Origin: an uncultured Oscillospiraceae bacterium
GTDB lineage: Bacteria > Bacillota > Clostridia > Oscillospirales > Oscillospiraceae
Length of the DNA: 64,000 nt
Reading direction: 5' to 3'
Assembly (NCBI GenBank): GCA_944387065.1
Contig: CALXDM010000007.1
Span: forward strand, 8,864-72,863
How positions within the stretch are numbered: position 1 is the stretch's first letter; the number at the start of each line of letters is the position of its first letter. Shown one piece after another: positions 1-64,000 of this stretch. The notes beneath the pieces were generated by a model, which had not been told where the DNA came from, did no database searches, and was given only the letters and a program-made list of their open reading frames with translations. The position numbers and the translations under genes were made by a program.

Positions 1-1
1 G

Positions 2-412
2 GAGGCTGAGGACATCCTGGCCCAGTACGAGGCCGGGGAGCTCACTGCCGAGGCCTTCGGCGCGCTGGCCAACGAGTACTCGGACGACACCGGCTCCAAC
101 ACCACCGGCGGCCTGTACGAGGCCGTCGCCCGCACCGACAGCTATGTACCGGAGTTCCTGGACTGGATCTTTGCGGATGGCCGCCAGGTCGGGAACACCG
201 GCATCGTGCGGCATGAAGGCGATGTGGAGTCCTCCGGCTCCTACTGGGGCTACCACATCATGTACTTCCAGGACTGGAACGAGGCCGAGTGGATCCTGGA
301 CGTGCGCAACGCCATGAGCCAGGAGGAGATCACCGCGCTGCAGGACGGCCTGTTGGAAAACGACGCCTACGCCACCTCGGTGGCCGACGGCGCCAAGTAC
401 CTGGGCGCTTAA
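2..412 (+). CDS. Parvulin-type peptidyl-prolyl isomerase (PrsA-like), 3' part only
   Basis: Frame from nt 2 reads ...AFGALANEYSDDTGSNTTGGLY...VPEFLDWIF...GYHIMYF, matching rotamase motifs; stop TAA at 410-412; truncated by window edge. Confidence 0.75.
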   Translation, partial: EAEDILAQYEAGELTAEAFGALANEYSDDTGSNTTGGLYEAVARTDSYVPEFLDWIFADGRQVGNTGIVRHEGDVESSGSYWGYHIMYFQDWNEAEWILDVRNAMSQEEITALQDGLLENDAYATSVADGAKYLGA

Positions 413-427
413 GCAATCCCCATACAC

Positions 428-458
428 CAAAGGGCCGGACGGTTTGTCCGGCCCTTTG
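428..458. terminator. GC-rich hairpin after PPIase gene
   Basis: Perfect 13-bp inverted repeat caaagggccggac / gtccggccctttg with 5-nt loop. Confidence 0.55.
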
Positions 459-480
459 CGCTTCAATAGGAGGAATCGCC

Positions 481-1233
481 ATGCAAGAGCAGTTTTCCCG
501 CACCGAGATGCTGCTGGGCACCCAGGCCATGGAGCGGCTGGCCGGCAGCCATGTGGCGGTATTCGGCCTGGGCGGGGTGGGCAGCTGGTGCGCCGAGGCG
601 CTGTGCCGCTCGGGCGTTGGCCAGCTCACCCTGGTGGATCAGGATCGGGTGTCGCTGAGCAATCTCAACCGCCAGGCCGCCGCCCTGCATGACACGGTGG
701 GCATGGAAAAGGCGCTGGCCACCGCCCAGCGCCTGCGCCAGATCAATCCCGACTGCCTGCTCCACCCCCTGGCCGCCCGGTACGAGTCCCAGGCGCGGGA
801 GCGCTTTTTCCAACAGCGCTACGACTACATCGTGGATGCCATCGACCTGGTCAGCTGCAAGCTGGACCTGATCGAAACGGCCCACCGCCGGGGGATCCCC
901 ATCCTCTCCGCCCTGGGCACGGGCAACAAGCGAGACGCCCAGCAGCTGCGCATCACCGACCTGTCCAGGACCCAGGGCTGCCCCCTGGCCCGGGTGGTGC
1001 GCCGGGAGCTGCGCGCCCGGGGCATCGTCCACCACCAAGTGGTCTATTCCCCCGAGCTGCCCTGCCGTGCCCAGCAGGGGGACGAGGCCCCGCCGCCCGG
1101 CCGGCGCTCGGTCCCCGCCAGCGCCATGTGGGTGCCCGCCGCCGCCGGCCTGCTGCTGGCCCAGGCGGTCATCCTGGACCTGGCCCAAGGCGCCCCCCCC
1201 GTCGGCTCGCCGCACGCCACGCCCGGCCCATGA
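481..1233 (+). CDS. tcdA: ThiF/E1-like tRNA threonylcarbamoyladenosine dehydratase (TcdA/CsdL-like)
   Basis: SD aggagg before ATG 481; VAVFGLGGVG, D..SNLNRQ, DAID, QGCPLARVVRRELR motifs. Confidence 0.8.
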   Translation: MQEQFSRTEMLLGTQAMERLAGSHVAVFGLGGVGSWCAEALCRSGVGQLTLVDQDRVSLSNLNRQAAALHDTVGMEKALATAQRLRQINPDCLLHPLAARYESQARERFFQQRYDYIVDAIDLVSCKLDLIETAHRRGIPILSALGTGNKRDAQQLRITDLSRTQGCPLARVVRRELRARGIVHHQVVYSPELPCRAQQGDEAPPPGRRSVPASAMWVPAAAGLLLAQAVILDLAQGAPPVGSPHATPGP

Positions 1234-1747
1234 GCCAGGCCCCCAGCAGGCCGCACACCGCTCCGATCACCGCCCCGGCCAGCACGTCGCTGGGGAAGTG
1301 AACCCCCACATACAATCGGGAGAAGCCCATCAGCACCGCGGCCGCCAGGGCCACGGCTTTGAGCCAGCGCCAGGGGGCTGCCACCGCCACCGCCACGCCA
1401 AAGGCAAAGGCCGCGCAGGTGTGCCCCGAGGGGAAGGAGTTGGGGTCTCCGCTGGTGACCAATGTCTCCAGCCCCTCCAGCACCACCCAGGGCCGGGGCC
1501 GGCTGAGCAGCGGCTTGATGGTCAGGTTGGTCAGGGCAAAGCCCAGCAGCATCCCAACTCCCGCCCCAGCCCCAGCCCGCCGGGTGGCCCGGAAGCACAG
1601 CAGGACGACCGCCCCCAGGATGAACACCAGCCCGGCGTTGCCCAGGCTGGTGTAGAAGCTTATCAGCTCATTGAGCACGGGCAGGCGCAAGTGCTGGGTG
1701 ATCCACAGCAGCACCTGCTCGTCCACCCGCTGGACCAGCTCAGCCAT
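1169..1747 (-). CDS. PAP2-family phosphatase (BcrC-like undecaprenyl-PP phosphatase)
   Basis: K....RPRP, SFPSGH, SRLYVGVHFPSDV PAP2 motifs; several TM helices; SD gaggagg. Confidence 0.9.
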   Translation of the reverse strand: MAELVQRVDEQVLLWITQHLRLPVLNELISFYTSLGNAGLVFILGAVVLLCFRATRRAGAGAGVGMLLGFALTNLTIKPLLSRPRPWVVLEGLETLVTSGDPNSFPSGHTCAAFAFGVAVAVAAPWRWLKAVALAAAVLMGFSRLYVGVHFPSDVLAGAVIGAVCGLLGAWLMGRAWRAASRRGGRLGPGPG

Positions 1748-1762
1748 GGCCGCCTCCTCTCC

Positions 1763-1791
1763 TTGACCGTCAGGCCAAAGCTATGTATAAT
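1763..1791 (+). promoter_or_regulatory. sigmaA promoter for glycosyltransferase gene
   Basis: TTGACC-N17-TATAAT. Confidence 0.65.
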
Positions 1792-1880
1792 CAAAGCAAA
1801 GTCGGAAAACCCTGTGTTCATCCGACCACCTGCCCTGCCCAGGCTGCACGCCCTGGGAGAAGGGCCGGGTTTCGATTGCC

Positions 1881-1909
1881 ATTGTATCGGATTTCTCCCA
1901 CGCTGGCAA
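1881..1909 (-). promoter_or_regulatory. sigmaA promoter for PAP2 gene
   Basis: TTGCCA-N17-TACAAT on minus strand. Confidence 0.6.
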
Positions 1910-1955
1910 GCCCCTTTCCGCCGCCCCCATTCCCCGGTTTTTGGAGGTGATCCCC

Positions 1956-3038
1956 TTGAAGCAGATCCTCTGCCTCTCCCACAGCCCTTGGCAGGCCCGC
2001 CCCAACCGCACCCAGCAGCTGCTAGCCCGGTTGAACCAGGCCAGGATCCTTTTCTTTGAGCCGCCCCTCCCCAAGGGGGCGCCCCACCCCGATCAAGGCC
2101 GCCGGGTGCGCGCCCACATCACGGTGTACACCCTGCCCACCCCCCTGCTGCCCGGACTGGACCGGGAGGCACTGCAGCGCCGCAGCCAGCTCAAGGCCGC
2201 CGATTTCATCCAGAAGGTCATGGCGCGTCATCACTTCCGAGAGCCCGTGCTGTGGTGCACCGCCCCCGACCAGGCCGCCTATCTGGACCGGCTGGCCTAC
2301 CGGGGCCTGGTCTATGACTGCGACCGGGAGTGGGGGGAGCAGCACCTGGACGCGGAGAGCGACCTGGCCCTGCACGCCGAGGTGATCTTTGCCGCTTCCC
2401 CCGGCCTGGTCCAGCGCCTGTCCCCCTGCAACGACAACATCGCCCTGCTGCCCAACGGCGTCAACTACCGGATGTTCCAGCGGGGTGAGCTGGCTCCGCC
2501 GCCCCATCTGGCCCACCTGGCCGGCCGGCCGGTGCTGGGCCGGGTGGGGGATCTGACCGACCAGGTGGAGCTGGAGCCCCTGCTCCACGCCGCCCAGGCC
2601 CAGCCCGACTGGACCTTCCTGATGCTGGGCCGGGTCACCAAGCCGGCGGCCGCCCGGCTGCGCCCCTTCCCCAATATCCTGCTCCACGGGCCCTTTCCGT
2701 CTGTGGAGCTGCCCGATTACCTGTGCGCGTGCACGGTGCTCTTCGATCTGATCCGCGCCGACCGGCGGGGCAGCGACATCATCCCCTCCCACCTCTACGA
2801 GTACCTGGCCACCGGCAAGCCCATCGTGATGATGCAGGAACCTGAGCAGGTGGAGTCCTTCCCCGATGTGGTCTACACCGCCTATGACAGCGCGGGCTTC
2901 CTTCGCCGCTGCCGCAAGGCCCTGGATGAGGACCCCCGCTTAGCCGGCCCCCGTCGACAGGCCTACGCCAGCCAGGCCGCCTGGGCCAACCGCGCCGAGG
3001 AGGTCAGCCGCATCCTGGACAGCACAGGGCTATTTTGA
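1956..3038 (+). CDS. GT4-family glycosyltransferase (TuaH-like)
   Basis: SD ggaggtg then in-frame TTG 1956; YDCD, IFAAS, LPNGV, GT-B tail LYEYLATGKPIV. Confidence 0.8.
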   Translation: MKQILCLSHSPWQARPNRTQQLLARLNQARILFFEPPLPKGAPHPDQGRRVRAHITVYTLPTPLLPGLDREALQRRSQLKAADFIQKVMARHHFREPVLWCTAPDQAAYLDRLAYRGLVYDCDREWGEQHLDAESDLALHAEVIFAASPGLVQRLSPCNDNIALLPNGVNYRMFQRGELAPPPHLAHLAGRPVLGRVGDLTDQVELEPLLHAAQAQPDWTFLMLGRVTKPAAARLRPFPNILLHGPFPSVELPDYLCACTVLFDLIRADRRGSDIIPSHLYEYLATGKPIVMMQEPEQVESFPDVVYTAYDSAGFLRRCRKALDEDPRLAGPRRQAYASQAAWANRAEEVSRILDSTGLF

Positions 3039-3100
3039 ACACCCCCCCGGGCCGGAGCCCGGATTGCATTGTATAAGCATACGAAATTCTGACTTCCGTC

Positions 3101-3129
3101 TTGATTTGATCGGGATTTTTCGATATGAT
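3101..3129 (+). promoter_or_regulatory. sigmaA promoter of pur operon
   Basis: TTGATT(3101-3106)-N17-TATGAT(3124-3129). Confidence 0.7.
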
Positions 3130-3242
3130 AGAACTAGTTTTGAGTGGAGGGGTGCTACCATGGAGTTCCACCGGTGTCCTGCCCTTGCCTGCGGGGCCTC
3201 ACGGGGGATTCTTGCGCCCAATTTCACGCCCAGATCAACGAC

Positions 3243-3280
3243 AACAGGCTGACGTCCCCCGTTGGCCTGTTTTTTTCTTT
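3243..3280 (+). terminator. Intrinsic terminator (attenuator) in purE leader
   Basis: 12-bp stem aacaggctgacg / cgttggcctgtt (2 G-U pairs) followed by a U tract, between promoter and purE. Confidence 0.8.
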
Positions 3281-3328
3281 GTCCGGGCCGGCCCCCCTCC
3301 ACCGGGAACAGGAAAGGGAGATCCGCAT

Positions 3329-3820
3329 ATGAAAAAAGTCGCCGTCATCATGGGCTCCGACTCCGATTGGCCGGTGGTCCAGGCCGCCTGCGCCCAGTTG
3401 GACGAGTTTGGCGTGCCCTATGAAACCCATATCCTCAGCGCCCACCGCACCCCTGCCGCCGCGGCCGAGTTTGCCCGGAACGCCCGGGCCAACGGCTTTG
3501 GGGTGCTCATCTGCGCGGCCGGCATGGCCGCCCACCTGGCCGGCGCCTTCGCGGGCAACTCCACCCTGCCCGTCATCGGCGTCCCTCTGAAGGGCGGGGC
3601 CATGGACGGGCTGGACGCGCTGCTGGCCACCGTCCAGATGCCCAGCGGCATCCCCGTGGCCACCGTGGCTATCAACGGGGCCAAGAACGCCGCCGTGCTG
3701 GCCGCCCAGATCCTGGCCGTGGCCGATGAGGGCCTGGCCGCCAAGCTGGACCAGGCCCGGGCCCAGATGGCCAGGCAGATCGCCCAAAAGGAGGCCAAGC
3801 TCCAGCAGGAGCTGGGCTGA
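3329..3820 (+). CDS. purE: N5-CAIR mutase PurE (class I)
   Basis: [39 protein letters not shown]. Confidence 0.97.
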
Positions 3821-3892
3821 GGCCCGCTCTGCAAGGCGCTCTGAACCCCATCCCATTTGTAAGTATGAGAGAAACAGAAAGGAAAGGCTACT

Positions 3893-4603
3893 ATGGACAA
3901 GCGTGAGCAGCTCTACGAGGGCAAGGCCAAGAAGGTCTATGCCACCGACGACCCCAACGTGGTCATCGTCTCCTACAAGGACGACGCCACCGCCTTTGAC
4001 GGTGCCAAGAAGGGCACCATCGACGGCAAGGGGGCCATCAACAACCAGATGACCAATTTCCTGATGGCCCAGCTGGAGCAGGCGGGGATTCCCACCCACC
4101 TTGTCCAGGAGCTCAGCCCCCGGGAGACGGCGGTGAAAAAGGTGTCCATCATCCCCCTAGAGGTCATTGTCCGCAACCGCTCCGCCGGCTCCTTCGCCAA
4201 GCGGTACGGCGTGGAGGAGGGCATCATCTTCGACGCGCCCACCGTGGAGTTCTCCTACAAGAACGACGATCTCCACGATCCGCTCATCAACGACTACCAC
4301 GCCGTGGCCCTGAAGCTGGCCAGCTGGGAGGAGATTGAGCTCATCCAGCGCTACGCCTTCCAGGTCAACGACTTCCTCAAGCAGACCCTGGCCGAGTGCG
4401 GCGTCACCCTGGTGGACTTCAAGCTGGAGTTTGGCAAGACCGCTGACGGGACCATTGTGCTGGCCGACGAGATCTCCCCGGACACCTGCCGGTTCTGGGA
4501 CGCCAAGACGGGCGAGAAGCTGGACAAGGACCGCTTCCGCCGGGACCTGGGCAACGTGGAGGGCGCCTACCGGGAGATGAGCCGGCGCCTGCTGGGAAAG
4601 TGA
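3893..4603 (+). CDS. purC: SAICAR synthetase
   Basis: [44 protein letters not shown]. Confidence 0.97.
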
Positions 4604-4699
4604 CGGGCAGCGCGGCGTGATCCCCACTCGGAATCTATTCACGCGGGCCCCATCCCCACACACCCACACAGCTTTGACAGATCAGAATTGGGAGGAACT

Positions 4700-6124
4700 A
4701 TGGGCGGTTTTTTTGGCGCGGTTTCCCAGCAGGATGTAACCTTAGACCTCTTTTTCGGAGTGGACTACCACTCCCACCTGGGCACCCGCCGGGGCGGCAT
4801 GGTCCTCCATGACGCTCAGGACGGGTTCCAGCGACAGATCCACAACATTGAAAACACCCCCTTCCGCACCAAGTTCGAAGGGGATCTGCCCTCCTTTCAC
4901 GGCACCAGCGGCATCGGCTGCATCAGCGACACCGACCCCCAGCCCCTGCTGGTGCGCTCCCACCTGGGGCTGTACGCCATCACCACGGTGGGTATCATCA
5001 ACAATGCTGAGGCGCTCATCGCCCAGTACTTCTCCCAGCAGGGCCATCAGTTCATGGCCATGAGCTCGGGCAAGGTCAACTCCACCGAGCTGGCCGCCGC
5101 CCTCATCAACCGGGAGGGTGACCTGGTCTCAGGCATCCTCCGGGCCCAGGAGCTGATTGACGGCTCGCTCACCCTGCTCATCCTCACCCAGCAGGGCGAG
5201 ATCATTGCCGCCCGGGACAAGCTGGGCCGCCTGCCTGTGCTGGTGGGAAAGAAGGCGGAGGGATGCTGCGTGTCCTTTGAGTCCTTCGCCTACCACAAGC
5301 TGGGCTACCAGGACAGCTACGAGCTGGGCCCCCGGGAGATCGTCCGCCTCACCCCTGACGGGGTGGAGACCCTCTCTCCCCCTGGCCGTCAGATGCGCAT
5401 CTGCGCCTTCCTGTGGACCTACTACGGCTACCCCAACTCCAACTATGAGGGGGTGAATGTGGAGGTCATGCGCTACCGCAACGGCGCCATCATGGCCCGT
5501 CAGGAGGCCGCCCGGGGCGCGCTGCCCCAGGTGGACTTTGTGGCCGGCGTCCCCGACTCGGGGGTGCCCCACGCCATCGGCTATGCCAACCAGAGCGGCC
5601 TCCCCTTCGCCCGCCCCTTCGTCAAGTACACCCCCACCTGGCCCCGCTCCTTCATGCCCGCCAACCAGGAGGTGCGCAACCAGGTGGCCAAGATGAAGCA
5701 GATCCCGGTGCCCGAGCTCATCGAGGGCAAACGGCTTTTGTTCGTGGATGACTCCATCGTGCGGGGCACTCAGCTGCGGGAAACGGTGGACTTCCTCTAC
5801 GAGCGGGGCGCGAAAGAGGTGCACATCCGCTCGGCCTGCCCGCCCATCATGTACGGCTGCAAGTACCTCAACTTCTCCCGGAGCAACTCCGACCTGGAGC
5901 TACTGGCCCGGCGCACCGTGCAGGAGCTGGAGGGGGACGAGGGCCAAAGCCACCTGGAGGAGTACGCCGACGCCTCCACCCAACGGGGCCAGTGCCTGCT
6001 CCACTCCATCTGCGACGGCCTGCGCTTCAGCTCCCTGGGCTACCAGTCCCTGGAGGGGCTGCTGGAGTCCATCGGCATCGACCCCGACCAGGTGTGCACC
6101 TACTGCTGGAACGGCCGGGAGTAG
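4700..6124 (+). CDS. purF: Amidophosphoribosyltransferase, atypical N-terminus (MGGFFG)
   Basis: SD ggagga before ATG 4700; GVPDSG, VDDSIVRGT (PRPP loop), SACPP, CTYC; operon context. Confidence 0.92.
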   Translation: MGGFFGAVSQQDVTLDLFFGVDYHSHLGTRRGGMVLHDAQDGFQRQIHNIENTPFRTKFEGDLPSFHGTSGIGCISDTDPQPLLVRSHLGLYAITTVGIINNAEALIAQYFSQQGHQFMAMSSGKVNSTELAAALINREGDLVSGILRAQELIDGSLTLLILTQQGEIIAARDKLGRLPVLVGKKAEGCCVSFESFAYHKLGYQDSYELGPREIVRLTPDGVETLSPPGRQMRICAFLWTYYGYPNSNYEGVNVEVMRYRNGAIMARQEAARGALPQVDFVAGVPDSGVPHAIGYANQSGLPFARPFVKYTPTWPRSFMPANQEVRNQVAKMKQIPVPELIEGKRLLFVDDSIVRGTQLRETVDFLYERGAKEVHIRSACPPIMYGCKYLNFSRSNSDLELLARRTVQELEGDEGQSHLEEYADASTQRGQCLLHSICDGLRFSSLGYQSLEGLLESIGIDPDQVCTYCWNGRE

Positions 6125-6163
6125 GCCCCGCATCCCCCATCTCACGCTGGAGGTTTTGAACCC

Positions 6164-7207
6164 ATGAAGAACTCCCACTCGGAATCCTACGCCGCCGCCG
6201 GGGTGGACGTCACCGCCGGGTACGAGGCGGTGGAGCGCATCAAGCCCATGGTGGCCTCCACCTATATCCCAGGCGTGCTGGGATCGCTGGGCGGCTTTGG
6301 CGGTCTGTTCGCCCCCCACCTGGCCGGGATGAAGCGGCCGGTGCTGGTCAGCGGCACCGACGGGGTGGGCACCAAGCTGAAGCTGGCCATGCTGCTGGGC
6401 CGGCACGACACCATCGGCATCGACTGTGTGGCCATGTGCGTCAACGACATCATCTGTGGCGGGGCCACCCCCCTGTTTTTCCTGGACTACATCGCCTGCG
6501 GCAAAAACGTCCCGGAGCGGATCGCCAGCATCGTGTCTGGGGTGGCTGAGGGCTGCCGCCAGGCCGGCTGCGCCCTGGTGGGTGGGGAAACCGCCGAGCA
6601 CCCGGGCATGATGGCCGACGACGACTATGACCTGGCCGGCTTTGCCGTGGGCATCGTGGACGAGGAAAAGATCCTTGACGGCAGCCGCCTGGCCCAGGGG
6701 GACGCGCTCATCGGCCTGGCCTCCACCGGCGTGCATTCCAACGGCTTCTCCCTGGTGCGCAAGGTGCTGGATGTGGAGCACGCCGACCTGGACGCCCCCC
6801 GGGCAGAGCTGGATGGGGCCAGCCTGGGCCAGGCCCTGCTCACCCCCACCCGCATCTATGTCCCGGCGGTACGGGCCCTGCTGGAAGGGGGGGTGGACGT
6901 CCACGCCATCAGCCACATCACCGGAGGCGGCTTCTATGAGAACGTGCCCCGGATGATGCGCGACGGACTCACCGCCCGCATCCGGCTGAATACCTTCCCC
7001 CGCCCGGCCATCTTCGACCTGATCCAGAAGGCGGGCGGCATCCCCCAGCGGGATATGTACAATACCTTCAACATGGGCCTGGGCATGGTGCTGGCCCTCC
7101 CCTCCGACCAGGCAGGCAAGGCCCTGGAGCTGCTGTCCGCCGCCGGCCAGCCCGCCTGGCAGGTGGGCGAGGTGACCGCCGGGGACGGCGGCGTGGATCT
7201 GGTATGA
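6164..7207 (+). CDS. purM: AIR synthetase
   Basis: YAAAGVD, TDGVGTKL, DCVAMCVND, GGETAEHPG, HITGGG, TFNMGLG. Confidence 0.97.
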   Translation: MKNSHSESYAAAGVDVTAGYEAVERIKPMVASTYIPGVLGSLGGFGGLFAPHLAGMKRPVLVSGTDGVGTKLKLAMLLGRHDTIGIDCVAMCVNDIICGGATPLFFLDYIACGKNVPERIASIVSGVAEGCRQAGCALVGGETAEHPGMMADDDYDLAGFAVGIVDEEKILDGSRLAQGDALIGLASTGVHSNGFSLVRKVLDVEHADLDAPRAELDGASLGQALLTPTRIYVPAVRALLEGGVDVHAISHITGGGFYENVPRMMRDGLTARIRLNTFPRPAIFDLIQKAGGIPQRDMYNTFNMGLGMVLALPSDQAGKALELLSAAGQPAWQVGEVTAGDGGVDLV

Positions 7208-7851
7208 GCAAGCGCATCGCCGTGCTGGTGTCCGGCGGAGGCACCAACCTGCAGGCCCTCATCGACGCCCAGACCCAGGGCGGACTGGGTGGGGGAGCAC
7301 TCTGCGCCGTCATCGCCTCCAAGCCGGGGGTCTTTGCCCTGGAACGGGCCGCCAAGGCCGGGATCCCCGGCTATGTGGTATCCCGGAAGGACTACCCTTC
7401 CAGCCAGGCCATGACCGTCGCCCTGGTGGACAAGCTGCGGGCGCTGCACATCGATCTGGTGGTGCTGGCCGGCTTCATGGTCATCCTCACCGAGGAGATG
7501 GTACAGGCCTTCCCCAACGCCATCCTCAACGTCCATCCCTCCCTCATTCCCGCCTTCTCCGGGCCGGGCTGCTACGGCCTCCACGTTCACGAACAGGCCC
7601 TGGCCTACGGCGTGAAGGTGACGGGCGCCACGGTGCATTTCGTCAGCCCGGAGTGCGATGGCGGCCCCATCGTGCTGCAGCAGGCGGTGGAGGTCCAGGA
7701 GGGCGACACGCCGGAGGCCCTCCAGCGCCGGGTGATGGAGCAGGCCGAATGGGTCATCCTACCCCAGGCCGTGTCCCTGTTCTGCCAGGGTCGGCTGGCG
7801 GTGGAGGGGCGCGCGGTCCGCGTCCTGCCACCGGGCGGAGGGGCCGGTTGA
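7204..7851 (+). CDS. purN: GAR transformylase
   Basis: LVSGGGTNLQ, VLAGFM, NVHPSL, GATVHFV, DGGPI; ATGA overlap with purM. Confidence 0.96.
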   Translation: MSKRIAVLVSGGGTNLQALIDAQTQGGLGGGALCAVIASKPGVFALERAAKAGIPGYVVSRKDYPSSQAMTVALVDKLRALHIDLVVLAGFMVILTEEMVQAFPNAILNVHPSLIPAFSGPGCYGLHVHEQALAYGVKVTGATVHFVSPECDGGPIVLQQAVEVQEGDTPEALQRRVMEQAEWVILPQAVSLFCQGRLAVEGRAVRVLPPGGGAG

Positions 7852-7941
7852 GCGCTCTGCCCCCCATCTGGAACAAGCGGTAGGACAGTCGGTAGGAGAA
7901 GCCCCCCAGGCAATGCCGCCTGCGTCCTTTCCCAGTCAGCT

Positions 7942-7984
7942 GGGCGCGCCATGATTCCGGCCTTGGCGCGCCCTGTTTCATTTT
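7942..7984 (+). terminator. Hairpin with T-rich tail between purN and IMP cyclohydrolase gene
   Basis: Perfect 10-bp stem gggcgcgcca / tggcgcgccc followed by tgtttcatttt. Confidence 0.45.
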
Positions 7985-8005
7985 CAAACTATAGGAGGAA
8001 CCCCC

Positions 8006-8713
8006 ATGAACCCCATCGACCTGCGCGACTACCTCTCCCAGCGACCCTATCCCGGCCGAGGCATCCTGCTGGGGCGCTGCGCCCGCAACACCAGCGCCGT
8101 CATCGCCTACTTCATCATGGGCCGCAGTGAGAACAGCCGCAACCGGATCTTCGAAGCCACCCAGGACGGCATCCGCACCCGGGCCTATGACGAATCGAAA
8201 CTCACTGACCCGTCCCTTATCCTCTATCATCCGGTGCGCATGGCCGGCCGGGGGGTGGTGGTCACCAATGGCGACCAGACCGACACCATCCGGGACTGCC
8301 TGCTGCGGGGTGGCACCTTCCACGAGGCCCTGCGCACCCGCTGCTTCGAGCCCGATCCTCCCAACTATACTCCCCGCATCTCCGGCCTGCTCGCCCCTGA
8401 CGGCAGCTTCAAGCTGTCCATCCTCAAGTCTGCAGACGGCAACCCTGACTGCAACCTGCGCTTCTTCTACGAATACGACGCCCCCCTGGCTGGCGAGGGC
8501 CGGCTCATCCACACCTATCAGGACAACGCCGACCCCCTGCCCTCCTTTGAGGGGGAACCTCGCCGGGTGGCCCTCACCGCCCCTGACGCCCAGGGCCTGG
8601 CCGACCAGATTTGGGACAGCCTGAACCCGGAAAACAAGATCTCCCTGTATGTCTGTTACCGGGACCTGTCCTCCGGGCAGATGGACACGGTCATCCGCAA
8701 CAAACACCAGTGA
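8006..8713 (+). CDS. Stand-alone IMP cyclohydrolase (archaeal PurO-like)
   Basis: YPGRGI, AYFIMGRSENSRNR, VTNGDQTD, FEPDPPNYTPRISG; located in pur operon before AICAR transformylase. Confidence 0.85.
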   Translation: MNPIDLRDYLSQRPYPGRGILLGRCARNTSAVIAYFIMGRSENSRNRIFEATQDGIRTRAYDESKLTDPSLILYHPVRMAGRGVVVTNGDQTDTIRDCLLRGGTFHEALRTRCFEPDPPNYTPRISGLLAPDGSFKLSILKSADGNPDCNLRFFYEYDAPLAGEGRLIHTYQDNADPLPSFEGEPRRVALTAPDAQGLADQIWDSLNPENKISLYVCYRDLSSGQMDTVIRNKHQ

Positions 8714-8751
8714 GGGGCTGCCCGCCCCCTTCCAAAAGGAGTGAAGCTTTC

Positions 8752-9924
8752 ATGCAAGAGCTAGAACTGAAGTACGGCTGCAATCCCAATCAGAAACCCG
8801 CCCGGATCTTCATGCAGCAGGGGGAACTGCCCCTCACGGTGCTCAACGGCAAGCCGGGCTATATCAACTTTATGGACGCGCTCAACTCCTGGCAGCTGGT
8901 CAAGTCGCTGAAGAAGGCCACCGGCCTGGCCTGCGCCGCCTCCTTCAAGCACGTCTCCCCCGCCGGCGCCGCCCTGGGCACCGAGCTGACCGAAGTGGAG
9001 CGGCAGATCTACTTTGCCGACGGCTTGGACACCTCCCCCATTGCTCGGGCCTACATCAAGGCCCGGGGGGCCGACCGGCTATGCTCCTACGGCGACTGGG
9101 CCGCCCTGAGCGAAATCTGCGACGAGCCCACTGCCCGCTTCCTGGCCCTGGAGGTGTCCGACGGGGTCATCGCCCCCGGCTATACCGACGCGGCCCTGGC
9201 CATCCTCAAGGCCAAGAAGAAGGGAGCCTACAATGTGGTGCAGATCGACCCCACCTATGAGCCCGCTCCCATCGAGCTGCGCCACATCTACGGCGTCACC
9301 TTCCAGCAGGGCTACAACAGCTTTGAGATCCATGAGGGGCTGCTGGACAACCTGGTGACCCAGAACAAGGACCTGCCCCCCCAGGCCAAGCACGACCTGC
9401 TGCTGGCCCTCATCACCCTGAAATACACCCAGTCCAATTCGGTGTGCTATGTGAAGAACGGCCAGACCATCGGCGTGGGCGCGGGACAGCAGAGCCGCAT
9501 CCACTGCACCCGCCTGGCTGGCAGCAAGGCGGACAACTGGATGCTGCGCCAGCACCCCAAGGTGTTAGGCCTGCAGTTTGTGGAGGGCATCCACCGGCCC
9601 AACCGGGACAACGCCATCGACGTGTATCTCTCCGATGAATACGAGGACGTGCTGGCCGACGGGGTGTGGCAGCAGACCTTCCAGGTGCGTCCCGAGCCCC
9701 TCACGCAGGAAGAGAAGCGGGCCTGGATCGCCACCATGCAGGACGTCAGCCTGGGTTCTGACGCCTTCTTCCCCTTTGGGGACAATGTGGAGCGGGCCCA
9801 TCGCTCCGGGGTGCGGTATATCGCCCAGCCCGGCGGCTCCATCCGGGACGACCACGTCATTGCAACCTGCGACCAGTACGGCATCGCCATGGCCTTCACC
9901 GGGATGCGGCTGTTCCACCACTGA
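8752..9924 (+). CDS. purH: AICAR transformylase (PurH C-terminal part only)
   Basis: LKYGCNPNQ, SFKHVSPAGAA, KYTQSNSV, GVGAGQQSRIHC, SDAFFPF, MRLFHH; lacks MGS-like cyclohydrolase N-domain. Confidence 0.93.
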   Translation: MQELELKYGCNPNQKPARIFMQQGELPLTVLNGKPGYINFMDALNSWQLVKSLKKATGLACAASFKHVSPAGAALGTELTEVERQIYFADGLDTSPIARAYIKARGADRLCSYGDWAALSEICDEPTARFLALEVSDGVIAPGYTDAALAILKAKKKGAYNVVQIDPTYEPAPIELRHIYGVTFQQGYNSFEIHEGLLDNLVTQNKDLPPQAKHDLLLALITLKYTQSNSVCYVKNGQTIGVGAGQQSRIHCTRLAGSKADNWMLRQHPKVLGLQFVEGIHRPNRDNAIDVYLSDEYEDVLADGVWQQTFQVRPEPLTQEEKRAWIATMQDVSLGSDAFFPFGDNVERAHRSGVRYIAQPGGSIRDDHVIATCDQYGIAMAFTGMRLFHH

Positions 9925-10024
9925 ACCGGCAAGGCGGCGCTTCCCGCGCCAGCTCCCCCCTTCCAAGGGGACATGATTTGCTTGTTCCGCCCAGGGCGGA
10001 ACTTTGAGAGAAAGAGGTGCTTGC

Positions 10025-11284
10025 ATGAAGGTTTTGGTTGTGGGGGGCGGCGGGCGGGAGCACGCCATCTGCTGGAAGCTGGCCCAGTCCCCCAAGGTAA
10101 CTCAGCTGTACTGCGCGCCCGGCAACGCCGGTATCGCCCAGGTGGCCCAGTGCGTAGACATCCAGGCCACCGATGTGAACGGTATGGTGTCCTGGGCCCG
10201 GGACAACGCCATGGATTTCGTCGTGGTCGCCCCCGACGATCCCCTGGCCCTGGGCATGGTGGATGCCCTGGAGGCCGCCGGCATCCCCGCTTTCGGCCCT
10301 CGGGCCAACGCCGCGATCATCGAAGCCAGCAAGGCCTTCTCCAAGGAATTGATGCGGAAATACCACATCCCCACCGCCAAGTATCAGACCTTTACAGCCC
10401 TGGACCAGGCGCTGGCCTACATCGAGGCCCAAGGCGCTCCCATCGTGGTCAAGGCCGACGGCCTGGCCCTGGGCAAGGGGGTGGTGGTGGCCGCCACGGT
10501 GGAGGAGGCCAAGCAGGCCGCCCGGGAGATGATGGAGGACAAAAAGTTTGGCCCATCCGGAGCCACTGTGGTCATCGAGGCGTGCATGACCGGCCCCGAG
10601 GTGACCGTGCTGGCCTTTACCGATGGGAAAACCGTGGTGCCCATGCCGGCCAGCCAGGACCATAAGCGGGCCTACGACGGCAACCGGGGTCCCAACACCG
10701 GCGGCATGGGTGCCATCTCCCCCCCGCCCCAGTACACCCCGCAGATCGCCCAGCGGTGCATGGAGGAAATCTTCCGCCCCACCATTGACGCCCTCCGGGC
10801 GGAAGACCGTCCCTTCCAGGGAGTGCTCTACTTTGGCCTAATGCTCACCCCGGAGGGCCCCAAAGTGGTGGAGTACAACGCCCGTTTTGGCGACCCGGAG
10901 TGCCAGGTGGTGCTCTCCCTGCTGGAAAGCGACCTGATGGACATCTTTCAAGCCTGCGTGGACGGCACGCTGGACCGGCTGGATATTCGGTGGAAGCAGG
11001 CGGCGGGCTGCGTGGTGGTTCTGGCCAGCGGCGGCTACCCCCTGGACTACCAAAAGGGCTACCCCATCTCCGGCCTGGAGGAGGCGGGCAGGGCCGCCAC
11101 CGTGTTCCATGCCGGCACCAAGCTGGGCTCTCAGGGGGAATATCTCACCAACGGCGGCCGGGTGCTGGGGGTCACCGCCACCGCCCCTACCTTGGACGGG
11201 GCCATTTCCACAGCCTACACCGCCGCAAAGTCTATTCACTTTACGGATATGCACCTGCGCACCGACATCGGCCGCGCCTTTTAA
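10025..11284 (+). CDS. purD: GAR synthetase
   Basis: LVVGGGGREHA, PGNAG, VKADGLALGKGV, GPNTGGMG, EYNARFGDPE, GGRVL. Confidence 0.97.
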   Translation: MKVLVVGGGGREHAICWKLAQSPKVTQLYCAPGNAGIAQVAQCVDIQATDVNGMVSWARDNAMDFVVVAPDDPLALGMVDALEAAGIPAFGPRANAAIIEASKAFSKELMRKYHIPTAKYQTFTALDQALAYIEAQGAPIVVKADGLALGKGVVVAATVEEAKQAAREMMEDKKFGPSGATVVIEACMTGPEVTVLAFTDGKTVVPMPASQDHKRAYDGNRGPNTGGMGAISPPPQYTPQIAQRCMEEIFRPTIDALRAEDRPFQGVLYFGLMLTPEGPKVVEYNARFGDPECQVVLSLLESDLMDIFQACVDGTLDRLDIRWKQAAGCVVVLASGGYPLDYQKGYPISGLEEAGRAATVFHAGTKLGSQGEYLTNGGRVLGVTATAPTLDGAISTAYTAAKSIHFTDMHLRTDIGRAF

Positions 11285-11305
11285 TCCGCGCAAGACCATC
11301 TACAA

Positions 11306-11347
11306 GACAGGGCAAGGGCCGGGGACTCCCCCGGCCCTTGCCCTGTC
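11306..11347. terminator. Bidirectional terminator between convergent purD and ABC permease
   Basis: Perfect 19-bp stem gacagggcaagggccgggg / ccccggcccttgccctgtc, 4-nt loop. Confidence 0.7.
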
Positions 11348-11378
11348 CGCTCTCCCGCTCCGCCCACAGGTACGCCGC

Positions 11379-12239
11379 TCAGTACTGCCGGAGCCGCCGG
11401 GACATCTTGAGGATAGCCAGCAGGTAAAACACCACCCCGGTGGCCAGCAGCACCAGCGCGTGTACCCACCACGCCGCCTCCCACTGGCCATACCAGAACG
11501 TCACACCCATTTGCTCCTCGAACTCGGTCAGGGCCTGCTCAGGCAGTTGTGCGAAGTCCGCCTGAATCCCCGGCCCCATCAGAAGCTGCCGGAACAGCAC
11601 CGCGGCATGGGCGCAGGGGAAGCACTTGATCACCCATTGGACGCCGGTTGGCAGCTCGCCGACGTTGATATAGGCCCCCACCAAAAATCCGATCAGCGTA
11701 CCCAGCAGGATGCTGGCCGTGGTGTACGCGCCCCCCGTTTTGAGGAAGGAAATGAGAAAGCACACCATGGCGCTGGAAGCAAAGCAGGAGAGCAGGATCA
11801 CCCCCAGCACCTGAAGCAGGGTGACTGGGCTGATCCACGCCCCGCCCCGGGCCACGAGATAGATCTGCCCAAACAGGAGGGTAAGCAGAGACATCGCCAC
11901 GCTGACCAGGAACCCGGTGCACAGGTAGCCCCCGGCGATGCCGCTCCGCCTCAGAGGGGAGGCATAGAAGTCCTTGACACACTTCTGCTCCCGGTCTGAC
12001 ACCATCACCGCATAGGCGCCCATGCTGGTTGTGATCGCGCACGAGGCCAGCATCCCCGACACCACCCACGCGTCCATGATCTGGCCGGCGTGGCTGAGGA
12101 AGTCCAGCCCCCGGGTAATGGTGTCCCCAATGAAGAACAGGAATAGGCAGAAAATCACGATCACACCCAACAGGGAGAAGACCACCCCGCCGGCGTCCTT
12201 GAAGAAGAGCTTCAGCCCCCTCACCGTCATCTGCCTCAT
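11379..12239 (-). CDS. ABC-2-type exporter permease
   Basis: Six TM helices, DFYASPL.R motif; ATGA overlap with upstream ATPase. Confidence 0.85.
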   Translation of the reverse strand: MRQMTVRGLKLFFKDAGGVVFSLLGVIVIFCLFLFFIGDTITRGLDFLSHAGQIMDAWVVSGMLASCAITTSMGAYAVMVSDREQKCVKDFYASPLRRSGIAGGYLCTGFLVSVAMSLLTLLFGQIYLVARGGAWISPVTLLQVLGVILLSCFASSAMVCFLISFLKTGGAYTTASILLGTLIGFLVGAYINVGELPTGVQWVIKCFPCAHAAVLFRQLLMGPGIQADFAQLPEQALTEFEEQMGVTFWYGQWEAAWWVHALVLLATGVVFYLLAILKMSRRLRQY

Positions 12240-13156
12240 TCCCTCAGCTCCCTCCCCGTGATGTTAAGGAACACATCGTCCATGGTGCCGTGCACCACCT
12301 CAAAACCCTCCACCAGCTGGAGGATCGGCTGGAGAATGTCGATGGACTCCAGCGTCGACTGAAGGCGCACATCGATCAGCCCGTTCCCCTCCGTCCACAT
12401 CAGCCCCCGTTCCTCCAGGCGCGCCTTCAGCGCCTCCACCTGGTCTGGCTTGGCCTTGATCCTGATGTGGTCAAAGCTATAGGTTTCCTTTAATTGGTAG
12501 GGCGTCCCCCGGGCCACTATCCGCCCGTTGTCCATCACCACCACATAGTCGGCCTTGGCCGCTTCCTCCATGTAGTGGGTGGTCAGGAAGATGGTCATCC
12601 GGCTCTCGGAGCGCAGACCCTCCACCGTCTCCCAGATGTGGGCCCGGGTCTGGGGATCCAGACCGGTGGTGGGCTCGTCCAGAAATAGGATCTGGGGGGT
12701 GTTCAAAAGCGCCCGCGCAATATCCGCCCGGCGGCGTTGGCCCCCCGACAGCCTGCCGTAGGGCCGGTCCAGGAAGCCCTCCACCTGGGCATACCCCGCC
12801 GCCCGCTCCACCGCCCGCCGGCGCTCCGTCCGCTTCTTATCATAGAACCCAGACCGGATCCAGAGGTTTTCCCTCACGCTCAGCCGCTTGTCCAGCAGAT
12901 TGTCCTGAAAGACCACCCCAATGCGGCCGCGGATCTCGTCCGCCTGTCGGTCCAAGTCAAAGCCGGCGATGGCGACCTGGCCCGCGTCGTATCCGCACAG
13001 GGTGCATAAAATGTCAATCGTGGTGGACTTGCCCGCGCCGTTGGGCCCCAGGAAGGCAAACAGCGCCCCCTCCTCCACGGAGAAGTCAATGCCCTTGACC
13101 GCCTGAACCGCTCCAAAGGATTTTTTCAGCCCGGAAACGGTGATGATCTCGCCCAT
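12236..13156 (-). CDS. ABC exporter ATP-binding protein
   Basis: GPNGAGKST, LSGGQRRR, LDEPTTGLD, THYMEEA; SD ggaggag. Confidence 0.93.
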   Translation of the reverse strand: MGEIITVSGLKKSFGAVQAVKGIDFSVEEGALFAFLGPNGAGKSTTIDILCTLCGYDAGQVAIAGFDLDRQADEIRGRIGVVFQDNLLDKRLSVRENLWIRSGFYDKKRTERRRAVERAAGYAQVEGFLDRPYGRLSGGQRRRADIARALLNTPQILFLDEPTTGLDPQTRAHIWETVEGLRSESRMTIFLTTHYMEEAAKADYVVVMDNGRIVARGTPYQLKETYSFDHIRIKAKPDQVEALKARLEERGLMWTEGNGLIDVRLQSTLESIDILQPILQLVEGFEVVHGTMDDVFLNITGRELRE

Positions 13157-13250
13157 GCCCAATCTCCTCCCCCGCTGCGCCCTACTGCCGGGCCGGTAGA
13201 CGGCTTTCCCTTGCCGCCCTACGGAGCGCGTTTGTCTCTTCAGTTTACCC

Positions 13251-13279
13251 AGTTTATCATTTTATTTTTCCCCACGCAA
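13251..13279 (-). promoter_or_regulatory. Probable sigmaA promoter of ABC exporter
   Basis: TTGCGT-N17-TAAACT with extended TG. Confidence 0.45.
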
Positions 13280-13363
13280 CTTACGAGTGTCGCCTTATGT
13301 CGATTCTTCTTTTTGCTTAAATCATATCAGTTTCCCCCCCCATAATTTTTGTCTATTTTGTCA

Positions 13364-13394
13364 GTTTCCTATGGCTAACCACGGATGATATAAT
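13364..13394 (+). promoter_or_regulatory. Extended -10 promoter of siderophore operon with overlapping operator
   Basis: TGaTATAAT at 13386-13394; degenerate palindrome gtttcc-tatg-gctaac at 13364-13379 covers the -35 position. Confidence 0.55.
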
Positions 13395-13450
13395 GGTTCA
13401 TATGCACGGAGGGCGTATCTGGCCCTGACGCGCATCTTTTTTCTACAGAA

Positions 13451-13466
13451 GTTAGTTGTTGCTAAT
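13451..13466. promoter_or_regulatory. Second operator-like palindrome upstream of siderophore permease
   Basis: gttagt-tgtt-gctaat, 16/19 identity with the extended site at 47617-47635. Confidence 0.55.
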
Positions 13467-13506
13467 CGACAAACGGCGATCCCGCGCCCAAAAGGAGGAG
13501 TCTACA

Positions 13507-14550
13507 ATCAAACGGTATCTGACCACCATCCTGCTGTCCCTGTTCCTGCTGATCCTATCGGTCTGGTCCCTGTTCATCGGGGTCATCGACCTGGAGCTGT
13601 CCACCCTGCTCAACGGCAACCTGGAGCAGCTCAAGATCTTTCTCGTCTCCCGCCTGCCCCGGCTGCTGGCCATCCTGTGCACCGGCGTGGGCATGAGCGT
13701 GGCAGGGCTGATCATGCAGCAGCTGTGCCGGAACAAGTTCGTCTCTCCCACCACCGGGGCCACCATTTCCTCTGCCCAGTTCGGCATCCTGCTGGCCCTG
13801 CTGTTCATGCCCAACTCCACCTTGTGGGGGCGGGCCCTATTCGCCTTTGCCGCCGCCATCCTGGGCACCTGGATCTTCGTGTGGTTTATCCAGCGCATCC
13901 GATTCAAGGACGTGATCATGGTCCCCCTGGTGGGCATCATGTTCGGTAACGTCATCGGCGGCATCACCAACTACCTGGCCTATCAGTATGAGATGACCCA
14001 GGCCCTGTCCACCTGGCTGGTGGGGCACTTCTCCCTGGTGGTGCGCGGGCGGTTCGAGCTGGTCTACCTCATCGTTCCGCTGGTCATCCTGGCCTTCCTG
14101 TTTGCCAACCACTTCAATATCGTGGGCATGGGCAAGGATTTCTCCAAGAACCTGGGAGTGCCCTACAACCTGGTTCTGTTCGCCGGGCTGTCCATCGCCG
14201 CCATGATCACCGCCTCCGTGGTGGTCATCGTGGGCTCCATCTCTTACATCGGCCTGATCGTGCCCAACCTGGTGGCCATGTTCAAGGGCGACCGCATCCG
14301 GGGCACCCTGGTGGACACCGCCCTGTTCGGCGCCATCTTTGTGCTGGCGTGCGATATGCTCGCCCGGGTGGTCATCGCCCCCTACGAGCTGCCCATCGAG
14401 CTCATCGTGGGCATTCTGGGCAGCATCCTGTTCGTGGGCCTGCTGCTCTACCGGCTTCGCCGGGGCAACAAGGCCATCCGGCTGGGCTCTGCCCACAGCG
14501 GCGGCTGCGCCGCGGCCGTCTCCCAGGTGGAAGGGGGGGATGGGGCGTGA
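13507..14550 (+). CDS. Iron-siderophore ABC permease (YclN/FatD-like); start uncertain (ATC 13507 or TTG 13456)
   Basis: SRLPRLLAI, MQQLCRNKFVSPTT, GLIVPN; SD ggagg 8 nt before ATC. Confidence 0.88.
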   Translation: MKRYLTTILLSLFLLILSVWSLFIGVIDLELSTLLNGNLEQLKIFLVSRLPRLLAILCTGVGMSVAGLIMQQLCRNKFVSPTTGATISSAQFGILLALLFMPNSTLWGRALFAFAAAILGTWIFVWFIQRIRFKDVIMVPLVGIMFGNVIGGITNYLAYQYEMTQALSTWLVGHFSLVVRGRFELVYLIVPLVILAFLFANHFNIVGMGKDFSKNLGVPYNLVLFAGLSIAAMITASVVVIVGSISYIGLIVPNLVAMFKGDRIRGTLVDTALFGAIFVLACDMLARVVIAPYELPIELIVGILGSILFVGLLLYRLRRGNKAIRLGSAHSGGCAAAVSQVEGGDGA

Positions 14551-15542
14551 GCGCGAACACCCATACCAAGCCCTACGCCACCGCTGCCCGGCGTGCCAAC
14601 GCCCGCAAGCTGGCCATCATGGCCGTGCTGGTGCTGGCGGCGGCTGCGGCCTACCTGTTGGTAGAGGTCAACCCCCGGTACTTCTCCTACGCCATGAGTC
14701 TGCGCGTGCCCAAGCTCATCGTCATGCTCATCGCGGCCTTTGCCATCGGCGGGGCGTCCATTGTGTTCCAGTCCGTCATCAACAACATCATCGTCACCCC
14801 CTGTCTGCTGGGGATGAACTCCCTGTATACCCTGATCCACACCGCGGTGGTCTTTGTGGCCGGCTCGGGCAGCATCCTGGCCATCAACGCCAACGTCTCC
14901 TTCGCCGTGGACCTGGTCCTCATGGGCATCGCGGCCACCTTGATCTATGGCTACCTGTTCAGAAAGACCAACCACAACGTGCTGTATGTGCTGCTCATCG
15001 GCACGGTGCTCACCTCCTTCTTTGGCAGCATTCAGTCCACCCTCACCCGGGTGATGGACCCCAATGAGTACGACTCCCTGCTGTCCACCCTGGTGGCCAG
15101 TTTCAGCAACGTCAATTCGGAGATCATCCTCTTTTCCCTGGTGGTGCTGGCCATCCTCATCTTCGTGCTGCGCCGGGACCTGGCCCTACTGGATGTGCTC
15201 ACCCTGGGCAAGGCCCAGGCCATCAACCTGGGGGTGGACTACGACCGGAGCATCCGCCGGCTGCTGCTGGGGGTGACCCTGGCCATCGCCGTGGCCACCG
15301 CCATGGTGGGGCCCATCTCCTTCATGGGGCTGATCATCGCCAACCTGTCCCGCCAGCTGCTCAAGACCTACCGGCACAGCCAGCTCATCCTGGGCTCGGT
15401 CTTCTTTGGCATGATCATCCTGGTAGCCGGCCAGCTCATTGTGGAGCACGTATATACCTATGCCATTCCCATCAGCGTATTTATCACCGTGGGCGGCGGG
15501 ATCTACTTCCTGTACCTGCTGCTCACCAGACGGAGGATTTGA
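14547..15542 (+). CDS. Iron-siderophore ABC permease (YclO/FatC-like)
   Basis: FQSVINNIIVTPCLLG, LGKAQAINLGVDY, VGPISFMGL; GTGA overlap. Confidence 0.9.
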   Translation: MSANTHTKPYATAARRANARKLAIMAVLVLAAAAAYLLVEVNPRYFSYAMSLRVPKLIVMLIAAFAIGGASIVFQSVINNIIVTPCLLGMNSLYTLIHTAVVFVAGSGSILAINANVSFAVDLVLMGIAATLIYGYLFRKTNHNVLYVLLIGTVLTSFFGSIQSTLTRVMDPNEYDSLLSTLVASFSNVNSEIILFSLVVLAILIFVLRRDLALLDVLTLGKAQAINLGVDYDRSIRRLLLGVTLAIAVATAMVGPISFMGLIIANLSRQLLKTYRHSQLILGSVFFGMIILVAGQLIVEHVYTYAIPISVFITVGGGIYFLYLLLTRRRI

Positions 15543-15545
15543 TCT

Positions 15546-16298
15546 ATGAAAGTACAGCAGTTGACCAAGCAGTATGACGGAAAGGCGGTGGTGGACGGCG
15601 TCACCTTTGAGATCCCAAAGGGCAAGGTCCTCTCCCTCATCGGCCCCAACGGGGCGGGCAAGTCCACCGTCATGGGCATGATCTCCCGGCTCATCGCCCG
15701 GGACGCGGGGCTGGTGGACTTTGACGGGCGGGACATCGCCAAGTGGAAGAGCAAGGAGCTGTCCAAGCGCCTGGCCATCCTCACCCAGAGCAACCAGATC
15801 CAGATGAAGCTCACCGTGCGGGAGCTGGTGGCCTTCGGCCGCTTCCCCTACTCCGCCGGGCGCAACACCCCGGAGGACGAGACTATCATCGACCAGGCCA
15901 TCTCCTATATGGAGCTGGAACCCTTCCAGGACCGGTTCATCGACGAGCTGTCCGGCGGCCAGCGCCAGCGAGCCATGATCGCCATGGTCATCGCCCAGGA
16001 CACGGAATACATCCTGCTGGATGAGCCCACCAACAACCTGGACATCTACCACGCCACCAACATGATGAAGATCGTGCGCAGGCTGTGTGACGAGCTGGGC
16101 AAGACGGTGATCCTGGTGCTCCACGAGATCAACTATGCCGCCTTCTACTCCGACTACATCTGCGCCTTCCGGGATGGAAAGATCGCCAAGTTTGGCACTG
16201 TAAAGGAGGTGATGACCCGGGAAGTGCTCTCCCAGATCTACCAGGTGGACTTTGAGATCATGGAGATCGAGGGCAAGCCCCTGTCCATCTACTACTAA
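15546..16298 (+). CDS. Iron-siderophore ABC ATPase (YclP/FatE-like)
   Basis: GPNGAGKST, LSGGQRQR, LDEPTNNLD, VLHEIN. Confidence 0.93.
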   Translation: MKVQQLTKQYDGKAVVDGVTFEIPKGKVLSLIGPNGAGKSTVMGMISRLIARDAGLVDFDGRDIAKWKSKELSKRLAILTQSNQIQMKLTVRELVAFGRFPYSAGRNTPEDETIIDQAISYMELEPFQDRFIDELSGGQRQRAMIAMVIAQDTEYILLDEPTNNLDIYHATNMMKIVRRLCDELGKTVILVLHEINYAAFYSDYICAFRDGKIAKFGTVKEVMTREVLSQIYQVDFEIMEIEGKPLSIYY

Positions 16299-16352
16299 AC
16301 CCCCGCATTGACTCATCTGGATGTTTCAATCAGAAAGAAGGAGTGTTTTACC

Positions 16353-17363
16353 ATGAAAAAGCTTGCTTCCCTCATCCTGGCCCTGGTCATGCTGACGGCC
16401 CTGGCCGCCTGCGGCAACCCCAGCGGCGATCCCTCCCCCTCCCCTTCCGCCAGCGCGGACGCCTCCAGCTCCGCCTCCCCCTCCGCCACGGAGGTGACCA
16501 TCACCAGCCTGAACGGTAGCGGGGAAGAAGTGGAGCTCACCGTCCCCTATGACCCCCAGCGCATCGCCATCCTGGACATGGCCAGCCTGGACATCCTGGA
16601 CGCGCTGGGCGTGGGCGACCGGGTGGTGGGCACTGCCTCCACCAGCCTGGACTACCTCCAGACGTACATCAGCGATGAGATCGCCAACCTGGGCACCATC
16701 AAGGAGGCCGACCTGGAAGCCGTCATGGCCTGTGAGCCCGACGTGATCTTCATCGGCGGCCGCCTGGCCAGCTCCTACGACGCGCTCAGCGAGATCGCCC
16801 CTGTGATCTATCTGTCCACCGACACCGAGCTGGGCGTGGTGGAGAGCGTACGCCAAAACGCCACCACCATCGCCTCCATCTTTGGCCTGGAGGATGAGGT
16901 GGACGCCCTCATGGCCGACTTTGACAGCCGTGTCGAGGCTCTAGCCGCCTTCGCCGCCGACTACAACGCCATCGTGGGACTGGTCACCAGCGGCAGCTTC
17001 AACGTGCTGGGTAACGACGGGCGCTGCTCCATCATCGGCCGGGAGATCGGCTTTGAGAACGCGGGTGTGGACGCCAACGTGGACACCTCCACCCACGGCA
17101 ACGAGGCCTCCTTCGAGTTCATCGTGGAGAAGGACCCTGACTACATCTTTGTGCTGGACCGGGACGCCGCCATCCAGACCGAGGGCGCCCAGCTGGCCCA
17201 GGAGATCATGGAGAATGAGCTGGTCATGGGCACCCGGGCCTACCAGGAGGGCAATATCGTCTACCTGGCCCATCCCGCCGTATGGTACACTGCCGAGGGC
17301 GGCATCACCGCGCTGGACCTGATGCTCCAGGACCTGGAGAGCGAGCTGCTTTCCAACGCCTGA
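16353..17363 (+). CDS. Siderophore-binding lipoprotein (YclQ/FatB/CeuE-like)
   Basis: Lipobox LAAC; GTIKEADLE, PDVIFIGGR, STHGNEASFE, PDYIFVLDRD. Confidence 0.9.
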   Translation: MKKLASLILALVMLTALAACGNPSGDPSPSPSASADASSSASPSATEVTITSLNGSGEEVELTVPYDPQRIAILDMASLDILDALGVGDRVVGTASTSLDYLQTYISDEIANLGTIKEADLEAVMACEPDVIFIGGRLASSYDALSEIAPVIYLSTDTELGVVESVRQNATTIASIFGLEDEVDALMADFDSRVEALAAFAADYNAIVGLVTSGSFNVLGNDGRCSIIGREIGFENAGVDANVDTSTHGNEASFEFIVEKDPDYIFVLDRDAAIQTEGAQLAQEIMENELVMGTRAYQEGNIVYLAHPAVWYTAEGGITALDLMLQDLESELLSNA

Positions 17364-17383
17364 TTCCGGCGCTGCATCGACAC

Positions 17384-17424
17384 AAGGCCGGGTCCTTCCC
17401 CCAATGGGGGAAGGACCCGGCCTT
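17384..17424. terminator. Bidirectional terminator
   Basis: Perfect 19-bp stem aaggccgggtccttccccc / gggggaaggacccggcctt between convergent genes. Confidence 0.7.
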
Positions 17425-17442
17425 TGCTCATCCTGCGGAAGA

Positions 17443-18996
17443 TCACAGCAGCGGCGCCATCAGCCGCAGCGCGTCCCGCAGCAGCCTCCGAGGCAGGGGC
17501 ACCTGGCGACATGCCTCCAGGGTGATCTCCACGCTCTTGCCCTGGGTATCCAGGAAGTCCGCGTGGATCTCGGCCACGGTGGGGGTGTCATAGAGCAGCA
17601 CGCCGTTTTCAAAGTGGAGGAACATGCTGCGGTAGTCCAGGTTCACCGTCCCCACGGTGGCGTACTTCCCGTCCACCACAAAGTTCTTTCCGTGGATGAA
17701 GCCAGGGGTGTACTCAAAGATGCGTATCCCGGCACGCAGCAGCTGCTCATAATAGGCCCGGGTCACCTCAAACACCGTCTTCTTGTCCGGGATATGGGGG
17801 GTGATGATGCGCACATCCACCCCCGCCTTAGCCGCCGCGGTCAGGGCCATGGTCAGCGAATAGTCGATGACCAGGTAGGGGGTGGTGATATAGACATACC
17901 GGGTGGCCCGGTTGATGAGGTTGAGGTACACCGTCAGCCCCACCGGCTCATTGTCCCAGGGACAGTCGTGGTAGGGCTGCACATACCCCTGTACCCCGCC
18001 GGGAGCCGGGGGCGGGCAGTAGGGGTCAAAGCGCTCCTGTTGGCTGCGGGTGAAGTCCCACATGGACAGGAAGGACACTGTCATGGACCACACCGCGTCC
18101 CCCTCCAGCCGGATGGCAGTATCCTTCCAATGGCCGAAGCGTGGCTTGACGTTGATATATTCGTCGGCCATGTTGATCCCTCCGGTGAAGGCCACCTGGC
18201 CGTCGATGATCATATACTTTCGATGGTCCCGGTTGTTCTGGCGCAGGGAGAGCAGGGGCACCAGCCGATTGAACACCCGGCAGTGGATGCCCATCTTCTC
18301 CAGCTTGGCCGGATAGTTGGCCGGTAGGGTGAAGATGGAGCCCACATCGTCGTAGATCACCCGCACCTCCACCCCCTGGGCGGCCTTGCGCGCCAGGATA
18401 TCCAGCACCGAGTTCCACAGCTTGCCCTCCTCGATGATGAAGTACTCGATGAAGATGTAGCGCCGCGCCCCCTCCAGCGCCTCCAGGATGTCGTCATAGC
18501 ACACATCCCCCAGGGGATAGTACTTGGTTTGGGTATTGCCATACACCGGGCAGTTCACCGTCCGCTCTAGATAGGCGGCCATCCGGCCCGCATCCTGCCC
18601 CTCCAGCAGGGCCAGGCTGGCCGACTTGGCGCACTCCCCCCCCAGCTGCTGCTGCATCCGCAGCTCCATGTTGCGCAGCCGGCGCTGGTTGAAGATGGAC
18701 AGGTGGTTGCCCCCCAGCAGCAGGTAGGCCAGCGATCCAAAGGGGATCAGCGCCAGCACGATGATGATCCAGCCGATCTGATAGCCGGGATTGCTGGGGT
18801 TGCCCACGATCCACAGCACCGATAGCACCGACAGCGCCACCGCGATCCCCCAGTAGATCCCATAGTACTGGGTGTCCCGCAGCCAGAGCAGCGCCAGGAC
18901 GTACACCGCGATCTGCGCGGCGATCAGCGTTAGCATAACCCCCAGCCGATGGAAGAGCAGCTTTCCCACTTTGCTCATCAGTTGATACATGGCCAT
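17443..18996 (-). CDS. cls: Cardiolipin synthase
   Basis: Two HKD motifs (HRKYMIID, HGKNFVVD), N-terminal TM helices and PLDc_N-like region. Confidence 0.93.
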   Translation of the reverse strand: MAMYQLMSKVGKLLFHRLGVMLTLIAAQIAVYVLALLWLRDTQYYGIYWGIAVALSVLSVLWIVGNPSNPGYQIGWIIIVLALIPFGSLAYLLLGGNHLSIFNQRRLRNMELRMQQQLGGECAKSASLALLEGQDAGRMAAYLERTVNCPVYGNTQTKYYPLGDVCYDDILEALEGARRYIFIEYFIIEEGKLWNSVLDILARKAAQGVEVRVIYDDVGSIFTLPANYPAKLEKMGIHCRVFNRLVPLLSLRQNNRDHRKYMIIDGQVAFTGGINMADEYINVKPRFGHWKDTAIRLEGDAVWSMTVSFLSMWDFTRSQQERFDPYCPPPAPGGVQGYVQPYHDCPWDNEPVGLTVYLNLINRATRYVYITTPYLVIDYSLTMALTAAAKAGVDVRIITPHIPDKKTVFEVTRAYYEQLLRAGIRIFEYTPGFIHGKNFVVDGKYATVGTVNLDYRSMFLHFENGVLLYDTPTVAEIHADFLDTQGKSVEITLEACRQVPLPRRLLRDALRLMAPLL

Positions 18997-19006
18997 TCCC
19001 CCGTCC

Positions 19007-22000
19007 TCACGCCCCCCGGAGCACCACGTTGCCCTGGCCCAACACCTCGTTCAGCTCAGCCAGCAGCGCCTCGTGGATCAGGCACCGGGTGCGCAGCTTC
19101 CGGCGGCTGTCCTCTAGGTAGACGATGGCGGTGTCATCCCCCGGGAACATATGCAGCAGCTTCTTCAGCCAGGCGAAGGTCTCCCCCTGTCCGTCCAGGC
19201 GGATCCACAGCACCTGCCCCTCATCCCCTCCCTGGGCCGGGCTGCCCAGGGGGAGCACCCGGTCCACCATCAGCTGGGGGGCCTTCTCGTCCCGGACGGA
19301 CACCCGGCCGCTCACCACCAGGGGCTGGCCCGCCCTCAGGTAGGACCCGCACTCGGCCAACACCTTGGAAAAGACCAACAGCTCCATGGCGGCGCTGGCG
19401 TCCTCCAGCGTCACATAGGCCATCAGGGAATTGTTCCGGGTGGTCTTGGTCCGGGCGGCGGACACCACCCCGGCCACGTTCAGCCGGGCGCCGTCTCCAT
19501 AGCGGCCGTCCCCCTCCTCCCCGCCGGCGCTTAGAACGGCGGCGATGGGCACTGGATTGTATTGTTTCACCTGTCCCCGGTATTCATCCATGGGGTGGCC
19601 GGATAGATACAGCCCGGTCACCTCCTTTTCCATGCGCAGCAGCTCCACCGGTGAGAACTCGTCCAGGTCGGGCAGGGACATCTCAGGAACCACTCCCCCG
19701 CCCTCCTGGCCGCCAAACAGGTCAAACTGCCCGTCCAGGCGCTGCTTACGGTCCCGGGCGATGGCGTCCAGCACCTGCTCATAGGCGGCCAGCAGCTGGC
19801 TTCTCCGATAGCCCATGCGGTCAAAGCAGCCGGCGCGGATCAGGCTGTCCAGCACCCGCTTGTTCAGCTCCGCCCCGTCGTACATCCGGCTGCAAAACTC
19901 GGGGAAGGAGGTAAAGTTCCCCCTCGCCTCCCGCTCAGCCAGCAGGGCGTTGACAAAGCCCCGGCCCACCCCCTTCAGAGCGGCCAGGCCGAATCGGATG
20001 TCCCCCCCAGACACGGTGAAGGCCGGGCCCGATTCATTGATGTCCGGCGGCAGCAGGGCGATGCCGTTGTCCCGGCACTCGGCGATATACTCGGCCACCT
20101 TGTCCTGGGAGTCCAGCACCGAGGTGAGCAGGGCCGCCATGTACGCCCGGGTGTGATGGCACTTGAACCAGGCCGTCTGGTAGGCCACGATGGCGTAGCT
20201 CATGGCGTGGGCCTTGTTGAAGGCGTAGTTGGCGAAGTCGTAGATCTCGTCGTAGATGGACTGGGCCACCGGCTCAGGGATGCCGTTGGCCATACACCCG
20301 GCGATGCCCCGCTCAGGATCGCCGTGGAGGAAGGTCTCCCGCTCCCGTTCGATGTCCTTGACCTTCTTTTTAGACATGGCTCGGCGCACCAGATCCGCTT
20401 GTCCCAAGGAATAGCCCGCCAGGCGGCGGAAGATCTCGATGACCTGCTCCTGGTAGACGATGCACCCATAGGTCACCGACAAGATGGGCTCCAGCAGAGG
20501 ATGCTTGTAGGTGACCAGGTGGGGGTTCTGGGCGCAGGCCAGGAACTTTGGGATGGAGTCCATGGGCCCGGGCCGGTACAGGGCGATGATGGCGGTGATG
20601 TCCTCGATGCTCTTGGGCTTGAGCCCCACGCACACCCCCGTCATCCCCGCCGACTCCATCTGGAACACCCCGCTGGTGCGCCCCTCCGAGAGCATCTGGA
20701 ACACCCGGGGGTCGTCCTCCGGGATGTCGGCCAGGGTGAAGTCAGGCTGCTCCCGCCGCACCAGCTTCACCGCGTCGTCCAGGATGGTCAGGTTGCGCAG
20801 GCCCAGAAAGTCCATCTTCAACAGGCCCAGCTCCTCCAGGGTGGTCATGGTGTACTGGGTGACGGTCACCTCGTCGTTGGTGGCCAGGGGCACATACTCG
20901 TACGCCGGCCGGCGGGTGATGACCACGCCGGCGGCATGGGTGGAGGCGTTGCGGGGCATCCCCTCGATCTCCCGGGCCAGATCCACCAGCCGCCGGACCT
21001 TCCCATCCTGCTCATACCGGTCGGACAGCTCCTTGGATAGGGCCAGCGCCTTGTCCAAGGTCATCTTCAGGTCAAAGGGCACCAGCTTGGCGATGGCGTC
21101 CACCTCGGAATAGGGCAGGTTGAGCACCCGGCCCACATCCCGGATGGCCGCCTTGGCCTTCATGGTGCCGAAGGTGACAATCTGGGCCACATGGTCCTGG
21201 CCGTACTTCTGGGCCACATAGTCGATGACCTCCTGCCGGCGGCGGATGCAAAAGTCGATGTCGATGTCGGGCATGGTCACCCGCTCCGGGTTGAGGAAGC
21301 GCTCAAAGTACAGGCTGTACTTCATGGGGTCGATGTCGGTGATGTCCAGGCAGTAGGACACCATGGAGCCCGCCGCCGATCCCCGCCCCGGCCCCACAGG
21401 GATGCCCTGGGCCTTGGCGTAGCCAATGAAGTCGGACACGATGAGGAAGTAGTCCACAAAGCCCATCTGGCGGATGACTCCCATCTCCATCTCCAGCCGC
21501 TCCAGATGCTCCTGGCCCGCGTTGGGATAGCGCCGGGCAAAGCCCTGCCGGCACAGCCGCTGGAAGTAGGCGTCCCCGTCCTGCTCCCCCTCGGGCAGCT
21601 TGAACTCGGGTAGTTTGCGCACGCCAAACTCGAACTCCAGGTTGCATGCGTCCGCGATCTTCTGGGTGTTGTCCACCGCCTCGGGGCACTGGGGGAAGAG
21701 CGCGCGCATCTCCTGCTCGCTCTTGACATAGAACTCCTGGGGCTCATACCGCATCCGGTTTGGCTCCTCCAGCAGCTTGCCCGTCTGCACGCACAGCAGC
21801 ACATCCTGCATCTCCGCGTCCTGCCGGGTGAGGTAGTGGGCGTCGTTGGTGCACACCAGCGGGATGCCCGTCTGCTCGTGCAGGCGCAGCATCCCCTCCA
21901 GCACCTGCCGCTGCTGGGGCAGACCGTGGTTTTGCACCTCCAGGTAGTACCCATCCGGGCCGAAGATCCCCTGCATCTCCAGGGCATGGGCCTTTGCCCC

Positions 22001-22456
22001 CTCAAAGTCCCCGTTCAGCAGCCGCCGGGGGATCTCCCCACCCAGGCAGGCCGACAGGGCGATGAGCCCCTGGCTGTGCTCCCGCAGCAGATCCAGGTCA
22101 ATGCGGGGCTTGATATAAAAGCCCTGGGTAAAGGCCATGGACACCAGGTAGGACAGATTGCGATAGCCCGTCTCATCCCGGCACAGCAGCACCAGGTGCC
22201 GGGGGGAGGCGTCCAGCTCATGCACCTGGTCAAACCGGGTGCGAGGGGCCACATAGACCTCGCAGCCGATGATGGGTTTGATCCCCTCCGCCTTGCAAGC
22301 CTTGTAGAACTCGATGGCCCCGTACATCACCCCATGGTCGGTGATGGCCACCGCCTGCTGGCCCAGCTCCTTCACCCGCTTGACCAGCCCCTCGATGCGG
22401 CAGGCCCCGTCCAGCAGGGAGTACTCTGTGTGCAAATGAAGGTGGGTAAAGCTCAT
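19007..22456 (-). CDS. dnaE: DNA polymerase III alpha subunit (DnaE)
   Basis: HLHLHTEYSLLDG PHP domain, GPGRGSAAGS, PDIDIDF, LLKMDFLGLRNL, FNKAHA; ATG 22456. Confidence 0.97.
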   Translation of the reverse strand: MSFTHLHLHTEYSLLDGACRIEGLVKRVKELGQQAVAITDHGVMYGAIEFYKACKAEGIKPIIGCEVYVAPRTRFDQVHELDASPRHLVLLCRDETGYRNLSYLVSMAFTQGFYIKPRIDLDLLREHSQGLIALSACLGGEIPRRLLNGDFEGAKAHALEMQGIFGPDGYYLEVQNHGLPQQRQVLEGMLRLHEQTGIPLVCTNDAHYLTRQDAEMQDVLLCVQTGKLLEEPNRMRYEPQEFYVKSEQEMRALFPQCPEAVDNTQKIADACNLEFEFGVRKLPEFKLPEGEQDGDAYFQRLCRQGFARRYPNAGQEHLERLEMEMGVIRQMGFVDYFLIVSDFIGYAKAQGIPVGPGRGSAAGSMVSYCLDITDIDPMKYSLYFERFLNPERVTMPDIDIDFCIRRRQEVIDYVAQKYGQDHVAQIVTFGTMKAKAAIRDVGRVLNLPYSEVDAIAKLVPFDLKMTLDKALALSKELSDRYEQDGKVRRLVDLAREIEGMPRNASTHAAGVVITRRPAYEYVPLATNDEVTVTQYTMTTLEELGLLKMDFLGLRNLTILDDAVKLVRREQPDFTLADIPEDDPRVFQMLSEGRTSGVFQMESAGMTGVCVGLKPKSIEDITAIIALYRPGPMDSIPKFLACAQNPHLVTYKHPLLEPILSVTYGCIVYQEQVIEIFRRLAGYSLGQADLVRRAMSKKKVKDIERERETFLHGDPERGIAGCMANGIPEPVAQSIYDEIYDFANYAFNKAHAMSYAIVAYQTAWFKCHHTRAYMAALLTSVLDSQDKVAEYIAECRDNGIALLPPDINESGPAFTVSGGDIRFGLAALKGVGRGFVNALLAEREARGNFTSFPEFCSRMYDGAELNKRVLDSLIRAGCFDRMGYRRSQLLAAYEQVLDAIARDRKQRLDGQFDLFGGQEGGGVVPEMSLPDLDEFSPVELLRMEKEVTGLYLSGHPMDEYRGQVKQYNPVPIAAVLSAGGEEGDGRYGDGARLNVAGVVSAARTKTTRNNSLMAYVTLEDASAAMELLVFSKVLAECGSYLRAGQPLVVSGRVSVRDEKAPQLMVDRVLPLGSPAQGGDEGQVLWIRLDGQGETFAWLKKLLHMFPGDDTAIVYLEDSRRKLRTRCLIHEALLAELNEVLGQGNVVLRGA

Positions 22457-22500
22457 TTCGCTTCTCTTCTTTCTCTGTATCTTGGATCGCGCACCCAGTC

Positions 22501-23418
22501 TCAGGGCGCCGCCCCGCTCCCCTGCCCGCTTCGGGACAGCTCCACCAGCCGCCGCAGCCGGTGGTTCAGGGCCGACTTGCTCACCGGCGGGTCGCACAGG
22601 CCGGCCAGCTCGCTCAGGGTGAGCTCAGGGTGGTCCAGCCGCAGCCGGGCCGTCTCCCGCAGCCGGGCGGGCTGCGCCGCCAGCACCCCCGCCTGCTCCA
22701 GGCGGCGAATGGCCTCGATCTGGCTCTGGGCGGCAGCCACCGCCTTGTCCAGGTTGGCTGCGTCACAGTTCACCCGGCGGTTGACGCTGCCCCGCAAATC
22801 CCGCTCCAGCTTGGCCGTCATCACCGCCATAGCCGACACCGGGGCCCCGATCTTGGTGAGGAAATCCTCAATGTGGTCAGACTGTTTAAAATAAGTGATA
22901 TAGTTGCCCTTCCGGGTTGCGTCCTTGGGGGAGAAGCCCACCTCCCGCAGCAGGGCGGGCATCTCCCGGCCCACATGGTAGTGGGAGGTGGCCAGCTCCA
23001 GGTGATAGCCCTTTTCCGGGTCGGTCACCGAGCCGCCGGCCAGAAAGGCCCCCCGGAGGAAGGCCACCTGACAGTGCTCTTCCTCCAGGTGAGCGAAGTT
23101 GACGTGGATGGACACCGCGCTGCCCGCCTCCAGCCCGAAGGTGTCAAAGATCACCCCCAGCTTGTCCGGCGCTTCAATCAGGAAGGTGCCCTTTCCTTCC
23201 CCCTCCGCCGGGGTCTGGTCAAAGTCCAGGCGGAAGGCCTTTCGGAACAGGGCGGGCAGGCGCCGCTTCAGCTGGGGCGACTCGGTGATGATGCGCACCT
23301 GACGGCTGTGGAAGCTGTTGCAGTACAGCAGCACACCGTAGGCCTCCGCCTGGGCGCAGCAGCGCCGCGCCAACCCCTGCCGGCACAGCTCCTGCTTGAC
23401 CTGCGCGGCAAAACTCAT
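22501..23418 (-). CDS. whiA: DNA-binding protein WhiA
   Basis: FLRGAFLAGGSVTDP, YHLE, VNRRVNCDAANLDK, SKSALNHRLRRL. Confidence 0.95.
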   Translation of the reverse strand: MSFAAQVKQELCRQGLARRCCAQAEAYGVLLYCNSFHSRQVRIITESPQLKRRLPALFRKAFRLDFDQTPAEGEGKGTFLIEAPDKLGVIFDTFGLEAGSAVSIHVNFAHLEEEHCQVAFLRGAFLAGGSVTDPEKGYHLELATSHYHVGREMPALLREVGFSPKDATRKGNYITYFKQSDHIEDFLTKIGAPVSAMAVMTAKLERDLRGSVNRRVNCDAANLDKAVAAAQSQIEAIRRLEQAGVLAAQPARLRETARLRLDHPELTLSELAGLCDPPVSKSALNHRLRRLVELSRSGQGSGAAP

Positions 23419-23436
23419 GCCCCTTCCCCCTCTGCC

Positions 23437-24432
23437 TCAGAATATCTTGGTGTCCGCCGTCTGATGGTACAGCTCCATCACCGCCTGGGCCACCTTCACC
23501 CCCGAGTGGCGGGCATAGTGGGAGCCCTCGTCGGTGAGTGGGCGCAGCACCACCTCCGCCCCCAGCAGCTCCACCGCCCGTCGATCCACCCGCATGGGCT
23601 CGGCGTCCTCCCGGGAATAGCGCTCCAGCAGCGCGCGGCGCACCGGCGTACTGTTGCACAGGCACAGCTTGACCAGCCCCGGCCCCCCGTGCTCCAGCAG
23701 GGCGGCCAGATGGTCGGCTGCGCTCATCCCCTCCGTCTCCCCGTCCTGGGTCATGATGTTACATACGTAGATTTTCAGCGCCCGGCTGTCCCGGATGGCC
23801 TCGGAGATGCCGTCCACCAGCAGGTTGGGGATCACGCTGGTGTACAGGCTGCCCGGCCCCAGCAGGATCACGTCTGCCCGGTGGATGGCCGCCAGCGCCG
23901 CGGGCAGGGCGGGCGGGTTGTCCGGCACCAGGCGAACATGGTGGATGCGGCAGTTCTGCTGCTTCTTGAAGGCGAAGATCTTGGACTCCCCACACACGCT
24001 GGCCCCGTTCTCAAAGGCGGCCTCCAAGCGCACGTTGGCGTTGGTCACCGGCAGGATGCAGCCGGTGATGGCCAGCACCTGGCTCATGCGCTCCACCGCC
24101 TGGTCAAAGGAGTCGGAGATGCCCGTCAGCGCGGCCAGCAGCAGGTTGCCGAAGGCCTGTCCCGCCAGCCGCCCTTCCGTGAAGCGGTAGGCCAGCAGGT
24201 TTTGCATCAGCGACTCGGTGTCCGCCAGGGCTTCCATGCAGTTACGAATGTCCCCCGGCGGGGGCATGCCCAGATCCTCCCGCAGCATCCCTGACCCACC
24301 CCCGTCGTCGGCCACGGTGACGATGGCCGTCAAGTCCTGGGTGTACAGCTTCAGCCCCCGCAGGATGGCGGACAGGCCGTTGCCCCCGCCCAGGGCCACG
24401 ATGGCCGGGCCCCGCTTTGCTTGCTCTGCCAT
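23437..24432 (-). CDS. yvcK: YvcK/GlmR (CofD-like gluconeogenesis factor)
   Basis: LGGGNGL, VTVADDGGGSG, PPGDIRN, GPGSLYTS; rapZ-yvcK-whiA order. Confidence 0.93.
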   Translation of the reverse strand: MAEQAKRGPAIVALGGGNGLSAILRGLKLYTQDLTAIVTVADDGGGSGMLREDLGMPPPGDIRNCMEALADTESLMQNLLAYRFTEGRLAGQAFGNLLLAALTGISDSFDQAVERMSQVLAITGCILPVTNANVRLEAAFENGASVCGESKIFAFKKQQNCRIHHVRLVPDNPPALPAALAAIHRADVILLGPGSLYTSVIPNLLVDGISEAIRDSRALKIYVCNIMTQDGETEGMSAADHLAALLEHGGPGLVKLCLCNSTPVRRALLERYSREDAEPMRVDRRAVELLGAEVVLRPLTDEGSHYARHSGVKVAQAVMELYHQTADTKIF

Positions 24433-24435
24433 GGC

Positions 24436-25299
24436 TCAGCCCCTCGTCATGTCCCGGTGGTTCTCTCCGGCGGCGTAGCCCTGGGCGCGGATGTGCTGGG
24501 CCAGGGCGTGGGTGACGGCCACGGAGCGGTGCCGGCCGCCGGTACAGCCGATGGCGATGACCAGCGCGCTCTTCCCCTCCTCCAGGAACTGGGGCAGCAG
24601 GAAGTCGACCATGTCTGTCAGCCGCTCCAGAAACTGCCGGGCCTGGGGATAGCTGAACACATAGTCCCGCACCCCATCGTCCAGGCCGGTCTGGCCCCTC
24701 AGCTGCTCCACATAGAAGGGGTTGGGCAGAAAGCGCACGTCAAAGACCAGGTCGGCCTCCAGGGGGATGCCGTACTTGAAGCCAAAGGAGGTCACGGCAA
24801 TGCTCATCTCGTAGCGCCGTTGCTGCCCCGGCATACACGTCTCCAGCACCCGGTCGCGCAGCTTCCGGGCCGACAGGGCGGTGGTGTCGATGACGTAGTC
24901 CGCTCGCTGGCGCACCGCCTCCATGGCCTGGCGCTCCCGCTCCACCGCCTGGAGCAGGCCGCCCTCCTCCGCCAGGAGGGGATGGCCCCGCCGAGTCTCC
25001 TGATAGCGCTTGATGATGGTCTTGGTATCCGCCTCCAGAAAGAGGATCCGGTAGTCAAACTGCATCTCCCGCAGGGCGTCCAGGGCCTGGAACAGACCCT
25101 CAAAGGTCTCCCCGCCCCGGATGTCGCAGGCCATGGCCACCCGCTCATAGGCCCCCGTTCCCGCCAGGCACAGCTCGGCAAACTTGGGGATGAGCTGCGG
25201 CGGCAGATTGTCCACGCAGAAAAAGCCGCTGTCCTCCAGCACGGACATCACCGTGGACTTACCAGCGCCGGACAGCCCCGATACGATCAGAAATTCCAT
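24436..25299 (-). CDS. rapZ: RapZ/YvcJ P-loop RNase adapter
   Basis: SGLSGAGKS, CVDNLP, SFGFKYG, DVRFLPNP, GCTGGRHRSV. Confidence 0.95.
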   Translation of the reverse strand: MEFLIVSGLSGAGKSTVMSVLEDSGFFCVDNLPPQLIPKFAELCLAGTGAYERVAMACDIRGGETFEGLFQALDALREMQFDYRILFLEADTKTIIKRYQETRRGHPLLAEEGGLLQAVERERQAMEAVRQRADYVIDTTALSARKLRDRVLETCMPGQQRRYEMSIAVTSFGFKYGIPLEADLVFDVRFLPNPFYVEQLRGQTGLDDGVRDYVFSYPQARQFLERLTDMVDFLLPQFLEEGKSALVIAIGCTGGRHRSVAVTHALAQHIRAQGYAAGENHRDMTRG

Positions 25300-25319
25300 C
25301 CCTGCCCCTCCCCCTTACT

Positions 25320-26240
25320 TCATATACTTTTCACATACTTCACTTCCGGCTCCAGCTCCACCCCGGTCTCCCGGAACACCCGCTCCCGCACCTGATCCAT
25401 CAGCGTCAGGATGTCCCGGCAGGTGGCCCCGCCGGCGTTGATCACAAAGCCCGCGTGCTTTTCCGACACCTGGGCCCCGCCCACCCGCAGCCCCTTCAGC
25501 CCGCACCCCTCGATGAGGGCCGCGGCAAAGTGCCCTGCCGGGCGCTTAAAGGTAGAGCCCGCGCTGGGATAGTCCAGCGGCTGCTTCTGCCGGCGCCGGG
25601 CCATCAACTTCCCCATCTGATCCCGGATGGCCGCCGGGTCCCCCGGGGCCAGGCGCACCGATGCGGACAGGATGAGCCACTCCCCATAGGTGAAGATGGA
25701 GTGCCGGTAGGAGAAGCGGCACTCCTGCCCTGTCAGCGTGCGCACCTGGCCCGCCCCGTCCAGGGCCCGAACCTGGTCGATCACCTGACACATCTCCCCG
25801 CCGTAGGCCCCCGCGTTCATCACCGCCGCCCCGCCCAGGCTGCCTGGGATGCCATGGGCAAATTCCAGCCCGGTGAGAGCCCGGGCCGCAGCCTCCATGG
25901 CCAGCCGGGCCAGGGGGATTCCGGCGCCGGCCTCCAGGGTATTCTCCCCTGTCTCCTTCACCCAGCCCACCCGGGGGGCGGTCTTGAGTACCAAGGCGTC
26001 CAACCCTCCATCGTCCACCAGCAGGTTGGAGCCGTTGCCCACCACCAGCGGGTCCAGCCCCGCCCGGCGGGCTGCCCGGGCCGCAGCCAGCAGCTCCCCC
26101 TCGTCCCGGGGCAGGGCCAGCAGGGCGGCCGGTCCCCCCACCCGGAAGGTGGTGTGCCTGCTCATGGGCTCGTCCCGACGTAACTCCAGTCCAGGTGCCG
26201 CCCGGCGCAGGCGCGCCTCGATCTCATCCAGCTTTCTCAT
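25320..26240 (-). CDS. murB: UDP-N-acetylenolpyruvoylglucosamine reductase
   Basis: HTTFRVGG, GNGSNLL, GIPGSLGG..MNAGAYG, SAGSTFKRP, SEKHAGF, LEPEV. Confidence 0.96.
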   Translation of the reverse strand: MRKLDEIEARLRRAAPGLELRRDEPMSRHTTFRVGGPAALLALPRDEGELLAAARAARRAGLDPLVVGNGSNLLVDDGGLDALVLKTAPRVGWVKETGENTLEAGAGIPLARLAMEAAARALTGLEFAHGIPGSLGGAAVMNAGAYGGEMCQVIDQVRALDGAGQVRTLTGQECRFSYRHSIFTYGEWLILSASVRLAPGDPAAIRDQMGKLMARRRQKQPLDYPSAGSTFKRPAGHFAAALIEGCGLKGLRVGGAQVSEKHAGFVINAGGATCRDILTLMDQVRERVFRETGVELEPEVKYVKSI

Positions 26241-26327
26241 CTCGCTCCTCCTGGGCGGACCCGCCCCGACGTCTTCTCAGTTATTATACCAGAATCGAGC
26301 TGGAAAGAGAATAGGTTTCCAAAATTT

Positions 26328-26361
26328 CAGGCCCCGGCGGGCCTGTGCCCGCCGGGGCCTG
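26328..26361. terminator. Hairpin after Cys-rich gene
   Basis: Perfect 15-bp stem caggccccggcgggc / gcccgccggggcctg. Confidence 0.55.
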
Positions 26362-26405
26362 GTGGCAATCCACTCGGTCGCTTTCAGTCTGTCCTTTCCG
26401 CCCGC

Positions 26406-27243
26406 TCAGCAGCAGATGTCAAAGTTTTTGGTATCCTGATAGCTGTCCGACTGGGGGGTGGTATTGGGCGGGAAGAACTCATCCACGGGGAACTGCACCT
26501 TCCGGAACACGGCGCAGGGATCCTCCTCTTCCCCGCTGCCCGGGCACTCCTTGCTGGGCATGCAGTAGTCGTAGGCGGGAATGAGCAGCTGGCTCTCCCG
26601 CTCCAGGCGGATGATGGAGAACTGCCCCAGGGTGACGTACACCCGCTTCCCCTCCCCGCTCATGGTCAGCTCGCCGGGGAAGCACCCGGTGATGGCCGCG
26701 GGAATGTCAGAGGCGTCACAGTAGTCCCGGATGGGGGGGTCGCAGGCGTCCACCAGCTTGATGCCCAGGATCAGCGGATCCACCGCGTCCACCACGGCCA
26801 CGGGCAGGTTGGTGCGGGTCAGCTTCTGGGTGTCCAACTCGTTGCAGGACAGGTTGGAGGAGAACACCTTGGCCGATCCCTCGCTGCCAAACAGGATGGC
26901 CCGCTTATCAAACACCACCAGTCCGCTGATGGACACCGGGCGCGCGCCGCCCACAAAGGCGTCTGCGGTGACCCGGTAGAAGTAGCGCACATCCACGGTG
27001 TAGTACCCGCGGTTGAAGCTCACCGGCTCCACGTCAATGTAAGCGTACAGCAGCTCGGCACGCCCGGCCTTCAGGCTGATGGCGCGGTCGATCACCGCCT
27101 GGGAACTGGCGGTGGGGTACAGGCGCAGATCCTCCACGCAGTCCTTGTCGCGGCAGCTATCATAGATTTTTCGGGTGTGGATGCATACGGCCTCACGGAT
27201 ACCGGCGGTATCGGAAATGGGGCCCGGCTCGATGTATTCAGCC
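26406..27243 (-). CDS. Cys-rich hypothetical protein, probably sporulation/coat-associated
   Basis: SD ggaggt before ATG 27243; AVCIHTRKIYDSCRDKDC, YDYCMPSKEC, terminal CC; upstream sigmaK-like promoter. Confidence 0.7.
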
Positions 27244-27308
27244 ATAATCGTACCTCCCGATGGTTGATGGGGGAATGGAAAAGGCAAACGCGCTTTTCTT
27301 CCAATCCC

Positions 27309-27334
27309 ATTGTATGTGCGCCCTGGGCTTTGGT
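27309..27334 (-). promoter_or_regulatory. Mother-cell sigmaK/sigmaE-type promoter
   Basis: AC-N16-CATACAAT on minus strand. Confidence 0.55.
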
Positions 27335-27379
27335 GCGCGCGCCATCCTTCCATCGTCCATGGGCGCCCCGGCCTGCCCC

Positions 27380-27928
27380 TCAGAGCCGCTTGAGCACCCG
27401 GGCAGGCACGCCGCCCACCACCGTGTTGGCCGGCACATCCCGGCTCACCACGGCGCCGGCGGCCACGATGGCGTTGTCCCCAATGGTGACACCGGGCAGG
27501 ACGGTGGCGTTGGAGCCGATCCACACGTTCCGGCCAATCACGATGGGCCCCGGGATGACCTGGCTGCGGTTGGCCGGATCTGGGTCATGGTTCAGGGTGG
27601 CCAGCACCACATTGTGGCCGATCTGGGCCCCGTCCCCGATGGTGATGCCCCCCTGATCCTGGAAGCGGCAGCCCGAGTTGAGAAACACGTTCCGCCCCAC
27701 CTGGATGTTCCGCCCATAGTCGGTGTGGAAGGGCGGGAAGAGACAAAACCCCTCTCCCACCGGCCGACCGATGATCTGGGAAAACAGCGCCGTCACTTCC
27801 TCCGGCTCGTGGTAGTCCCGGTTCAGCTGGGCCGTCAGCCGGAGCGCCCTCTGGCTCTCCTGCCGCAGGTACTGGTAGACGGGCACCCCTAGCTGCCCGG
27901 CCCGCGCCTCAATCTCCTCATACCCCAT
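27380..27928 (-). CDS. Sugar O-acetyltransferase (left-handed beta-helix, Maa/LacA-like)
   Basis: PPFHTDYGRNI, GITIG, IGRNVWIG, LPGVTIG, AGAVV, GGVPAR; SD aggagg. Confidence 0.9.
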   Translation of the reverse strand: MGYEEIEARAGQLGVPVYQYLRQESQRALRLTAQLNRDYHEPEEVTALFSQIIGRPVGEGFCLFPPFHTDYGRNIQVGRNVFLNSGCRFQDQGGITIGDGAQIGHNVVLATLNHDPDPANRSQVIPGPIVIGRNVWIGSNATVLPGVTIGDNAIVAAGAVVSRDVPANTVVGGVPARVLKRL

Positions 27929-27967
27929 GTCCACATACCTCCTATCTGCACGCCAATCCCGCTCAAA

Positions 27968-27993
27968 AGGTGGCGGCAAAACTGCCGCCACCT
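27968..27993 (-). terminator. Terminator after purA
   Basis: 11-bp stem aggtggcggca / tgccgccacct followed by T run on minus strand. Confidence 0.65.
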
Positions 27994-28004
27994 GTCAGGT
28001 GTTT

Positions 28005-29288
28005 TTACTTGCGTTGCGCCACTTCATGCCGGCCCGGCCCGGTGGACACCAGGGTGATGGGCACCCCGATGCGCCCCTCCAAGAAGTCCACATAGGCCCT
28101 GGCCTGGGCGGGCAGGGCAGCGTAGTCCGTCACCCCCCGCACGTCCTGCTTCCAGCCGGGCAGCCTCTCAAAGACCGGCTTGGCCCGCAACAGCTCCGGG
28201 GTGGTGGGAAAGCGGTCGGTGACCACCCCGTCGATCTCATAGCCCACGCACACCGGGATCTCATCCAGGTAGCCCAGCACGTCCAAACAGGTCAGGGCCA
28301 CCTGGGTTGCCCCCTGCACCATGCACCCGTACTTGGTGGCCACCGTGTCAAACCACCCCACCCGCCGGGGCCGCCCGGTGGTGGCGCCGTACTCTCCCTT
28401 ATCTCCTCCCCGGCGGCGCAGCTCCTCACCCTCTGGTCCGGTCAGCTCGCTCAGGAAAGGCTCTGTGCTGGAGCCTACGCTGGAGGAGTATGCCTTGGTC
28501 ACGCACAGCACCTCTTGGATGGAAGTGGGGGGAACCGGGGCGCCCACACAGCCGAATCCGGCCAAGGTGTGGGAGGAGGTGGTCATGGGGAAGATACCCA
28601 GGTCTGGGTCCTTCATGGCCCCCAGCTGCCCCTCCAACAGCACCCGCTTGCCCTGGCCCAGGGCCTGGTGGAGGAAACCCACCGCATCCCCCACATAGGG
28701 GCGGATCAGCTCCCGGTACTCCAGCAGCTGCCCGTATAGCTGCTCCACGTCCAGCGGAGGCTGGTGATACAGGTGCTGGAACAGCACGTTCTTTACCTCC
28801 ACCGCCCGCTCCAGCCGCTCCCGCAGGCGCGCCTCGTGGTACAGGTCGCACACCTGGATACCCATCTTGGCGTACTTGTCGGAGTAAAAGGGGGCAATGC
28901 CGCTCTTGGTGGAGCCAAAGGCCCGGCCCCCCAGCCGCTGCTCCTCATAGGCGTCTTGCAGGCTGTGGTAGGGCATGAGGATCTGGGCCCGCTGGGATAC
29001 GATCAGGTTGGGCGCCGGAACCCCCTGCTCAGCCAGGCCGTTCAGCTCCTGGGCCAGCCGGGCGATGTCCAGGGCCACGCCGTTTCCAATGACGTTTGTC
29101 ACATGGGGATAAAAGATTCCCGAGGGCAGGATATGCAGGGCAAAGCGTCCATGCTCGTTGAGGATGGTGTGCCCCGCGTTGGCTCCCCCCTGGAAGCGGA
29201 CCACCACGTCTGACTGCTCTGCCAGCAGATCGGTGATCTTTCCCTTCCCCTCGTCTCCCCAGTTGGCGCCCACGATTGCTGTTACCAT
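28005..29288 (-). CDS. purA: Adenylosuccinate synthetase
   Basis: GANWGDEGKGK, GGANAGHT, EGQLG, GATTGRPRRVGW, LTCLDVL. Confidence 0.97.
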   Translation of the reverse strand: MVTAIVGANWGDEGKGKITDLLAEQSDVVVRFQGGANAGHTILNEHGRFALHILPSGIFYPHVTNVIGNGVALDIARLAQELNGLAEQGVPAPNLIVSQRAQILMPYHSLQDAYEEQRLGGRAFGSTKSGIAPFYSDKYAKMGIQVCDLYHEARLRERLERAVEVKNVLFQHLYHQPPLDVEQLYGQLLEYRELIRPYVGDAVGFLHQALGQGKRVLLEGQLGAMKDPDLGIFPMTTSSHTLAGFGCVGAPVPPTSIQEVLCVTKAYSSSVGSSTEPFLSELTGPEGEELRRRGGDKGEYGATTGRPRRVGWFDTVATKYGCMVQGATQVALTCLDVLGYLDEIPVCVGYEIDGVVTDRFPTTPELLRAKPVFERLPGWKQDVRGVTDYAALPAQARAYVDFLEGRIGVPITLVSTGPGRHEVAQRK

Positions 29289-29374
29289 TGTCGTTACCTC
29301 CGCGGCCCGGGATTCGCAACCGCCTGTGCGGGTTTGCCTTTTCCGCCGCTGCCCGCTGCCCACGCAGCCTTTCT

Positions 29375-29403
29375 ATTATAGCCGCTTCCACCGGGAAAAG
29401 CAA
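29375..29403 (-). promoter_or_regulatory. sigmaA promoter of purA
   Basis: TTGCTT-N17-TATAAT. Confidence 0.65.
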
Positions 29404-29494
29404 CCTCCTTATCTGCCCTCCGTGCCTTTTTGACCGGATAGAAAAAATACAGGAGGGCGCCCCATCGGACACCCTCCTCGCTGCTATGAGATAC

Positions 29495-30223
29495 TCACCC
29501 CTGCTCCCAGTTGTGCCAGACATTCTGCACGTCGTCGTTCTCCTCCAACAGGTCGATGAGTTTCTCCATGTTCTGCACATCTTTTGGATCGGTAAGGGTC
29601 ACGTCGTTCTGGGGAACCATCTCCACCTTGGCCGACAGGAACGCGTAACCCTTCTCCTCCATGGCGGCCAGCACCTTGGCAAAGTCCTCCGGCGCGGTAT
29701 AGACGGTGAAGTACTCGGCCTGGGCCTGGAAGTCGGCCGCGCCGCAGTCCAGCGCGTCCATCATCACCGTGTCCTCCTCCAGGTCCTCCCGCTCAATGAC
29801 CAGCACGCCCTTCTGGTCAAAGGACCAGGAGACGCAGCCGGTGGCCCCCAGGTTGCCGCCGTACTTGTCAAAGAGGTGGCGCACCTCGGACGCAGTGCGG
29901 TTGCGGTTGTCGGTGAGGGCCTCCACGATGACGGCCACCCCGCTGGGGCCGTATCCCTCGTAGGTAATGGCCTCGTAGTCACTGGAATTGCCCGAACCCA
30001 GCGCCTTCTCAATGGTGCGCTTGATGTTGTCGTTGGGCATATTGGCCGCCCGGGCCTTGGCCACCACGGTGGCCAGACGAGCATTGTTATTCGGGTCCCC
30101 GCTTCCGCCGGCCTTGACCGCCACGATGAGCTCCCGGGCCAGCTTGGTGAAGATCTGCGAGCGCTTGGCGTCCGCCGCCCCCTTGGTCTTTTGGATATTA
30201 TGCCACTTGGAATGTCCTGACAT
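29495..30223 (-). CDS. YebC/PmpR family protein
   Basis: MSGHSKW, YEGYGPSGVA, TDNRNRT, DDVQNVWHN; promoter TTGCAA-N17-TATAAT at 30284-30312. Confidence 0.96.
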   Translation of the reverse strand: MSGHSKWHNIQKTKGAADAKRSQIFTKLARELIVAVKAGGSGDPNNNARLATVVAKARAANMPNDNIKRTIEKALGSGNSSDYEAITYEGYGPSGVAVIVEALTDNRNRTASEVRHLFDKYGGNLGATGCVSWSFDQKGVLVIEREDLEEDTVMMDALDCGAADFQAQAEYFTVYTAPEDFAKVLAAMEEKGYAFLSAKVEMVPQNDVTLTDPKDVQNMEKLIDLLEENDDVQNVWHNWEQG

Positions 30224-30322
30224 TGCCTGATCGTTCCCTTCGTTTCTGGTGTTCTCTCGGATGGGGCAAAATCTGCGGGAACGATTATACCATAGCCCCC
30301 AGCCCATTGCAAGGGGGACGGC

Positions 30323-31015
30323 TCACCCCTGCGCCTGCGCCCCAGGAGCATACAGCTCCTCCCGCCGGACCGCCCCCTGCTCCCAGAGCAGGGCCAGCAG
30401 CTGCTGGTCCCACGCCTGGGGCAGCGCCCGGCCCTGGGCGGCCAAGCGCAGCCCACCCAGCTCCGGCTGACCATACAGGCACAGCACCCGCCCCTGACCC
30501 CGCTCCCCCGGCCCAAAGGACGCCGTCACGTCCGCCGGCCCCTCTGGAGGGGACACCGGCAGCCCATACTGCTGATGGAGCCAGCGGGCATAGTCCTCCC
30601 CCTCCCCGGGCACTTGGATGCGCAGGGTGCGCACCAGGGGACACAGCCGCTGGGCAGCCCGGCGCAGCTCAGGGCACAGCCAGGGCCCATGCAGGGTCAC
30701 GGCCCCCTGTTTGGGGGCTACCCCATCCAGGCGCAGCCCCTCCAGCACCAGCACGTCGGCCACTGCCCGATAGAAGGGAAGGGTGTCCACCGGGCGCAGA
30801 CGGGTCAGCCCGGAAAATCCCTCCGGCACGACCACCCGGCCCACACCCACTCCCCGCAGCTGCCGCTCCAGACGGGCCAGCCGGCGTCCGGCCCGCCGCT
30901 GGGACAGGCCAGGGGGAAGATAGAGCACCCCTGTCATCAGACTCAGTCCGGCCAGGTACTCCACCTGTATCCTGCCCCTTCCCTTTTCCTCTCGGATTAT
31001 GATCCGCCCTACCAT
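30323..31015 (-). CDS. Hypothetical protein
   Basis: SD ggaggtg before ATG 31015; long ORF with host-like codon usage; no recognised motif. Confidence 0.6.
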   Translation of the reverse strand: MVGRIIIREEKGRGRIQVEYLAGLSLMTGVLYLPPGLSQRRAGRRLARLERQLRGVGVGRVVVPEGFSGLTRLRPVDTLPFYRAVADVLVLEGLRLDGVAPKQGAVTLHGPWLCPELRRAAQRLCPLVRTLRIQVPGEGEDYARWLHQQYGLPVSPPEGPADVTASFGPGERGQGRVLCLYGQPELGGLRLAAQGRALPQAWDQQLLALLWEQGAVRREELYAPGAQAQG

Positions 31016-31168
31016 CGTCCCACCTCCCTCCAGGCTATGAGGAGGCCAGGGCAAAGATTCCGTTGCATTTCCCAGGGAAACTGATATAATAGGGGCTGCT
31101 ACGCGGGGATGGCGCCTCTCCCCCCAGTTGACTACCCCCGCCGCCACATTGGGCATATGGAGGTTCCG

Positions 31169-32005
31169 ATGGCCATCAAGATCACATCTGACAGCACCTG
31201 CGACCTGCCCCAGACACTGCTGGAGCGCTATGACATTACCCTGGCACCCCTGTACATCACCCAGGACGGCGCCACCCGCCGGGACGGGGTGGATATCCAT
31301 CCCCAGGACATCTTCGACCACGTGGCCGCCGGGGGCGGCCTGCCCACCACGTCGGCGGTGAACATTGCCGACTACCAGTCCCTATTTGCCCAGTACGCCC
31401 AGAGCTATGAGGCGGTGATCCACTTCAACATCGGCCAGCACTTCTCCGCCTGCCACCAGAACGCGGTGCTGGCCGCCCAGGACTTTGACAACGTCCATGT
31501 GGTGGACAGCCGCAACCTGACCATGGGCCAGGGCCTGTTGGTGCTGGAGGCGGCCCAGGCCGCCCAGCGGGGGATGGCCGCTCCGGACATCGTAGCCCTG
31601 GTAGAGGACCTGCTGGACAAGGTGTCCACCACCTTTGTGGTAGACCGGCTGGACTACCTGGCCAAAGGGGGACGCTGCTCCTCGGTGGTAGCCCTGGGGG
31701 CCAACTTACTCAAGCTCAAGCCGTGCATCATCCTGGCCGACGGTCGGATGAGCGTGGGCAAAAAGTACCGGGGCAGCTTTGACAAGGTATTGCTGGACTA
31801 TGTCCGGGATCAGCTGGAGCCAGGGGACTACCGCCCGGACCGGTGTGTCATCGTCAGCGCCGCCTGCCGGCCGGAGACGGTGGCGGCGGTGCGCGCCCTG
31901 GTGGAGGGGTATGGCTTCGGGGAGATCCTGGAGGGTCAGGCCGGCTGCACCATCTCCGCCCACTGTGGGCCCAACACCCTGGGGGTGTTGTTCCTGCGCC
32001 GGTGA
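31169..32005 (+). CDS. DegV family fatty-acid-binding protein
   Basis: ITSDSTCDL, PTTSA, VVDSR, LDYLAKGGR, ISAHCGP; promoter TTGCAT..TGaTATAAT at 31063-31090. Confidence 0.95.
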   Translation: MAIKITSDSTCDLPQTLLERYDITLAPLYITQDGATRRDGVDIHPQDIFDHVAAGGGLPTTSAVNIADYQSLFAQYAQSYEAVIHFNIGQHFSACHQNAVLAAQDFDNVHVVDSRNLTMGQGLLVLEAAQAAQRGMAAPDIVALVEDLLDKVSTTFVVDRLDYLAKGGRCSSVVALGANLLKLKPCIILADGRMSVGKKYRGSFDKVLLDYVRDQLEPGDYRPDRCVIVSAACRPETVAAVRALVEGYGFGEILEGQAGCTISAHCGPNTLGVLFLRR

Positions 32006-32018
32006 CGGTTTTGCCACG

Positions 32019-32057
32019 GGAAACGGCCCGCCGCAGTTTCTGCGGCGGGCCGTTTCC
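32019..32057. terminator. Bidirectional terminator
   Basis: Perfect 18-bp stem ggaaacggcccgccgcag / ctgcggcgggccgtttcc. Confidence 0.7.
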
Positions 32058-32062
32058 TCGCT

Positions 32063-33226
32063 CTATTCCACTTCCTCCAGCAGCAGCTCTATGGCCACCT
32101 GGAGCTGGTTGTCCTCCGTCTCCGACCGCTCCAGCTCCACGTCGGGGACAATGCCCACGCCGATCAGGGAATTGCCCTGCCCAGTGCAGTAGGTGGCGGT
32201 GGATAGCCCCAATCCGCCCCCGTTACTCAGGGAAAATGTGATCTGGGAGTAGCCCTTGCCCGAGGTGCGCTCACCCACCACCGGGGAGTCCTGAAACTCC
32301 TTCAGCTCGGCGGCCAGCAACTCCGCCGCGGAATAGGTGTTGGCGTTGACCAGGGTGACCACGGGCAGCGCCACACAGTCCGCGTCCGACTGGTAAACCG
32401 TCGCCGCTCCCCAGCGGGGATTGTGCTGGAACACCGGCCCCTCGGGCAGCAGGTAGTCCAGGATGGATGTCAGCTCGTTGATGTAACCGCCCGGGTTGTT
32501 CCTCAGGTCAAGGATCAGCCCCCGTGCTCCCTGCTCAAGCAGCGCCGCCACTTCCTCCCGGAAGCTGTCCGCCGCACCGGAGTAGAAGTTGGTCAGCTGC
32601 AGGTAACCGATCTCCCCCTCCAGCAGCTCCCCCGCGGCAGAGGGGGTTTGCAGGGCGGCCCGGGTGCAGGTCACCGTGCGGCTAGCCCCATCCTCCCCCA
32701 GCAGGGTGAGCTCCACCTGGGTCCCCTCCTCGCCGGTAATCCGCTGGCTGCCCTGCTCCCGGCCCTCGCCGGCGATGGATTCCCCATCCACCGCGGTGAT
32801 CACGTCCCCGGCCACCACGCCCGCCTGCTGGGCGGGGCCGCCCTCGGTGACCGACAGCACCAGCAGACCCTCCTCCCGCTGCTGTGGGTCCACCGTCACA
32901 CCGATGCCCACATAGTGGTTGGCCCGGCGCTGCTGGGTCTGGACATAGTCCTCCCCTTCCAGATAGTAGGACCAGCGGTCCCCCAGCCCATCCACCAGGC
33001 CGTTCAGGGCCTGGTGGGCCGCCTCCCCCAGGTCGGCCTGGGGGTCTACAAAGGCGAAGCGGGCCAGCAGCCAGCCCTCCACCAGGGCGATCCCATTCCT
33101 CCCCAACAGCAGGCACCAGCCGGTGGTGGACACCGCCAGGGTGAGCACCACCGCGATGAGGATCTTACTCCAACCGGGTAGGCGCAGCCGCCGGCCCTGC
33201 CGCTTCTTCACCAGTTGCTCGTCCAT
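32063..33226 (-). CDS. S41 C-terminal processing peptidase (CtpA-like, PDZ)
   Basis: YVGIG, LDLRNNPGG, TYSAAE, GERTSGKG, GIVPDV; N-terminal TM. Confidence 0.92.
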   Translation of the reverse strand: MDEQLVKKRQGRRLRLPGWSKILIAVVLTLAVSTTGWCLLLGRNGIALVEGWLLARFAFVDPQADLGEAAHQALNGLVDGLGDRWSYYLEGEDYVQTQQRRANHYVGIGVTVDPQQREEGLLVLSVTEGGPAQQAGVVAGDVITAVDGESIAGEGREQGSQRITGEEGTQVELTLLGEDGASRTVTCTRAALQTPSAAGELLEGEIGYLQLTNFYSGAADSFREEVAALLEQGARGLILDLRNNPGGYINELTSILDYLLPEGPVFQHNPRWGAATVYQSDADCVALPVVTLVNANTYSAAELLAAELKEFQDSPVVGERTSGKGYSQITFSLSNGGGLGLSTATYCTGQGNSLIGVGIVPDVELERSETEDNQLQVAIELLLEEVE

Positions 33227-33349
33227 ATCCTTGGCCTCCTTGGCTTGGGTGATGTTCCCGGCTTGCCCGGGATGGCGAAGAGGCGCAGGCCGCGGCCTGC
33301 GCCTCTCATGGTGTCCGCGCCCTTTAGGCTCAGACACCCACTCCAGGAC

Positions 33350-34579
33350 TCAGCCGCCCTGGATGGGGTAGCCGCCCCAATAGAAGGTCATGCCGGGATA
33401 GAGGGACAGGGAATCCCCCAGGCCGCTGCCGATGCGCAGCTCAAAGTGCAGGTGATTGCCAGTGGAGTCCCCGGTGGTGCCCACATAGCCAATCACCTGG
33501 CCCTTGCTCACCATCTCCCCCTCGGACACGGTGGGCAAGCTATTCATGTGGGCGTACAGGGTGGAATAGCCGTTGCCGTGGTTGATGATGCAGTAGTTGC
33601 CGTAGGAGGCGTTGTACCGGGACACAGTGACCACACCGCTCTGGGCGGCCAGGATGGGCGTGCCGCCGGGGGCAGGGATGTCATTGCCTCGGTGGTTGTC
33701 CGAATAGCCGTAGATGGGGTGGGGTCGATAACCAAAGCGGGATGAGATGTTGTAGTAGCCGGGCAGGGGCCAGGCATACACCCCGTCGTTGCTCTGGTTG
33801 GCTTGAGCGATCTGTTGGGCGTACTTCTCCTCCGCCTCTTCCAGCGCCGCAGCGATCTCCTCCTCGGCTGCCGCCAGCCGCTGAGCCTTGGCCGCCAACT
33901 CCGCCTGCGTCTCGGCGATGCTGGCGTACAGCGCCTGGGCCTCCTGCCGCCGGGCATTCAGCTCCGCCTGCTGCTCCTCCAGCCCCTCCTGCACCAGCGC
34001 TTGGGCGTCCCGAGAGTCCTGGAGTTCGCTCCGGGCCTCGGACAGCTCCGCCTGGGTCTGCTCCAGCTGGGTGATGATCCGCTGGTTGTAATCCATAATA
34101 TCCAGAACCAGCATGGCGTAGTCCAGCATCTCAGAGAAGCTGGACGCCTCAAAGAAGACGGCCAGATAGGAAACAGGCCCCGTTTCCTCCAGCCAACGCA
34201 CCTGGGCGCAGAACTCCTCGTACTGCTCCGCCTCCTGGGCCTCCAGCTGGGCGATCTGCTCCTCCTGCTGGGCGATCTGTGCGTCATACTCGTCCAGCAG
34301 CAGCTGGCTGGCGGCGACCTGCTGCTCGGTGAGCACCAGCTGGGCCTGGATCAGCTCAACCTGCTCCTCCGCCTGGGTCAGATCGTCCTGGATGGCCTCC
34401 AGCTCGGCCTCCACGCTCTCCTTCTGCTGGCTGATGTCGTTGAGCTGGTTTTCCAGGTTGTCGATGTCGCTCTGGCTGATGGACGCCGCCGCCAGCATCC
34501 CCAGGGCGGGCACCAGCACGGAGGCCAGCATGGCCAGAGCCAGTACGATTACGATCACACGCTGCGTTTTCTTGTTCAT
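33350..34579 (-). CDS. Coiled-coil M23 peptidase (EnvC/CwlO-like FtsEX partner)
   Basis: Signal peptide, long coiled coil, HRGND, YAHM, HLHFE. Confidence 0.9.
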   Translation of the reverse strand: MNKKTQRVIVIVLALAMLASVLVPALGMLAAASISQSDIDNLENQLNDISQQKESVEAELEAIQDDLTQAEEQVELIQAQLVLTEQQVAASQLLLDEYDAQIAQQEEQIAQLEAQEAEQYEEFCAQVRWLEETGPVSYLAVFFEASSFSEMLDYAMLVLDIMDYNQRIITQLEQTQAELSEARSELQDSRDAQALVQEGLEEQQAELNARRQEAQALYASIAETQAELAAKAQRLAAAEEEIAAALEEAEEKYAQQIAQANQSNDGVYAWPLPGYYNISSRFGYRPHPIYGYSDNHRGNDIPAPGGTPILAAQSGVVTVSRYNASYGNYCIINHGNGYSTLYAHMNSLPTVSEGEMVSKGQVIGYVGTTGDSTGNHLHFELRIGSGLGDSLSLYPGMTFYWGGYPIQGG

Positions 34580-34592
34580 AGAAGCCTCCTTA

Positions 34593-35483
34593 TCAGACCT
34601 GCAGGAACCTGCGGATGGCCAGTCCCGAGCCGCACGCCCCAATGAGCGCGCCGGACAACAGGAAGATCCCCAGCACCGGCCACCCGATGGCCCCAAAGCG
34701 CATCAGGGGGAACATCCCCATGGCCCCGTTGACCTCCACCATCCGGTAGACGGCGGTGTAGATGCCCCATTGGGCCAGGAAGGCCACCAGCGCCCCCGCC
34801 AGCCCCAGCATCAGCCCTTCAAAGACAAAGGGCCAGCGGACAAAGCCGTCGGTGGCCCCGCACATCTTCATGATGGCGATCTCCTCCCGCCGGGTGAAGG
34901 TGGCCAGGCGGATGGTGTTGGAGATGATAAACAGGGATACCGCGGCCAGGATGACCACCAGGGCGGTGGCCAGGGCGGCTGCTACGTTGCGCACGGTGAC
35001 AAAGCCCCGTGCCAGCTCACCCATGGCCCGGATGTTCACCACCCCGGGCAGAGCCTCCACCGCCGCCACCGTCTGGTCAAACTGCTCTAAGTCCTCCACA
35101 TGGATGGACAGCCGGTCCCGGAACACCTCGTCGGAGATCTCGGCGTACAGCCCCTCATCCGCGTGCTCCCCCAGGTAGTCCTCCTTGGCCTGCTCCCGGG
35201 TGATAAAGGTGACGGAGAGCACATTGTCCACCTGGCTCACCTGGGCCTGGAGCTGGGCGATCTGCTGGTCGGTGTACGTCTCCTCGATGATGGCCAGAAA
35301 CTCGTTGTCATCCTCGGCCTGGCTGAGCATCCGCTCGGCGTTGATGGCCAGCAGGGCAAAGGAGCCCATGATGAGTAGACAGGCCACGATCATGCACACT
35401 GCGGCAAAGGACATCAGCCCGTGGGTGAAGATGCTGCCAAACCCCTCCCGGAGGAAGTAGCCCAGGTTAAACCGATTTTTCAT
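34593..35483 (-). CDS. ftsX: Cell division permease FtsX
   Basis: ISNTIRLATFTRREEIAIMKMCGAT..FVRWPFVFEG; four TM helices. Confidence 0.95.
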   Translation of the reverse strand: MKNRFNLGYFLREGFGSIFTHGLMSFAAVCMIVACLLIMGSFALLAINAERMLSQAEDDNEFLAIIEETYTDQQIAQLQAQVSQVDNVLSVTFITREQAKEDYLGEHADEGLYAEISDEVFRDRLSIHVEDLEQFDQTVAAVEALPGVVNIRAMGELARGFVTVRNVAAALATALVVILAAVSLFIISNTIRLATFTRREEIAIMKMCGATDGFVRWPFVFEGLMLGLAGALVAFLAQWGIYTAVYRMVEVNGAMGMFPLMRFGAIGWPVLGIFLLSGALIGACGSGLAIRRFLQV

Positions 35484-36159
35484 ACTGATAGTAGCCCCCC
35501 CGCTCGTCGCTGATCAGCGTGCCGTCCTGGATGGCCACCACCCGTTTGGAGAAGCGGTTGACCAGCTCCTTCTCGTGGGTGACCACCAGCATGGTGGTGC
35601 CCATGGAGTTGATGCGCTCCAGCAGCGTCATGATCTCCAGGGAGCGCTGGGGGTCCAGGTTCCCGGTGGGCTCGTCGGCGATGATCATCTCGGGGTTGTT
35701 GATCAGCGCCCGGGCGATGGCTACCCGCTGCTGCTCTCCCCCGCTCATCTGGTTGGGATAGACCTCCGCCTTATCCCCCAGCCCCACCAGGTCCAGAACG
35801 TAGGGGATGCGCCGGCGCATCTCTCGGGGCGTGGCGCCGATGATGCGCATGACAAACTCCAGGTTCCCCCGCACCGTTTTCTTCTCGATCAGCCGGAAGT
35901 CCTGGAAGATCACCCCCAGGGTGCGCCGCATATAGGGAACCTGCCAGCGGCGGATGTTGTTCAGGTTATAGCCGTTGACCATCACCCGGCCCGAGGTGGA
36001 GGCCACCTCTGCCGTGAGCAACTTGATGATGGTGGATTTCCCGGAGCCGGACGGCCCCACCAGAAAGACAAACTCCCCATCATCAATGCGCAGGTTGACG
36101 CCGTTGAGCGCCTTGGTGCCGTTGTCGTACTCCTTGCATACATCCATGAGCCGGATCAT
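35467..36159 (-). CDS. ftsE: Cell division ATPase FtsE
   Basis: GPSGSGKST, IFQDFRL, MSGGEQQR, ADEPTGNLD; perfect TTGACA-N17-TATAAT promoter at 36216-36244. Confidence 0.96.
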   Translation of the reverse strand: MIRLMDVCKEYDNGTKALNGVNLRIDDGEFVFLVGPSGSGKSTIIKLLTAEVASTSGRVMVNGYNLNNIRRWQVPYMRRTLGVIFQDFRLIEKKTVRGNLEFVMRIIGATPREMRRRIPYVLDLVGLGDKAEVYPNQMSGGEQQRVAIARALINNPEMIIADEPTGNLDPQRSLEIMTLLERINSMGTTMLVVTHEKELVNRFSKRVVAIQDGTLISDERGGYYQYEKSV

Positions 36160-36335
36160 GGAAGGCCCCCTTTGCAACCGTTTTGTCACTTATGCGCCCT
36201 GCGCTATGATTCTACATTATATCGGGTGATTCCCCTTGTGTCAACATAATCTCCCCTTATCTGGAAAACCCCCCAGCATCATTATGTCAACAGTCCTCCC
36301 TGCCACGGCTGAAAAAGAAACAACTGATTACAAAA

Positions 36336-36370
36336 CCGGCGCCGCCGCGCATATTGCGCGGCGGCGCCGG
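36336..36370. terminator. Hairpin after CdaR-like gene
   Basis: Perfect 16-bp stem ccggcgccgccgcgca / tgcgcggcggcgccgg. Confidence 0.55.
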
Positions 36371-36382
36371 AGGTCGGGCGCT

Positions 36383-37474
36383 TCAGGAGTCGATGCCACG
36401 GGACACCAGGTACTTCTTGACCATCAGGGCCACATTGAAGGTGATGGCGTCGTCAAACTCCCGCAGATCCAGGCCGGTGAGCTTCTTGATCTTCTCCAGA
36501 CGATAGACCAGGGTATTGCGGTGGACGAACAGCTTCCGGGCCGTCTCGGACACGTTCAGGTTGTTCTCAAAAAATTTGTTGATGGTGAACAGGGTCTCCT
36601 GATCCAGAGCGTCAATGGGGTTTTTCTTGAAAACCTCCTGGAGGAACATCTCGCACAGGGTGGTGGGCAGCTGATAGATCAGCCGGCCGATGCCCAGGTT
36701 CTCATAGTTGATGATAGAGCGCTCGCTGTCAAACACCTTGCCCACGTCGATGGCCACCTGGGCCTCCTTATAGGCCCGGGCCAGGTCCCGGACATGGTTG
36801 ACCACCGTGCCCACGCCCACCACCGTCTTCAGCCCCAGCTCCCGGTCCAGCGCCTCCTGAACAGCCTGGGCAATCTTCTGCACCTCCCGGGCGTCCGTCC
36901 CCTCCCCCAGCTGCTTGACCAGCGCCACATCCGTCTCGCTGATGGACAGCACATAGTCGCTTTGCCGGTCGGGGAACAGAGCGGAGATCACGTCCACAGC
37001 GGCCACATCTGGCGTGCCCAGCTGGCGGACCAGGATTACTGCCCGGGGGGCCTCAGAGACAAAGTGCAACTCCTTGGCCCGCACATAAATATCCCCCAAC
37101 AGGATGTTGTCGCACAGGATATTCTTGACGAAGGTAGCCCGGTCGTGCTTCTCTTCATAGTACGTCTTAGCCCCATTTAGGGCAATGGCCGCCATGGAGC
37201 ATATCAGTGTTGCCTGCTCATCCTGCCCCTTGGCAAAGGCAGCGTAGTCAAACTGGCCGTTCCAACCCGGCATGGCCTTAAACGTGTAACCATTGCTCAC
37301 CACAGGCGCGTCCTGCTCAGCGGCCAGCAGCGCGGGCACATTGCCCCACTTCTCTCCGATGCAGGGCAGGTCATTGCAGGCCACCACGGTACCCTGCTCG
37401 TCGATAACTCCCACAGCCCGGTCAGAGCAGTCTTTCATCTGCAGCACGATACTCTGGAAAATCCGGCTGGACAT
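36383..37474 (-). CDS. CdaR/PucR-family transcriptional regulator
   Basis: C-terminal LNVSETARKLFVHRNTLVYRLEKI HTH; promoter TTGAAA-N17-TATAAT at 37551-37579. Confidence 0.9.
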   Translation of the reverse strand: MSSRIFQSIVLQMKDCSDRAVGVIDEQGTVVACNDLPCIGEKWGNVPALLAAEQDAPVVSNGYTFKAMPGWNGQFDYAAFAKGQDEQATLICSMAAIALNGAKTYYEEKHDRATFVKNILCDNILLGDIYVRAKELHFVSEAPRAVILVRQLGTPDVAAVDVISALFPDRQSDYVLSISETDVALVKQLGEGTDAREVQKIAQAVQEALDRELGLKTVVGVGTVVNHVRDLARAYKEAQVAIDVGKVFDSERSIINYENLGIGRLIYQLPTTLCEMFLQEVFKKNPIDALDQETLFTINKFFENNLNVSETARKLFVHRNTLVYRLEKIKKLTGLDLREFDDAITFNVALMVKKYLVSRGIDS

Positions 37475-37623
37475 CGTTCCATTTCCCCTTTCTTCCCGCA
37501 CGGGCAGGGCCCGCCCTTCCGACGCGGGTGGACAAAGTTCCGGTAGGTTCATTATAGCCGCTTGTCTTGCCGATTTCAATAGTTTCTTTCAAATTTTTTG
37601 TGAATTTTGACAGAACTTTTGGT

Positions 37624-38328
37624 TCATTGCCCAAAAAGAGCCTGGATTTCCAGCTGGGTTAGTGCTCTCCAACCACCTTTCCCAAGCTCCTCGTCCAGGA
37701 TGAGAGGGCCAAAGCCCACCCGCTTGAGATAGCGCACAGGCTTACCCAGGGCCAACATCATCCGCTTGACCTGGTGGTACTTGCCCTCTTGGAGGGTGAG
37801 GTAGCCCCGGCCGCCCCCCTCCAGCAGTTCCAGCCGCCCGGGCAGGCATGCCAGGCCATCGGGCAGGGCCAGCCCTGCCGCCACCGCCCGGCAGTCCCCC
37901 TCATCCAGCACCCCGTCCACCTCCACATAGTAGACCTTGTCCACATGGCTGCGGGGGGAGAGCAGCCGGTGGGCCAACGGCCCGTCGTTGGTCAGCAGGA
38001 GCAGCCCCTCCGTATCCTTGTCCAACCGGCCCACAGGGAACAGCCCCATGCGCCGGTAACGCTGGGGCAGCAGGTGGAGCACCGTCTCCTGCCCGGCGTC
38101 CCGGGTGGCTGAGATCAGGCCGGCAGGCTTGTACAGCATCAGGTAGACTGGGCCCGCCCCGCCGATGTCCGTCCCGTCCACCCGCACTGGCGCCTGCCCA
38201 TCCACCTTTTGCTCTGGGGCCCGGCACACCTGGCCCGCCACCTCCACCCGGCCGGCGCGGATCAGCTGCCTGGCCTGCTTCCGGCTCCACCGGCCGGTGT
38301 CGGCCAGCCGCTTGTCCAGCCGCTGCAT
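37624..38328 (-). CDS. RsuA-family pseudouridine synthase
   Basis: RLDK S4 domain, YKPAG, GRLDKDTEGLLLLTNDG, EGKYHQVKRM. Confidence 0.93.
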   Translation of the reverse strand: MQRLDKRLADTGRWSRKQARQLIRAGRVEVAGQVCRAPEQKVDGQAPVRVDGTDIGGAGPVYLMLYKPAGLISATRDAGQETVLHLLPQRYRRMGLFPVGRLDKDTEGLLLLTNDGPLAHRLLSPRSHVDKVYYVEVDGVLDEGDCRAVAAGLALPDGLACLPGRLELLEGGGRGYLTLQEGKYHQVKRMMLALGKPVRYLKRVGFGPLILDEELGKGGWRALTQLEIQALFGQ

Positions 38329-38458
38329 CCCCTCTCCTCCTTCCGTCCGGACAACCCATGGCGCCCCAAGTTTCTTCCTCCCCGGTAAACATATCTCCCG
38401 CCCCATCCACATAGGTATCACTATACCCCAACCAATTTGCGAAACGGAGTGGTGCGGC

Positions 38459-39028
38459 ATGTTCATCCTGACGGCCAAGGTCCCGAAAAAGCGCCTGCTG
38501 GCCGGCGCCATCACGACCCTATGCTGCTGCTTGGCGGTCATCCTCGCCCTGGCCCTCACCCTGGGACAGCGGGCGGTGACCACGATGGCAGAGGTGTCTG
38601 GCATTCGGGACAACGATGACCGGGTGGCCTATCTCACCGGGCTGGGCTGGCAGGTCTCCTCCCAGCCCATCAGCACCGAGGAGCTGCTCATCCCCGAGAC
38701 CTTTGACGAGAGCTATACCTCCTACCTGGCCTTGCAGACCGAGCAGGGCTTCGACCTCACCCAGTACTGCGGCAAGCGGGTGAAGCGCTATGTCTACCAA
38801 GTCACCAACCACCCCAGCGGGGAGCAGGGGGTGCAGGCCGCCCTGCTGATCTACCGCAACCGTGTGGTGGGCGGACAGGTGCAGTCGGCCAGCGGCAGCT
38901 TTGTCCACGGCCTGTCCATGCCCCAGTCCAGCCCAGCCCTCCAGTCTGGCACGCCCAGTGCCAGTCCTGCCCTGCCCAGCGCCTCCCCCGCTCCGGCCAG
39001 CGGCCAGCCCGCCAGCCCCACCGCCTGA
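38459..39028 (+). CDS. DUF4830-like membrane-anchored protein
   Basis: N-terminal TM; RVAYLTGLGW, IPETFD..Y..Y..LQ..QGFDL..Y.GK.V.RY.Y pattern; Ser/Pro-rich tail. Confidence 0.65.
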   Translation: MFILTAKVPKKRLLAGAITTLCCCLAVILALALTLGQRAVTTMAEVSGIRDNDDRVAYLTGLGWQVSSQPISTEELLIPETFDESYTSYLALQTEQGFDLTQYCGKRVKRYVYQVTNHPSGEQGVQAALLIYRNRVVGGQVQSASGSFVHGLSMPQSSPALQSGTPSASPALPSASPAPASGQPASPTA

Positions 39029-39031
39029 AAA

Positions 39032-39059
39032 GCGGCCCCAGGCACATGCCTGGGGCCGC
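39032..39059. terminator. Bidirectional terminator
   Basis: Perfect 12-bp stem gcggccccaggc / gcctggggccgc between convergent genes. Confidence 0.6.
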
Positions 39060-39073
39060 AGGTGTTTCCCCAC

Positions 39074-39622
39074 TTAGGCCAGGGCCTTGCTGGATCGGTA
39101 GAGAAAGACCAGGAACAGCACTCCGCCTACGAGAGAGGCGATCGAGGTAACAAGCAAGACCGGGATCGCCAGCAGATTCAGCACCGGGATAAACATCAGA
39201 AGGTTGCAGGCCAAACTGATGACGGTGCACACCAGATTGATCATCCACACGGTGTGCCCCTGGCGCGCCAAATCGTTCCAGCCCAGACTTCCCACCAGCA
39301 GAGCGGTCGTAGAGCACACCAGATAGAGAATGACAAATCCCAGGATATTCGAAATGAGGTCAAACAGGTCCCCCATCCATGACTCTCCCCAGAAGCCGCC
39401 CAAGAAACTGACGATCAGGCTGATAATCCTCAGGGCAAACGCACCTGAATAGCCCTCATCATCCATCTTCGCTTGATACAATCCGATCAGATACACCACC
39501 TGGCCCACCAGCAGCAGGATGACTCCCACCAACAGCGGCGTGGTGAGCACACCCACAATCATCAAGATCTGGGCCAGGAACAGCTTGCCCAGTCCCCGGG
39601 CCGCTTCAGGATATCCACGCAT
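39074..39622 (-). CDS. Hypothetical polytopic membrane protein (paralog B)
   Basis: SD ggagg; several TM helices; motifs shared with adjacent paralog. Confidence 0.75.
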   Translation of the reverse strand: MRGYPEAARGLGKLFLAQILMIVGVLTTPLLVGVILLLVGQVVYLIGLYQAKMDDEGYSGAFALRIISLIVSFLGGFWGESWMGDLFDLISNILGFVILYLVCSTTALLVGSLGWNDLARQGHTVWMINLVCTVISLACNLLMFIPVLNLLAIPVLLVTSIASLVGGVLFLVFLYRSSKALA

Positions 39623-39640
39623 GACTTCAGTCCTCCCCAA

Positions 39641-40267
39641 TCAGAACCGTCCAGATTGTCCTCCTCCGCCATCCAGGGCAGTCGCCCCCTGGCCCAAGGC
39701 CTGGCTGGCCCGGTGGAGAAAGACCATGTACATCACCATACCCAGCAGCCCTGTCAGCAGGGTGAGGGCCGCCGCTGCCAGGATGGTCCTGGCCGGCAGC
39801 CCCTCCACCAGGAGCATCCCAGTCAGTGCCCCGGTGACGATGGTGCAGGCGATGTTCACCCCGCCGGTTCCTCGGCCAAAGCTAGTCAGCGTCCCCCGGC
39901 CCTCCAGCTTGACCGAGCGCGCTACCACCAGCAGAAGGATGGCCAGGTTGAGCAGGTTGAGCAGGTTGGACGCCACAGTGCTGACCAGGCGGGCGGGTTC
40001 CTCCTCCATCGCGCCCATGGCCAGGTTGACGGCCACAGTCCCAACCAAAGTGGCCACCGACAGGAGGAAGGCCACGCCATAATACCGGTCGTCCCGCCGG
40101 GCCTGATACAGCCCCATCAGATTGAGCACCAGCCCCGCCAGGGATGCCACACCCCCCAGTGTGGCATCCACCATGATCGAGATCAGTTGGGCCGCGGCGG
40201 AAAAAGCCTGCCCCAGCAGCACCTTATACAGCCCCTTGGCGGCTTCCGGATATGCCTTTATTCCCAT
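39641..40267 (-). CDS. Hypothetical polytopic membrane protein (paralog A)
   Basis: SD gggag; YPEAAKGL..., VFLHRASQAL; promoter TTGTCT-N17-TACACT at 40333-40361. Confidence 0.75.
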   Translation of the reverse strand: MGIKAYPEAAKGLYKVLLGQAFSAAAQLISIMVDATLGGVASLAGLVLNLMGLYQARRDDRYYGVAFLLSVATLVGTVAVNLAMGAMEEEPARLVSTVASNLLNLLNLAILLLVVARSVKLEGRGTLTSFGRGTGGVNIACTIVTGALTGMLLVEGLPARTILAAAALTLLTGLLGMVMYMVFLHRASQALGQGATALDGGGGQSGRF

Positions 40268-40370
40268 ACCCTCTCCCCCGTTAAACGCCTGGGCCGGCAT
40301 CCCACGGCAGGGCCGCCGGCCAGTTTTTCTTGAGTGTACCACATCCTGCTCTGGAAGACAAGCCCCCCGC

Positions 40371-40404
40371 AAAAGCCCCCCGGCCATTTCGGCCGGAGGG
40401 CTTT
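40371..40404 (-). terminator. Terminator of heme-uptake operon
   Basis: GC hairpin (ccggcc / ggccgg core, extended aaagccc / gggcttt) followed by T run on minus strand. Confidence 0.6.
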
Positions 40405-40455
40405 CGTTGCTACACAGCACTCCCCTGCTGCTGCATTGATTTGCAGCGGCTCAAT

Positions 40456-42282
40456 TCACACCGCCACGTTGTCCACAAAGCGCATCAGGATGACCGCCAG
40501 CTGGGCCCGGATGGCGCTGCCCTGGGGATTCACCTGGTTGTTGGACCCCTGGATCAGACCCGCGCCGTTGGCCCAGGACAGGGCGCCGGCAGACCAGCTG
40601 GACACGCTGCCCGCGTCGGCAAAGCCGGACAGGTCGCCGCTGGCCGTCACGTCATACCCAGCACCGTCCGCATAGCGGTACAGGATGGCCGCCAGCTGCT
40701 CCCGGGTGATGGTGTCCTCCGGGCCAAAGACCGTGTCACTATACCCGTTGACGATGCTGTTCTGGCTGGCCCACACCACCGCATCGGCGTACCAGCCAGC
40801 TGTGGCGTCGGTGAAGGGATTGTCCCCCGTTACCGCCGGGGAGCCCGCCAGACGGTACAGGATGGTCACCACCTGGGCCCGGGTGGTCGTCACGTCCGGG
40901 CCAAAGGTGGTCTCGCTGGTGCCCTGCATCAGCCCACGCTCGTAGACATAGGCCACCGCCTCATCGTAGTACGCGCCCTCGGCCACGTCGGTGAAGGGCG
41001 TGCTGCCCAACTCCGGTGTAGGATCAAGTGCAGGATCATCCTCCGTCCCCTGCTCCGGATCCTCAATGGGGTCGTCGCCGGGCTGTGGGGCTGGCGTGCC
41101 GGTGCCACCCGTGCCGCCGATGCTGCCGCCGGTCCCCTGCAGCGAGCTCCAGTCGATGGTCAGGGTGGCCGCATAGGGCGTGGACACCCCAGGTTGGTTG
41201 GACGAGCCGCTGCCGCTGCCGTCCCCAAACTGAACCCCCATCACGTTGCTGTTGACATACAGCCAGAGGTGATAGGTTTCACTCCCCGTACCCACGCTCA
41301 CCGGGAAGGTCATGCTGTCCACATAGCGCACCGATTCATTGGCCGGATTCAGCGCGGTATCCTCGCTGACGGTGTACGCCGCCTCCTGGACGCTCCCGCT
41401 CCCATCATAGTACCCGGGCGCGGAGTCTGTGGGATCCACAAAGGTGTCCACCGTGATGCTGTAAATGGTCACCTGCCCCGCCCCGAAGCGCAGGGTCAGC
41501 TGCGCGTTTCCAGACGCGTCCACCGTGACGCTTGCCCCCTGGTAGATGCCCTGCGCAAACTCGATCCCGCCCATGGCATTCACATAGAGCGAGAGACTGG
41601 AGCTTTCAATCTCATAGGTTCCCGCTCCCAGGTTAGCCTCCCCAGCGGCTCCGCCGGATTGGCTACCGCCGGCCCCCTGCACCGAATCCCAGTCAATGGT
41701 CAGGGTGGCCGCATAGGGCGTGGACACCCCAGGTTGGTTGGACGAGCCGCTGCCGCTGCCGTCCCCAAACTGAACCCCCATCACGTTGCTGTTGACATAC
41801 AGCCAGAGGTGATAGGTTTCACTCCCCGTACCCACGCTCACCGGGAAGGTCATGCTGTCCACATAGCGCACCGATTCATTGGCCGGATTCAGCGCGGTAT
41901 CCTCGCTGACGGTGTACGCCGCCTCCTGGACGCTCCCGCTCCCATCATAGTACCCGGGCGCGGAGTCTGTGGGATCCACAAAGGTGTCCACCGTGATGCT
42001 GTAAATGGTCACCTGCCCCGCCCCGAAGCGCAGGGTCAGCTGCGCGTTTCCAGACGCGTCCACCGTGACGCTTGCCCCCTGGTAGATGCCCTGCGCAAAC
42101 TCGATCCCGCCCATGGCGTTCACATAGAGCGAGAGACTGGAGCTTTCAATCTCATAGGTTCCCGCCCCCAGGTTTGGACTGCTTCCCGCTGCGGCAGACG
42201 CCACGGGGAGGGACAGCAGCATCACAGCCGCGAGGGCCAGGCTTATGACGCTCCGGAAGAGGTGCTGTTTCATGGTTTGCAT
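40456..42282 (-). CDS. Secreted surface protein: two identical novel ~160-aa domains plus three SLH domains
   Basis: Signal peptide; repeat LGAGTYE...YVNAMGG...NSNVMG...TIDW twice; SLH motifs TRAQ, TREQ, IRAQ. Confidence 0.9.
   Translation of the reverse strand: MQTMKQHLFRSVISLALAAVMLLSLPVASAAAGSSPNLGAGTYEIESSSLSLYVNAMGGIEFAQGIYQGASVTVDASGNAQLTLRFGAGQVTIYSITVDTFVDPTDSAPGYYDGSGSVQEAAYTVSEDTALNPANESVRYVDSMTFPVSVGTGSETYHLWLYVNSNVMGVQFGDGSGSGSSNQPGVSTPYAATLTIDWDSVQGAGGSQSGGAAGEANLGAGTYEIESSSLSLYVNAMGGIEFAQGIYQGASVTVDASGNAQLTLRFGAGQVTIYSITVDTFVDPTDSAPGYYDGSGSVQEAAYTVSEDTALNPANESVRYVDSMTFPVSVGTGSETYHLWLYVNSNVMGVQFGDGSGSGSSNQPGVSTPYAATLTIDWSSLQGTGGSIGGTGGTGTPAPQPGDDPIEDPEQGTEDDPALDPTPELGSTPFTDVAEGAYYDEAVAYVYERGLMQGTSETTFGPDVTTTRAQVVTILYRLAGSPAVTGDNPFTDATAGWYADAVVWASQNSIVNGYSDTVFGPEDTITREQLAAILYRYADGAGYDVTASGDLSGFADAGSVSSWSAGALSWANGAGLIQGSNNQVNPQGSAIRAQLAVILMRFVDNVAV
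41149..42174. repeat. Intragenic direct repeat, 486 bp x2, period 540 bp
   Basis: 41149-41634 vs 41689-42174 compared line by line: 3 mismatches, all synonymous. Confidence 0.97.
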
Positions 42283-42371
42283 GGATGATATACGACTCCT
42301 TTCTACCCTTACAAGGTGACAGAATATTTCTCAAAGCAGGATCTGCTTTTGAGACCAGCTTGTGCCCCGGG

Positions 42372-43430
42372 TCAGCCATCCTCCCGGACGACGCGGATGG
42401 TAAACCAGGCCGTCCCGGTATAGCTGCCCACATTGGACGGGCTGCCCCCTAGCTGGATCACGCCAGTGAGCGTGTCCCCGCTGGCCTGGAGGACCTCCCC
42501 GGCCAGGGTGTTTGCAAAGGCGATCTCGTCCCCGCCGTTTCGCAGCGTCCCCTCTGGGCTGGCTGCCACGGCCATATGTGCCCCGGGCGGCAGGTCAAGG
42601 TCCCGGGCGGACACGGTGTAGGAAGCTGTCTCCACGGTGGAGGCCAGCCGGATCACGGCAGGGATCTCCACCAGGCCGGAGCCCCCAATGGGCCCTTCCT
42701 CCTCCCCATCGCTAGGCGCCTGGCCAGGGCTTCCGGTTGGCTGGGCGCCAGGCGTCTGCTGAGGGTCTGGCTCCGACGCTCCAGGGTCCGCGGCTCCCCC
42801 CTGCACCGAACCCCAGTCAACGCTCAGGGTGGCCGCGTAGGAGGTGAGCTGCCCAGGGCTGTTGGACCCGGCGGAGCCGCCCCCACTGCCGAACTGGCAG
42901 CCCATCACGTTGCTGTTGACATACAGCCAGAGGTGGTAGGTGGCCGTCCCCGTGCCCACGCTCACCGGGAAGGTCATGCTGTCCACATAGCGCACCGCCG
43001 CCCCGTTGTTGTCCAGCGCGGTATTCCCGCTGAGGGTATAGGAGGCGGTCTGGACCACCCCCTGCGGGTCATAGTACCCAGGCGGGACGGTGTACTGCAC
43101 GCCGTCCACGGTAGGGGTGGCGTGGATGAAGGTGTCCACCGTGATGCTGTAAATGGTCACCTGACCCGCCCCGAAGCGCAGGGTCAGCTGCGCGTTTCCA
43201 GACCCGTCCACCGTGACGCTCGCCCCCCGGTAGATGCCGTTGGCAAACTGGATGCCCCCCATGGCATTGACGTAGAGCGAGAGGCTGGAGCTGCCGATCT
43301 CATAGCTGCCCGCCCCCAGCGCAGTCCTCCCAGAGGCGCGCGCCGGAGGCAAGCAGGCAGCCAGCAGCACCGCCGCAGCCAGCAGCCAACCCGCAAACCC
43401 CGTGCACCGGCATCTTCTCATGTTTCCCAT
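42372..43430 (-). CDS. Secreted protein: novel domain plus WxL-like C-terminal domain
   Basis: Signal peptide (possible lipobox LAAC); third copy of the domain; Pro/Gly linker; tail GSYTGTAWFTI. Confidence 0.8.
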   Translation of the reverse strand: MGNMRRCRCTGFAGWLLAAAVLLAACLPPARASGRTALGAGSYEIGSSSLSLYVNAMGGIQFANGIYRGASVTVDGSGNAQLTLRFGAGQVTIYSITVDTFIHATPTVDGVQYTVPPGYYDPQGVVQTASYTLSGNTALDNNGAAVRYVDSMTFPVSVGTGTATYHLWLYVNSNVMGCQFGSGGGSAGSNSPGQLTSYAATLSVDWGSVQGGAADPGASEPDPQQTPGAQPTGSPGQAPSDGEEEGPIGGSGLVEIPAVIRLASTVETASYTVSARDLDLPPGAHMAVAASPEGTLRNGGDEIAFANTLAGEVLQASGDTLTGVIQLGGSPSNVGSYTGTAWFTIRVVREDG

Positions 43431-43505
43431 GGATCACTCCCCCTTTCCGTCGCTTCCATCCCCTTTTGCCCTAGCCCACAGCGGACCACGGTCCAGAGGC
43501 ATGGC

Positions 43506-43979
43506 TCATGGCTGCACCACCAGTTCAAATTGGACCTGGGCGCCGTTGAGCGCGGCAAGATCCGCCATGGAAAAGGCGCTGTAGTGGATCGTCGCGTCAT
43601 AGCTCCCTGCCGGGAGGGGGCCGGACAGCTCCACTTCATATAGGCTCTGCCCCGGCTCCAGATAATCCGACTCATAGATCGTCTCCCCGCTCTCATCCAG
43701 CGTAACGCGCAGGACGAAGTAGCACCCATTCCCCTCCGGATTGTAAAAATGGGTGGGCACCGTCGTCTCCCCGGCGGGGATGGTCCAGGTGTCAAATCTG
43801 GGGATCTCGATCCCCTCGCTGCCCAGGCTGGCTGCCGGCGCCTGGCTCTGGCCCGGTTCCAGCTGGACTTCCGGCGCCAGGAACACCCGATACCCAAAGC
43901 CCGCGAAGAGCAGCAGGCACAGCAGCGCCGTGCCCCCGGCCACGATCAACCCATACCCTACCATCATCTTTTTACCCAT
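43506..43979 (-). CDS. Membrane-anchored beta-rich protein of unknown function
   Basis: ATG 43979 overlapping ATPase stop; N-terminal TM; FYNPEGNGCYF, YESDYLEPG, GSYDA, NGAQV. Confidence 0.75.
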   Translation of the reverse strand: MGKKMMVGYGLIVAGGTALLCLLLFAGFGYRVFLAPEVQLEPGQSQAPAASLGSEGIEIPRFDTWTIPAGETTVPTHFYNPEGNGCYFVLRVTLDESGETIYESDYLEPGQSLYEVELSGPLPAGSYDATIHYSAFSMADLAALNGAQVQFELVVQP

Positions 43980-44772
43980 AGTCTCCCCCTTGTCGGCGAA
44001 ACAGGCAGTGCTTGCGCCCTGCCACCGTGATGATTTCAGACGCCACCCCAAACGCCTGGCTGAGCACCGGCGCCTGAACCACCCGTCCGATCTCCCCCTG
44101 GGCCATGACCACCCCATCCTTCAGGATGACCACCTCGTCACAATAGGCGAAGGCCTGGTTGATATCGTGCAGAACCATCAGGATGGTCATCCGCTTCTTC
44201 CGGTTGAGTTCAGCGATGAGATGCAACATCTCCAGCTGATAGTGAATGTCCAAATAGGTGGTGACCTCGTCCAAGAGCAGGATGTCCGCCTGCTGGGCCA
44301 ACGCCATGGCCAGCCAAACCCGTTGGAGCTGGCCGCCGGAGAGCGCGGAGATGGGCCGGTGGGCAAACTGGACGGTGTCGGTATCGGCCATGGCCTGCCG
44401 CACGGCTGCTTCATCCCCCTCATCCAGGGGTCTGAGCAGCCCCCGGTGGGGGGTCCTGCCGGCGCAGACCAGTTTTTCCACCGTCAGGTCGCCGGGCGCC
44501 GCGTTGCTCTGGTGGACCACCGCGATCCGCCGGGCGATGGCCGGCCGCTTCATCGTCCCCAGCTCCCGCCCATCCAGCAATACCTGGCCGCTGTCCGGTT
44601 TGAGGATGCCCGCCAGCAGGTTGAGCAGGGTGGACTTTCCGCACCCGTTGGCCCCGATCAGCGCCGTGATCCTCCCCGGGGCAAACCGGGCGGACACCCC
44701 GCGCAGCACCAGCTTGCCCCGCTCATAGGCGTAGCACAGATCTGTGACTGCCAAGCCGTTTCTATCGTCCAT
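43972..44772 (-). CDS. Heme/iron ABC ATPase
   Basis: GANGCGKST, LSGGQLQR, LLDEVTTYLD, VLHDIN. Confidence 0.92.
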   Translation of the reverse strand: MDDRNGLAVTDLCYAYERGKLVLRGVSARFAPGRITALIGANGCGKSTLLNLLAGILKPDSGQVLLDGRELGTMKRPAIARRIAVVHQSNAAPGDLTVEKLVCAGRTPHRGLLRPLDEGDEAAVRQAMADTDTVQFAHRPISALSGGQLQRVWLAMALAQQADILLLDEVTTYLDIHYQLEMLHLIAELNRKKRMTILMVLHDINQAFAYCDEVVILKDGVVMAQGEIGRVVQAPVLSQAFGVASEIITVAGRKHCLFRRQGGDYG

Positions 44773-45757
44773 AGACCGTGCCACTCCTTTTCAGCAGAAT
44801 CACCAGCATGGGCCCGCCCAGGATCGCCATGATGATCGCCGCGCTGATCTCATAGGGATAGGCGATGGCCCTGCCCAGGGTGTCGGCCAGCAGGAACACC
44901 AGCGCTCCCAACAGGGCGGCATAGGGGAGCAACTTCCGGTGGTCGCTGCCCACCAGCAGCCTGGCCATGTGGGGTACGATCAGACCCAGGAAGCTGACCG
45001 ATCCGATGACGGCGGCAAAGCCGGATGCCATAAGCACCGAGAGCAGGGAGATCAAAAGCCTGGTCCGGTGCAGGTTGACGCCCAGGCTCAGGATGGTCTT
45101 GTCGGAAAAGGCCAGGAGGTTGCACCGCTGCGCCGCGAGCCAGCACAGGGCCAGGGCGGCCACGGCATAGACCAGCAGGACGGACACATCATCCCACGTC
45201 TTGAGCGAGATGTTGGCGTTGATCACGCTGGCCGCCCCCGTGTAGGTGGAGCCGGTGAAGGCGTCAAACGCCTGGTACAGGCCGGTGAAGAAGGCGTCCA
45301 CCGCGATGCCGGTCAGGATCAGCCGGACGGGGCTGAGCTGCTTGTTCCAGGCCAGCAGATACACCAGGGCGAAGCCCACCATCCCCCCCGCAAAGGAGAA
45401 CAGCGGGGTGAACCGCGCCAGGGCGGGGAGCAGGGCGGTCACCATCGCCGCGGCAAAGGCCGCCCCCGAGGTGACGCCGATGAGACCGGGATCGGCCAGG
45501 GGGTTTCGCATCACCGCCTGCATACACACCCCCGACAGGGCCATGATCCCACCGCCCAGCATGGCGACCAGGATCCGGGGAAAGCGCAGCTGGAGGATGA
45601 TGGCCACCGTCTCGTCATACGCCACAAACAGCCCCCGCAGCAGCTGCGGCACCGTCGTGGAAAGCCCACCGGTGTTGACCGCGGCAAAGAAGGCCGCCAG
45701 CAGCGCCGCCGCCGTGAGGGTGAAGGCCAGCGCGGTCCGGGCCCCATTCCTCCTCAT
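44762..45757 (-). CDS. isdF: Heme ABC permease (IsdF/FecCD-like)
   Basis: LRFPRILV, QAVMRNPLADPGLIGV, FLGLIVPH, GPMLVILL. Confidence 0.88.
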   Translation of the reverse strand: MRRNGARTALAFTLTAAALLAAFFAAVNTGGLSTTVPQLLRGLFVAYDETVAIILQLRFPRILVAMLGGGIMALSGVCMQAVMRNPLADPGLIGVTSGAAFAAAMVTALLPALARFTPLFSFAGGMVGFALVYLLAWNKQLSPVRLILTGIAVDAFFTGLYQAFDAFTGSTYTGAASVINANISLKTWDDVSVLLVYAVAALALCWLAAQRCNLLAFSDKTILSLGVNLHRTRLLISLLSVLMASGFAAVIGSVSFLGLIVPHMARLLVGSDHRKLLPYAALLGALVFLLADTLGRAIAYPYEISAAIIMAILGGPMLVILLKRSGTVYGR

Positions 45758-46659
45758 CCCTGCCCCTCCCCAAGGATGGGAGCGAGGTACTCCAGGGCCT
45801 GGATCCAGTCCAAGCTGGCGCTCATCCTGAAGTACTCAGAGGGCAGGTAGGACACGTTCCCCGCCCGCACAGCCGCAAAATGCTGCCAGGTCTCGTTCTG
45901 AGCAAACTCGCTTTGCATGTACTGGAAGGCGTCCTCCTGGGCATAGTGGGCAAACACCAGGATATGGTCCGGATCCCTTTGGATCAGATCCTCGGGATTG
46001 ATGTTGGCAAATCCATTCTCATCCCCCCGGTACTGCGCACCGTAAACATTGTTCCCCCCTGCCAGTTTGACCAAGTTGCCCACATAGGAATTCTCCGTGG
46101 CCACCAGGTAAAAACCGTCCGGGAAGGCCATCAGCAGCAGCACGTCCACCCCCTCCGATCCCTGACTCTGATGGCGCTGTAGGCTGCTCTCATAGTCCCG
46201 GTTCAGCCGGGCCGCCTCGTCCTGGCAGCCCAGATACTCCCCCAGGGAGGTGATGGCCGCATACATTCCCTCCACGCTGCTCAGGTCCAGGAACGCAGAG
46301 GTGATGCCCGCCGCCTGGTATCCCTCCGCCAGGCTCGCCTCCAGGGTCTGGGGAGAAAGCACCAGATCCGGGTCCAGGCTCTTGATGATCTCCAGGTCCG
46401 GGTTCATGGGCGCGCCCACCGTCTCCACCCCTTGGTAGCGCCCTGGCAGCGCGTTTTCCGTCTCGGGGACGCCGATCACCTGTTCATAGCCCAGCTCGTC
46501 CAGAATCTCACAGATCGCCACCGAGGTGGACACCACCGTCCGCTCCCCCATCACGTCCGCTCCGTCCTCCGGCGCATTCTGTCGAGCAGAGGCACAGCTC
46601 ACCAGCAGGAGCAAGCAGGTGCTCACCGCCGCCAGCCAGCTTCGTCTTCTCCTGTTCAT
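45754..46659 (-). CDS. isdE: Heme-binding lipoprotein (IsdE-like)
   Basis: Lipobox LVSC; VGAPMNPDLE, YLVATENSYVGNLVKLAGG, FAHY; closely follows recalled S. aureus IsdE motifs. Confidence 0.85.
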   Translation of the reverse strand: MNRRRRSWLAAVSTCLLLLVSCASARQNAPEDGADVMGERTVVSTSVAICEILDELGYEQVIGVPETENALPGRYQGVETVGAPMNPDLEIIKSLDPDLVLSPQTLEASLAEGYQAAGITSAFLDLSSVEGMYAAITSLGEYLGCQDEAARLNRDYESSLQRHQSQGSEGVDVLLLMAFPDGFYLVATENSYVGNLVKLAGGNNVYGAQYRGDENGFANINPEDLIQRDPDHILVFAHYAQEDAFQYMQSEFAQNETWQHFAAVRAGNVSYLPSEYFRMSASLDWIQALEYLAPILGEGQG

Positions 46660-47519
46660 ACCCTTCTCCCCCGTCTCCCGATCATCACAAGAACCACCCC
46701 CAGGATCACCAGCACGCCCGCGGCCCCGCCCACGGCCAACAGCACCGGCACCCTGATAAACGCGTGGTAGGTATCGCCTGTCCCCTGACCCGCCGTGCCG
46801 CCCGATCCTTCCCCCGCATCAGCATTGTAGATATTCAGGCCGTCCAGGCGCTCCAGATCCCCGCCGTCTGCTTGGGCCGCTTCCGACGGCTCGGCCTCCT
46901 CCTCGATGGGAGTAGCGGAGAGGGAGGCCCAGTCCACCGTCAAATTGGCCGGGTACCGATCCGCCGTGAACTGGGTGCCCATGACATTGCTGTTGATGTA
47001 GAGCGTCAGGCCATATGTATCCCGCTCCTCCTGGACGGGGAAGGTGATGGAGTCCACATAGTGGACCTGCTCCTGGCGCGCGTTCTCGGCGGTGTCGTCG
47101 CTCAGGGTATAGCGCACCCCCTCGGTCACCAAGGTACCGTCAGCCTCGTAATAGCCGATGGTACCGCTGCGCACCCCATCGGTGTCCGTCACATAGCTGG
47201 GGGACGCATCCAGGAAGGTGTCGCAGGTGATGCCGTAAATGGTAACTTGGCTTTTGGTGAAGTACAGGGTGAGGGAGCGGCCCCCGGTCTCGTCCACCTC
47301 CACCTGGGCCATGGTCAAAAGGGGTGTGCCAAACTCCACACCCCCCATGGCGTTTACATAGCAGGAGAGCTCTGCCTGCACATAGTAGCTGCCCGCAGGC
47401 AAGCCACTGGCCCCGTGGGCGGTGGGTACCGCCGTCCCCAAGCAGACTGCCGCCAGGGCCGCGGCCCCCAGAAGGAGCCGTTTCCATCTGCTGCTGCACG
47501 TCCGACTGCTGCGCGACAT
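46656..47519 (-). CDS. Secreted protein: diverged copy of the novel domain plus C-terminal TM anchor and basic tail
   Basis: Signal peptide; YVNAMGG, QVTIY, YVDSITFPV, NSNVMG, VDW; hydrophobic helix then GRRGRRV; SD aggagg. Confidence 0.85.
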   Translation of the reverse strand: MSRSSRTCSSRWKRLLLGAAALAAVCLGTAVPTAHGASGLPAGSYYVQAELSCYVNAMGGVEFGTPLLTMAQVEVDETGGRSLTLYFTKSQVTIYGITCDTFLDASPSYVTDTDGVRSGTIGYYEADGTLVTEGVRYTLSDDTAENARQEQVHYVDSITFPVQEERDTYGLTLYINSNVMGTQFTADRYPANLTVDWASLSATPIEEEAEPSEAAQADGGDLERLDGLNIYNADAGEGSGGTAGQGTGDTYHAFIRVPVLLAVGGAAGVLVILGVVLVMIGRRGRRV

Positions 47520-47618
47520 AGGGATCCTCCTTATCCGTTGAAATGTTGCCTGGCCGGAACCGGGTGGGCTGTAGCGCTGCCCGACTGGCTCCGTCCAGGG
47601 TCATCTCCCCCACAAGAA

Positions 47619-47634
47619 GTTAGCTATTGCTAAC
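47619..47634. promoter_or_regulatory. Operator palindrome in heme operon leader
   Basis: GTTAGC-tatt-GCTAAC, perfect 6-bp arms. Confidence 0.7.
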
Positions 47635-47789
47635 CGTGTGGGAAAAGAAAAAGCGCTTCCGGCAGCAGCGCTCTGCCTTGCCCACAGGCGTCCTCACTTG
47701 GGGTGCAAGGCCCTGACTGATCCCATGGTGGACCTCCCTGCCCCTCCCAAGGGCTGCCTTCCGGCCCAGCAGGCGGCTGCTCCCCATCA

Positions 47790-47833
47790 GTTAGCTTATG
47801 CTAACAATAGCACATCCAGTCCTTGCCTGTCAA
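47790..47833 (-). promoter_or_regulatory. Heme operon promoter with overlapping operator
   Basis: TTGACA(47828-33)-N18-TATTGT(47804-09) with TG; GTTAGC-ttat-GCTAAC at 47790-47805 overlaps -10 and start site. Confidence 0.7.
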
Positions 47834-47916
47834 TCCCAATCCAGGAGAAATTTTTGAATTGTATCTGGGTGGGCCGGCTGCTGCCAGAAAGCGAATGATT
47901 CGAAGGGGCACTTTGC

Positions 47917-47951
47917 GAAAAAAGAGGGACCGGCCTTTGCCGGTCCCTCTT
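47917..47951 (-). terminator. Terminator after tuf
   Basis: 13-bp stem aagagggaccggc / gccggtccctctt with T run on minus strand. Confidence 0.8.
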
Positions 47952-47964
47952 GCCTCTTGATGGA

Positions 47965-49170
<1,206 letters not shown>

Positions 49171-49290
49171 TTCTGCGTTTCCTCCTTATACTTCCACTAA
49201 AAGATTGAATTGGCACGGACCCCGCATTCTGCGGAATATTTTATCGCATGGGCGGGAAAAAAGCAACCATATTTTTTCCCTCGCCCCAGC

Positions 49291-51402
49291 TCATCCCTCG
49301 TCCTTGCGGCTGCGCTGGGCAATGATCTTCTCGGCGATGTTCCGGGGGATCTCCACATAGCTGTGGGGCTCCATGGAGTACTGGCCCCGCCCCTGGGTGC
49401 GGGAGCGCAGATCGGTGGCATAGCCGAACATCTCGCTCAGGGGGACCAGCGCGTCGATCTGCTGGGCGCCGGGCCGGGCCTCCATGCCCAGGATCTGGCC
49501 CCGGCGGGCGTTCAGGTCGCCGATAACGTCGCCCATATAGTCCTCGGGGACGATGACGGACACCTTCATGATGGGCTCCAGTAGGCAGGGGTCAGCCTTG
49601 CGGCAGGCCTCCTTAAAGGCCATGGAGCCGGCAATCTTAAAGGCCATCTCCGAGGAGTCTACCTCGTGGTAGGAGCCAAAGGTGAGGTGCACCTTTACAT
49701 CCACCACGGGATAGCCGGCCAGCACGCCGGCCTGCATCGCCCCCTGGATGCCCGCGTCCACCGCGGGGATATACTCCTTGGGGATGACACCGCCGGTGAT
49801 CTCGTTGAGGAACTCGTAGCCCTTACCGGGCTCGTTGGGTTCCACGGTGATGCGCACATGGCCGTACTGGCCCTTACCCCCGGACTGGCGGGCATACTTG
49901 GTGTCCTGCTCGGTGCTCTTCTTGATGGTCTCCTTGTAGGCCACCTGGGGCGCGCCCACGTTGGCCTCCACCTTGTACTCCCGCAGCAGCCGGTCCACGA
50001 TGATCTCCAGATGGAGCTCGCCCATGCCGGCGATGATGGTCTGGCCAGTCTCCTCGTCGGTGTAGGTCTTGAAGGTGGGGTCCTCCTCAGCCAGCTTCAT
50101 CAGGGCCACGCCCATCTTCTCCTGGCCTGCCTTGGTCTTGGGCTCGATGGCCACCCGGATCACGGGATCGGGGAACTCCATGGACTCCAGGATGATGGGG
50201 TGCTTGTCATCACACAGGGTATCGCCGGTGGTGGAGTTCTTCAGGCCCACCACGGCGGCAATGTCGCCGGAGTACACCTCCTCGATGTCCTCCCGATGGT
50301 TGGCGTGCATCTGCAGGATGCGCCCGATGCGCTCCTTCTGCCCCTTGGTGGCGTTGAGCACGGTGGAACCGGTGGTCAGCTTGCCGGAGTAGACTCGGAT
50401 GAAGGACAGCCGGCCCACAAAGGGGTCGGTCATGATCTTAAAGGCCAGGGCGGAGAAGGGGGCATTGTCGTCAGCGGGACGCTCGTCCTCCTCCTCGCTG
50501 TCGGGCAGCACCCCCTTGATGGCGGGGATATCCACCGGGGAGGGCATGAAGTCCACGATGGCGTCCAGCAGCTTCTGCACGCCCTTGTTGCGGTAGGAGG
50601 TGCCACAGGTCACCGGGACCAGCAGGTTCTCAATGGTCCCCTTGCGCAGGGCGGCCCGGATCATCTCAGCGGGCACCTCCTGCTCCTCCAGCACCAGCAT
50701 CATGATCTCCTCGTCAATGTCGGCGCAGGCGTCCAGCAGCTTGGAGCGATACTCCTGGGCCCGCTCCAGCATATCGGCGGGAATGTCCTCCACCCGCATG
50801 TCCTTGCCCAGGTCGTCATAGTAAACGTCGGCCTTCATCTCCACCAGGTCGATGATGCCCTTAAAGCTGTCCTCCGAGCCGATGGGCAGCTGGATGGGCA
50901 CGGCGTTAGCCTTCAGCCGGTCCTGGATCATGTTCAGCACGTTGTAGAAGTCCGCGCCCATGATGTCCATCTTGTTGACATAGATCATCCGGGGCACCCG
51001 GTAGTGATCGGCCTGGCGCCACACCGTCTCGGACTGGGGCTCCACCCCGCCCTTGGCGCACAGAACCGTCACCGACCCGTCCAGCACCCGCAGGGAGCGC
51101 TCCACCTCCACGGTGAAGTCCACATGGCCTGGGGTGTCGATGATGTTGATGCGAGTCTGGGGGAACTGGTTGGAGCTGCCCTGCCAGAAGCAGGTGGTGG
51201 CCGCTGAGGTGATGGTGATGCCCCGCTCCTGCTCCTGGGCCATCCAGTCCATGGTGGCCGTGCCGTCGTGGGTCTCGCCAATCTTGTAATTGACGCCGGT
51301 GTAGTAGAGGATCCGCTCGGTCGTCGTGGTCTTGCCGGCATCGATGTGGGCCATGATGCCGATGTTTCTGGTGTTTTCCAGCGAGGTTTTTCTGTTTGCC
51401 AT
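49291..51402 (-). CDS. fusA: Elongation factor G
   Basis: [41 protein letters not shown]. Confidence 0.99.
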
Positions 51403-51420
51403 TTCTGCTTTCCTCCCCGA

Positions 51421-51891
51421 TTACCAGCGGTAATGGGCGAAGGCCTTGTTGGATTCCGCCATCTTGTGCGTGTCCTCACGCTTCTTTACGGCGGAACCGG
51501 TGTTGTTGGCCGCGTCCATAATCTCGCCCGCCAGCCGCTCCCGCATGGTCTTCTCCCCGCGGTTGCGGGAGTAAGCGGTCAGCCAGCGCAGGCCCAGGGT
51601 CTGACGGCGCTCAGGGCGCACCTCGATGGGCACCTGGTAGGTGGCGCCGCCCACCCGGCGGGCCTTGACCTCCAGGGAAGGCATGATGTTCTCAATGGCA
51701 GCGGTAAAGACCTCCAGAGGCTCCTGGCCGGTCTTATCCTTGATGATGTCAAACGCCCCGTAGACGACCTTCTGGGCCACGCCCTTCTTGCCGTCCAGCA
51801 TGATGCTGTTGACGAGTTTGGTAACTAAGACGGAATGGTACAGCGGGTCTGGAAGAATCTCCCGCTTGGGCACGTTTCCTCTTCTGGGCAC
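51421..51891 (-). CDS. rpsG: 30S ribosomal protein S7
   Basis: GTG start; [27 protein letters not shown]. Confidence 0.99.
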
Positions 51892-52106
51892 TTTGCTTCC
51901 CTCCTTCTTATTCCATAGAAATCATAGGTACTCAAAGCCTGACCTGCGCCGGGGCGCCGGTCCGCATGGCTCCGTACAATGCCTGTCCGAGGTTTTCCCG
52001 TCCATCGTGATATTCGGTAAACGCTCGGCAAGGCGGGATTGCCCTGCGCGAATGCGCACAATGCAATATAGGTTTGCCCCTTGTCCGGGGCGCTGCCGGG
52101 AAGGGC

Positions 52107-52529
52107 TTACTTCTTGCCGGCCTTGGGCCGCTTGGCGCCGTACTTGGAGCGCCCCTGCATCCGGCCGTTGACACCCTGGGTGTCCAGCGTGCCGCGGATG
52201 ATGTGGTAGCGCACGCCGGGCAGGTCCTTCACACGGCCGCCGCGGATCATGACCACGGAGTGCTCCTGCAGGTTGTGGCCCTCGCCGGGAATGTAGGCGG
52301 TGACCTCATAGCCGTTGGTCAGGCGCACACGGGCGATCTTGCGCAGCGCGGAGTTGGGCTTTTTGGGGGTGAAGGTACGCACCACCGTGCACACCCCCCG
52401 CTTCTGGGGAGAGGGCAGGTTGGTCTGCTTCCCCTTCAGGGTGTTCAGCCCATGCTGCATGGCCGGGGAGTTGGACTTGTACACGCTCTTCTCCCGTCCC
52501 TTGCGGACCAGTTGGTTAAAAGTAGGCAT
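52107..52529 (-). CDS. rpsL: 30S ribosomal protein S12
   Basis: [30 protein letters not shown]. Confidence 0.99.
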
Positions 52530-52602
52530 ACTGTTCCTCCTTTCCATAAACTTATATTTTAACGAAACCTCCGAAGATTATTCGTTAAAACCAGTACAAC
52601 CT

Positions 52603-52842
52603 TTAAATTAGGGCTGCCACGGCGGCCCCCACGGCCAGCCCGCAGGCCCGGCCCAGCTCGCCCATGGCGTCGGCCCATTGAACCGGGACGCCTGCCTCCT
52701 GCGCCAGCAGGGCCAGGGGCTGCGTCAGCGCCGGGTCCGCGTCCCGGGCCAGGAACACCACCTTGGCCCTTCCGTCCCGGAGCGCTCGGCGGGTCTGCTT
52801 AATGCCCGCCACTCTCTCCCCGTGCTCCAGCCGGGTCAGCAT
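52603..52842 (-). CDS. L7Ae-family ribosome-associated protein (YbxF-like)
   Basis: GIKQTRRAL..G.A..VFLARDAD, ELGRACG; first gene of str operon. Confidence 0.88.
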   Translation of the reverse strand: MLTRLEHGERVAGIKQTRRALRDGRAKVVFLARDADPALTQPLALLAQEAGVPVQWADAMGELGRACGLAVGAAVAALI

Positions 52843-52881
52843 CGGGCAGCCCTCCTTTTTGGCATATCAGCGCAATTTGGG

Positions 52882-52910
52882 ATTATAACACAAGAGTTTC
52901 CAGCCGTCAA
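52882..52910 (-). promoter_or_regulatory. sigmaA promoter of str operon
   Basis: TTGACG-N17-TATAAT with extended TG. Confidence 0.85.
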
Positions 52911-53013
52911 GCAAATCCGTGCGTTTTTGTGGAAACCCCCGTCCGCCTGACCCACGCCTCCCTTCCCCCGCCCTGTCCGCCCAGGATTGGACAGGATCCC
53001 CCTTTTTCTCCCC

Positions 53014-53042
53014 TTGCGGCCCCGGTGCTTTCATGGTATACT
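53014..53042 (+). promoter_or_regulatory. sigmaA promoter of smpB
   Basis: TTGCGG-N17-TATACT with extended TG. Confidence 0.65.
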
Positions 53043-53073
53043 GTGTCTCGTGTCGGAAGGGAGGGATGGCTCC

Positions 53074-53535
53074 ATGGCCAGGGGCGGCACCAAGCAGGTG
53101 GCGGCCAACCGCAAGGCGTTTCACGACTACTTCATTGAGGACAGGCTGGAGACCGGCATCGCGCTGGCGGGCACCGAGGTCAAGTCTATCCGCCAGGGCG
53201 GGGCCAATCTCAAGGACTCCTTTTGCGTGGTAAAGGAGGGCGAGCTCTTTCTCCACGGGATGCACATCTCTCCCTATGAGAAGGGGAACATCTTCAACAA
53301 GGACCCCCGACGCACCCGGAAGCTGTTGGCCCACCGTCGGGAAATCCGAAAGCTCCAGGCCAAGGCCCAGCAGGACGGCTATGCCATCGTCCCCCTCTCC
53401 CTCTATTTTTCCGGCTCAAGGGTCAAAGTGGAGATCGCCCTGGCTAAGGGCAAGAAGCTCTATGACAAACGGGAGGCAGCGGCCAAGCGGGATGCCAAGC
53501 GGGAGATGGACCGGTCCTCTCGGGGCCGCTATTGA
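53074..53535 (+). CDS. smpB: SsrA-binding protein
   Basis: [36 protein letters not shown]. Confidence 0.98.
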
Positions 53536-53589
53536 GCGCATTGATTCTCTCAAAAGATATACCATATGATGAAAAGGAGTGTGCTTTCC

Positions 53590-54111
53590 ATGGCTCAAAA
53601 CCCCATGGTCACCATCGAGATGGAGCATGGCGGCGTGATGCGCGCCGAGCTGTATCCCGATGTGGCCCCCAATACGGTACGCAACTTCATCTCCCTGGCC
53701 CGGAAGGGTTTCTACGATGGCCTGGGCTTTCACCGGGTCATCCCCGGCTTCATGATCCAGGGCGGCTGCCCAGACGGCACCGGCATGGGCGGCCCAGGCT
53801 ATGCCATCCGGGGCGAGTTTACCCAGAACCGCTTCCCCAACGACCTGGCCCATGACCGGGGGGTACTCTCCATGGCCCGTACTATGCAGCCCAACTCGGC
53901 CGGCAGCCAATTCTTCATCATGGTGGACAAAGCGCCCCACCTGGACGGGGCCTACGCTGCCTTTGGCAAGGTGTTGGAGGGCATGGAAGTGGCCGACGCC
54001 ATCGTCAACAGCCAACGGGATCCCAGTGACAAGCCCTTGGTCCCCCAGCGCATGAAGTCTGTTACTGTGGACACTTTTGGGGTAGACTACCCAGAGCCGG
54101 AGACAGTTTAA
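53590..54111 (+). CDS. ppiB: Cyclophilin-type PPIase
   Basis: APNTVRNF, FHRVIPGFMIQGG, LSMART, AGSQFFI, LDGAYAAFG. Confidence 0.95.
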   Translation: MAQNPMVTIEMEHGGVMRAELYPDVAPNTVRNFISLARKGFYDGLGFHRVIPGFMIQGGCPDGTGMGGPGYAIRGEFTQNRFPNDLAHDRGVLSMARTMQPNSAGSQFFIMVDKAPHLDGAYAAFGKVLEGMEVADAIVNSQRDPSDKPLVPQRMKSVTVDTFGVDYPEPETV

Positions 54112-54194
54112 CCCTTCCGCACCAGCGGCAAAACGCCCTGGCGCAGCTTCCCGCGCAAGCGGAACGCGGAGCACGGTAGACGTTGCTCCCACGA

Positions 54195-54540
54195 GGGGGC
54201 GTACTGGTTTCGACGGGGGTAGGGAAACGGGAATAGCGAGCGGATGCGCCCAGCATCCTAAAAATGGGCAACTATAAATTAAAGAACGACGATAACGTAG
54301 TTCTCGCCGCGGCTTAACGCGGCCGTCCTGCCCGGAAGGACCACGAGCCGGGTCTGGGCGTGAAATGAGTGGTGAACGTGCGTATGGAAAGAGTTGACCG
54401 TACCACGCATGATGACTCTACCAATCCCCTGAGTGTGGCGGCCCACGCTTGGGTGCGGGAATGTAATGGACCGCCTGCGCTCGGAGAAGTTCCCGTGGAT
54501 CTGCTTTCGGACAGGGGTTCGACTCCCCTCGCCTCCACCA
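54195..54540 (+). ncRNA. ssrA: tmRNA
   Basis: 5' GGGGGCG pairs with 3' CGCCUCC-ACCA including G3-U; GGUUCGACUCCC T-arm; tag ORF ending NDDNVVLAAA-TAA at 54317. Confidence 0.97.
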
Positions 54541-54543
54541 AAG

Positions 54544-54595
54544 AAGAACCGTGATTTTGATACAATGCGTATCAAGGTTGCGGTTCTTTCTTTTT
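54544..54595 (+). terminator. Hairpin and T tract after tmRNA
   Basis: aagaaccg / cggttctt outer stem, ttgatac / gtatcaa inner stem, then tctttttt-like tract. Confidence 0.65.
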
Positions 54596-54778
54596 GCCTG
54601 AAAGCCCTGATTTCAAGGACTTTCGGGTCTTTTATCGACCCCAGCTGCCGCCAGACAAAGCGATAGCCTGCCGCCGACCCCGTCCGCAAAGACGCTGGGT
54701 AGCAGCAGGCTATCGTTTATTTTATGGGTATCGTTTCATTTGTGAGCTATCGTTTAATTGTTAATCCAGGAAATTTTC

Positions 54779-55846
54779 TTAATTGGAAGCCGTTAGGTGA
54801 AAATGTTCCTCGGCAATCCCATTCAGTTGGGCGGCGATCTCGGAAAAATCCCGGTTCAGATCCAGGGTTCGAACGCTGATCTGGTTGCCGCTCATCTGGT
54901 AGCGGTTATTTGGCTGAACGGCTTCATCTGTTGCCGCATAGAGCAGCATCCCTGAAACCGTATGCGGCTTGTCCCCAAATTCCGCATCCTTATTCTTGAC
55001 GTAGGTAAAAATCTGATACAAATTGCTGGAGTGGATCGTGTGGACATCGTACTGGGCTTGTGTGGTATGGGTGTAGTACTTGGCGTCAATGATCAGCACC
55101 TTGCTGCCTTTTGTGAGCATGATATCGCTCTGCATGACCGGCAACATTGTCCCGATGCCGTCATCCAAGGCCCAGGGAATCTGTGAAGCCGTTGCTGTCA
55201 CCTGTGGACATTCCTTCACATAGTATTCGAGAATGAATTTCTCATACAGACGGTTCATGCGCTGCTCATCGACAAAGGAAGCCAGCTTGTATTCTCCGGA
55301 ATCTGTTGTCAAAAGCATCCCTTCCAGAATGAACTGGCATAAGCTGATAAGCATACGATAGGTATTGTTGTTTCTCTGAAACCGAATAGCTGACCAGCGG
55401 ATCGTAGAGGGATCGATTGTGTCAACATTTGAGAAGAACAACATTTCTTTCTTCAGATCGCTTTTGTATTCCTGATCCACTCTCGCGTGCCGGAGTAGAA
55501 GCATAACAGTCGTTTTGAGTATCTGATTCAAGAGATTGTTTTCAGAAAGCTCATCGTACTCGCAGGTCAGCACCCGCTTTCTGGCAAGGCGGTTCTGAAT
55601 GGTCCCCGGCATGTCGATCTTGCCCCGGACTACAGCAACATCCTCTTTCCGGTTCAAATACTCCCGGTATAGGCCCTGCTTCAACTGTCTGCTGATTCCC
55701 TTAGCCAGAATCGCAGCGAAGAGGTTATGCATGTTCTCGAACTCTTCAGTAGCAACATCCTCATAACCGCCTTGATTCAGCGTCGTGAAGGCATACGAAA
55801 GCATATAGTATACGTTTTTTATGAAGATGCTCTTGTCCTTAATCAT
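54779..55846 (-). CDS. mcrC: McrC-type nuclease subunit
   Basis: NVYYMLSYAF, MNRLYEKFI, QSDIML..., IIDAKYY, NLYQIFTY; 4-bp overlap with mcrB. Confidence 0.93.
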   Translation of the reverse strand: MIKDKSIFIKNVYYMLSYAFTTLNQGGYEDVATEEFENMHNLFAAILAKGISRQLKQGLYREYLNRKEDVAVVRGKIDMPGTIQNRLARKRVLTCEYDELSENNLLNQILKTTVMLLLRHARVDQEYKSDLKKEMLFFSNVDTIDPSTIRWSAIRFQRNNNTYRMLISLCQFILEGMLLTTDSGEYKLASFVDEQRMNRLYEKFILEYYVKECPQVTATASQIPWALDDGIGTMLPVMQSDIMLTKGSKVLIIDAKYYTHTTQAQYDVHTIHSSNLYQIFTYVKNKDAEFGDKPHTVSGMLLYAATDEAVQPNNRYQMSGNQISVRTLDLNRDFSEIAAQLNGIAEEHFHLTASN

Positions 55847-58239
55847 TGAAACACACCTTGCAAAATGTTTTCCCAACGCTGGAGTTTGTTGGTGTCGTCG
55901 AACCAATATTCGCTGAGCATCGGAAGAATGTCGTAGTCAACAATGGAGTGTAGCCACTCATCGGTGCAAACATCTCTACCGCAAAAATAGCTGTGGCCGA
56001 TGCAGAAGCCCTTACCCAGCGACTTATCAAGGGAAATCTCACGATTCAGGTCTTTCACCTTGTTAATGAGTTCATTTAGTGTCTCGTTGTTCAGACTGTT
56101 CTGGTACTGAATGAATCCCTCGGAATCAAAGCCCGGTTCCACTTCAAAGAAGCTGAAACGGCGACGGAGTGCATAGTCGATCATGGCGAGACTACGGTCT
56201 GCTGTGTTCATCATGCCGATGATGTAGAGGTTCTTCGGAACGGAAAATGAGAGTCCATTATAGGCGAGAGTCACTTTTGTGCCTCTATAGTCTTTTTCAA
56301 TCAGCATCAACAACTCACCGAAGATCTTACTCATGTTGCCACGGTTAATTTCGTCGATGATGAAGAAGAACTCCTTGTCAGGCTGGTTTGCGGCCTTCTG
56401 ACAGAAGCGATAGAAAATACCGTATTTTAGCTCAAAACCATCCTCTACCGGTTTATATCCCATCATGAAGTCTTCGTAGGAATAGTTCTGGTGGAACTGA
56501 ACGAACTCGATACGGCTGTCGTCCTTTTCGCCCATCATGGACCACGCCAGCCGTCTTGCGGCGAACGTTTTACCGACACCGGGTGCCCCCTGTAGGATGA
56601 TATTCTTCTTGTTGCGAAGGACGGCTACGAGGTTCTCATAGCGTTTTTCGGTCATATACACTTCATCGAGGAAGTCGCTTTTTGTGTAAGCGTCAATAGA
56701 AGCCTCTGGAACAACCGGATTCTCCTCTCGGATCAGATCAAGAATGAAGTCATATTCGCCTCTGGTGAGCTTGAACAGACTACCCTGTGCATTCTGAAAA
56801 AACTCCATCCGCTCCAATTCGGGACACTCTTTTAACGCCGCATAGTCAATCGGCGTGGGCAATCCTTCCACTTTCTCAAAGAACAGTTTCTCTCCATCCT
56901 GTTCTGCGCTGATACGCCCAAGGGCAACAATTTGCTTGACCGGATTGGATTCGTACCCAATGATCATGTCACCGGCCTTCGCATCAAGAAAGTTCTGGAA
57001 AATACGGCGTTTGTTGCCGTTCTCATTGTAAAGAGTATAGGACTGAACCTCGCCCACGGCAATGTCGGAAAAGCTCCAAATCTTCGGATTGGCGGTGAGC
57101 CACCAATAGCCGCGGTCTTGTTCACCAGGAGCCGCAGCAACATACAGTTCGATCCCGCTGAGATCTGTTTGATCAAGAGCCGCTGAAAGCTCGTCTCGCA
57201 GTTTCCAGACAAAGCTACCATCCTCATCTTTACCAGCGTCACGACCTGTATAGAGGATGGTCCACCACTGTGTAGATCCATCTTCCCGGACGGCTGGCGT
57301 GATGCCCGTAGCTTCGCAGATCCTCCTGGCAAGCGCAACGGACCCGGAATTATAGAAGTTTTTTGTCTCACCATATTTCACCGCAAGCTGTGTGCAGGAA
57401 GCCATACCACCATAATCCTTTATGCGCTTCATGATTTCAAGGGCTCCGGTAGTAAAGACAGATTCATCCTTCAGAAGTTTCAACCAGTCCTCAACAGAAA
57501 GGCCTGGGTCGTAATTTGAACCATACCATTCTGTAGTCACAGCAGCGAAAGCATCTTTCTGAGAGTAATACCGGCTGATGTAAAAACCGACATCGACTGT
57601 CAGCGTCTTCAGTTCCGGGTCGGGATAGCAGGTGTCAGTCAACTGCGATTGGAACAGGTTCACCAATTCCGTATCTTCTTTCAGCGCCGCACTGATTTCA
57701 TCGTACAGTTTTAAGAAATTGCGGATATTATCAGCATATGCACCCTTCTTAAAATGATAATCCGCCTCCAGTTCACTGGCGACCGTTTTTACCTCGCCAA
57801 ATTTATAGATATAGTATTTGTCCGGAAATCGAAGCCACAAGTATGTGCTGATGGCATTTTCATATTGATAGTGTTGCGCTGCCCCGTTCCCATACTTCTC
57901 CAGGAGAACTGTAGATTGCATTTTGAACGCATTCATTCGTTCGTACACATCTTTGCTTTCGTCGTACAAAGATAAAAACATGGCGCGCACTTCTTCTGGG
58001 GCAGATTTTGCAAAACCAATAATCATGCCTTTCGGGAAATTGTTAGCAGAAGCTAGCAGATTATAGGTCTTGTCCAAAGAGCGGTCCAGCATTTCTGCAA
58101 AGTCTGAAGCATTTACATCCCAATTATCTTGGAACCACTTGACTGCTTCCCACTTATATTTTTCTTCACCCCATTGCTTGGAAACAAAATTCTGCTTGTA
58201 TTGAGCAAGTACGTCTTTTAAGCGAAAACGGTCAATCAT
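55843..58239 (-). CDS. mcrB: McrB-type AAA+ GTPase with extended N-terminus and EVE-like domain
   Basis: GAPGVGKT, VQFHQNYSYEDF, IIDEINRGN, MNTADRS, YALRRRF; YWWLTANPKIWS...LFKLT EVE-like segment. Confidence 0.9.
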   Translation of the reverse strand: MIDRFRLKDVLAQYKQNFVSKQWGEEKYKWEAVKWFQDNWDVNASDFAEMLDRSLDKTYNLLASANNFPKGMIIGFAKSAPEEVRAMFLSLYDESKDVYERMNAFKMQSTVLLEKYGNGAAQHYQYENAISTYLWLRFPDKYYIYKFGEVKTVASELEADYHFKKGAYADNIRNFLKLYDEISAALKEDTELVNLFQSQLTDTCYPDPELKTLTVDVGFYISRYYSQKDAFAAVTTEWYGSNYDPGLSVEDWLKLLKDESVFTTGALEIMKRIKDYGGMASCTQLAVKYGETKNFYNSGSVALARRICEATGITPAVREDGSTQWWTILYTGRDAGKDEDGSFVWKLRDELSAALDQTDLSGIELYVAAAPGEQDRGYWWLTANPKIWSFSDIAVGEVQSYTLYNENGNKRRIFQNFLDAKAGDMIIGYESNPVKQIVALGRISAEQDGEKLFFEKVEGLPTPIDYAALKECPELERMEFFQNAQGSLFKLTRGEYDFILDLIREENPVVPEASIDAYTKSDFLDEVYMTEKRYENLVAVLRNKKNIILQGAPGVGKTFAARRLAWSMMGEKDDSRIEFVQFHQNYSYEDFMMGYKPVEDGFELKYGIFYRFCQKAANQPDKEFFFIIDEINRGNMSKIFGELLMLIEKDYRGTKVTLAYNGLSFSVPKNLYIIGMMNTADRSLAMIDYALRRRFSFFEVEPGFDSEGFIQYQNSLNNETLNELINKVKDLNREISLDKSLGKGFCIGHSYFCGRDVCTDEWLHSIVDYDILPMLSEYWFDDTNKLQRWENILQGVFQ

Positions 58240-58250
58240 ATTCTCACCCC

Positions 58251-61217
58251 TTATGCATTGCGCAAACTCTTGTAGATTTCTTCCGCAAAGATCCCCAGCA
58301 CTTGCCGTTTCATATCATCGTTGGAAAGCAGCATGGAGAAAAAATCCTGGTTTTGTGACAGCCCTTCGATCAGCGCATCATCAATATCGTCAAAGTAAGA
58401 AAACTCGAAGTCCTTCTGGGTATTGTTTTTTGCACTGGTCTTAAGCCGCTCTGACTTCATCAGGATATCACGAATCTGGAGCATGGCTTTGACAACCACA
58501 TCATTATCATAAGATTTTCCGGTACGGCTGTTGATCTCATCAATGATCTCTGACAGCCGCTGCTCCTTGTCTTCTGTAAGGCCAAAGTGCTCCGCCGTTG
58601 GTAATTTCGTCACCGGCTTTGCCACCAGGTTTGGAGAAAGGTGCTCCTCACCCTTCTTCTGAATAAAGTTGGACGCTTTAATTTTACCGTCAAGGTTAAA
58701 ACCAGCACCGGGATGCTTGATATTGATGTACGCCAGCAAGTAAGCGATAAAGTTATACTTCTTGTGCAGTTCCGTATCCTCAAAGCAAGACACCTGCAAC
58801 AGGAATTCGTAGTAGCGAACAAAACTGCGCATAGCGGCAACTGCCTCGCGCTGCTCCTCATATTCGTAATGGTCCAGCAGCTTCTTGCTTTTTTGCAGGA
58901 AAAATGTAAGGCGCTGCTTCTGCTTGCCAGTTACTTTATCGGAATATAGGATCTCGTTTGCACTTTCAATGTCGGCAGGATCGAGTATGGCATAGGCATC
59001 GATCTTGGCCTCCAGATCATAAATGGCGCTTGGTGTCACGGAATTTGACAGAAGCGTAGTTGTGTAATAAGGTGCAAACGCTGCTTTCATATCCTCGTAG
59101 CTGTTCACAAAATCCAAAACAAACGTCTTTTTGTCGTAAGGTGGACAGATACGGTTCAAGCGGGAAAGCGTTTGAACCGCATTTACACCTCGCAGCTTTT
59201 TCAGGACATACATGGCGCAGAGCTTTGGCTGGTCAAATCCCGTCTGATACTTATTGGCTACAAGAAGCACCTGGTAAGCATCAGTATCAAACTCTTTTGT
59301 CAGCCTGTCCTCAGGAAAGCCATTGATGGAGGCTTCGGTGTATTCCGTCTCATCGTCCGGCAGTTTCACCTTGCCGGAAAAGGCCACCAGAGCATGGATA
59401 CCCTCATATCCCTTCTTTGTGATGTAATCCTCAAAAGCCTGACGATATTTCACCGCAGCCTGTCGAGAAGCCGTGATGACCATTGCTTTGGCCTGTCCGC
59501 CCAGTTCGTTCATGACGGTAGTGCGAAAATGCTCTACAATGACTTCAATCCGCTGCGAGATGTTGGTATCATGCAATTCTACAAATCGAGCGATCTGCCG
59601 CTTGGCGGCGTTGGTTTTACAGCGGGGATCATCTTCGATTTCCTTGTTGATTTGATAAAAAGTCGAGTATTCCGTGTAGTTTTGCAGCACATCCAGAATA
59701 AACCCCTCTTCAATGGCCTGTTTCATGGAGTAGACATGAAATGCTTCACGCTGCCCTTTGGTATTCAGTCGGCCAAAGAGTTGGATGGTGGTGGGCTTTG
59801 GCGTAGCGGTAAAGGCAAAAATGGACACATTGGCCTGCTTGCCGTTGCGCCGGATCTCATCGGAGATCATGTCCTCCACATCCCCCTCCACCTGTTCACC
59901 GGAGCCAAGGGACATAGTCACCGCAGCCATATCCTTACCGGCGGTGGAAGAGTGGGCTTCATCAATGATTACAGCGAACCGCTTGTTTTTCAGGCCCTTT
60001 ACGCTGTCCACAATATACGGGAACTTTTGGATGGTGGTAGCGATGATCTTCGTGTTGCCATTAAGGGCAATGGCTAGATCCGCCGAGTTACACTTATCGT
60101 CCATGACACGGATGAGGCCAGCTTTGTGCTCCATCCCCACGATGGCCTTCTGGAGCTGGCGGTCCACCACCACGCGGTCGGTTACAATGATGATGTTGTC
60201 AAAAATGATCTTGTTGTCCGCATCGTGCAGCGAACTCAGACGATGCGCCAGCCATGCAATGGAGTTGGTTTTGCCAGAACCGGCGCTGTGCTGAATCAAA
60301 TAGTTCTGCGCGGTACGGTTTACCCGGACATCCGCGAGAAGTTTGCGGATCACATCCAGCTGGTGGTAGCGAGGGAAAATGAGATTTTCAGACCGTTTCA
60401 CCTTGCTGGTCTGGTCATCGACCTTTTCCTTTACCTCAACAAAAATGAACTTGCTGATCAGGTCCAGGATGGTATCCTTCGTCAGAATATCCTCCCACAT
60501 ATAGGACACGCTGTATTTGTCCGGAAAGGTAGGATTTCCCGCACCAGCGGTTACCCCCTCGCCGTTGCCCATATTGAAGGGCAGGAAAAAGGTGGCATCC
60601 CTGGCCAATTTGGTGGTCATATAGACCTCTTCCAGATCCATGGCGAAGTTGACAAGGCAGCCGGCCTTGAAGAGAAACAGACGGGTCTTGGGATTGCGCT
60701 CGGTGCGGTACTGGTAAATGGCGTCCTGATAGGACTGTCCAGCGGTGTTGCACTTGAGCTCAAAGGAGATGATGGCAAGGCCGTTCAGGAATATTACCAC
60801 ATCAATGCGCTCTTTGTCGCTGGCCCAGACCTCCTCCATGACCGAGAAGATATTCTGGCTGTATTTCTTCGTCAGATCCGGGTTGAAGGTGGTGGCGGGC
60901 TTGGTGTACATCAGCTCCAGCTTTTGGTTGGAAATCTCAATGCCGTGCTTCAGCACATCAATCAGGCTGCCGCGGGTTTTGGTGGTTTCCGTGTTGATAA
61001 AGCTGACGATGGTATCTTCCAAGTCATCCTTATAGATTTTTCGCAGGTAGTCCATGGTGTCCGGCTGGGTGCCGTTCAGAAACTGAAACAGCATTTCCCG
61101 GTCCATGGCGAAGGAGCGGTCAAAATGAGCAGCCTTGCGAATGACATAGCCGTTGTCTTTTTCCAAGCGCTCTAAGAGGAAGTTTTGGTAATCCTTTTCC
61201 GATAACACATGATTCAT
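58251..61217 (-). CDS. hsdR: Type I restriction subunit R
   Basis: RIDVVIFLNG..FELK nuclease motif, HSAGSGKT, IDEAH, FTATP, YQTGFDQP, QTLSRLNR. Confidence 0.95.
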   Translation of the reverse strand: MNHVLSEKDYQNFLLERLEKDNGYVIRKAAHFDRSFAMDREMLFQFLNGTQPDTMDYLRKIYKDDLEDTIVSFINTETTKTRGSLIDVLKHGIEISNQKLELMYTKPATTFNPDLTKKYSQNIFSVMEEVWASDKERIDVVIFLNGLAIISFELKCNTAGQSYQDAIYQYRTERNPKTRLFLFKAGCLVNFAMDLEEVYMTTKLARDATFFLPFNMGNGEGVTAGAGNPTFPDKYSVSYMWEDILTKDTILDLISKFIFVEVKEKVDDQTSKVKRSENLIFPRYHQLDVIRKLLADVRVNRTAQNYLIQHSAGSGKTNSIAWLAHRLSSLHDADNKIIFDNIIIVTDRVVVDRQLQKAIVGMEHKAGLIRVMDDKCNSADLAIALNGNTKIIATTIQKFPYIVDSVKGLKNKRFAVIIDEAHSSTAGKDMAAVTMSLGSGEQVEGDVEDMISDEIRRNGKQANVSIFAFTATPKPTTIQLFGRLNTKGQREAFHVYSMKQAIEEGFILDVLQNYTEYSTFYQINKEIEDDPRCKTNAAKRQIARFVELHDTNISQRIEVIVEHFRTTVMNELGGQAKAMVITASRQAAVKYRQAFEDYITKKGYEGIHALVAFSGKVKLPDDETEYTEASINGFPEDRLTKEFDTDAYQVLLVANKYQTGFDQPKLCAMYVLKKLRGVNAVQTLSRLNRICPPYDKKTFVLDFVNSYEDMKAAFAPYYTTTLLSNSVTPSAIYDLEAKIDAYAILDPADIESANEILYSDKVTGKQKQRLTFFLQKSKKLLDHYEYEEQREAVAAMRSFVRYYEFLLQVSCFEDTELHKKYNFIAYLLAYINIKHPGAGFNLDGKIKASNFIQKKGEEHLSPNLVAKPVTKLPTAEHFGLTEDKEQRLSEIIDEINSRTGKSYDNDVVVKAMLQIRDILMKSERLKTSAKNNTQKDFEFSYFDDIDDALIEGLSQNQDFFSMLLSNDDMKRQVLGIFAEEIYKSLRNA

Positions 61218-62464
61218 TGCGCAGGCACCTCCTTTTTACCAGTGACATATTCGTAGATCAGCGATTTTTTGTAGGCTTCCAAGGTGGAGAGCTGGTCTTG
61301 TTTCTGGGCGATGATACCATCGATTTCTGCACATTTTGCATCGAGATGATTTGCGATAGCTACCTGCTCATCATATGGCGGCTCAAATACCATCAGACGG
61401 GAAAACTCGGAATAGTTCAATCCTTGCCGTACGCCATTGCCCATATTATAGAATACTTTCATTACATCATAGGCGTGGAGCAGAAAGTGGAAATACCTCG
61501 AATCGACCTTTTTGATCGGACAAAGGTCGATATATGCAGAGGTAATAATGCCATGTTCCTTAACCAGTCCTGTGCGCAAGCTGCGCTTATCATTCTGAAG
61601 GTCAGTGGGCCGAATGATGATATCCCCAGCTTCAACAATATTGTAAGTATTGAAACTTTCCGGTAGCAAACCATCACTGGTATTAATGTCTTTACGGATA
61701 ACCCTGCCGTAACTCAATGACAGAAGATTATCCTCTGCGCCAAACCGGTTTTTGTTTTTGCGTTCTCCGAAATAAGTATAGACAGGATGTATAATCCAGT
61801 GCGCAGGTATCATCCCAACCCACTCAATCCCACTATCCTTCATCTCCACATCCGGGTTCAGCCCCTTGGTGACCGCTTCGGTGATAACAGACCGCTTGTA
61901 TTGTTCCAGGGTGTCAATCTGGGTCTGGATATCGGCGGCGAGGGCGTCGATTTCGGCGCATTTGGCGTCGAGGTACTTTGCGATTCTTCTTTGCTCATCG
62001 AGGGGGGGCATTGGTATTGTTATTTTCTTCATGTCCTGCCAACCAGTTGTCCACAAGTCATCTACGATACCATGCCCCCAACGGTAATTTTCATCGCCAA
62101 ATTGAGTCGTATGGAATAGCCACTCGTAATATGTAGGCACCATTTCTTTTCTCGGCACCATAACGATGTTAATCAGAGAAACAGACCCATCATAGGGTGA
62201 AATACCACATGATCCACGTCTGTCAGATCGACTGTTAATTGCAAAATCACCAACACGCACCAGTTTGCGATTATCACCATCATTTGTTTTTGCTGCTGTT
62301 TCTAACTGTGGAAGTATCCCTTTATTTGTCACGGAAAGTGGAGGATAATCTTTATCGCTTACTTTTTCGTTCCTAATGGAATACAATCCACCAATTTTTG
62401 CAAGTGTCCAGTCGGCGGGTATTTTGCCGAGCCATTTAAGCCCGCTATCTTTCATCTCCCTCAT
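61214..62464 (-). CDS. hsdS: Type I specificity subunit S
   Basis: MKDSG..W.G.IP twice; PP.DEQ..IA..LD.KCAEID twice; two variable TRDs. Confidence 0.95.
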   Translation of the reverse strand: MREMKDSGLKWLGKIPADWTLAKIGGLYSIRNEKVSDKDYPPLSVTNKGILPQLETAAKTNDGDNRKLVRVGDFAINSRSDRRGSCGISPYDGSVSLINIVMVPRKEMVPTYYEWLFHTTQFGDENYRWGHGIVDDLWTTGWQDMKKITIPMPPLDEQRRIAKYLDAKCAEIDALAADIQTQIDTLEQYKRSVITEAVTKGLNPDVEMKDSGIEWVGMIPAHWIIHPVYTYFGERKNKNRFGAEDNLLSLSYGRVIRKDINTSDGLLPESFNTYNIVEAGDIIIRPTDLQNDKRSLRTGLVKEHGIITSAYIDLCPIKKVDSRYFHFLLHAYDVMKVFYNMGNGVRQGLNYSEFSRLMVFEPPYDEQVAIANHLDAKCAEIDGIIAQKQDQLSTLEAYKKSLIYEYVTGKKEVPAQ

Positions 62465-62476
62465 ACCATCACCGCC

Positions 62477-64000
62477 TCATTCAAACAGTTTCGCCACACG
62501 CTCGGAAACGGAAAGCTCCAGCTCGAGAAACTTCGCCTCAAGTTCCTCGCTGGGCACCGGCTGCTGGTACTTGTAGAAATAGCGGGTAAAGGGGATCTCC
62601 GCGCCGGTCTTGATGACCGGTTTTTTCTTGGAAAGGTCCTCTTCAAAAAACGCTTTGGCGTCGGGAATATGGGGCAGTACCTCCCGGGCCATATAGTCCT
62701 CGATCTTCTCGCCCCACTTTACGATTTCGGTGTCCTTGGTCTCCTTGTCGTAGAGCACATTGCCCTTGCGGTCTCGCTGAATCTCGGCGGACTTGTCCAT
62801 CACCGAGAGGCCATCGGCGATTTTATCCAGCAGCTTCTTATCCGCTGTCACATTCGCCAGCACTTTGGTAAGCACCGGCATGAATGCCGCCGGGGAAAGA
62901 TAAACCTCTTTAGAGATCGCATCGTGCAGGGCGGCGACAATGGCTTCATAGACCGGCTGATTGTTCTGGTAGTTCTCCAGTTTTTTCAGGTCTTTGCCGG
63001 TGGGTTCTTCCAAACTTTCTATCTCATCAACTTTCGCCTGGTCATATAAAGAGGACAGGGAACCTTTGGAGAGCATCGCTTCAATCCGCTCCGCTGTGAT
63101 GGCATAGCTGCGCTGAAGGGGCTGCATCACCGTGTATTCCCGGTAGATGAACTCCTCGTTAGGATAGATCTTACAGTATTCGTTTTCCGCAAATTCGGCA
63201 TACAGCTTTGTGATAGCTGTGCGGTCCTCGGGCGAGATCTCGTTTTTCTTATCGCCCAGGGCTTTACGCAGCTTCTTGAAGAAGCTGGATGCATCGATGA
63301 GCTGGATTTTTCCCTTGCGCTCCGGGCGCTTGTTCTTAGACAGCACCCAAATGTAGGTGGCAATACCGGTGTTATAGAAGAGGTCCACTGGCAGGGCGAT
63401 GATGGCCTCGATCAAGTCATTTTCCAGCATCCAGCGGCGGATCTGGCTTTCGCCAGAAGATGTGCCGCCGGAAAACAGCGGGCTGCCATTTTCAATGATA
63501 GCGGCGCGCCCGAAGTTGTCATCCATCTTATCAATGGCAGATTGCAGGAACAGCATCTGCATATCGCCGGAGCCGGGCAGGCCCGCACCCCAGCGGCCAT
63601 CAAAGCCCTTCTTGTATTCCTCCTGAACAGCAGCCTCTACACCTTCCGCCGCATCCTTTCCGCCCCACGGAGTGCCAAAAGGCGGGTTTTCAATGACAAA
63701 GCGCATTTTCGTGCCCTTGAAACGATCGGCAATCATTGTGTCCTGGTAGCAGATGTTCTCCGCGTTCTGCCCCTTGATCATCATTTCCGCAAGGCAGATG
63801 GCGTAAGACTCCGGGTTTATTTCCTGGCCGAATAACCGCACATCGGCGGAGGGATTGTAGCGCTTGATGAAATTGTAGCTGGTGGAGAGCATACCACCTG
63901 TTCCACAGGCCTGATCCAACACAGTGATGACTTTTCCGTCATCGAAGATATCATCACAGCCTTCCGCCAGCAGGATATTGACCATCAGCTTGATGATGTC
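62477..64000 (-). CDS. hsdM: Type I m6A methyltransferase subunit M, 5' end outside window
   Basis: DQACGTGGML (motif I), NPPF (motif IV), FYNTGIATYIW, EIPFTRYFY; frame open to the window edge. Confidence 0.95.
   Translation of the reverse strand, partial: DIIKLMVNILLAEGCDDIFDDGKVITVLDQACGTGGMLSTSYNFIKRYNPSADVRLFGQEINPESYAICLAEMMIKGQNAENICYQDTMIADRFKGTKMRFVIENPPFGTPWGGKDAAEGVEAAVQEEYKKGFDGRWGAGLPGSGDMQMLFLQSAIDKMDDNFGRAAIIENGSPLFSGGTSSGESQIRRWMLENDLIEAIIALPVDLFYNTGIATYIWVLSKNKRPERKGKIQLIDASSFFKKLRKALGDKKNEISPEDRTAITKLYAEFAENEYCKIYPNEEFIYREYTVMQPLQRSYAITAERIEAMLSKGSLSSLYDQAKVDEIESLEEPTGKDLKKLENYQNNQPVYEAIVAALHDAISKEVYLSPAAFMPVLTKVLANVTADKKLLDKIADGLSVMDKSAEIQRDRKGNVLYDKETKDTEIVKWGEKIEDYMAREVLPHIPDAKAFFEEDLSKKKPVIKTGAEIPFTRYFYKYQQPVPSEELEAKFLELELSVSERVAKLFE

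What the first reader, a model, noticed from the sequence alone, without database searches (positions are those of the whole stretch)
42780..43320. Invariant residues of the four-copy domain suggest a Met/Met (or Met/Tyr) heme site in a distant NEAT/Shp-like fold
Seen: all four copies keep L.AG.Y, LS.YVNAMGG.(E/Q)F, LTL.F, QVTIY.IT.DTF, GYY, V.YVDS.TFPV, LY(V/I)NSNVMG.QF and Y.A.L.(I/V)DW.S. No His is invariant; two Mets (NAMGG and NVMG, 111 residues apart in the SLH copy) and several Tyr are. There is no NEAT YxxxY motif. Established: S. pyogenes Shp ligates heme with two Mets in a NEAT-like sandwich, and NEAT domains often begin L.dGtY and end Y...l.fD. Inference: a divergent beta-sandwich hemophore with bis-Met or Met/Tyr ligation.
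Basis: partly seen in the sequence, partly recalled or inferred. Interest (0 to 1): 0.78.

Follow-up and report, generated by a model that had tools for sequence, protein, structure and literature searches.

The report
Uncatalogued NEAT-like heme-capture domain, two conserved methionines
Three surface proteins around a heme-type ABC importer in this gut Clostridia genome carry an unannotated ~170-residue domain whose predicted fold is closest to the NEAT/Shp heme-binding domains of Gram-positive pathogens and whose two best-conserved residues are methionines; it is probably a new, very divergent branch of that heme-relay domain, and it also occurs in spirochaetes next to a TonB-dependent receptor.

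Summary
Four copies of a ~170-aa domain lie in three minus-strand genes, and all eight listed motifs are present in each. There is no invariant His and no YxxxY. The two Mets are 111, 119 and 122 residues apart.

The domain matches nothing in Pfam, NCBIfam or PDB by sequence. It defines a small family of about 190 clusters among 1.84 billion representatives. In 140 near-complete domains the two Mets are 97% and 94% conserved, among the most conserved positions.

Two independent AlphaFold models (pLDDT 94 and 90) find NEAT domains and Shp as the best PDB folds. For the second model the top 21 hits are all NEAT or Shp (best E 9e-4, TM 0.45-0.61).

The genes flank an IsdE-like ABC importer. In 33 of 49 related loci the binding protein is present, and all 33 keep IsdE's heme ligands (Met78/His229 equivalents). 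In 9 of the 10 Treponema/Spirochaetaceae loci the domain sits beside a TonB-dependent receptor, with ExbB/ExbD in seven of them.

Best reading: a surface heme receptor and relay domain of NEAT-like fold, with one Met on the lip and the other in the β7/β8 loop. Bis-Met ligation is plausible and has precedent (Shp, Shr). Profile comparisons with Shp and NEAT were not significant.

The parts
46656..47519 (-). First gene of the operon (287 aa): signal peptide, one copy of the domain (aa 39-205 = 46905-47405) and a C-terminal TM anchor with a basic tail. It is the membrane-proximal member. The lip Met codon is 47346-47348 and the second Met codon is 46980-46982.
   Evidence: AF2 model pLDDT 90 with a short helix at N-A-M. 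Foldseek top 21 hits are NEAT/Shp.
45754..46659 (-). IsdE-like heme substrate-binding protein (301 aa, Peripla_BP_2). It keeps the equivalents of IsdE Met78 and His229 (M85, H238).
   Evidence: NCBIfam TIGR03659 IsdE scores 270.6 bits against a cut-off of 298.65. PDB hits are Lmo2184 5joq (1.3e-51) and IsdE 2q8p (4.2e-41), with both ligand columns aligned. The ligands are conserved in 33 of 33 related loci.
44762..45757 (-). FecCD-family ABC permease (331 aa)
   Evidence: Pfam FecCD 2.9e-76
43972..44784 (-). ABC ATPase (270 aa) of the iron/heme/B12 type II importer class
   Evidence: Pfam ABC_tran 7.3e-33. The best NCBIfam matches are the FecE, heme and corrinoid ATPases, all below cut-off.
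43506..43979 (-). Conserved 157-aa protein with an N-terminal TM helix. It has no known family and is syntenic in most Firmicute loci.
42372..43430 (-). 352-aa protein: signal peptide with a possible lipobox (LAAC), one copy of the domain (42789-43322, the finding) and a conserved C-terminal ~120-aa domain of unknown family. Met codons are 43260-43262 and 42903-42905. The Tyr162 codon is 42837-42839.
   Evidence: AF2 pLDDT 94.4. Foldseek top hits are NEAT/Shp. The C-terminal domain is syntenic in 24 of the 49 genome loci.
40456..42282 (-). 608-aa protein: signal peptide, two near-identical tandem copies of the domain (41665-42174 and 41125-41634) and three SLH cell-wall-binding repeats (about 40459-40998). 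It is the outermost member. Met codons are 42112-42114, 41779-41781, 41572-41574 and 41239-41241.
   Evidence: Pfam SLH 1.9e-31. DNA repeats with a 540-nt period are 94-98% identical.
47804..47833 (-). Promoter-like site: TTGACA, 18 nt, TG-TATTGT. It lies downstream of the tuf terminator-like hairpin (~47915-47945).
   Evidence: 10 of 12 matches, extended -10; sequence
47790..47805 (.). Operator-like palindrome GTTAGC-N4-GCTAAC abutting the -10 element
   Evidence: Two exact sites occur in the window (a third site has one mismatch) against a shuffle expectation of 0.07 for up to one mismatch. The same core is found in 18 of 54 related loci, including two Treponema loci.
47619..47634 (.). Second copy of the same palindrome, about 100 nt upstream of the first start codon

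Best explanation
The domain is a very divergent, uncatalogued member of the NEAT-like structural class of surface heme-binding domains. It works as a heme receptor and relay module.

In this Clostridia genome (closest match: Candidatus Enterenecus merdae) one operon encodes three tiers of it. The outermost is an SLH-anchored protein with two copies. The middle one is a probable lipoprotein or secreted protein with one copy. The innermost is a membrane-anchored protein with one copy. They surround an IsdE/IsdF-type ABC importer. The likely path is capture at the cell surface, hand-over from domain to domain towards the membrane, delivery to the Met/His binding protein, and import.

In spirochaetes the same domain is the C-terminal part of lipoproteins encoded next to a TonB-dependent receptor, with ExbB/ExbD genes in most of those loci and TonB in several. 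There it would play the part of a surface heme-capture lipoprotein.

Heme would sit in the NEAT-type cleft between the lip after strand 1 and the beta7/beta8 hairpin. The lip Met (NAMGG) would be one axial ligand. The Met of the NSNVMG turn is the more likely second ligand, and the Tyr at the start of the last strand is the alternative. Neutral thioether ligands would suit ferrous as well as ferric heme, which fits obligate anaerobes.

Shown: the family, the conservation, the fold class and the gene neighbourhoods. Inferred: heme binding, the ligand identities and the relay order.
For: Fold:
- Both AF2 models are confident: pLDDT 94.4 with pTM 0.89, and pLDDT 90.1 with pTM 0.87.
- For the second model the top 21 hits are all NEAT or Shp: IsdA NEAT E 9.1e-4, prob 1.00, TMt 0.58-0.61, with Shp at rank 5.
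- No HmuY, HasA or other hemophore fold appears in either top-50 list.

Pocket elements:
- DSSP puts a short helix exactly on N-A-M after the first strand in the second model.
- The second Met lies in the turn between the last long strand pair.
- NEAT heme pockets are formed by a 3-10 lip and beta7/beta8 (PMC7815599).

Conservation:
- M21 is 97% and M140 is 94% conserved in 140 domains from representatives clustered at 50% identity.
- Each Met is replaced by the ligand-competent His once. Tyr162 is replaced by His 8 times and by Met twice.

Context:
- The binding protein is close to IsdE (270.6 bits). It aligns to IsdE 2q8p with Met78 and His229 conserved.
- 33 of 49 genome loci have this SBP, nearly all with the FecCD permease and ATPase as well, next to the domain gene. 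In 33 of 33 both ligands are kept.
- 9 of the 10 spirochaete loci have a TonB-dependent receptor adjacent; ExbB/ExbD are present in 7 and TonB in 6. The receptor's best family is TonB-hemin.
- No cobalamin riboswitch occurs in the window.
- Family members carry surface anchors: SLH, LPXTG, dockerin, Flg_new, lipoprotein signals.

Precedent:
- Bis-Met heme ligation in a NEAT-type fold is established for Shp (Met66/Met153, PMC2266757).
- It is also established for Shr NEAT1 (Met390/Met475) and NEAT2 (Met997/Met1107, 110 residues apart) (PMC12796733).
- The bis-Met hemophore-like Tfo of an oral anaerobe prefers Fe(II) heme (PMC6200708).
Against: - No sequence-level link to NEAT or Shp was found. 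There were no Pfam PF05031 or PF11545 hits for the window proteins at E<=1, or for 134 family members at E<=0.1.
- hhalign against Shp, a small NEAT profile and a NEAT-like region of P0137 gave probabilities of about 1% or less.
- TM-scores are modest: 0.29-0.48 on the query length and at most 0.61 on the NEAT length, with rmsd 6-8 A. The domain is about 50 residues larger than a NEAT domain.
- The S/YxxxY motif is absent.
- The distance and orientation of the two Mets in the models could not be read, so the pocket assignment rests on the order of secondary-structure elements.
- The IsdE match and the TonB-hemin match are both below the curated cut-offs. The receptor's second-best family is BtuB.
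- No heme-degrading enzyme was recognised among the neighbouring genes examined.
- There are no experimental data for any member, and all are named hypothetical.
Confidence: 0.7

Rival explanations
1. It has the same fold and the same surface position, but the ligand is another tetrapyrrole, either a corrinoid (vitamin B12 family) or a chlorophyll or porphyrin breakdown product. The domain would be a surface capture module for a BtuFCD-like importer or a BtuB-like receptor.
For: The FecCD, ABC and Peripla_BP_2 families also serve B12. The Treponema receptor scores 135 bits on TonB-B12, close to its 158 bits on TonB-hemin, and both are below cut-off. BtuB chains are among its best PDB sequence matches. 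The hosts are gut and rumen anaerobes, for which corrinoids are a contested resource. The NEAT review notes that NEAT domains of soil bacteria have been proposed to take up chlorophyll (PMC7815599).
Against: The binding protein scores 270.6 bits on IsdE but only 26 bits on BtuF. It keeps both IsdE heme-iron ligands in 33 of 33 loci. No cobalamin riboswitch is present in the window. Two conserved thioether ligands fit an open axial iron site better than a corrin with its own lower ligand.
Confidence: 0.1
2. The domain does not hold heme itself. It binds a heme-carrying host or dietary protein (haemoglobin, myoglobin and similar), as the N-terminal NEAT domains of IsdB and IsdH do. The conserved Mets would be structural or part of a protein-binding lip.
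For: Hb-binding NEAT domains also lack S/YxxxY (PMC7815599).
Against: All four copies in three differently anchored proteins keep the same Met pair, including the membrane-proximal one next to the binding protein, where only heme transfer makes sense. The aromatic (F/Y)YH(Y/F) lip motif of Hb-binding NEAT domains is absent; the lip reads NAMGG. IsdA and IsdB-N2, which are heme-binding domains, are the best TM matches of the second model. Substitutions at the Met positions include His.
Confidence: 0.08
3. It is a generic cell-surface beta-sandwich, for example an adhesin, an S-layer-associated module, or a Met-rich Cu(I) or other metal binder. On this view it only happens to sit near an iron-type transporter.
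For: No sequence family assigns a function. Beta-sandwiches are common in surface proteins. Met pairs also bind Cu(I) in other proteins (general knowledge, not tested here).
Against: The linkage to an IsdE-like importer or a TonB-dependent receptor holds across phyla and envelope types, in 42 of 49 loci. The operon carries a shared operator-like palindrome in Firmicutes and Treponema. The specific fold matches are to heme-binding NEAT and Shp domains rather than to adhesin or copper-protein folds.
Confidence: 0.05

Closest known systems
Shp and the Shr NEAT1/NEAT2 domains of Streptococcus pyogenes (bis-methionine NEAT-type heme domains; PDB 2q7a; PMC2266757, PMC12796733)
   Same: They share the beta-sandwich of the NEAT class, and Shp is hit by both models. 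They are surface-anchored and encoded next to an IsdE/HtsA-type heme ABC importer. They have two methionines, one after the first strands and one near the last hairpin. The Met spacing of 111-122 residues is comparable to the 110 of Shr NEAT2. There is no YxxxY.
   Different: No detectable sequence similarity exists: Pfam HemeBinding_Shp and NEAT are not hit, and hhalign gives about 1% probability. The domain is 15-50 residues longer, with an insertion after the fourth strand and a variable Gly-rich loop after the second Met. The signature motifs differ (LSCYVNAMGGxEF, GYY, YVxSxTFP, NSNVMGxQF, DW). The hosts are commensal anaerobes and spirochaetes, not streptococci. Ligation is unproven here.
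Canonical NEAT domains of the Isd systems (IsdA, IsdB-N2, IsdC, IsdH-N3; Pfam PF05031)
   Same: They give the best structural matches (IsdA NEAT E 9e-4, TMt 0.58-0.61). They follow the same logic of several differently anchored copies around an IsdE-like importer, which suggests a relay towards the membrane. Their pocket is formed by a lip helix and beta7/beta8 (PMC7815599), the two places where the conserved Mets lie.
   Different: The S/YxxxY motif is absent, and Tyr is not the conserved ligand candidate of first rank. There is no Pfam NEAT match. No sortase or LPXTG signal occurs in the window proteins, which use SLH, TM or lipobox anchors instead. The family also occurs in diderm spirochaetes next to a TonB-dependent receptor, whereas the review cited here discusses NEAT domains only within Firmicutes (PMC7815599).
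HmuY-family hemophore-like lipoproteins of Bacteroidota, in particular the bis-Met member Tfo of Tannerella forsythia (PMC6200708)
   Same: This is a functional analogy for the spirochaete members. A surface lipoprotein is encoded beside a TonB-dependent receptor in an anaerobe. A methionine pair is proposed as the ligands, with a preference for ferrous heme under reducing conditions. The paper reports that T. denticola has no HmuY homologue.
   Different: The fold is unrelated, and no HmuY or Tfo structure appears among the top 50 Foldseek hits. There is no sequence relation.

Membership tests
NEAT domain (Pfam PF05031) | Significant match to the NEAT sequence profile | tested here: not met
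   No NEAT hit was found for the three window proteins at E<=1, or over the domain in 134 family members at E<=0.1. hhalign against a three-sequence NEAT profile gave probability 0.5% and E 0.11.
NEAT domain (Pfam PF05031) | NEAT beta-sandwich fold with a lip (3-10 helix) after strand 1 and a beta7/beta8 hairpin forming the pocket | tested here: met
   Foldseek PDB: the top 21 hits of model 2 are all NEAT or Shp (E down to 9.1e-4, prob 1.00, TMq 0.42-0.48, TMt up to 0.61). NEAT and Shp also lead for model 1. There is a short helix at N-A-M after strand 1. Similarity is at the border of 'same fold', and the residue-level superposition could not be inspected.
NEAT domain (Pfam PF05031) | S/YxxxY heme-binding motif (Ser on the lip, Tyr-x3-Tyr on beta8) | tested here: not met
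   No Y...Y occurs in any of the four copies. The position four residues after the conserved Tyr162 is Leu in 84% of the family.
NEAT domain (Pfam PF05031) | Surface display and genomic linkage to an IsdE/IsdF-type heme importer | tested here: met
   The window proteins have signal peptides plus SLH, TM or lipobox anchors. The IsdE-like SBP, permease and ATPase lie between the domain genes. Linkage to the SBP holds in 33 of 49 loci.
NEAT domain (Pfam PF05031) | Binds heme (or a hemoprotein) and transfers heme between domains | not testable with these tools
   This needs purified protein with spectroscopy and transfer kinetics.
Shp heme-binding domain (Pfam PF11545) | Significant match to the Shp sequence or profile | tested here: not met
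   No PF11545 hit was found. hhalign of the family against Shp (sequence verified against 2q7a) gave probability of about 1% or less and E 0.056-0.077. The extended alignments do not pair the ligand Mets.
Shp heme-binding domain (Pfam PF11545) | Two axial Met ligands, one from the lip side and one from the beta7/beta8 side | tested here: inconclusive
   Two Mets are 97% and 94% conserved and lie in the topologically equivalent elements. Their distance and orientation could not be measured because model coordinates are not returned.
HmuY / HasA / HtaA-CR hemophore folds | Structural similarity to these folds | tested here: not met
   None of them appears among the top 50 Foldseek PDB hits of either model.
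IsdE-type heme substrate-binding protein (NCBIfam TIGR03659), for the neighbouring gene 45754-46659 | Score above the curated cut-off, and Met/His heme ligands | tested here: inconclusive
   It scores 270.6 bits against a cut-off of 298.65, so it is not an equivalog by NCBI's rule. Both ligand positions (IsdE Met78 and His229) are conserved here and in 33 of 33 related loci.

The most novel reading that the evidence does not exclude
This is a previously unrecognised, ancient branch of the NEAT superfamily that has crossed envelope types. The same bis-Met heme module would be tethered to the wall or membrane and feed an IsdE-type ABC importer in monoderm gut Clostridia. It would also be fused to lipoproteins that feed a TonB-dependent receptor in diderm spirochaetes. 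That would give NEAT-type heme capture to Treponema, which is reported to lack HmuY, and to many commensal anaerobes. The whole set may be under one shared, still unidentified operator and regulator (AGTTAGC-N4-GCTAACT). Bis-Met ligation would make it a ferrous-heme-adapted relay for anoxic habitats.
Probability: 0.45. Interest if true: 0.75.

Novelty: new variant of a known kind. Interest (0 to 1): 0.62.

Why it matters
The review cited here presents NEAT-type heme relays as a device of Firmicutes, studied mainly in pathogens, that uses a tyrosine ligand. Methionine ligation has so far been seen only in S. pyogenes proteins.

If this family binds heme, three things follow:
- The NEAT architecture is far more widespread and divergent than profile searches show.
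- It would give a concrete candidate for how gut and rumen Clostridia, Negativicutes and Treponema species take up heme. That question bears on gut iron and heme ecology.
- It would supply a natural set of bis-Met or Met/Tyr variants for studying redox-selective heme transfer.

It would also justify a new family model, so that about 190 clusters of 'hypothetical proteins' can be annotated.

Tried and rejected
1. Sequence annotation of the domain found nothing. I tried Pfam and NCBIfam on the window proteins, Pfam on 134 family members, and PDB phmmer and hmmsearch.
2. Homology to Shp was not significant. I tried hhalign with a single Shp sequence, with a 6-sequence Shp alignment, and in local and global modes. 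By eye the two Met motifs look alike (GQGM/NAMGG and VEPMG/NVMG), but this is not supported statistically and I do not count it as evidence.
3. A bridge through a NEAT-like region of family member P0137 (Pfam NEAT E 0.008) failed. hhalign was colinear but non-significant, and a homologue search with that region returned nothing.
4. A mini NEAT profile built from PDB-verified IsdC, 4h8p and 3sik sequences was colinear but non-significant.
5. I looked for a link to the Treponema denticola HbpA/HbpB hemin-binding proteins. No member carries such a name; all are hypothetical proteins or lipoproteins. The lead was dropped.
6. I first read two members as having lost the second Met and gained a Met at position 162. 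Inspection showed the Met is kept with a one-residue register shift, so the 'compensation' was rejected.
7. The cobalamin idea was tested and found unlikely. There is no riboswitch and the binding protein is IsdE-like rather than BtuF-like.
8. PDB sequence searches for the 157-aa TM protein and the 342-aa Treponema neighbour found nothing.
9. Literature searches for this family under several word sets found nothing.
10. The Met-Met distance could not be measured, because the structure tool returns only confidence and secondary structure.
Full report
**What is there.**
The finding's interval (42780-43320) lies inside a 352-aa minus-strand ORF (42372..43430). It covers one copy of a ~170-180-residue all-beta domain, aa 37-214, which is window 42789-43322.

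The same domain occurs in two other genes:
- Twice in tandem in the next gene downstream (40456..42282, 608 aa), which ends in three SLH repeats (Pfam SLH 1.9e-31).
- Once in the first gene of the cluster (46656..47519, 287 aa), which ends in a TM helix with a basic tail.

Between them lie four more genes:
- a Peripla_BP_2 binding protein (45754..46659)
- a FecCD permease (44762..45757)
- an ABC ATPase (43972..44784)
- a small TM protein of unknown family (43506..43979)

All seven genes are on the minus strand and closely packed. They follow a sigma-70-like promoter (47833..47804) downstream of the tuf terminator.

**Check of the observation.**
It found no Y...Y motif and no shared His. The NAMGG-to-NVMG spacing is 111 residues in the SLH protein, 119 in the 352-aa protein and 122 in the 287-aa protein (alignment).

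The two SLH-protein copies are a recent duplication, 98% identical in protein and 94-98% in DNA at a 540-nt period. The four copies therefore amount to three informative paralogues.

**The family.**
- The domain has no match in Pfam or NCBIfam at E<=1 and none in PDB by sequence.
- A word-seeded search of 5.8 billion proteins found 21 relatives.
- An exhaustive profile search of 1.84 billion representatives found 190 clusters at E<=1e-3, of which 118 were at E<=1e-30.
- None of 134 members scanned has a Pfam family over the domain. The co-occurring domains are surface anchors: Flg_new, LPXTG, SLH, dockerin and LRR.
- All named members are 'hypothetical protein', 'lipoprotein' or 'InlB B-repeat-containing protein'.
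- A scan of one genome per species gave 49 loci. The closest is Candidatus Enterenecus merdae at 94% identity.
- The other loci come from gut and rumen Oscillospiraceae, Lachnospiraceae, Ruminococcus and Eubacterium. There is one locus each from Selenomonadaceae, Erysipelotrichaceae and Acholeplasmatales, and ten from Treponema or Spirochaetaceae.

**Conservation.**
In a 19-sequence alignment the invariant residues are M21, G42, F65, G82, Y83, Y84, S98, Y129, L131, S137, M140, G141, Q143, Y162 and W170, in domain numbering of the 352-aa protein.

In 140 near-complete domains from representatives clustered at 50% identity, M21 is kept in 97% and M140 in 94%. They rank with L14, G22, F26, G141, Q143 and F144 as the most conserved positions. 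Y162 is kept in 86%. No His column is conserved.

The rare exceptions are informative:
- M21 is His in one member, and M140 is His in one member.
- Y162 is His in eight domains (seven proteins) and Met in two. In others it is Leu, Arg, Phe or Ala.
- Two apparent losses of M140 are only a one-residue shift in the alignment.

M140 is therefore the more constrained of the two candidate partners of M21.

**Fold.**
AlphaFold2 models are confident for both domains tested:
- 352-aa protein's domain: pLDDT 94.4, pTM 0.89.
- 287-aa protein's domain: pLDDT 90.1, pTM 0.87.

Foldseek against PDB gave the following:
IsdH-N1 had E 0.02 and probability 0.99, Shp had E 0.02, and Hbp2-N2 had TM 0.56 on target length.
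- For the second model the top 21 hits were all NEAT domains or Shp. IsdA NEAT had E 9.1e-4 and probability 1.00. TM was 0.42-0.48 on the query and up to 0.61 on the target. Shp was at rank 5.
- No other hemophore fold appeared in either top 50.

The domain is about 50 residues longer than a NEAT domain. It has an insertion after the fourth strand and a variable Gly-rich loop after the second Met.

NEAT domains hold heme between a 3-10 'lip' after strand 1 and the beta7/beta8 strands (PMC7815599). In the second model DSSP marks a short helix exactly on N-A-M after the first strand. In both models the second Met sits in the tight turn before the last strands, and Y162 sits at the start of the last strand.

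This mapping is by order of elements only.

**Sequence relation to Shp and NEAT.**
I verified the Shp domain sequence against PDB 2q7a. Its ligands, Met66 and Met153 (PMC2266757), lie in GQGM and VEPMG.

Profile comparisons of the family were all non-significant:
- with Shp
- with a small profile of PDB-verified NEAT sequences
- with a NEAT-like stretch of the multidomain member P0137

Probabilities were about 1% or less. The extended alignments are colinear but prove nothing. The family is therefore not a member of Pfam NEAT or HemeBinding_Shp by sequence. It is related at the level of fold and context.

**Context.**
- The binding protein is close to IsdE: NCBIfam TIGR03659 scores 270.6 bits against a cut-off of 298.65, while BtuF scores only 26 bits.
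- It aligns to Listeria Lmo2184 (1.3e-51) and S. aureus IsdE (4.2e-41). The columns of IsdE Met78 and His229 hold Met and His. The chain offset of 29 fits both residues. The identity of the IsdE ligands is from my own knowledge of the IsdE structure paper.
- In 33 of 49 genome loci an IsdE-like binding protein lies beside the domain gene, in nearly all of them together with the permease and ATPase. In all 33 both ligand positions are conserved.
- In nine of the ten spirochaete loci the domain gene is next to a TonB-dependent receptor and a 342-aa protein. ExbB and ExbD are present in seven of these loci and TonB in six.
- The receptor's best family is TonB-hemin at 158 bits, followed by TonB-B12 at 135 bits. 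Both are below cut-off.
- The window has no cobalamin riboswitch.

Together these results make heme the most likely cargo, with a corrinoid as the main alternative.

**Mechanism proposed.**
The three window proteins are anchored at different depths: SLH in the wall, a possible lipobox (LAAC), and a C-terminal TM helix. They surround the importer.

This is the logic of the Isd and Shr/Shp/Hts relays (PMC7815599, PMC3359286). Heme would be captured at the surface, handed from domain to domain towards the membrane, delivered to a Met/His binding protein, and then imported.

Bis-Met ligation in NEAT-type domains is established for Shp and, since 2025, for both Shr NEAT domains. NEAT2 uses Met997 and Met1107, which are 110 residues apart (PMC12796733). 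The authors note that neutral Met can hold both Fe(II) and Fe(III) heme.

The bis-Met HmuY homologue Tfo of an oral anaerobe binds heme preferentially when reduced (PMC6200708). The same argument fits these obligate anaerobes.

I rate heme binding by this domain at about 0.7. I rate Met/Met, rather than Met/Tyr, at about 0.5 given heme binding.

**Novelty.**
I found no family model, name or paper covering the domain. It is best described as a new, very divergent variant of the NEAT-type heme domain.

The most unexpected feature is its presence in diderm spirochaete lipoproteins coupled to a TonB-dependent receptor. The review cited here treats NEAT domains as a feature of Firmicutes (PMC7815599).

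**Side observations.**
- An 18-bp palindrome, A-GTTAGC-N4-GCTAAC-T, occurs twice upstream of the operon, and one copy abuts the -10 element. The same core occurs in 18 of 54 related loci, including two Treponema loci.
- A low-GC defence island follows the tmRNA gene.
- DUF454, AraC, DUF3793 and flavodoxin genes recur next to related loci.

Noticed in passing
window 47619-47634 and 47790-47805; also L026 4780-4795, L040 12980-12995 and 16 other loci: An operator-like palindrome A-GTTAGC-N4(AT-rich)-GCTAAC-T occurs twice upstream of the operon, and one copy abuts the predicted -10 element. The window has two exact sites plus one with a single mismatch, against a shuffle expectation of 0.07. The exact core recurs in 18 of 54 related loci. 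In Firmicutes it is mostly 100-250 bp upstream of the domain gene. In Treponema it lies before the TonB-dependent receptor or exbB. Its half-sites resemble the DtxR/IdeR iron box (TTAGGTTAGGCTAACCTAA), but the spacing is 5 bp wider. The regulator is unknown.
   Followed up: partly
window 54195-54540 (+) and 54600-64000: A tmRNA gene (Rfam 146 bits) is followed by a drop in G+C from about 0.62 to 0.47-0.51. The low-GC stretch holds a type I restriction-modification system (HsdR-like 58251-61217, N6_Mtase 62477-63985) and an EVE + AAA_5 (McrB-like) protein (55843-58239). It looks like a defence island inserted at ssrA.
   Followed up: partly
window 43506-43979 (-) and 42375-42740 (-): Two further conserved parts of the operon have no known family. 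One is a 157-aa protein with an N-terminal TM helix, directly after the ATPase gene. The other is the ~120-aa C-terminal domain of the 352-aa protein. Among the 49 genome loci, 25 have the TM protein and 24 the C-terminal domain (mostly 29-60% identity; 79-90% in the near-identical Ca. Enterenecus locus). No Pfam, NCBIfam or PDB match was found.
   Followed up: partly
L003 84-3059; L035 4545-7821; L011, L012, L024, L045, L047; Treponema loci L014, L017, L025, L032, L037, L041: Genes for DUF454 (YbaN-like small membrane protein), an AraC-type regulator, DUF3793 and a flavodoxin recur immediately upstream of the domain gene in many Firmicute loci. DUF454 also appears in six spirochaete loci. The DUF3793 and flavodoxin pair might belong to an anaerobic heme-processing step, but that is speculation. 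None of these genes is adjacent in the window itself.
   Followed up: partly
protein P0137 (1433 aa, from the representatives search): This is a multidomain SLH-anchored member. It combines an FMN_bind domain (195-276), one copy of the new domain (455-616), InlB B-repeats, and a separate stretch (951-1061) with a sub-threshold Pfam NEAT hit (E 0.008). The lip of that stretch reads SMGDVAF, similar to AMGGVEF of the new family. It may be an intermediate between the two families, but it is not statistically supported.
   Followed up: partly
window 39074-39640 (-) and 39641-40420 (-): Two adjacent paralogous multi-TM proteins (188 and 259 aa), with similar N-termini (…YPEAA(K/R)GL…), lie directly downstream of the SLH protein. 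Neither has a Pfam family. Whether they belong to the operon is unknown.
   Followed up: no
window 41125-42174 (-): The two domain copies in the SLH protein are a very recent tandem duplication. The period is 540 nt and identity is 94-98% in DNA. The copy in the neighbouring gene is 73-88% identical in DNA, which suggests ongoing duplication or gene conversion within the locus.
   Followed up: yes
L001 8001-8405 (N-terminal ~135 aa of Treponema homologues) and L001 6867-7895: Treponema members carry an extra N-terminal domain ahead of the NEAT-like domain, and three family members hit Pfam Calycin_like. A conserved 342-aa protein of unknown family always lies between the TonB-dependent receptor gene and the domain gene.
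   Followed up: partly
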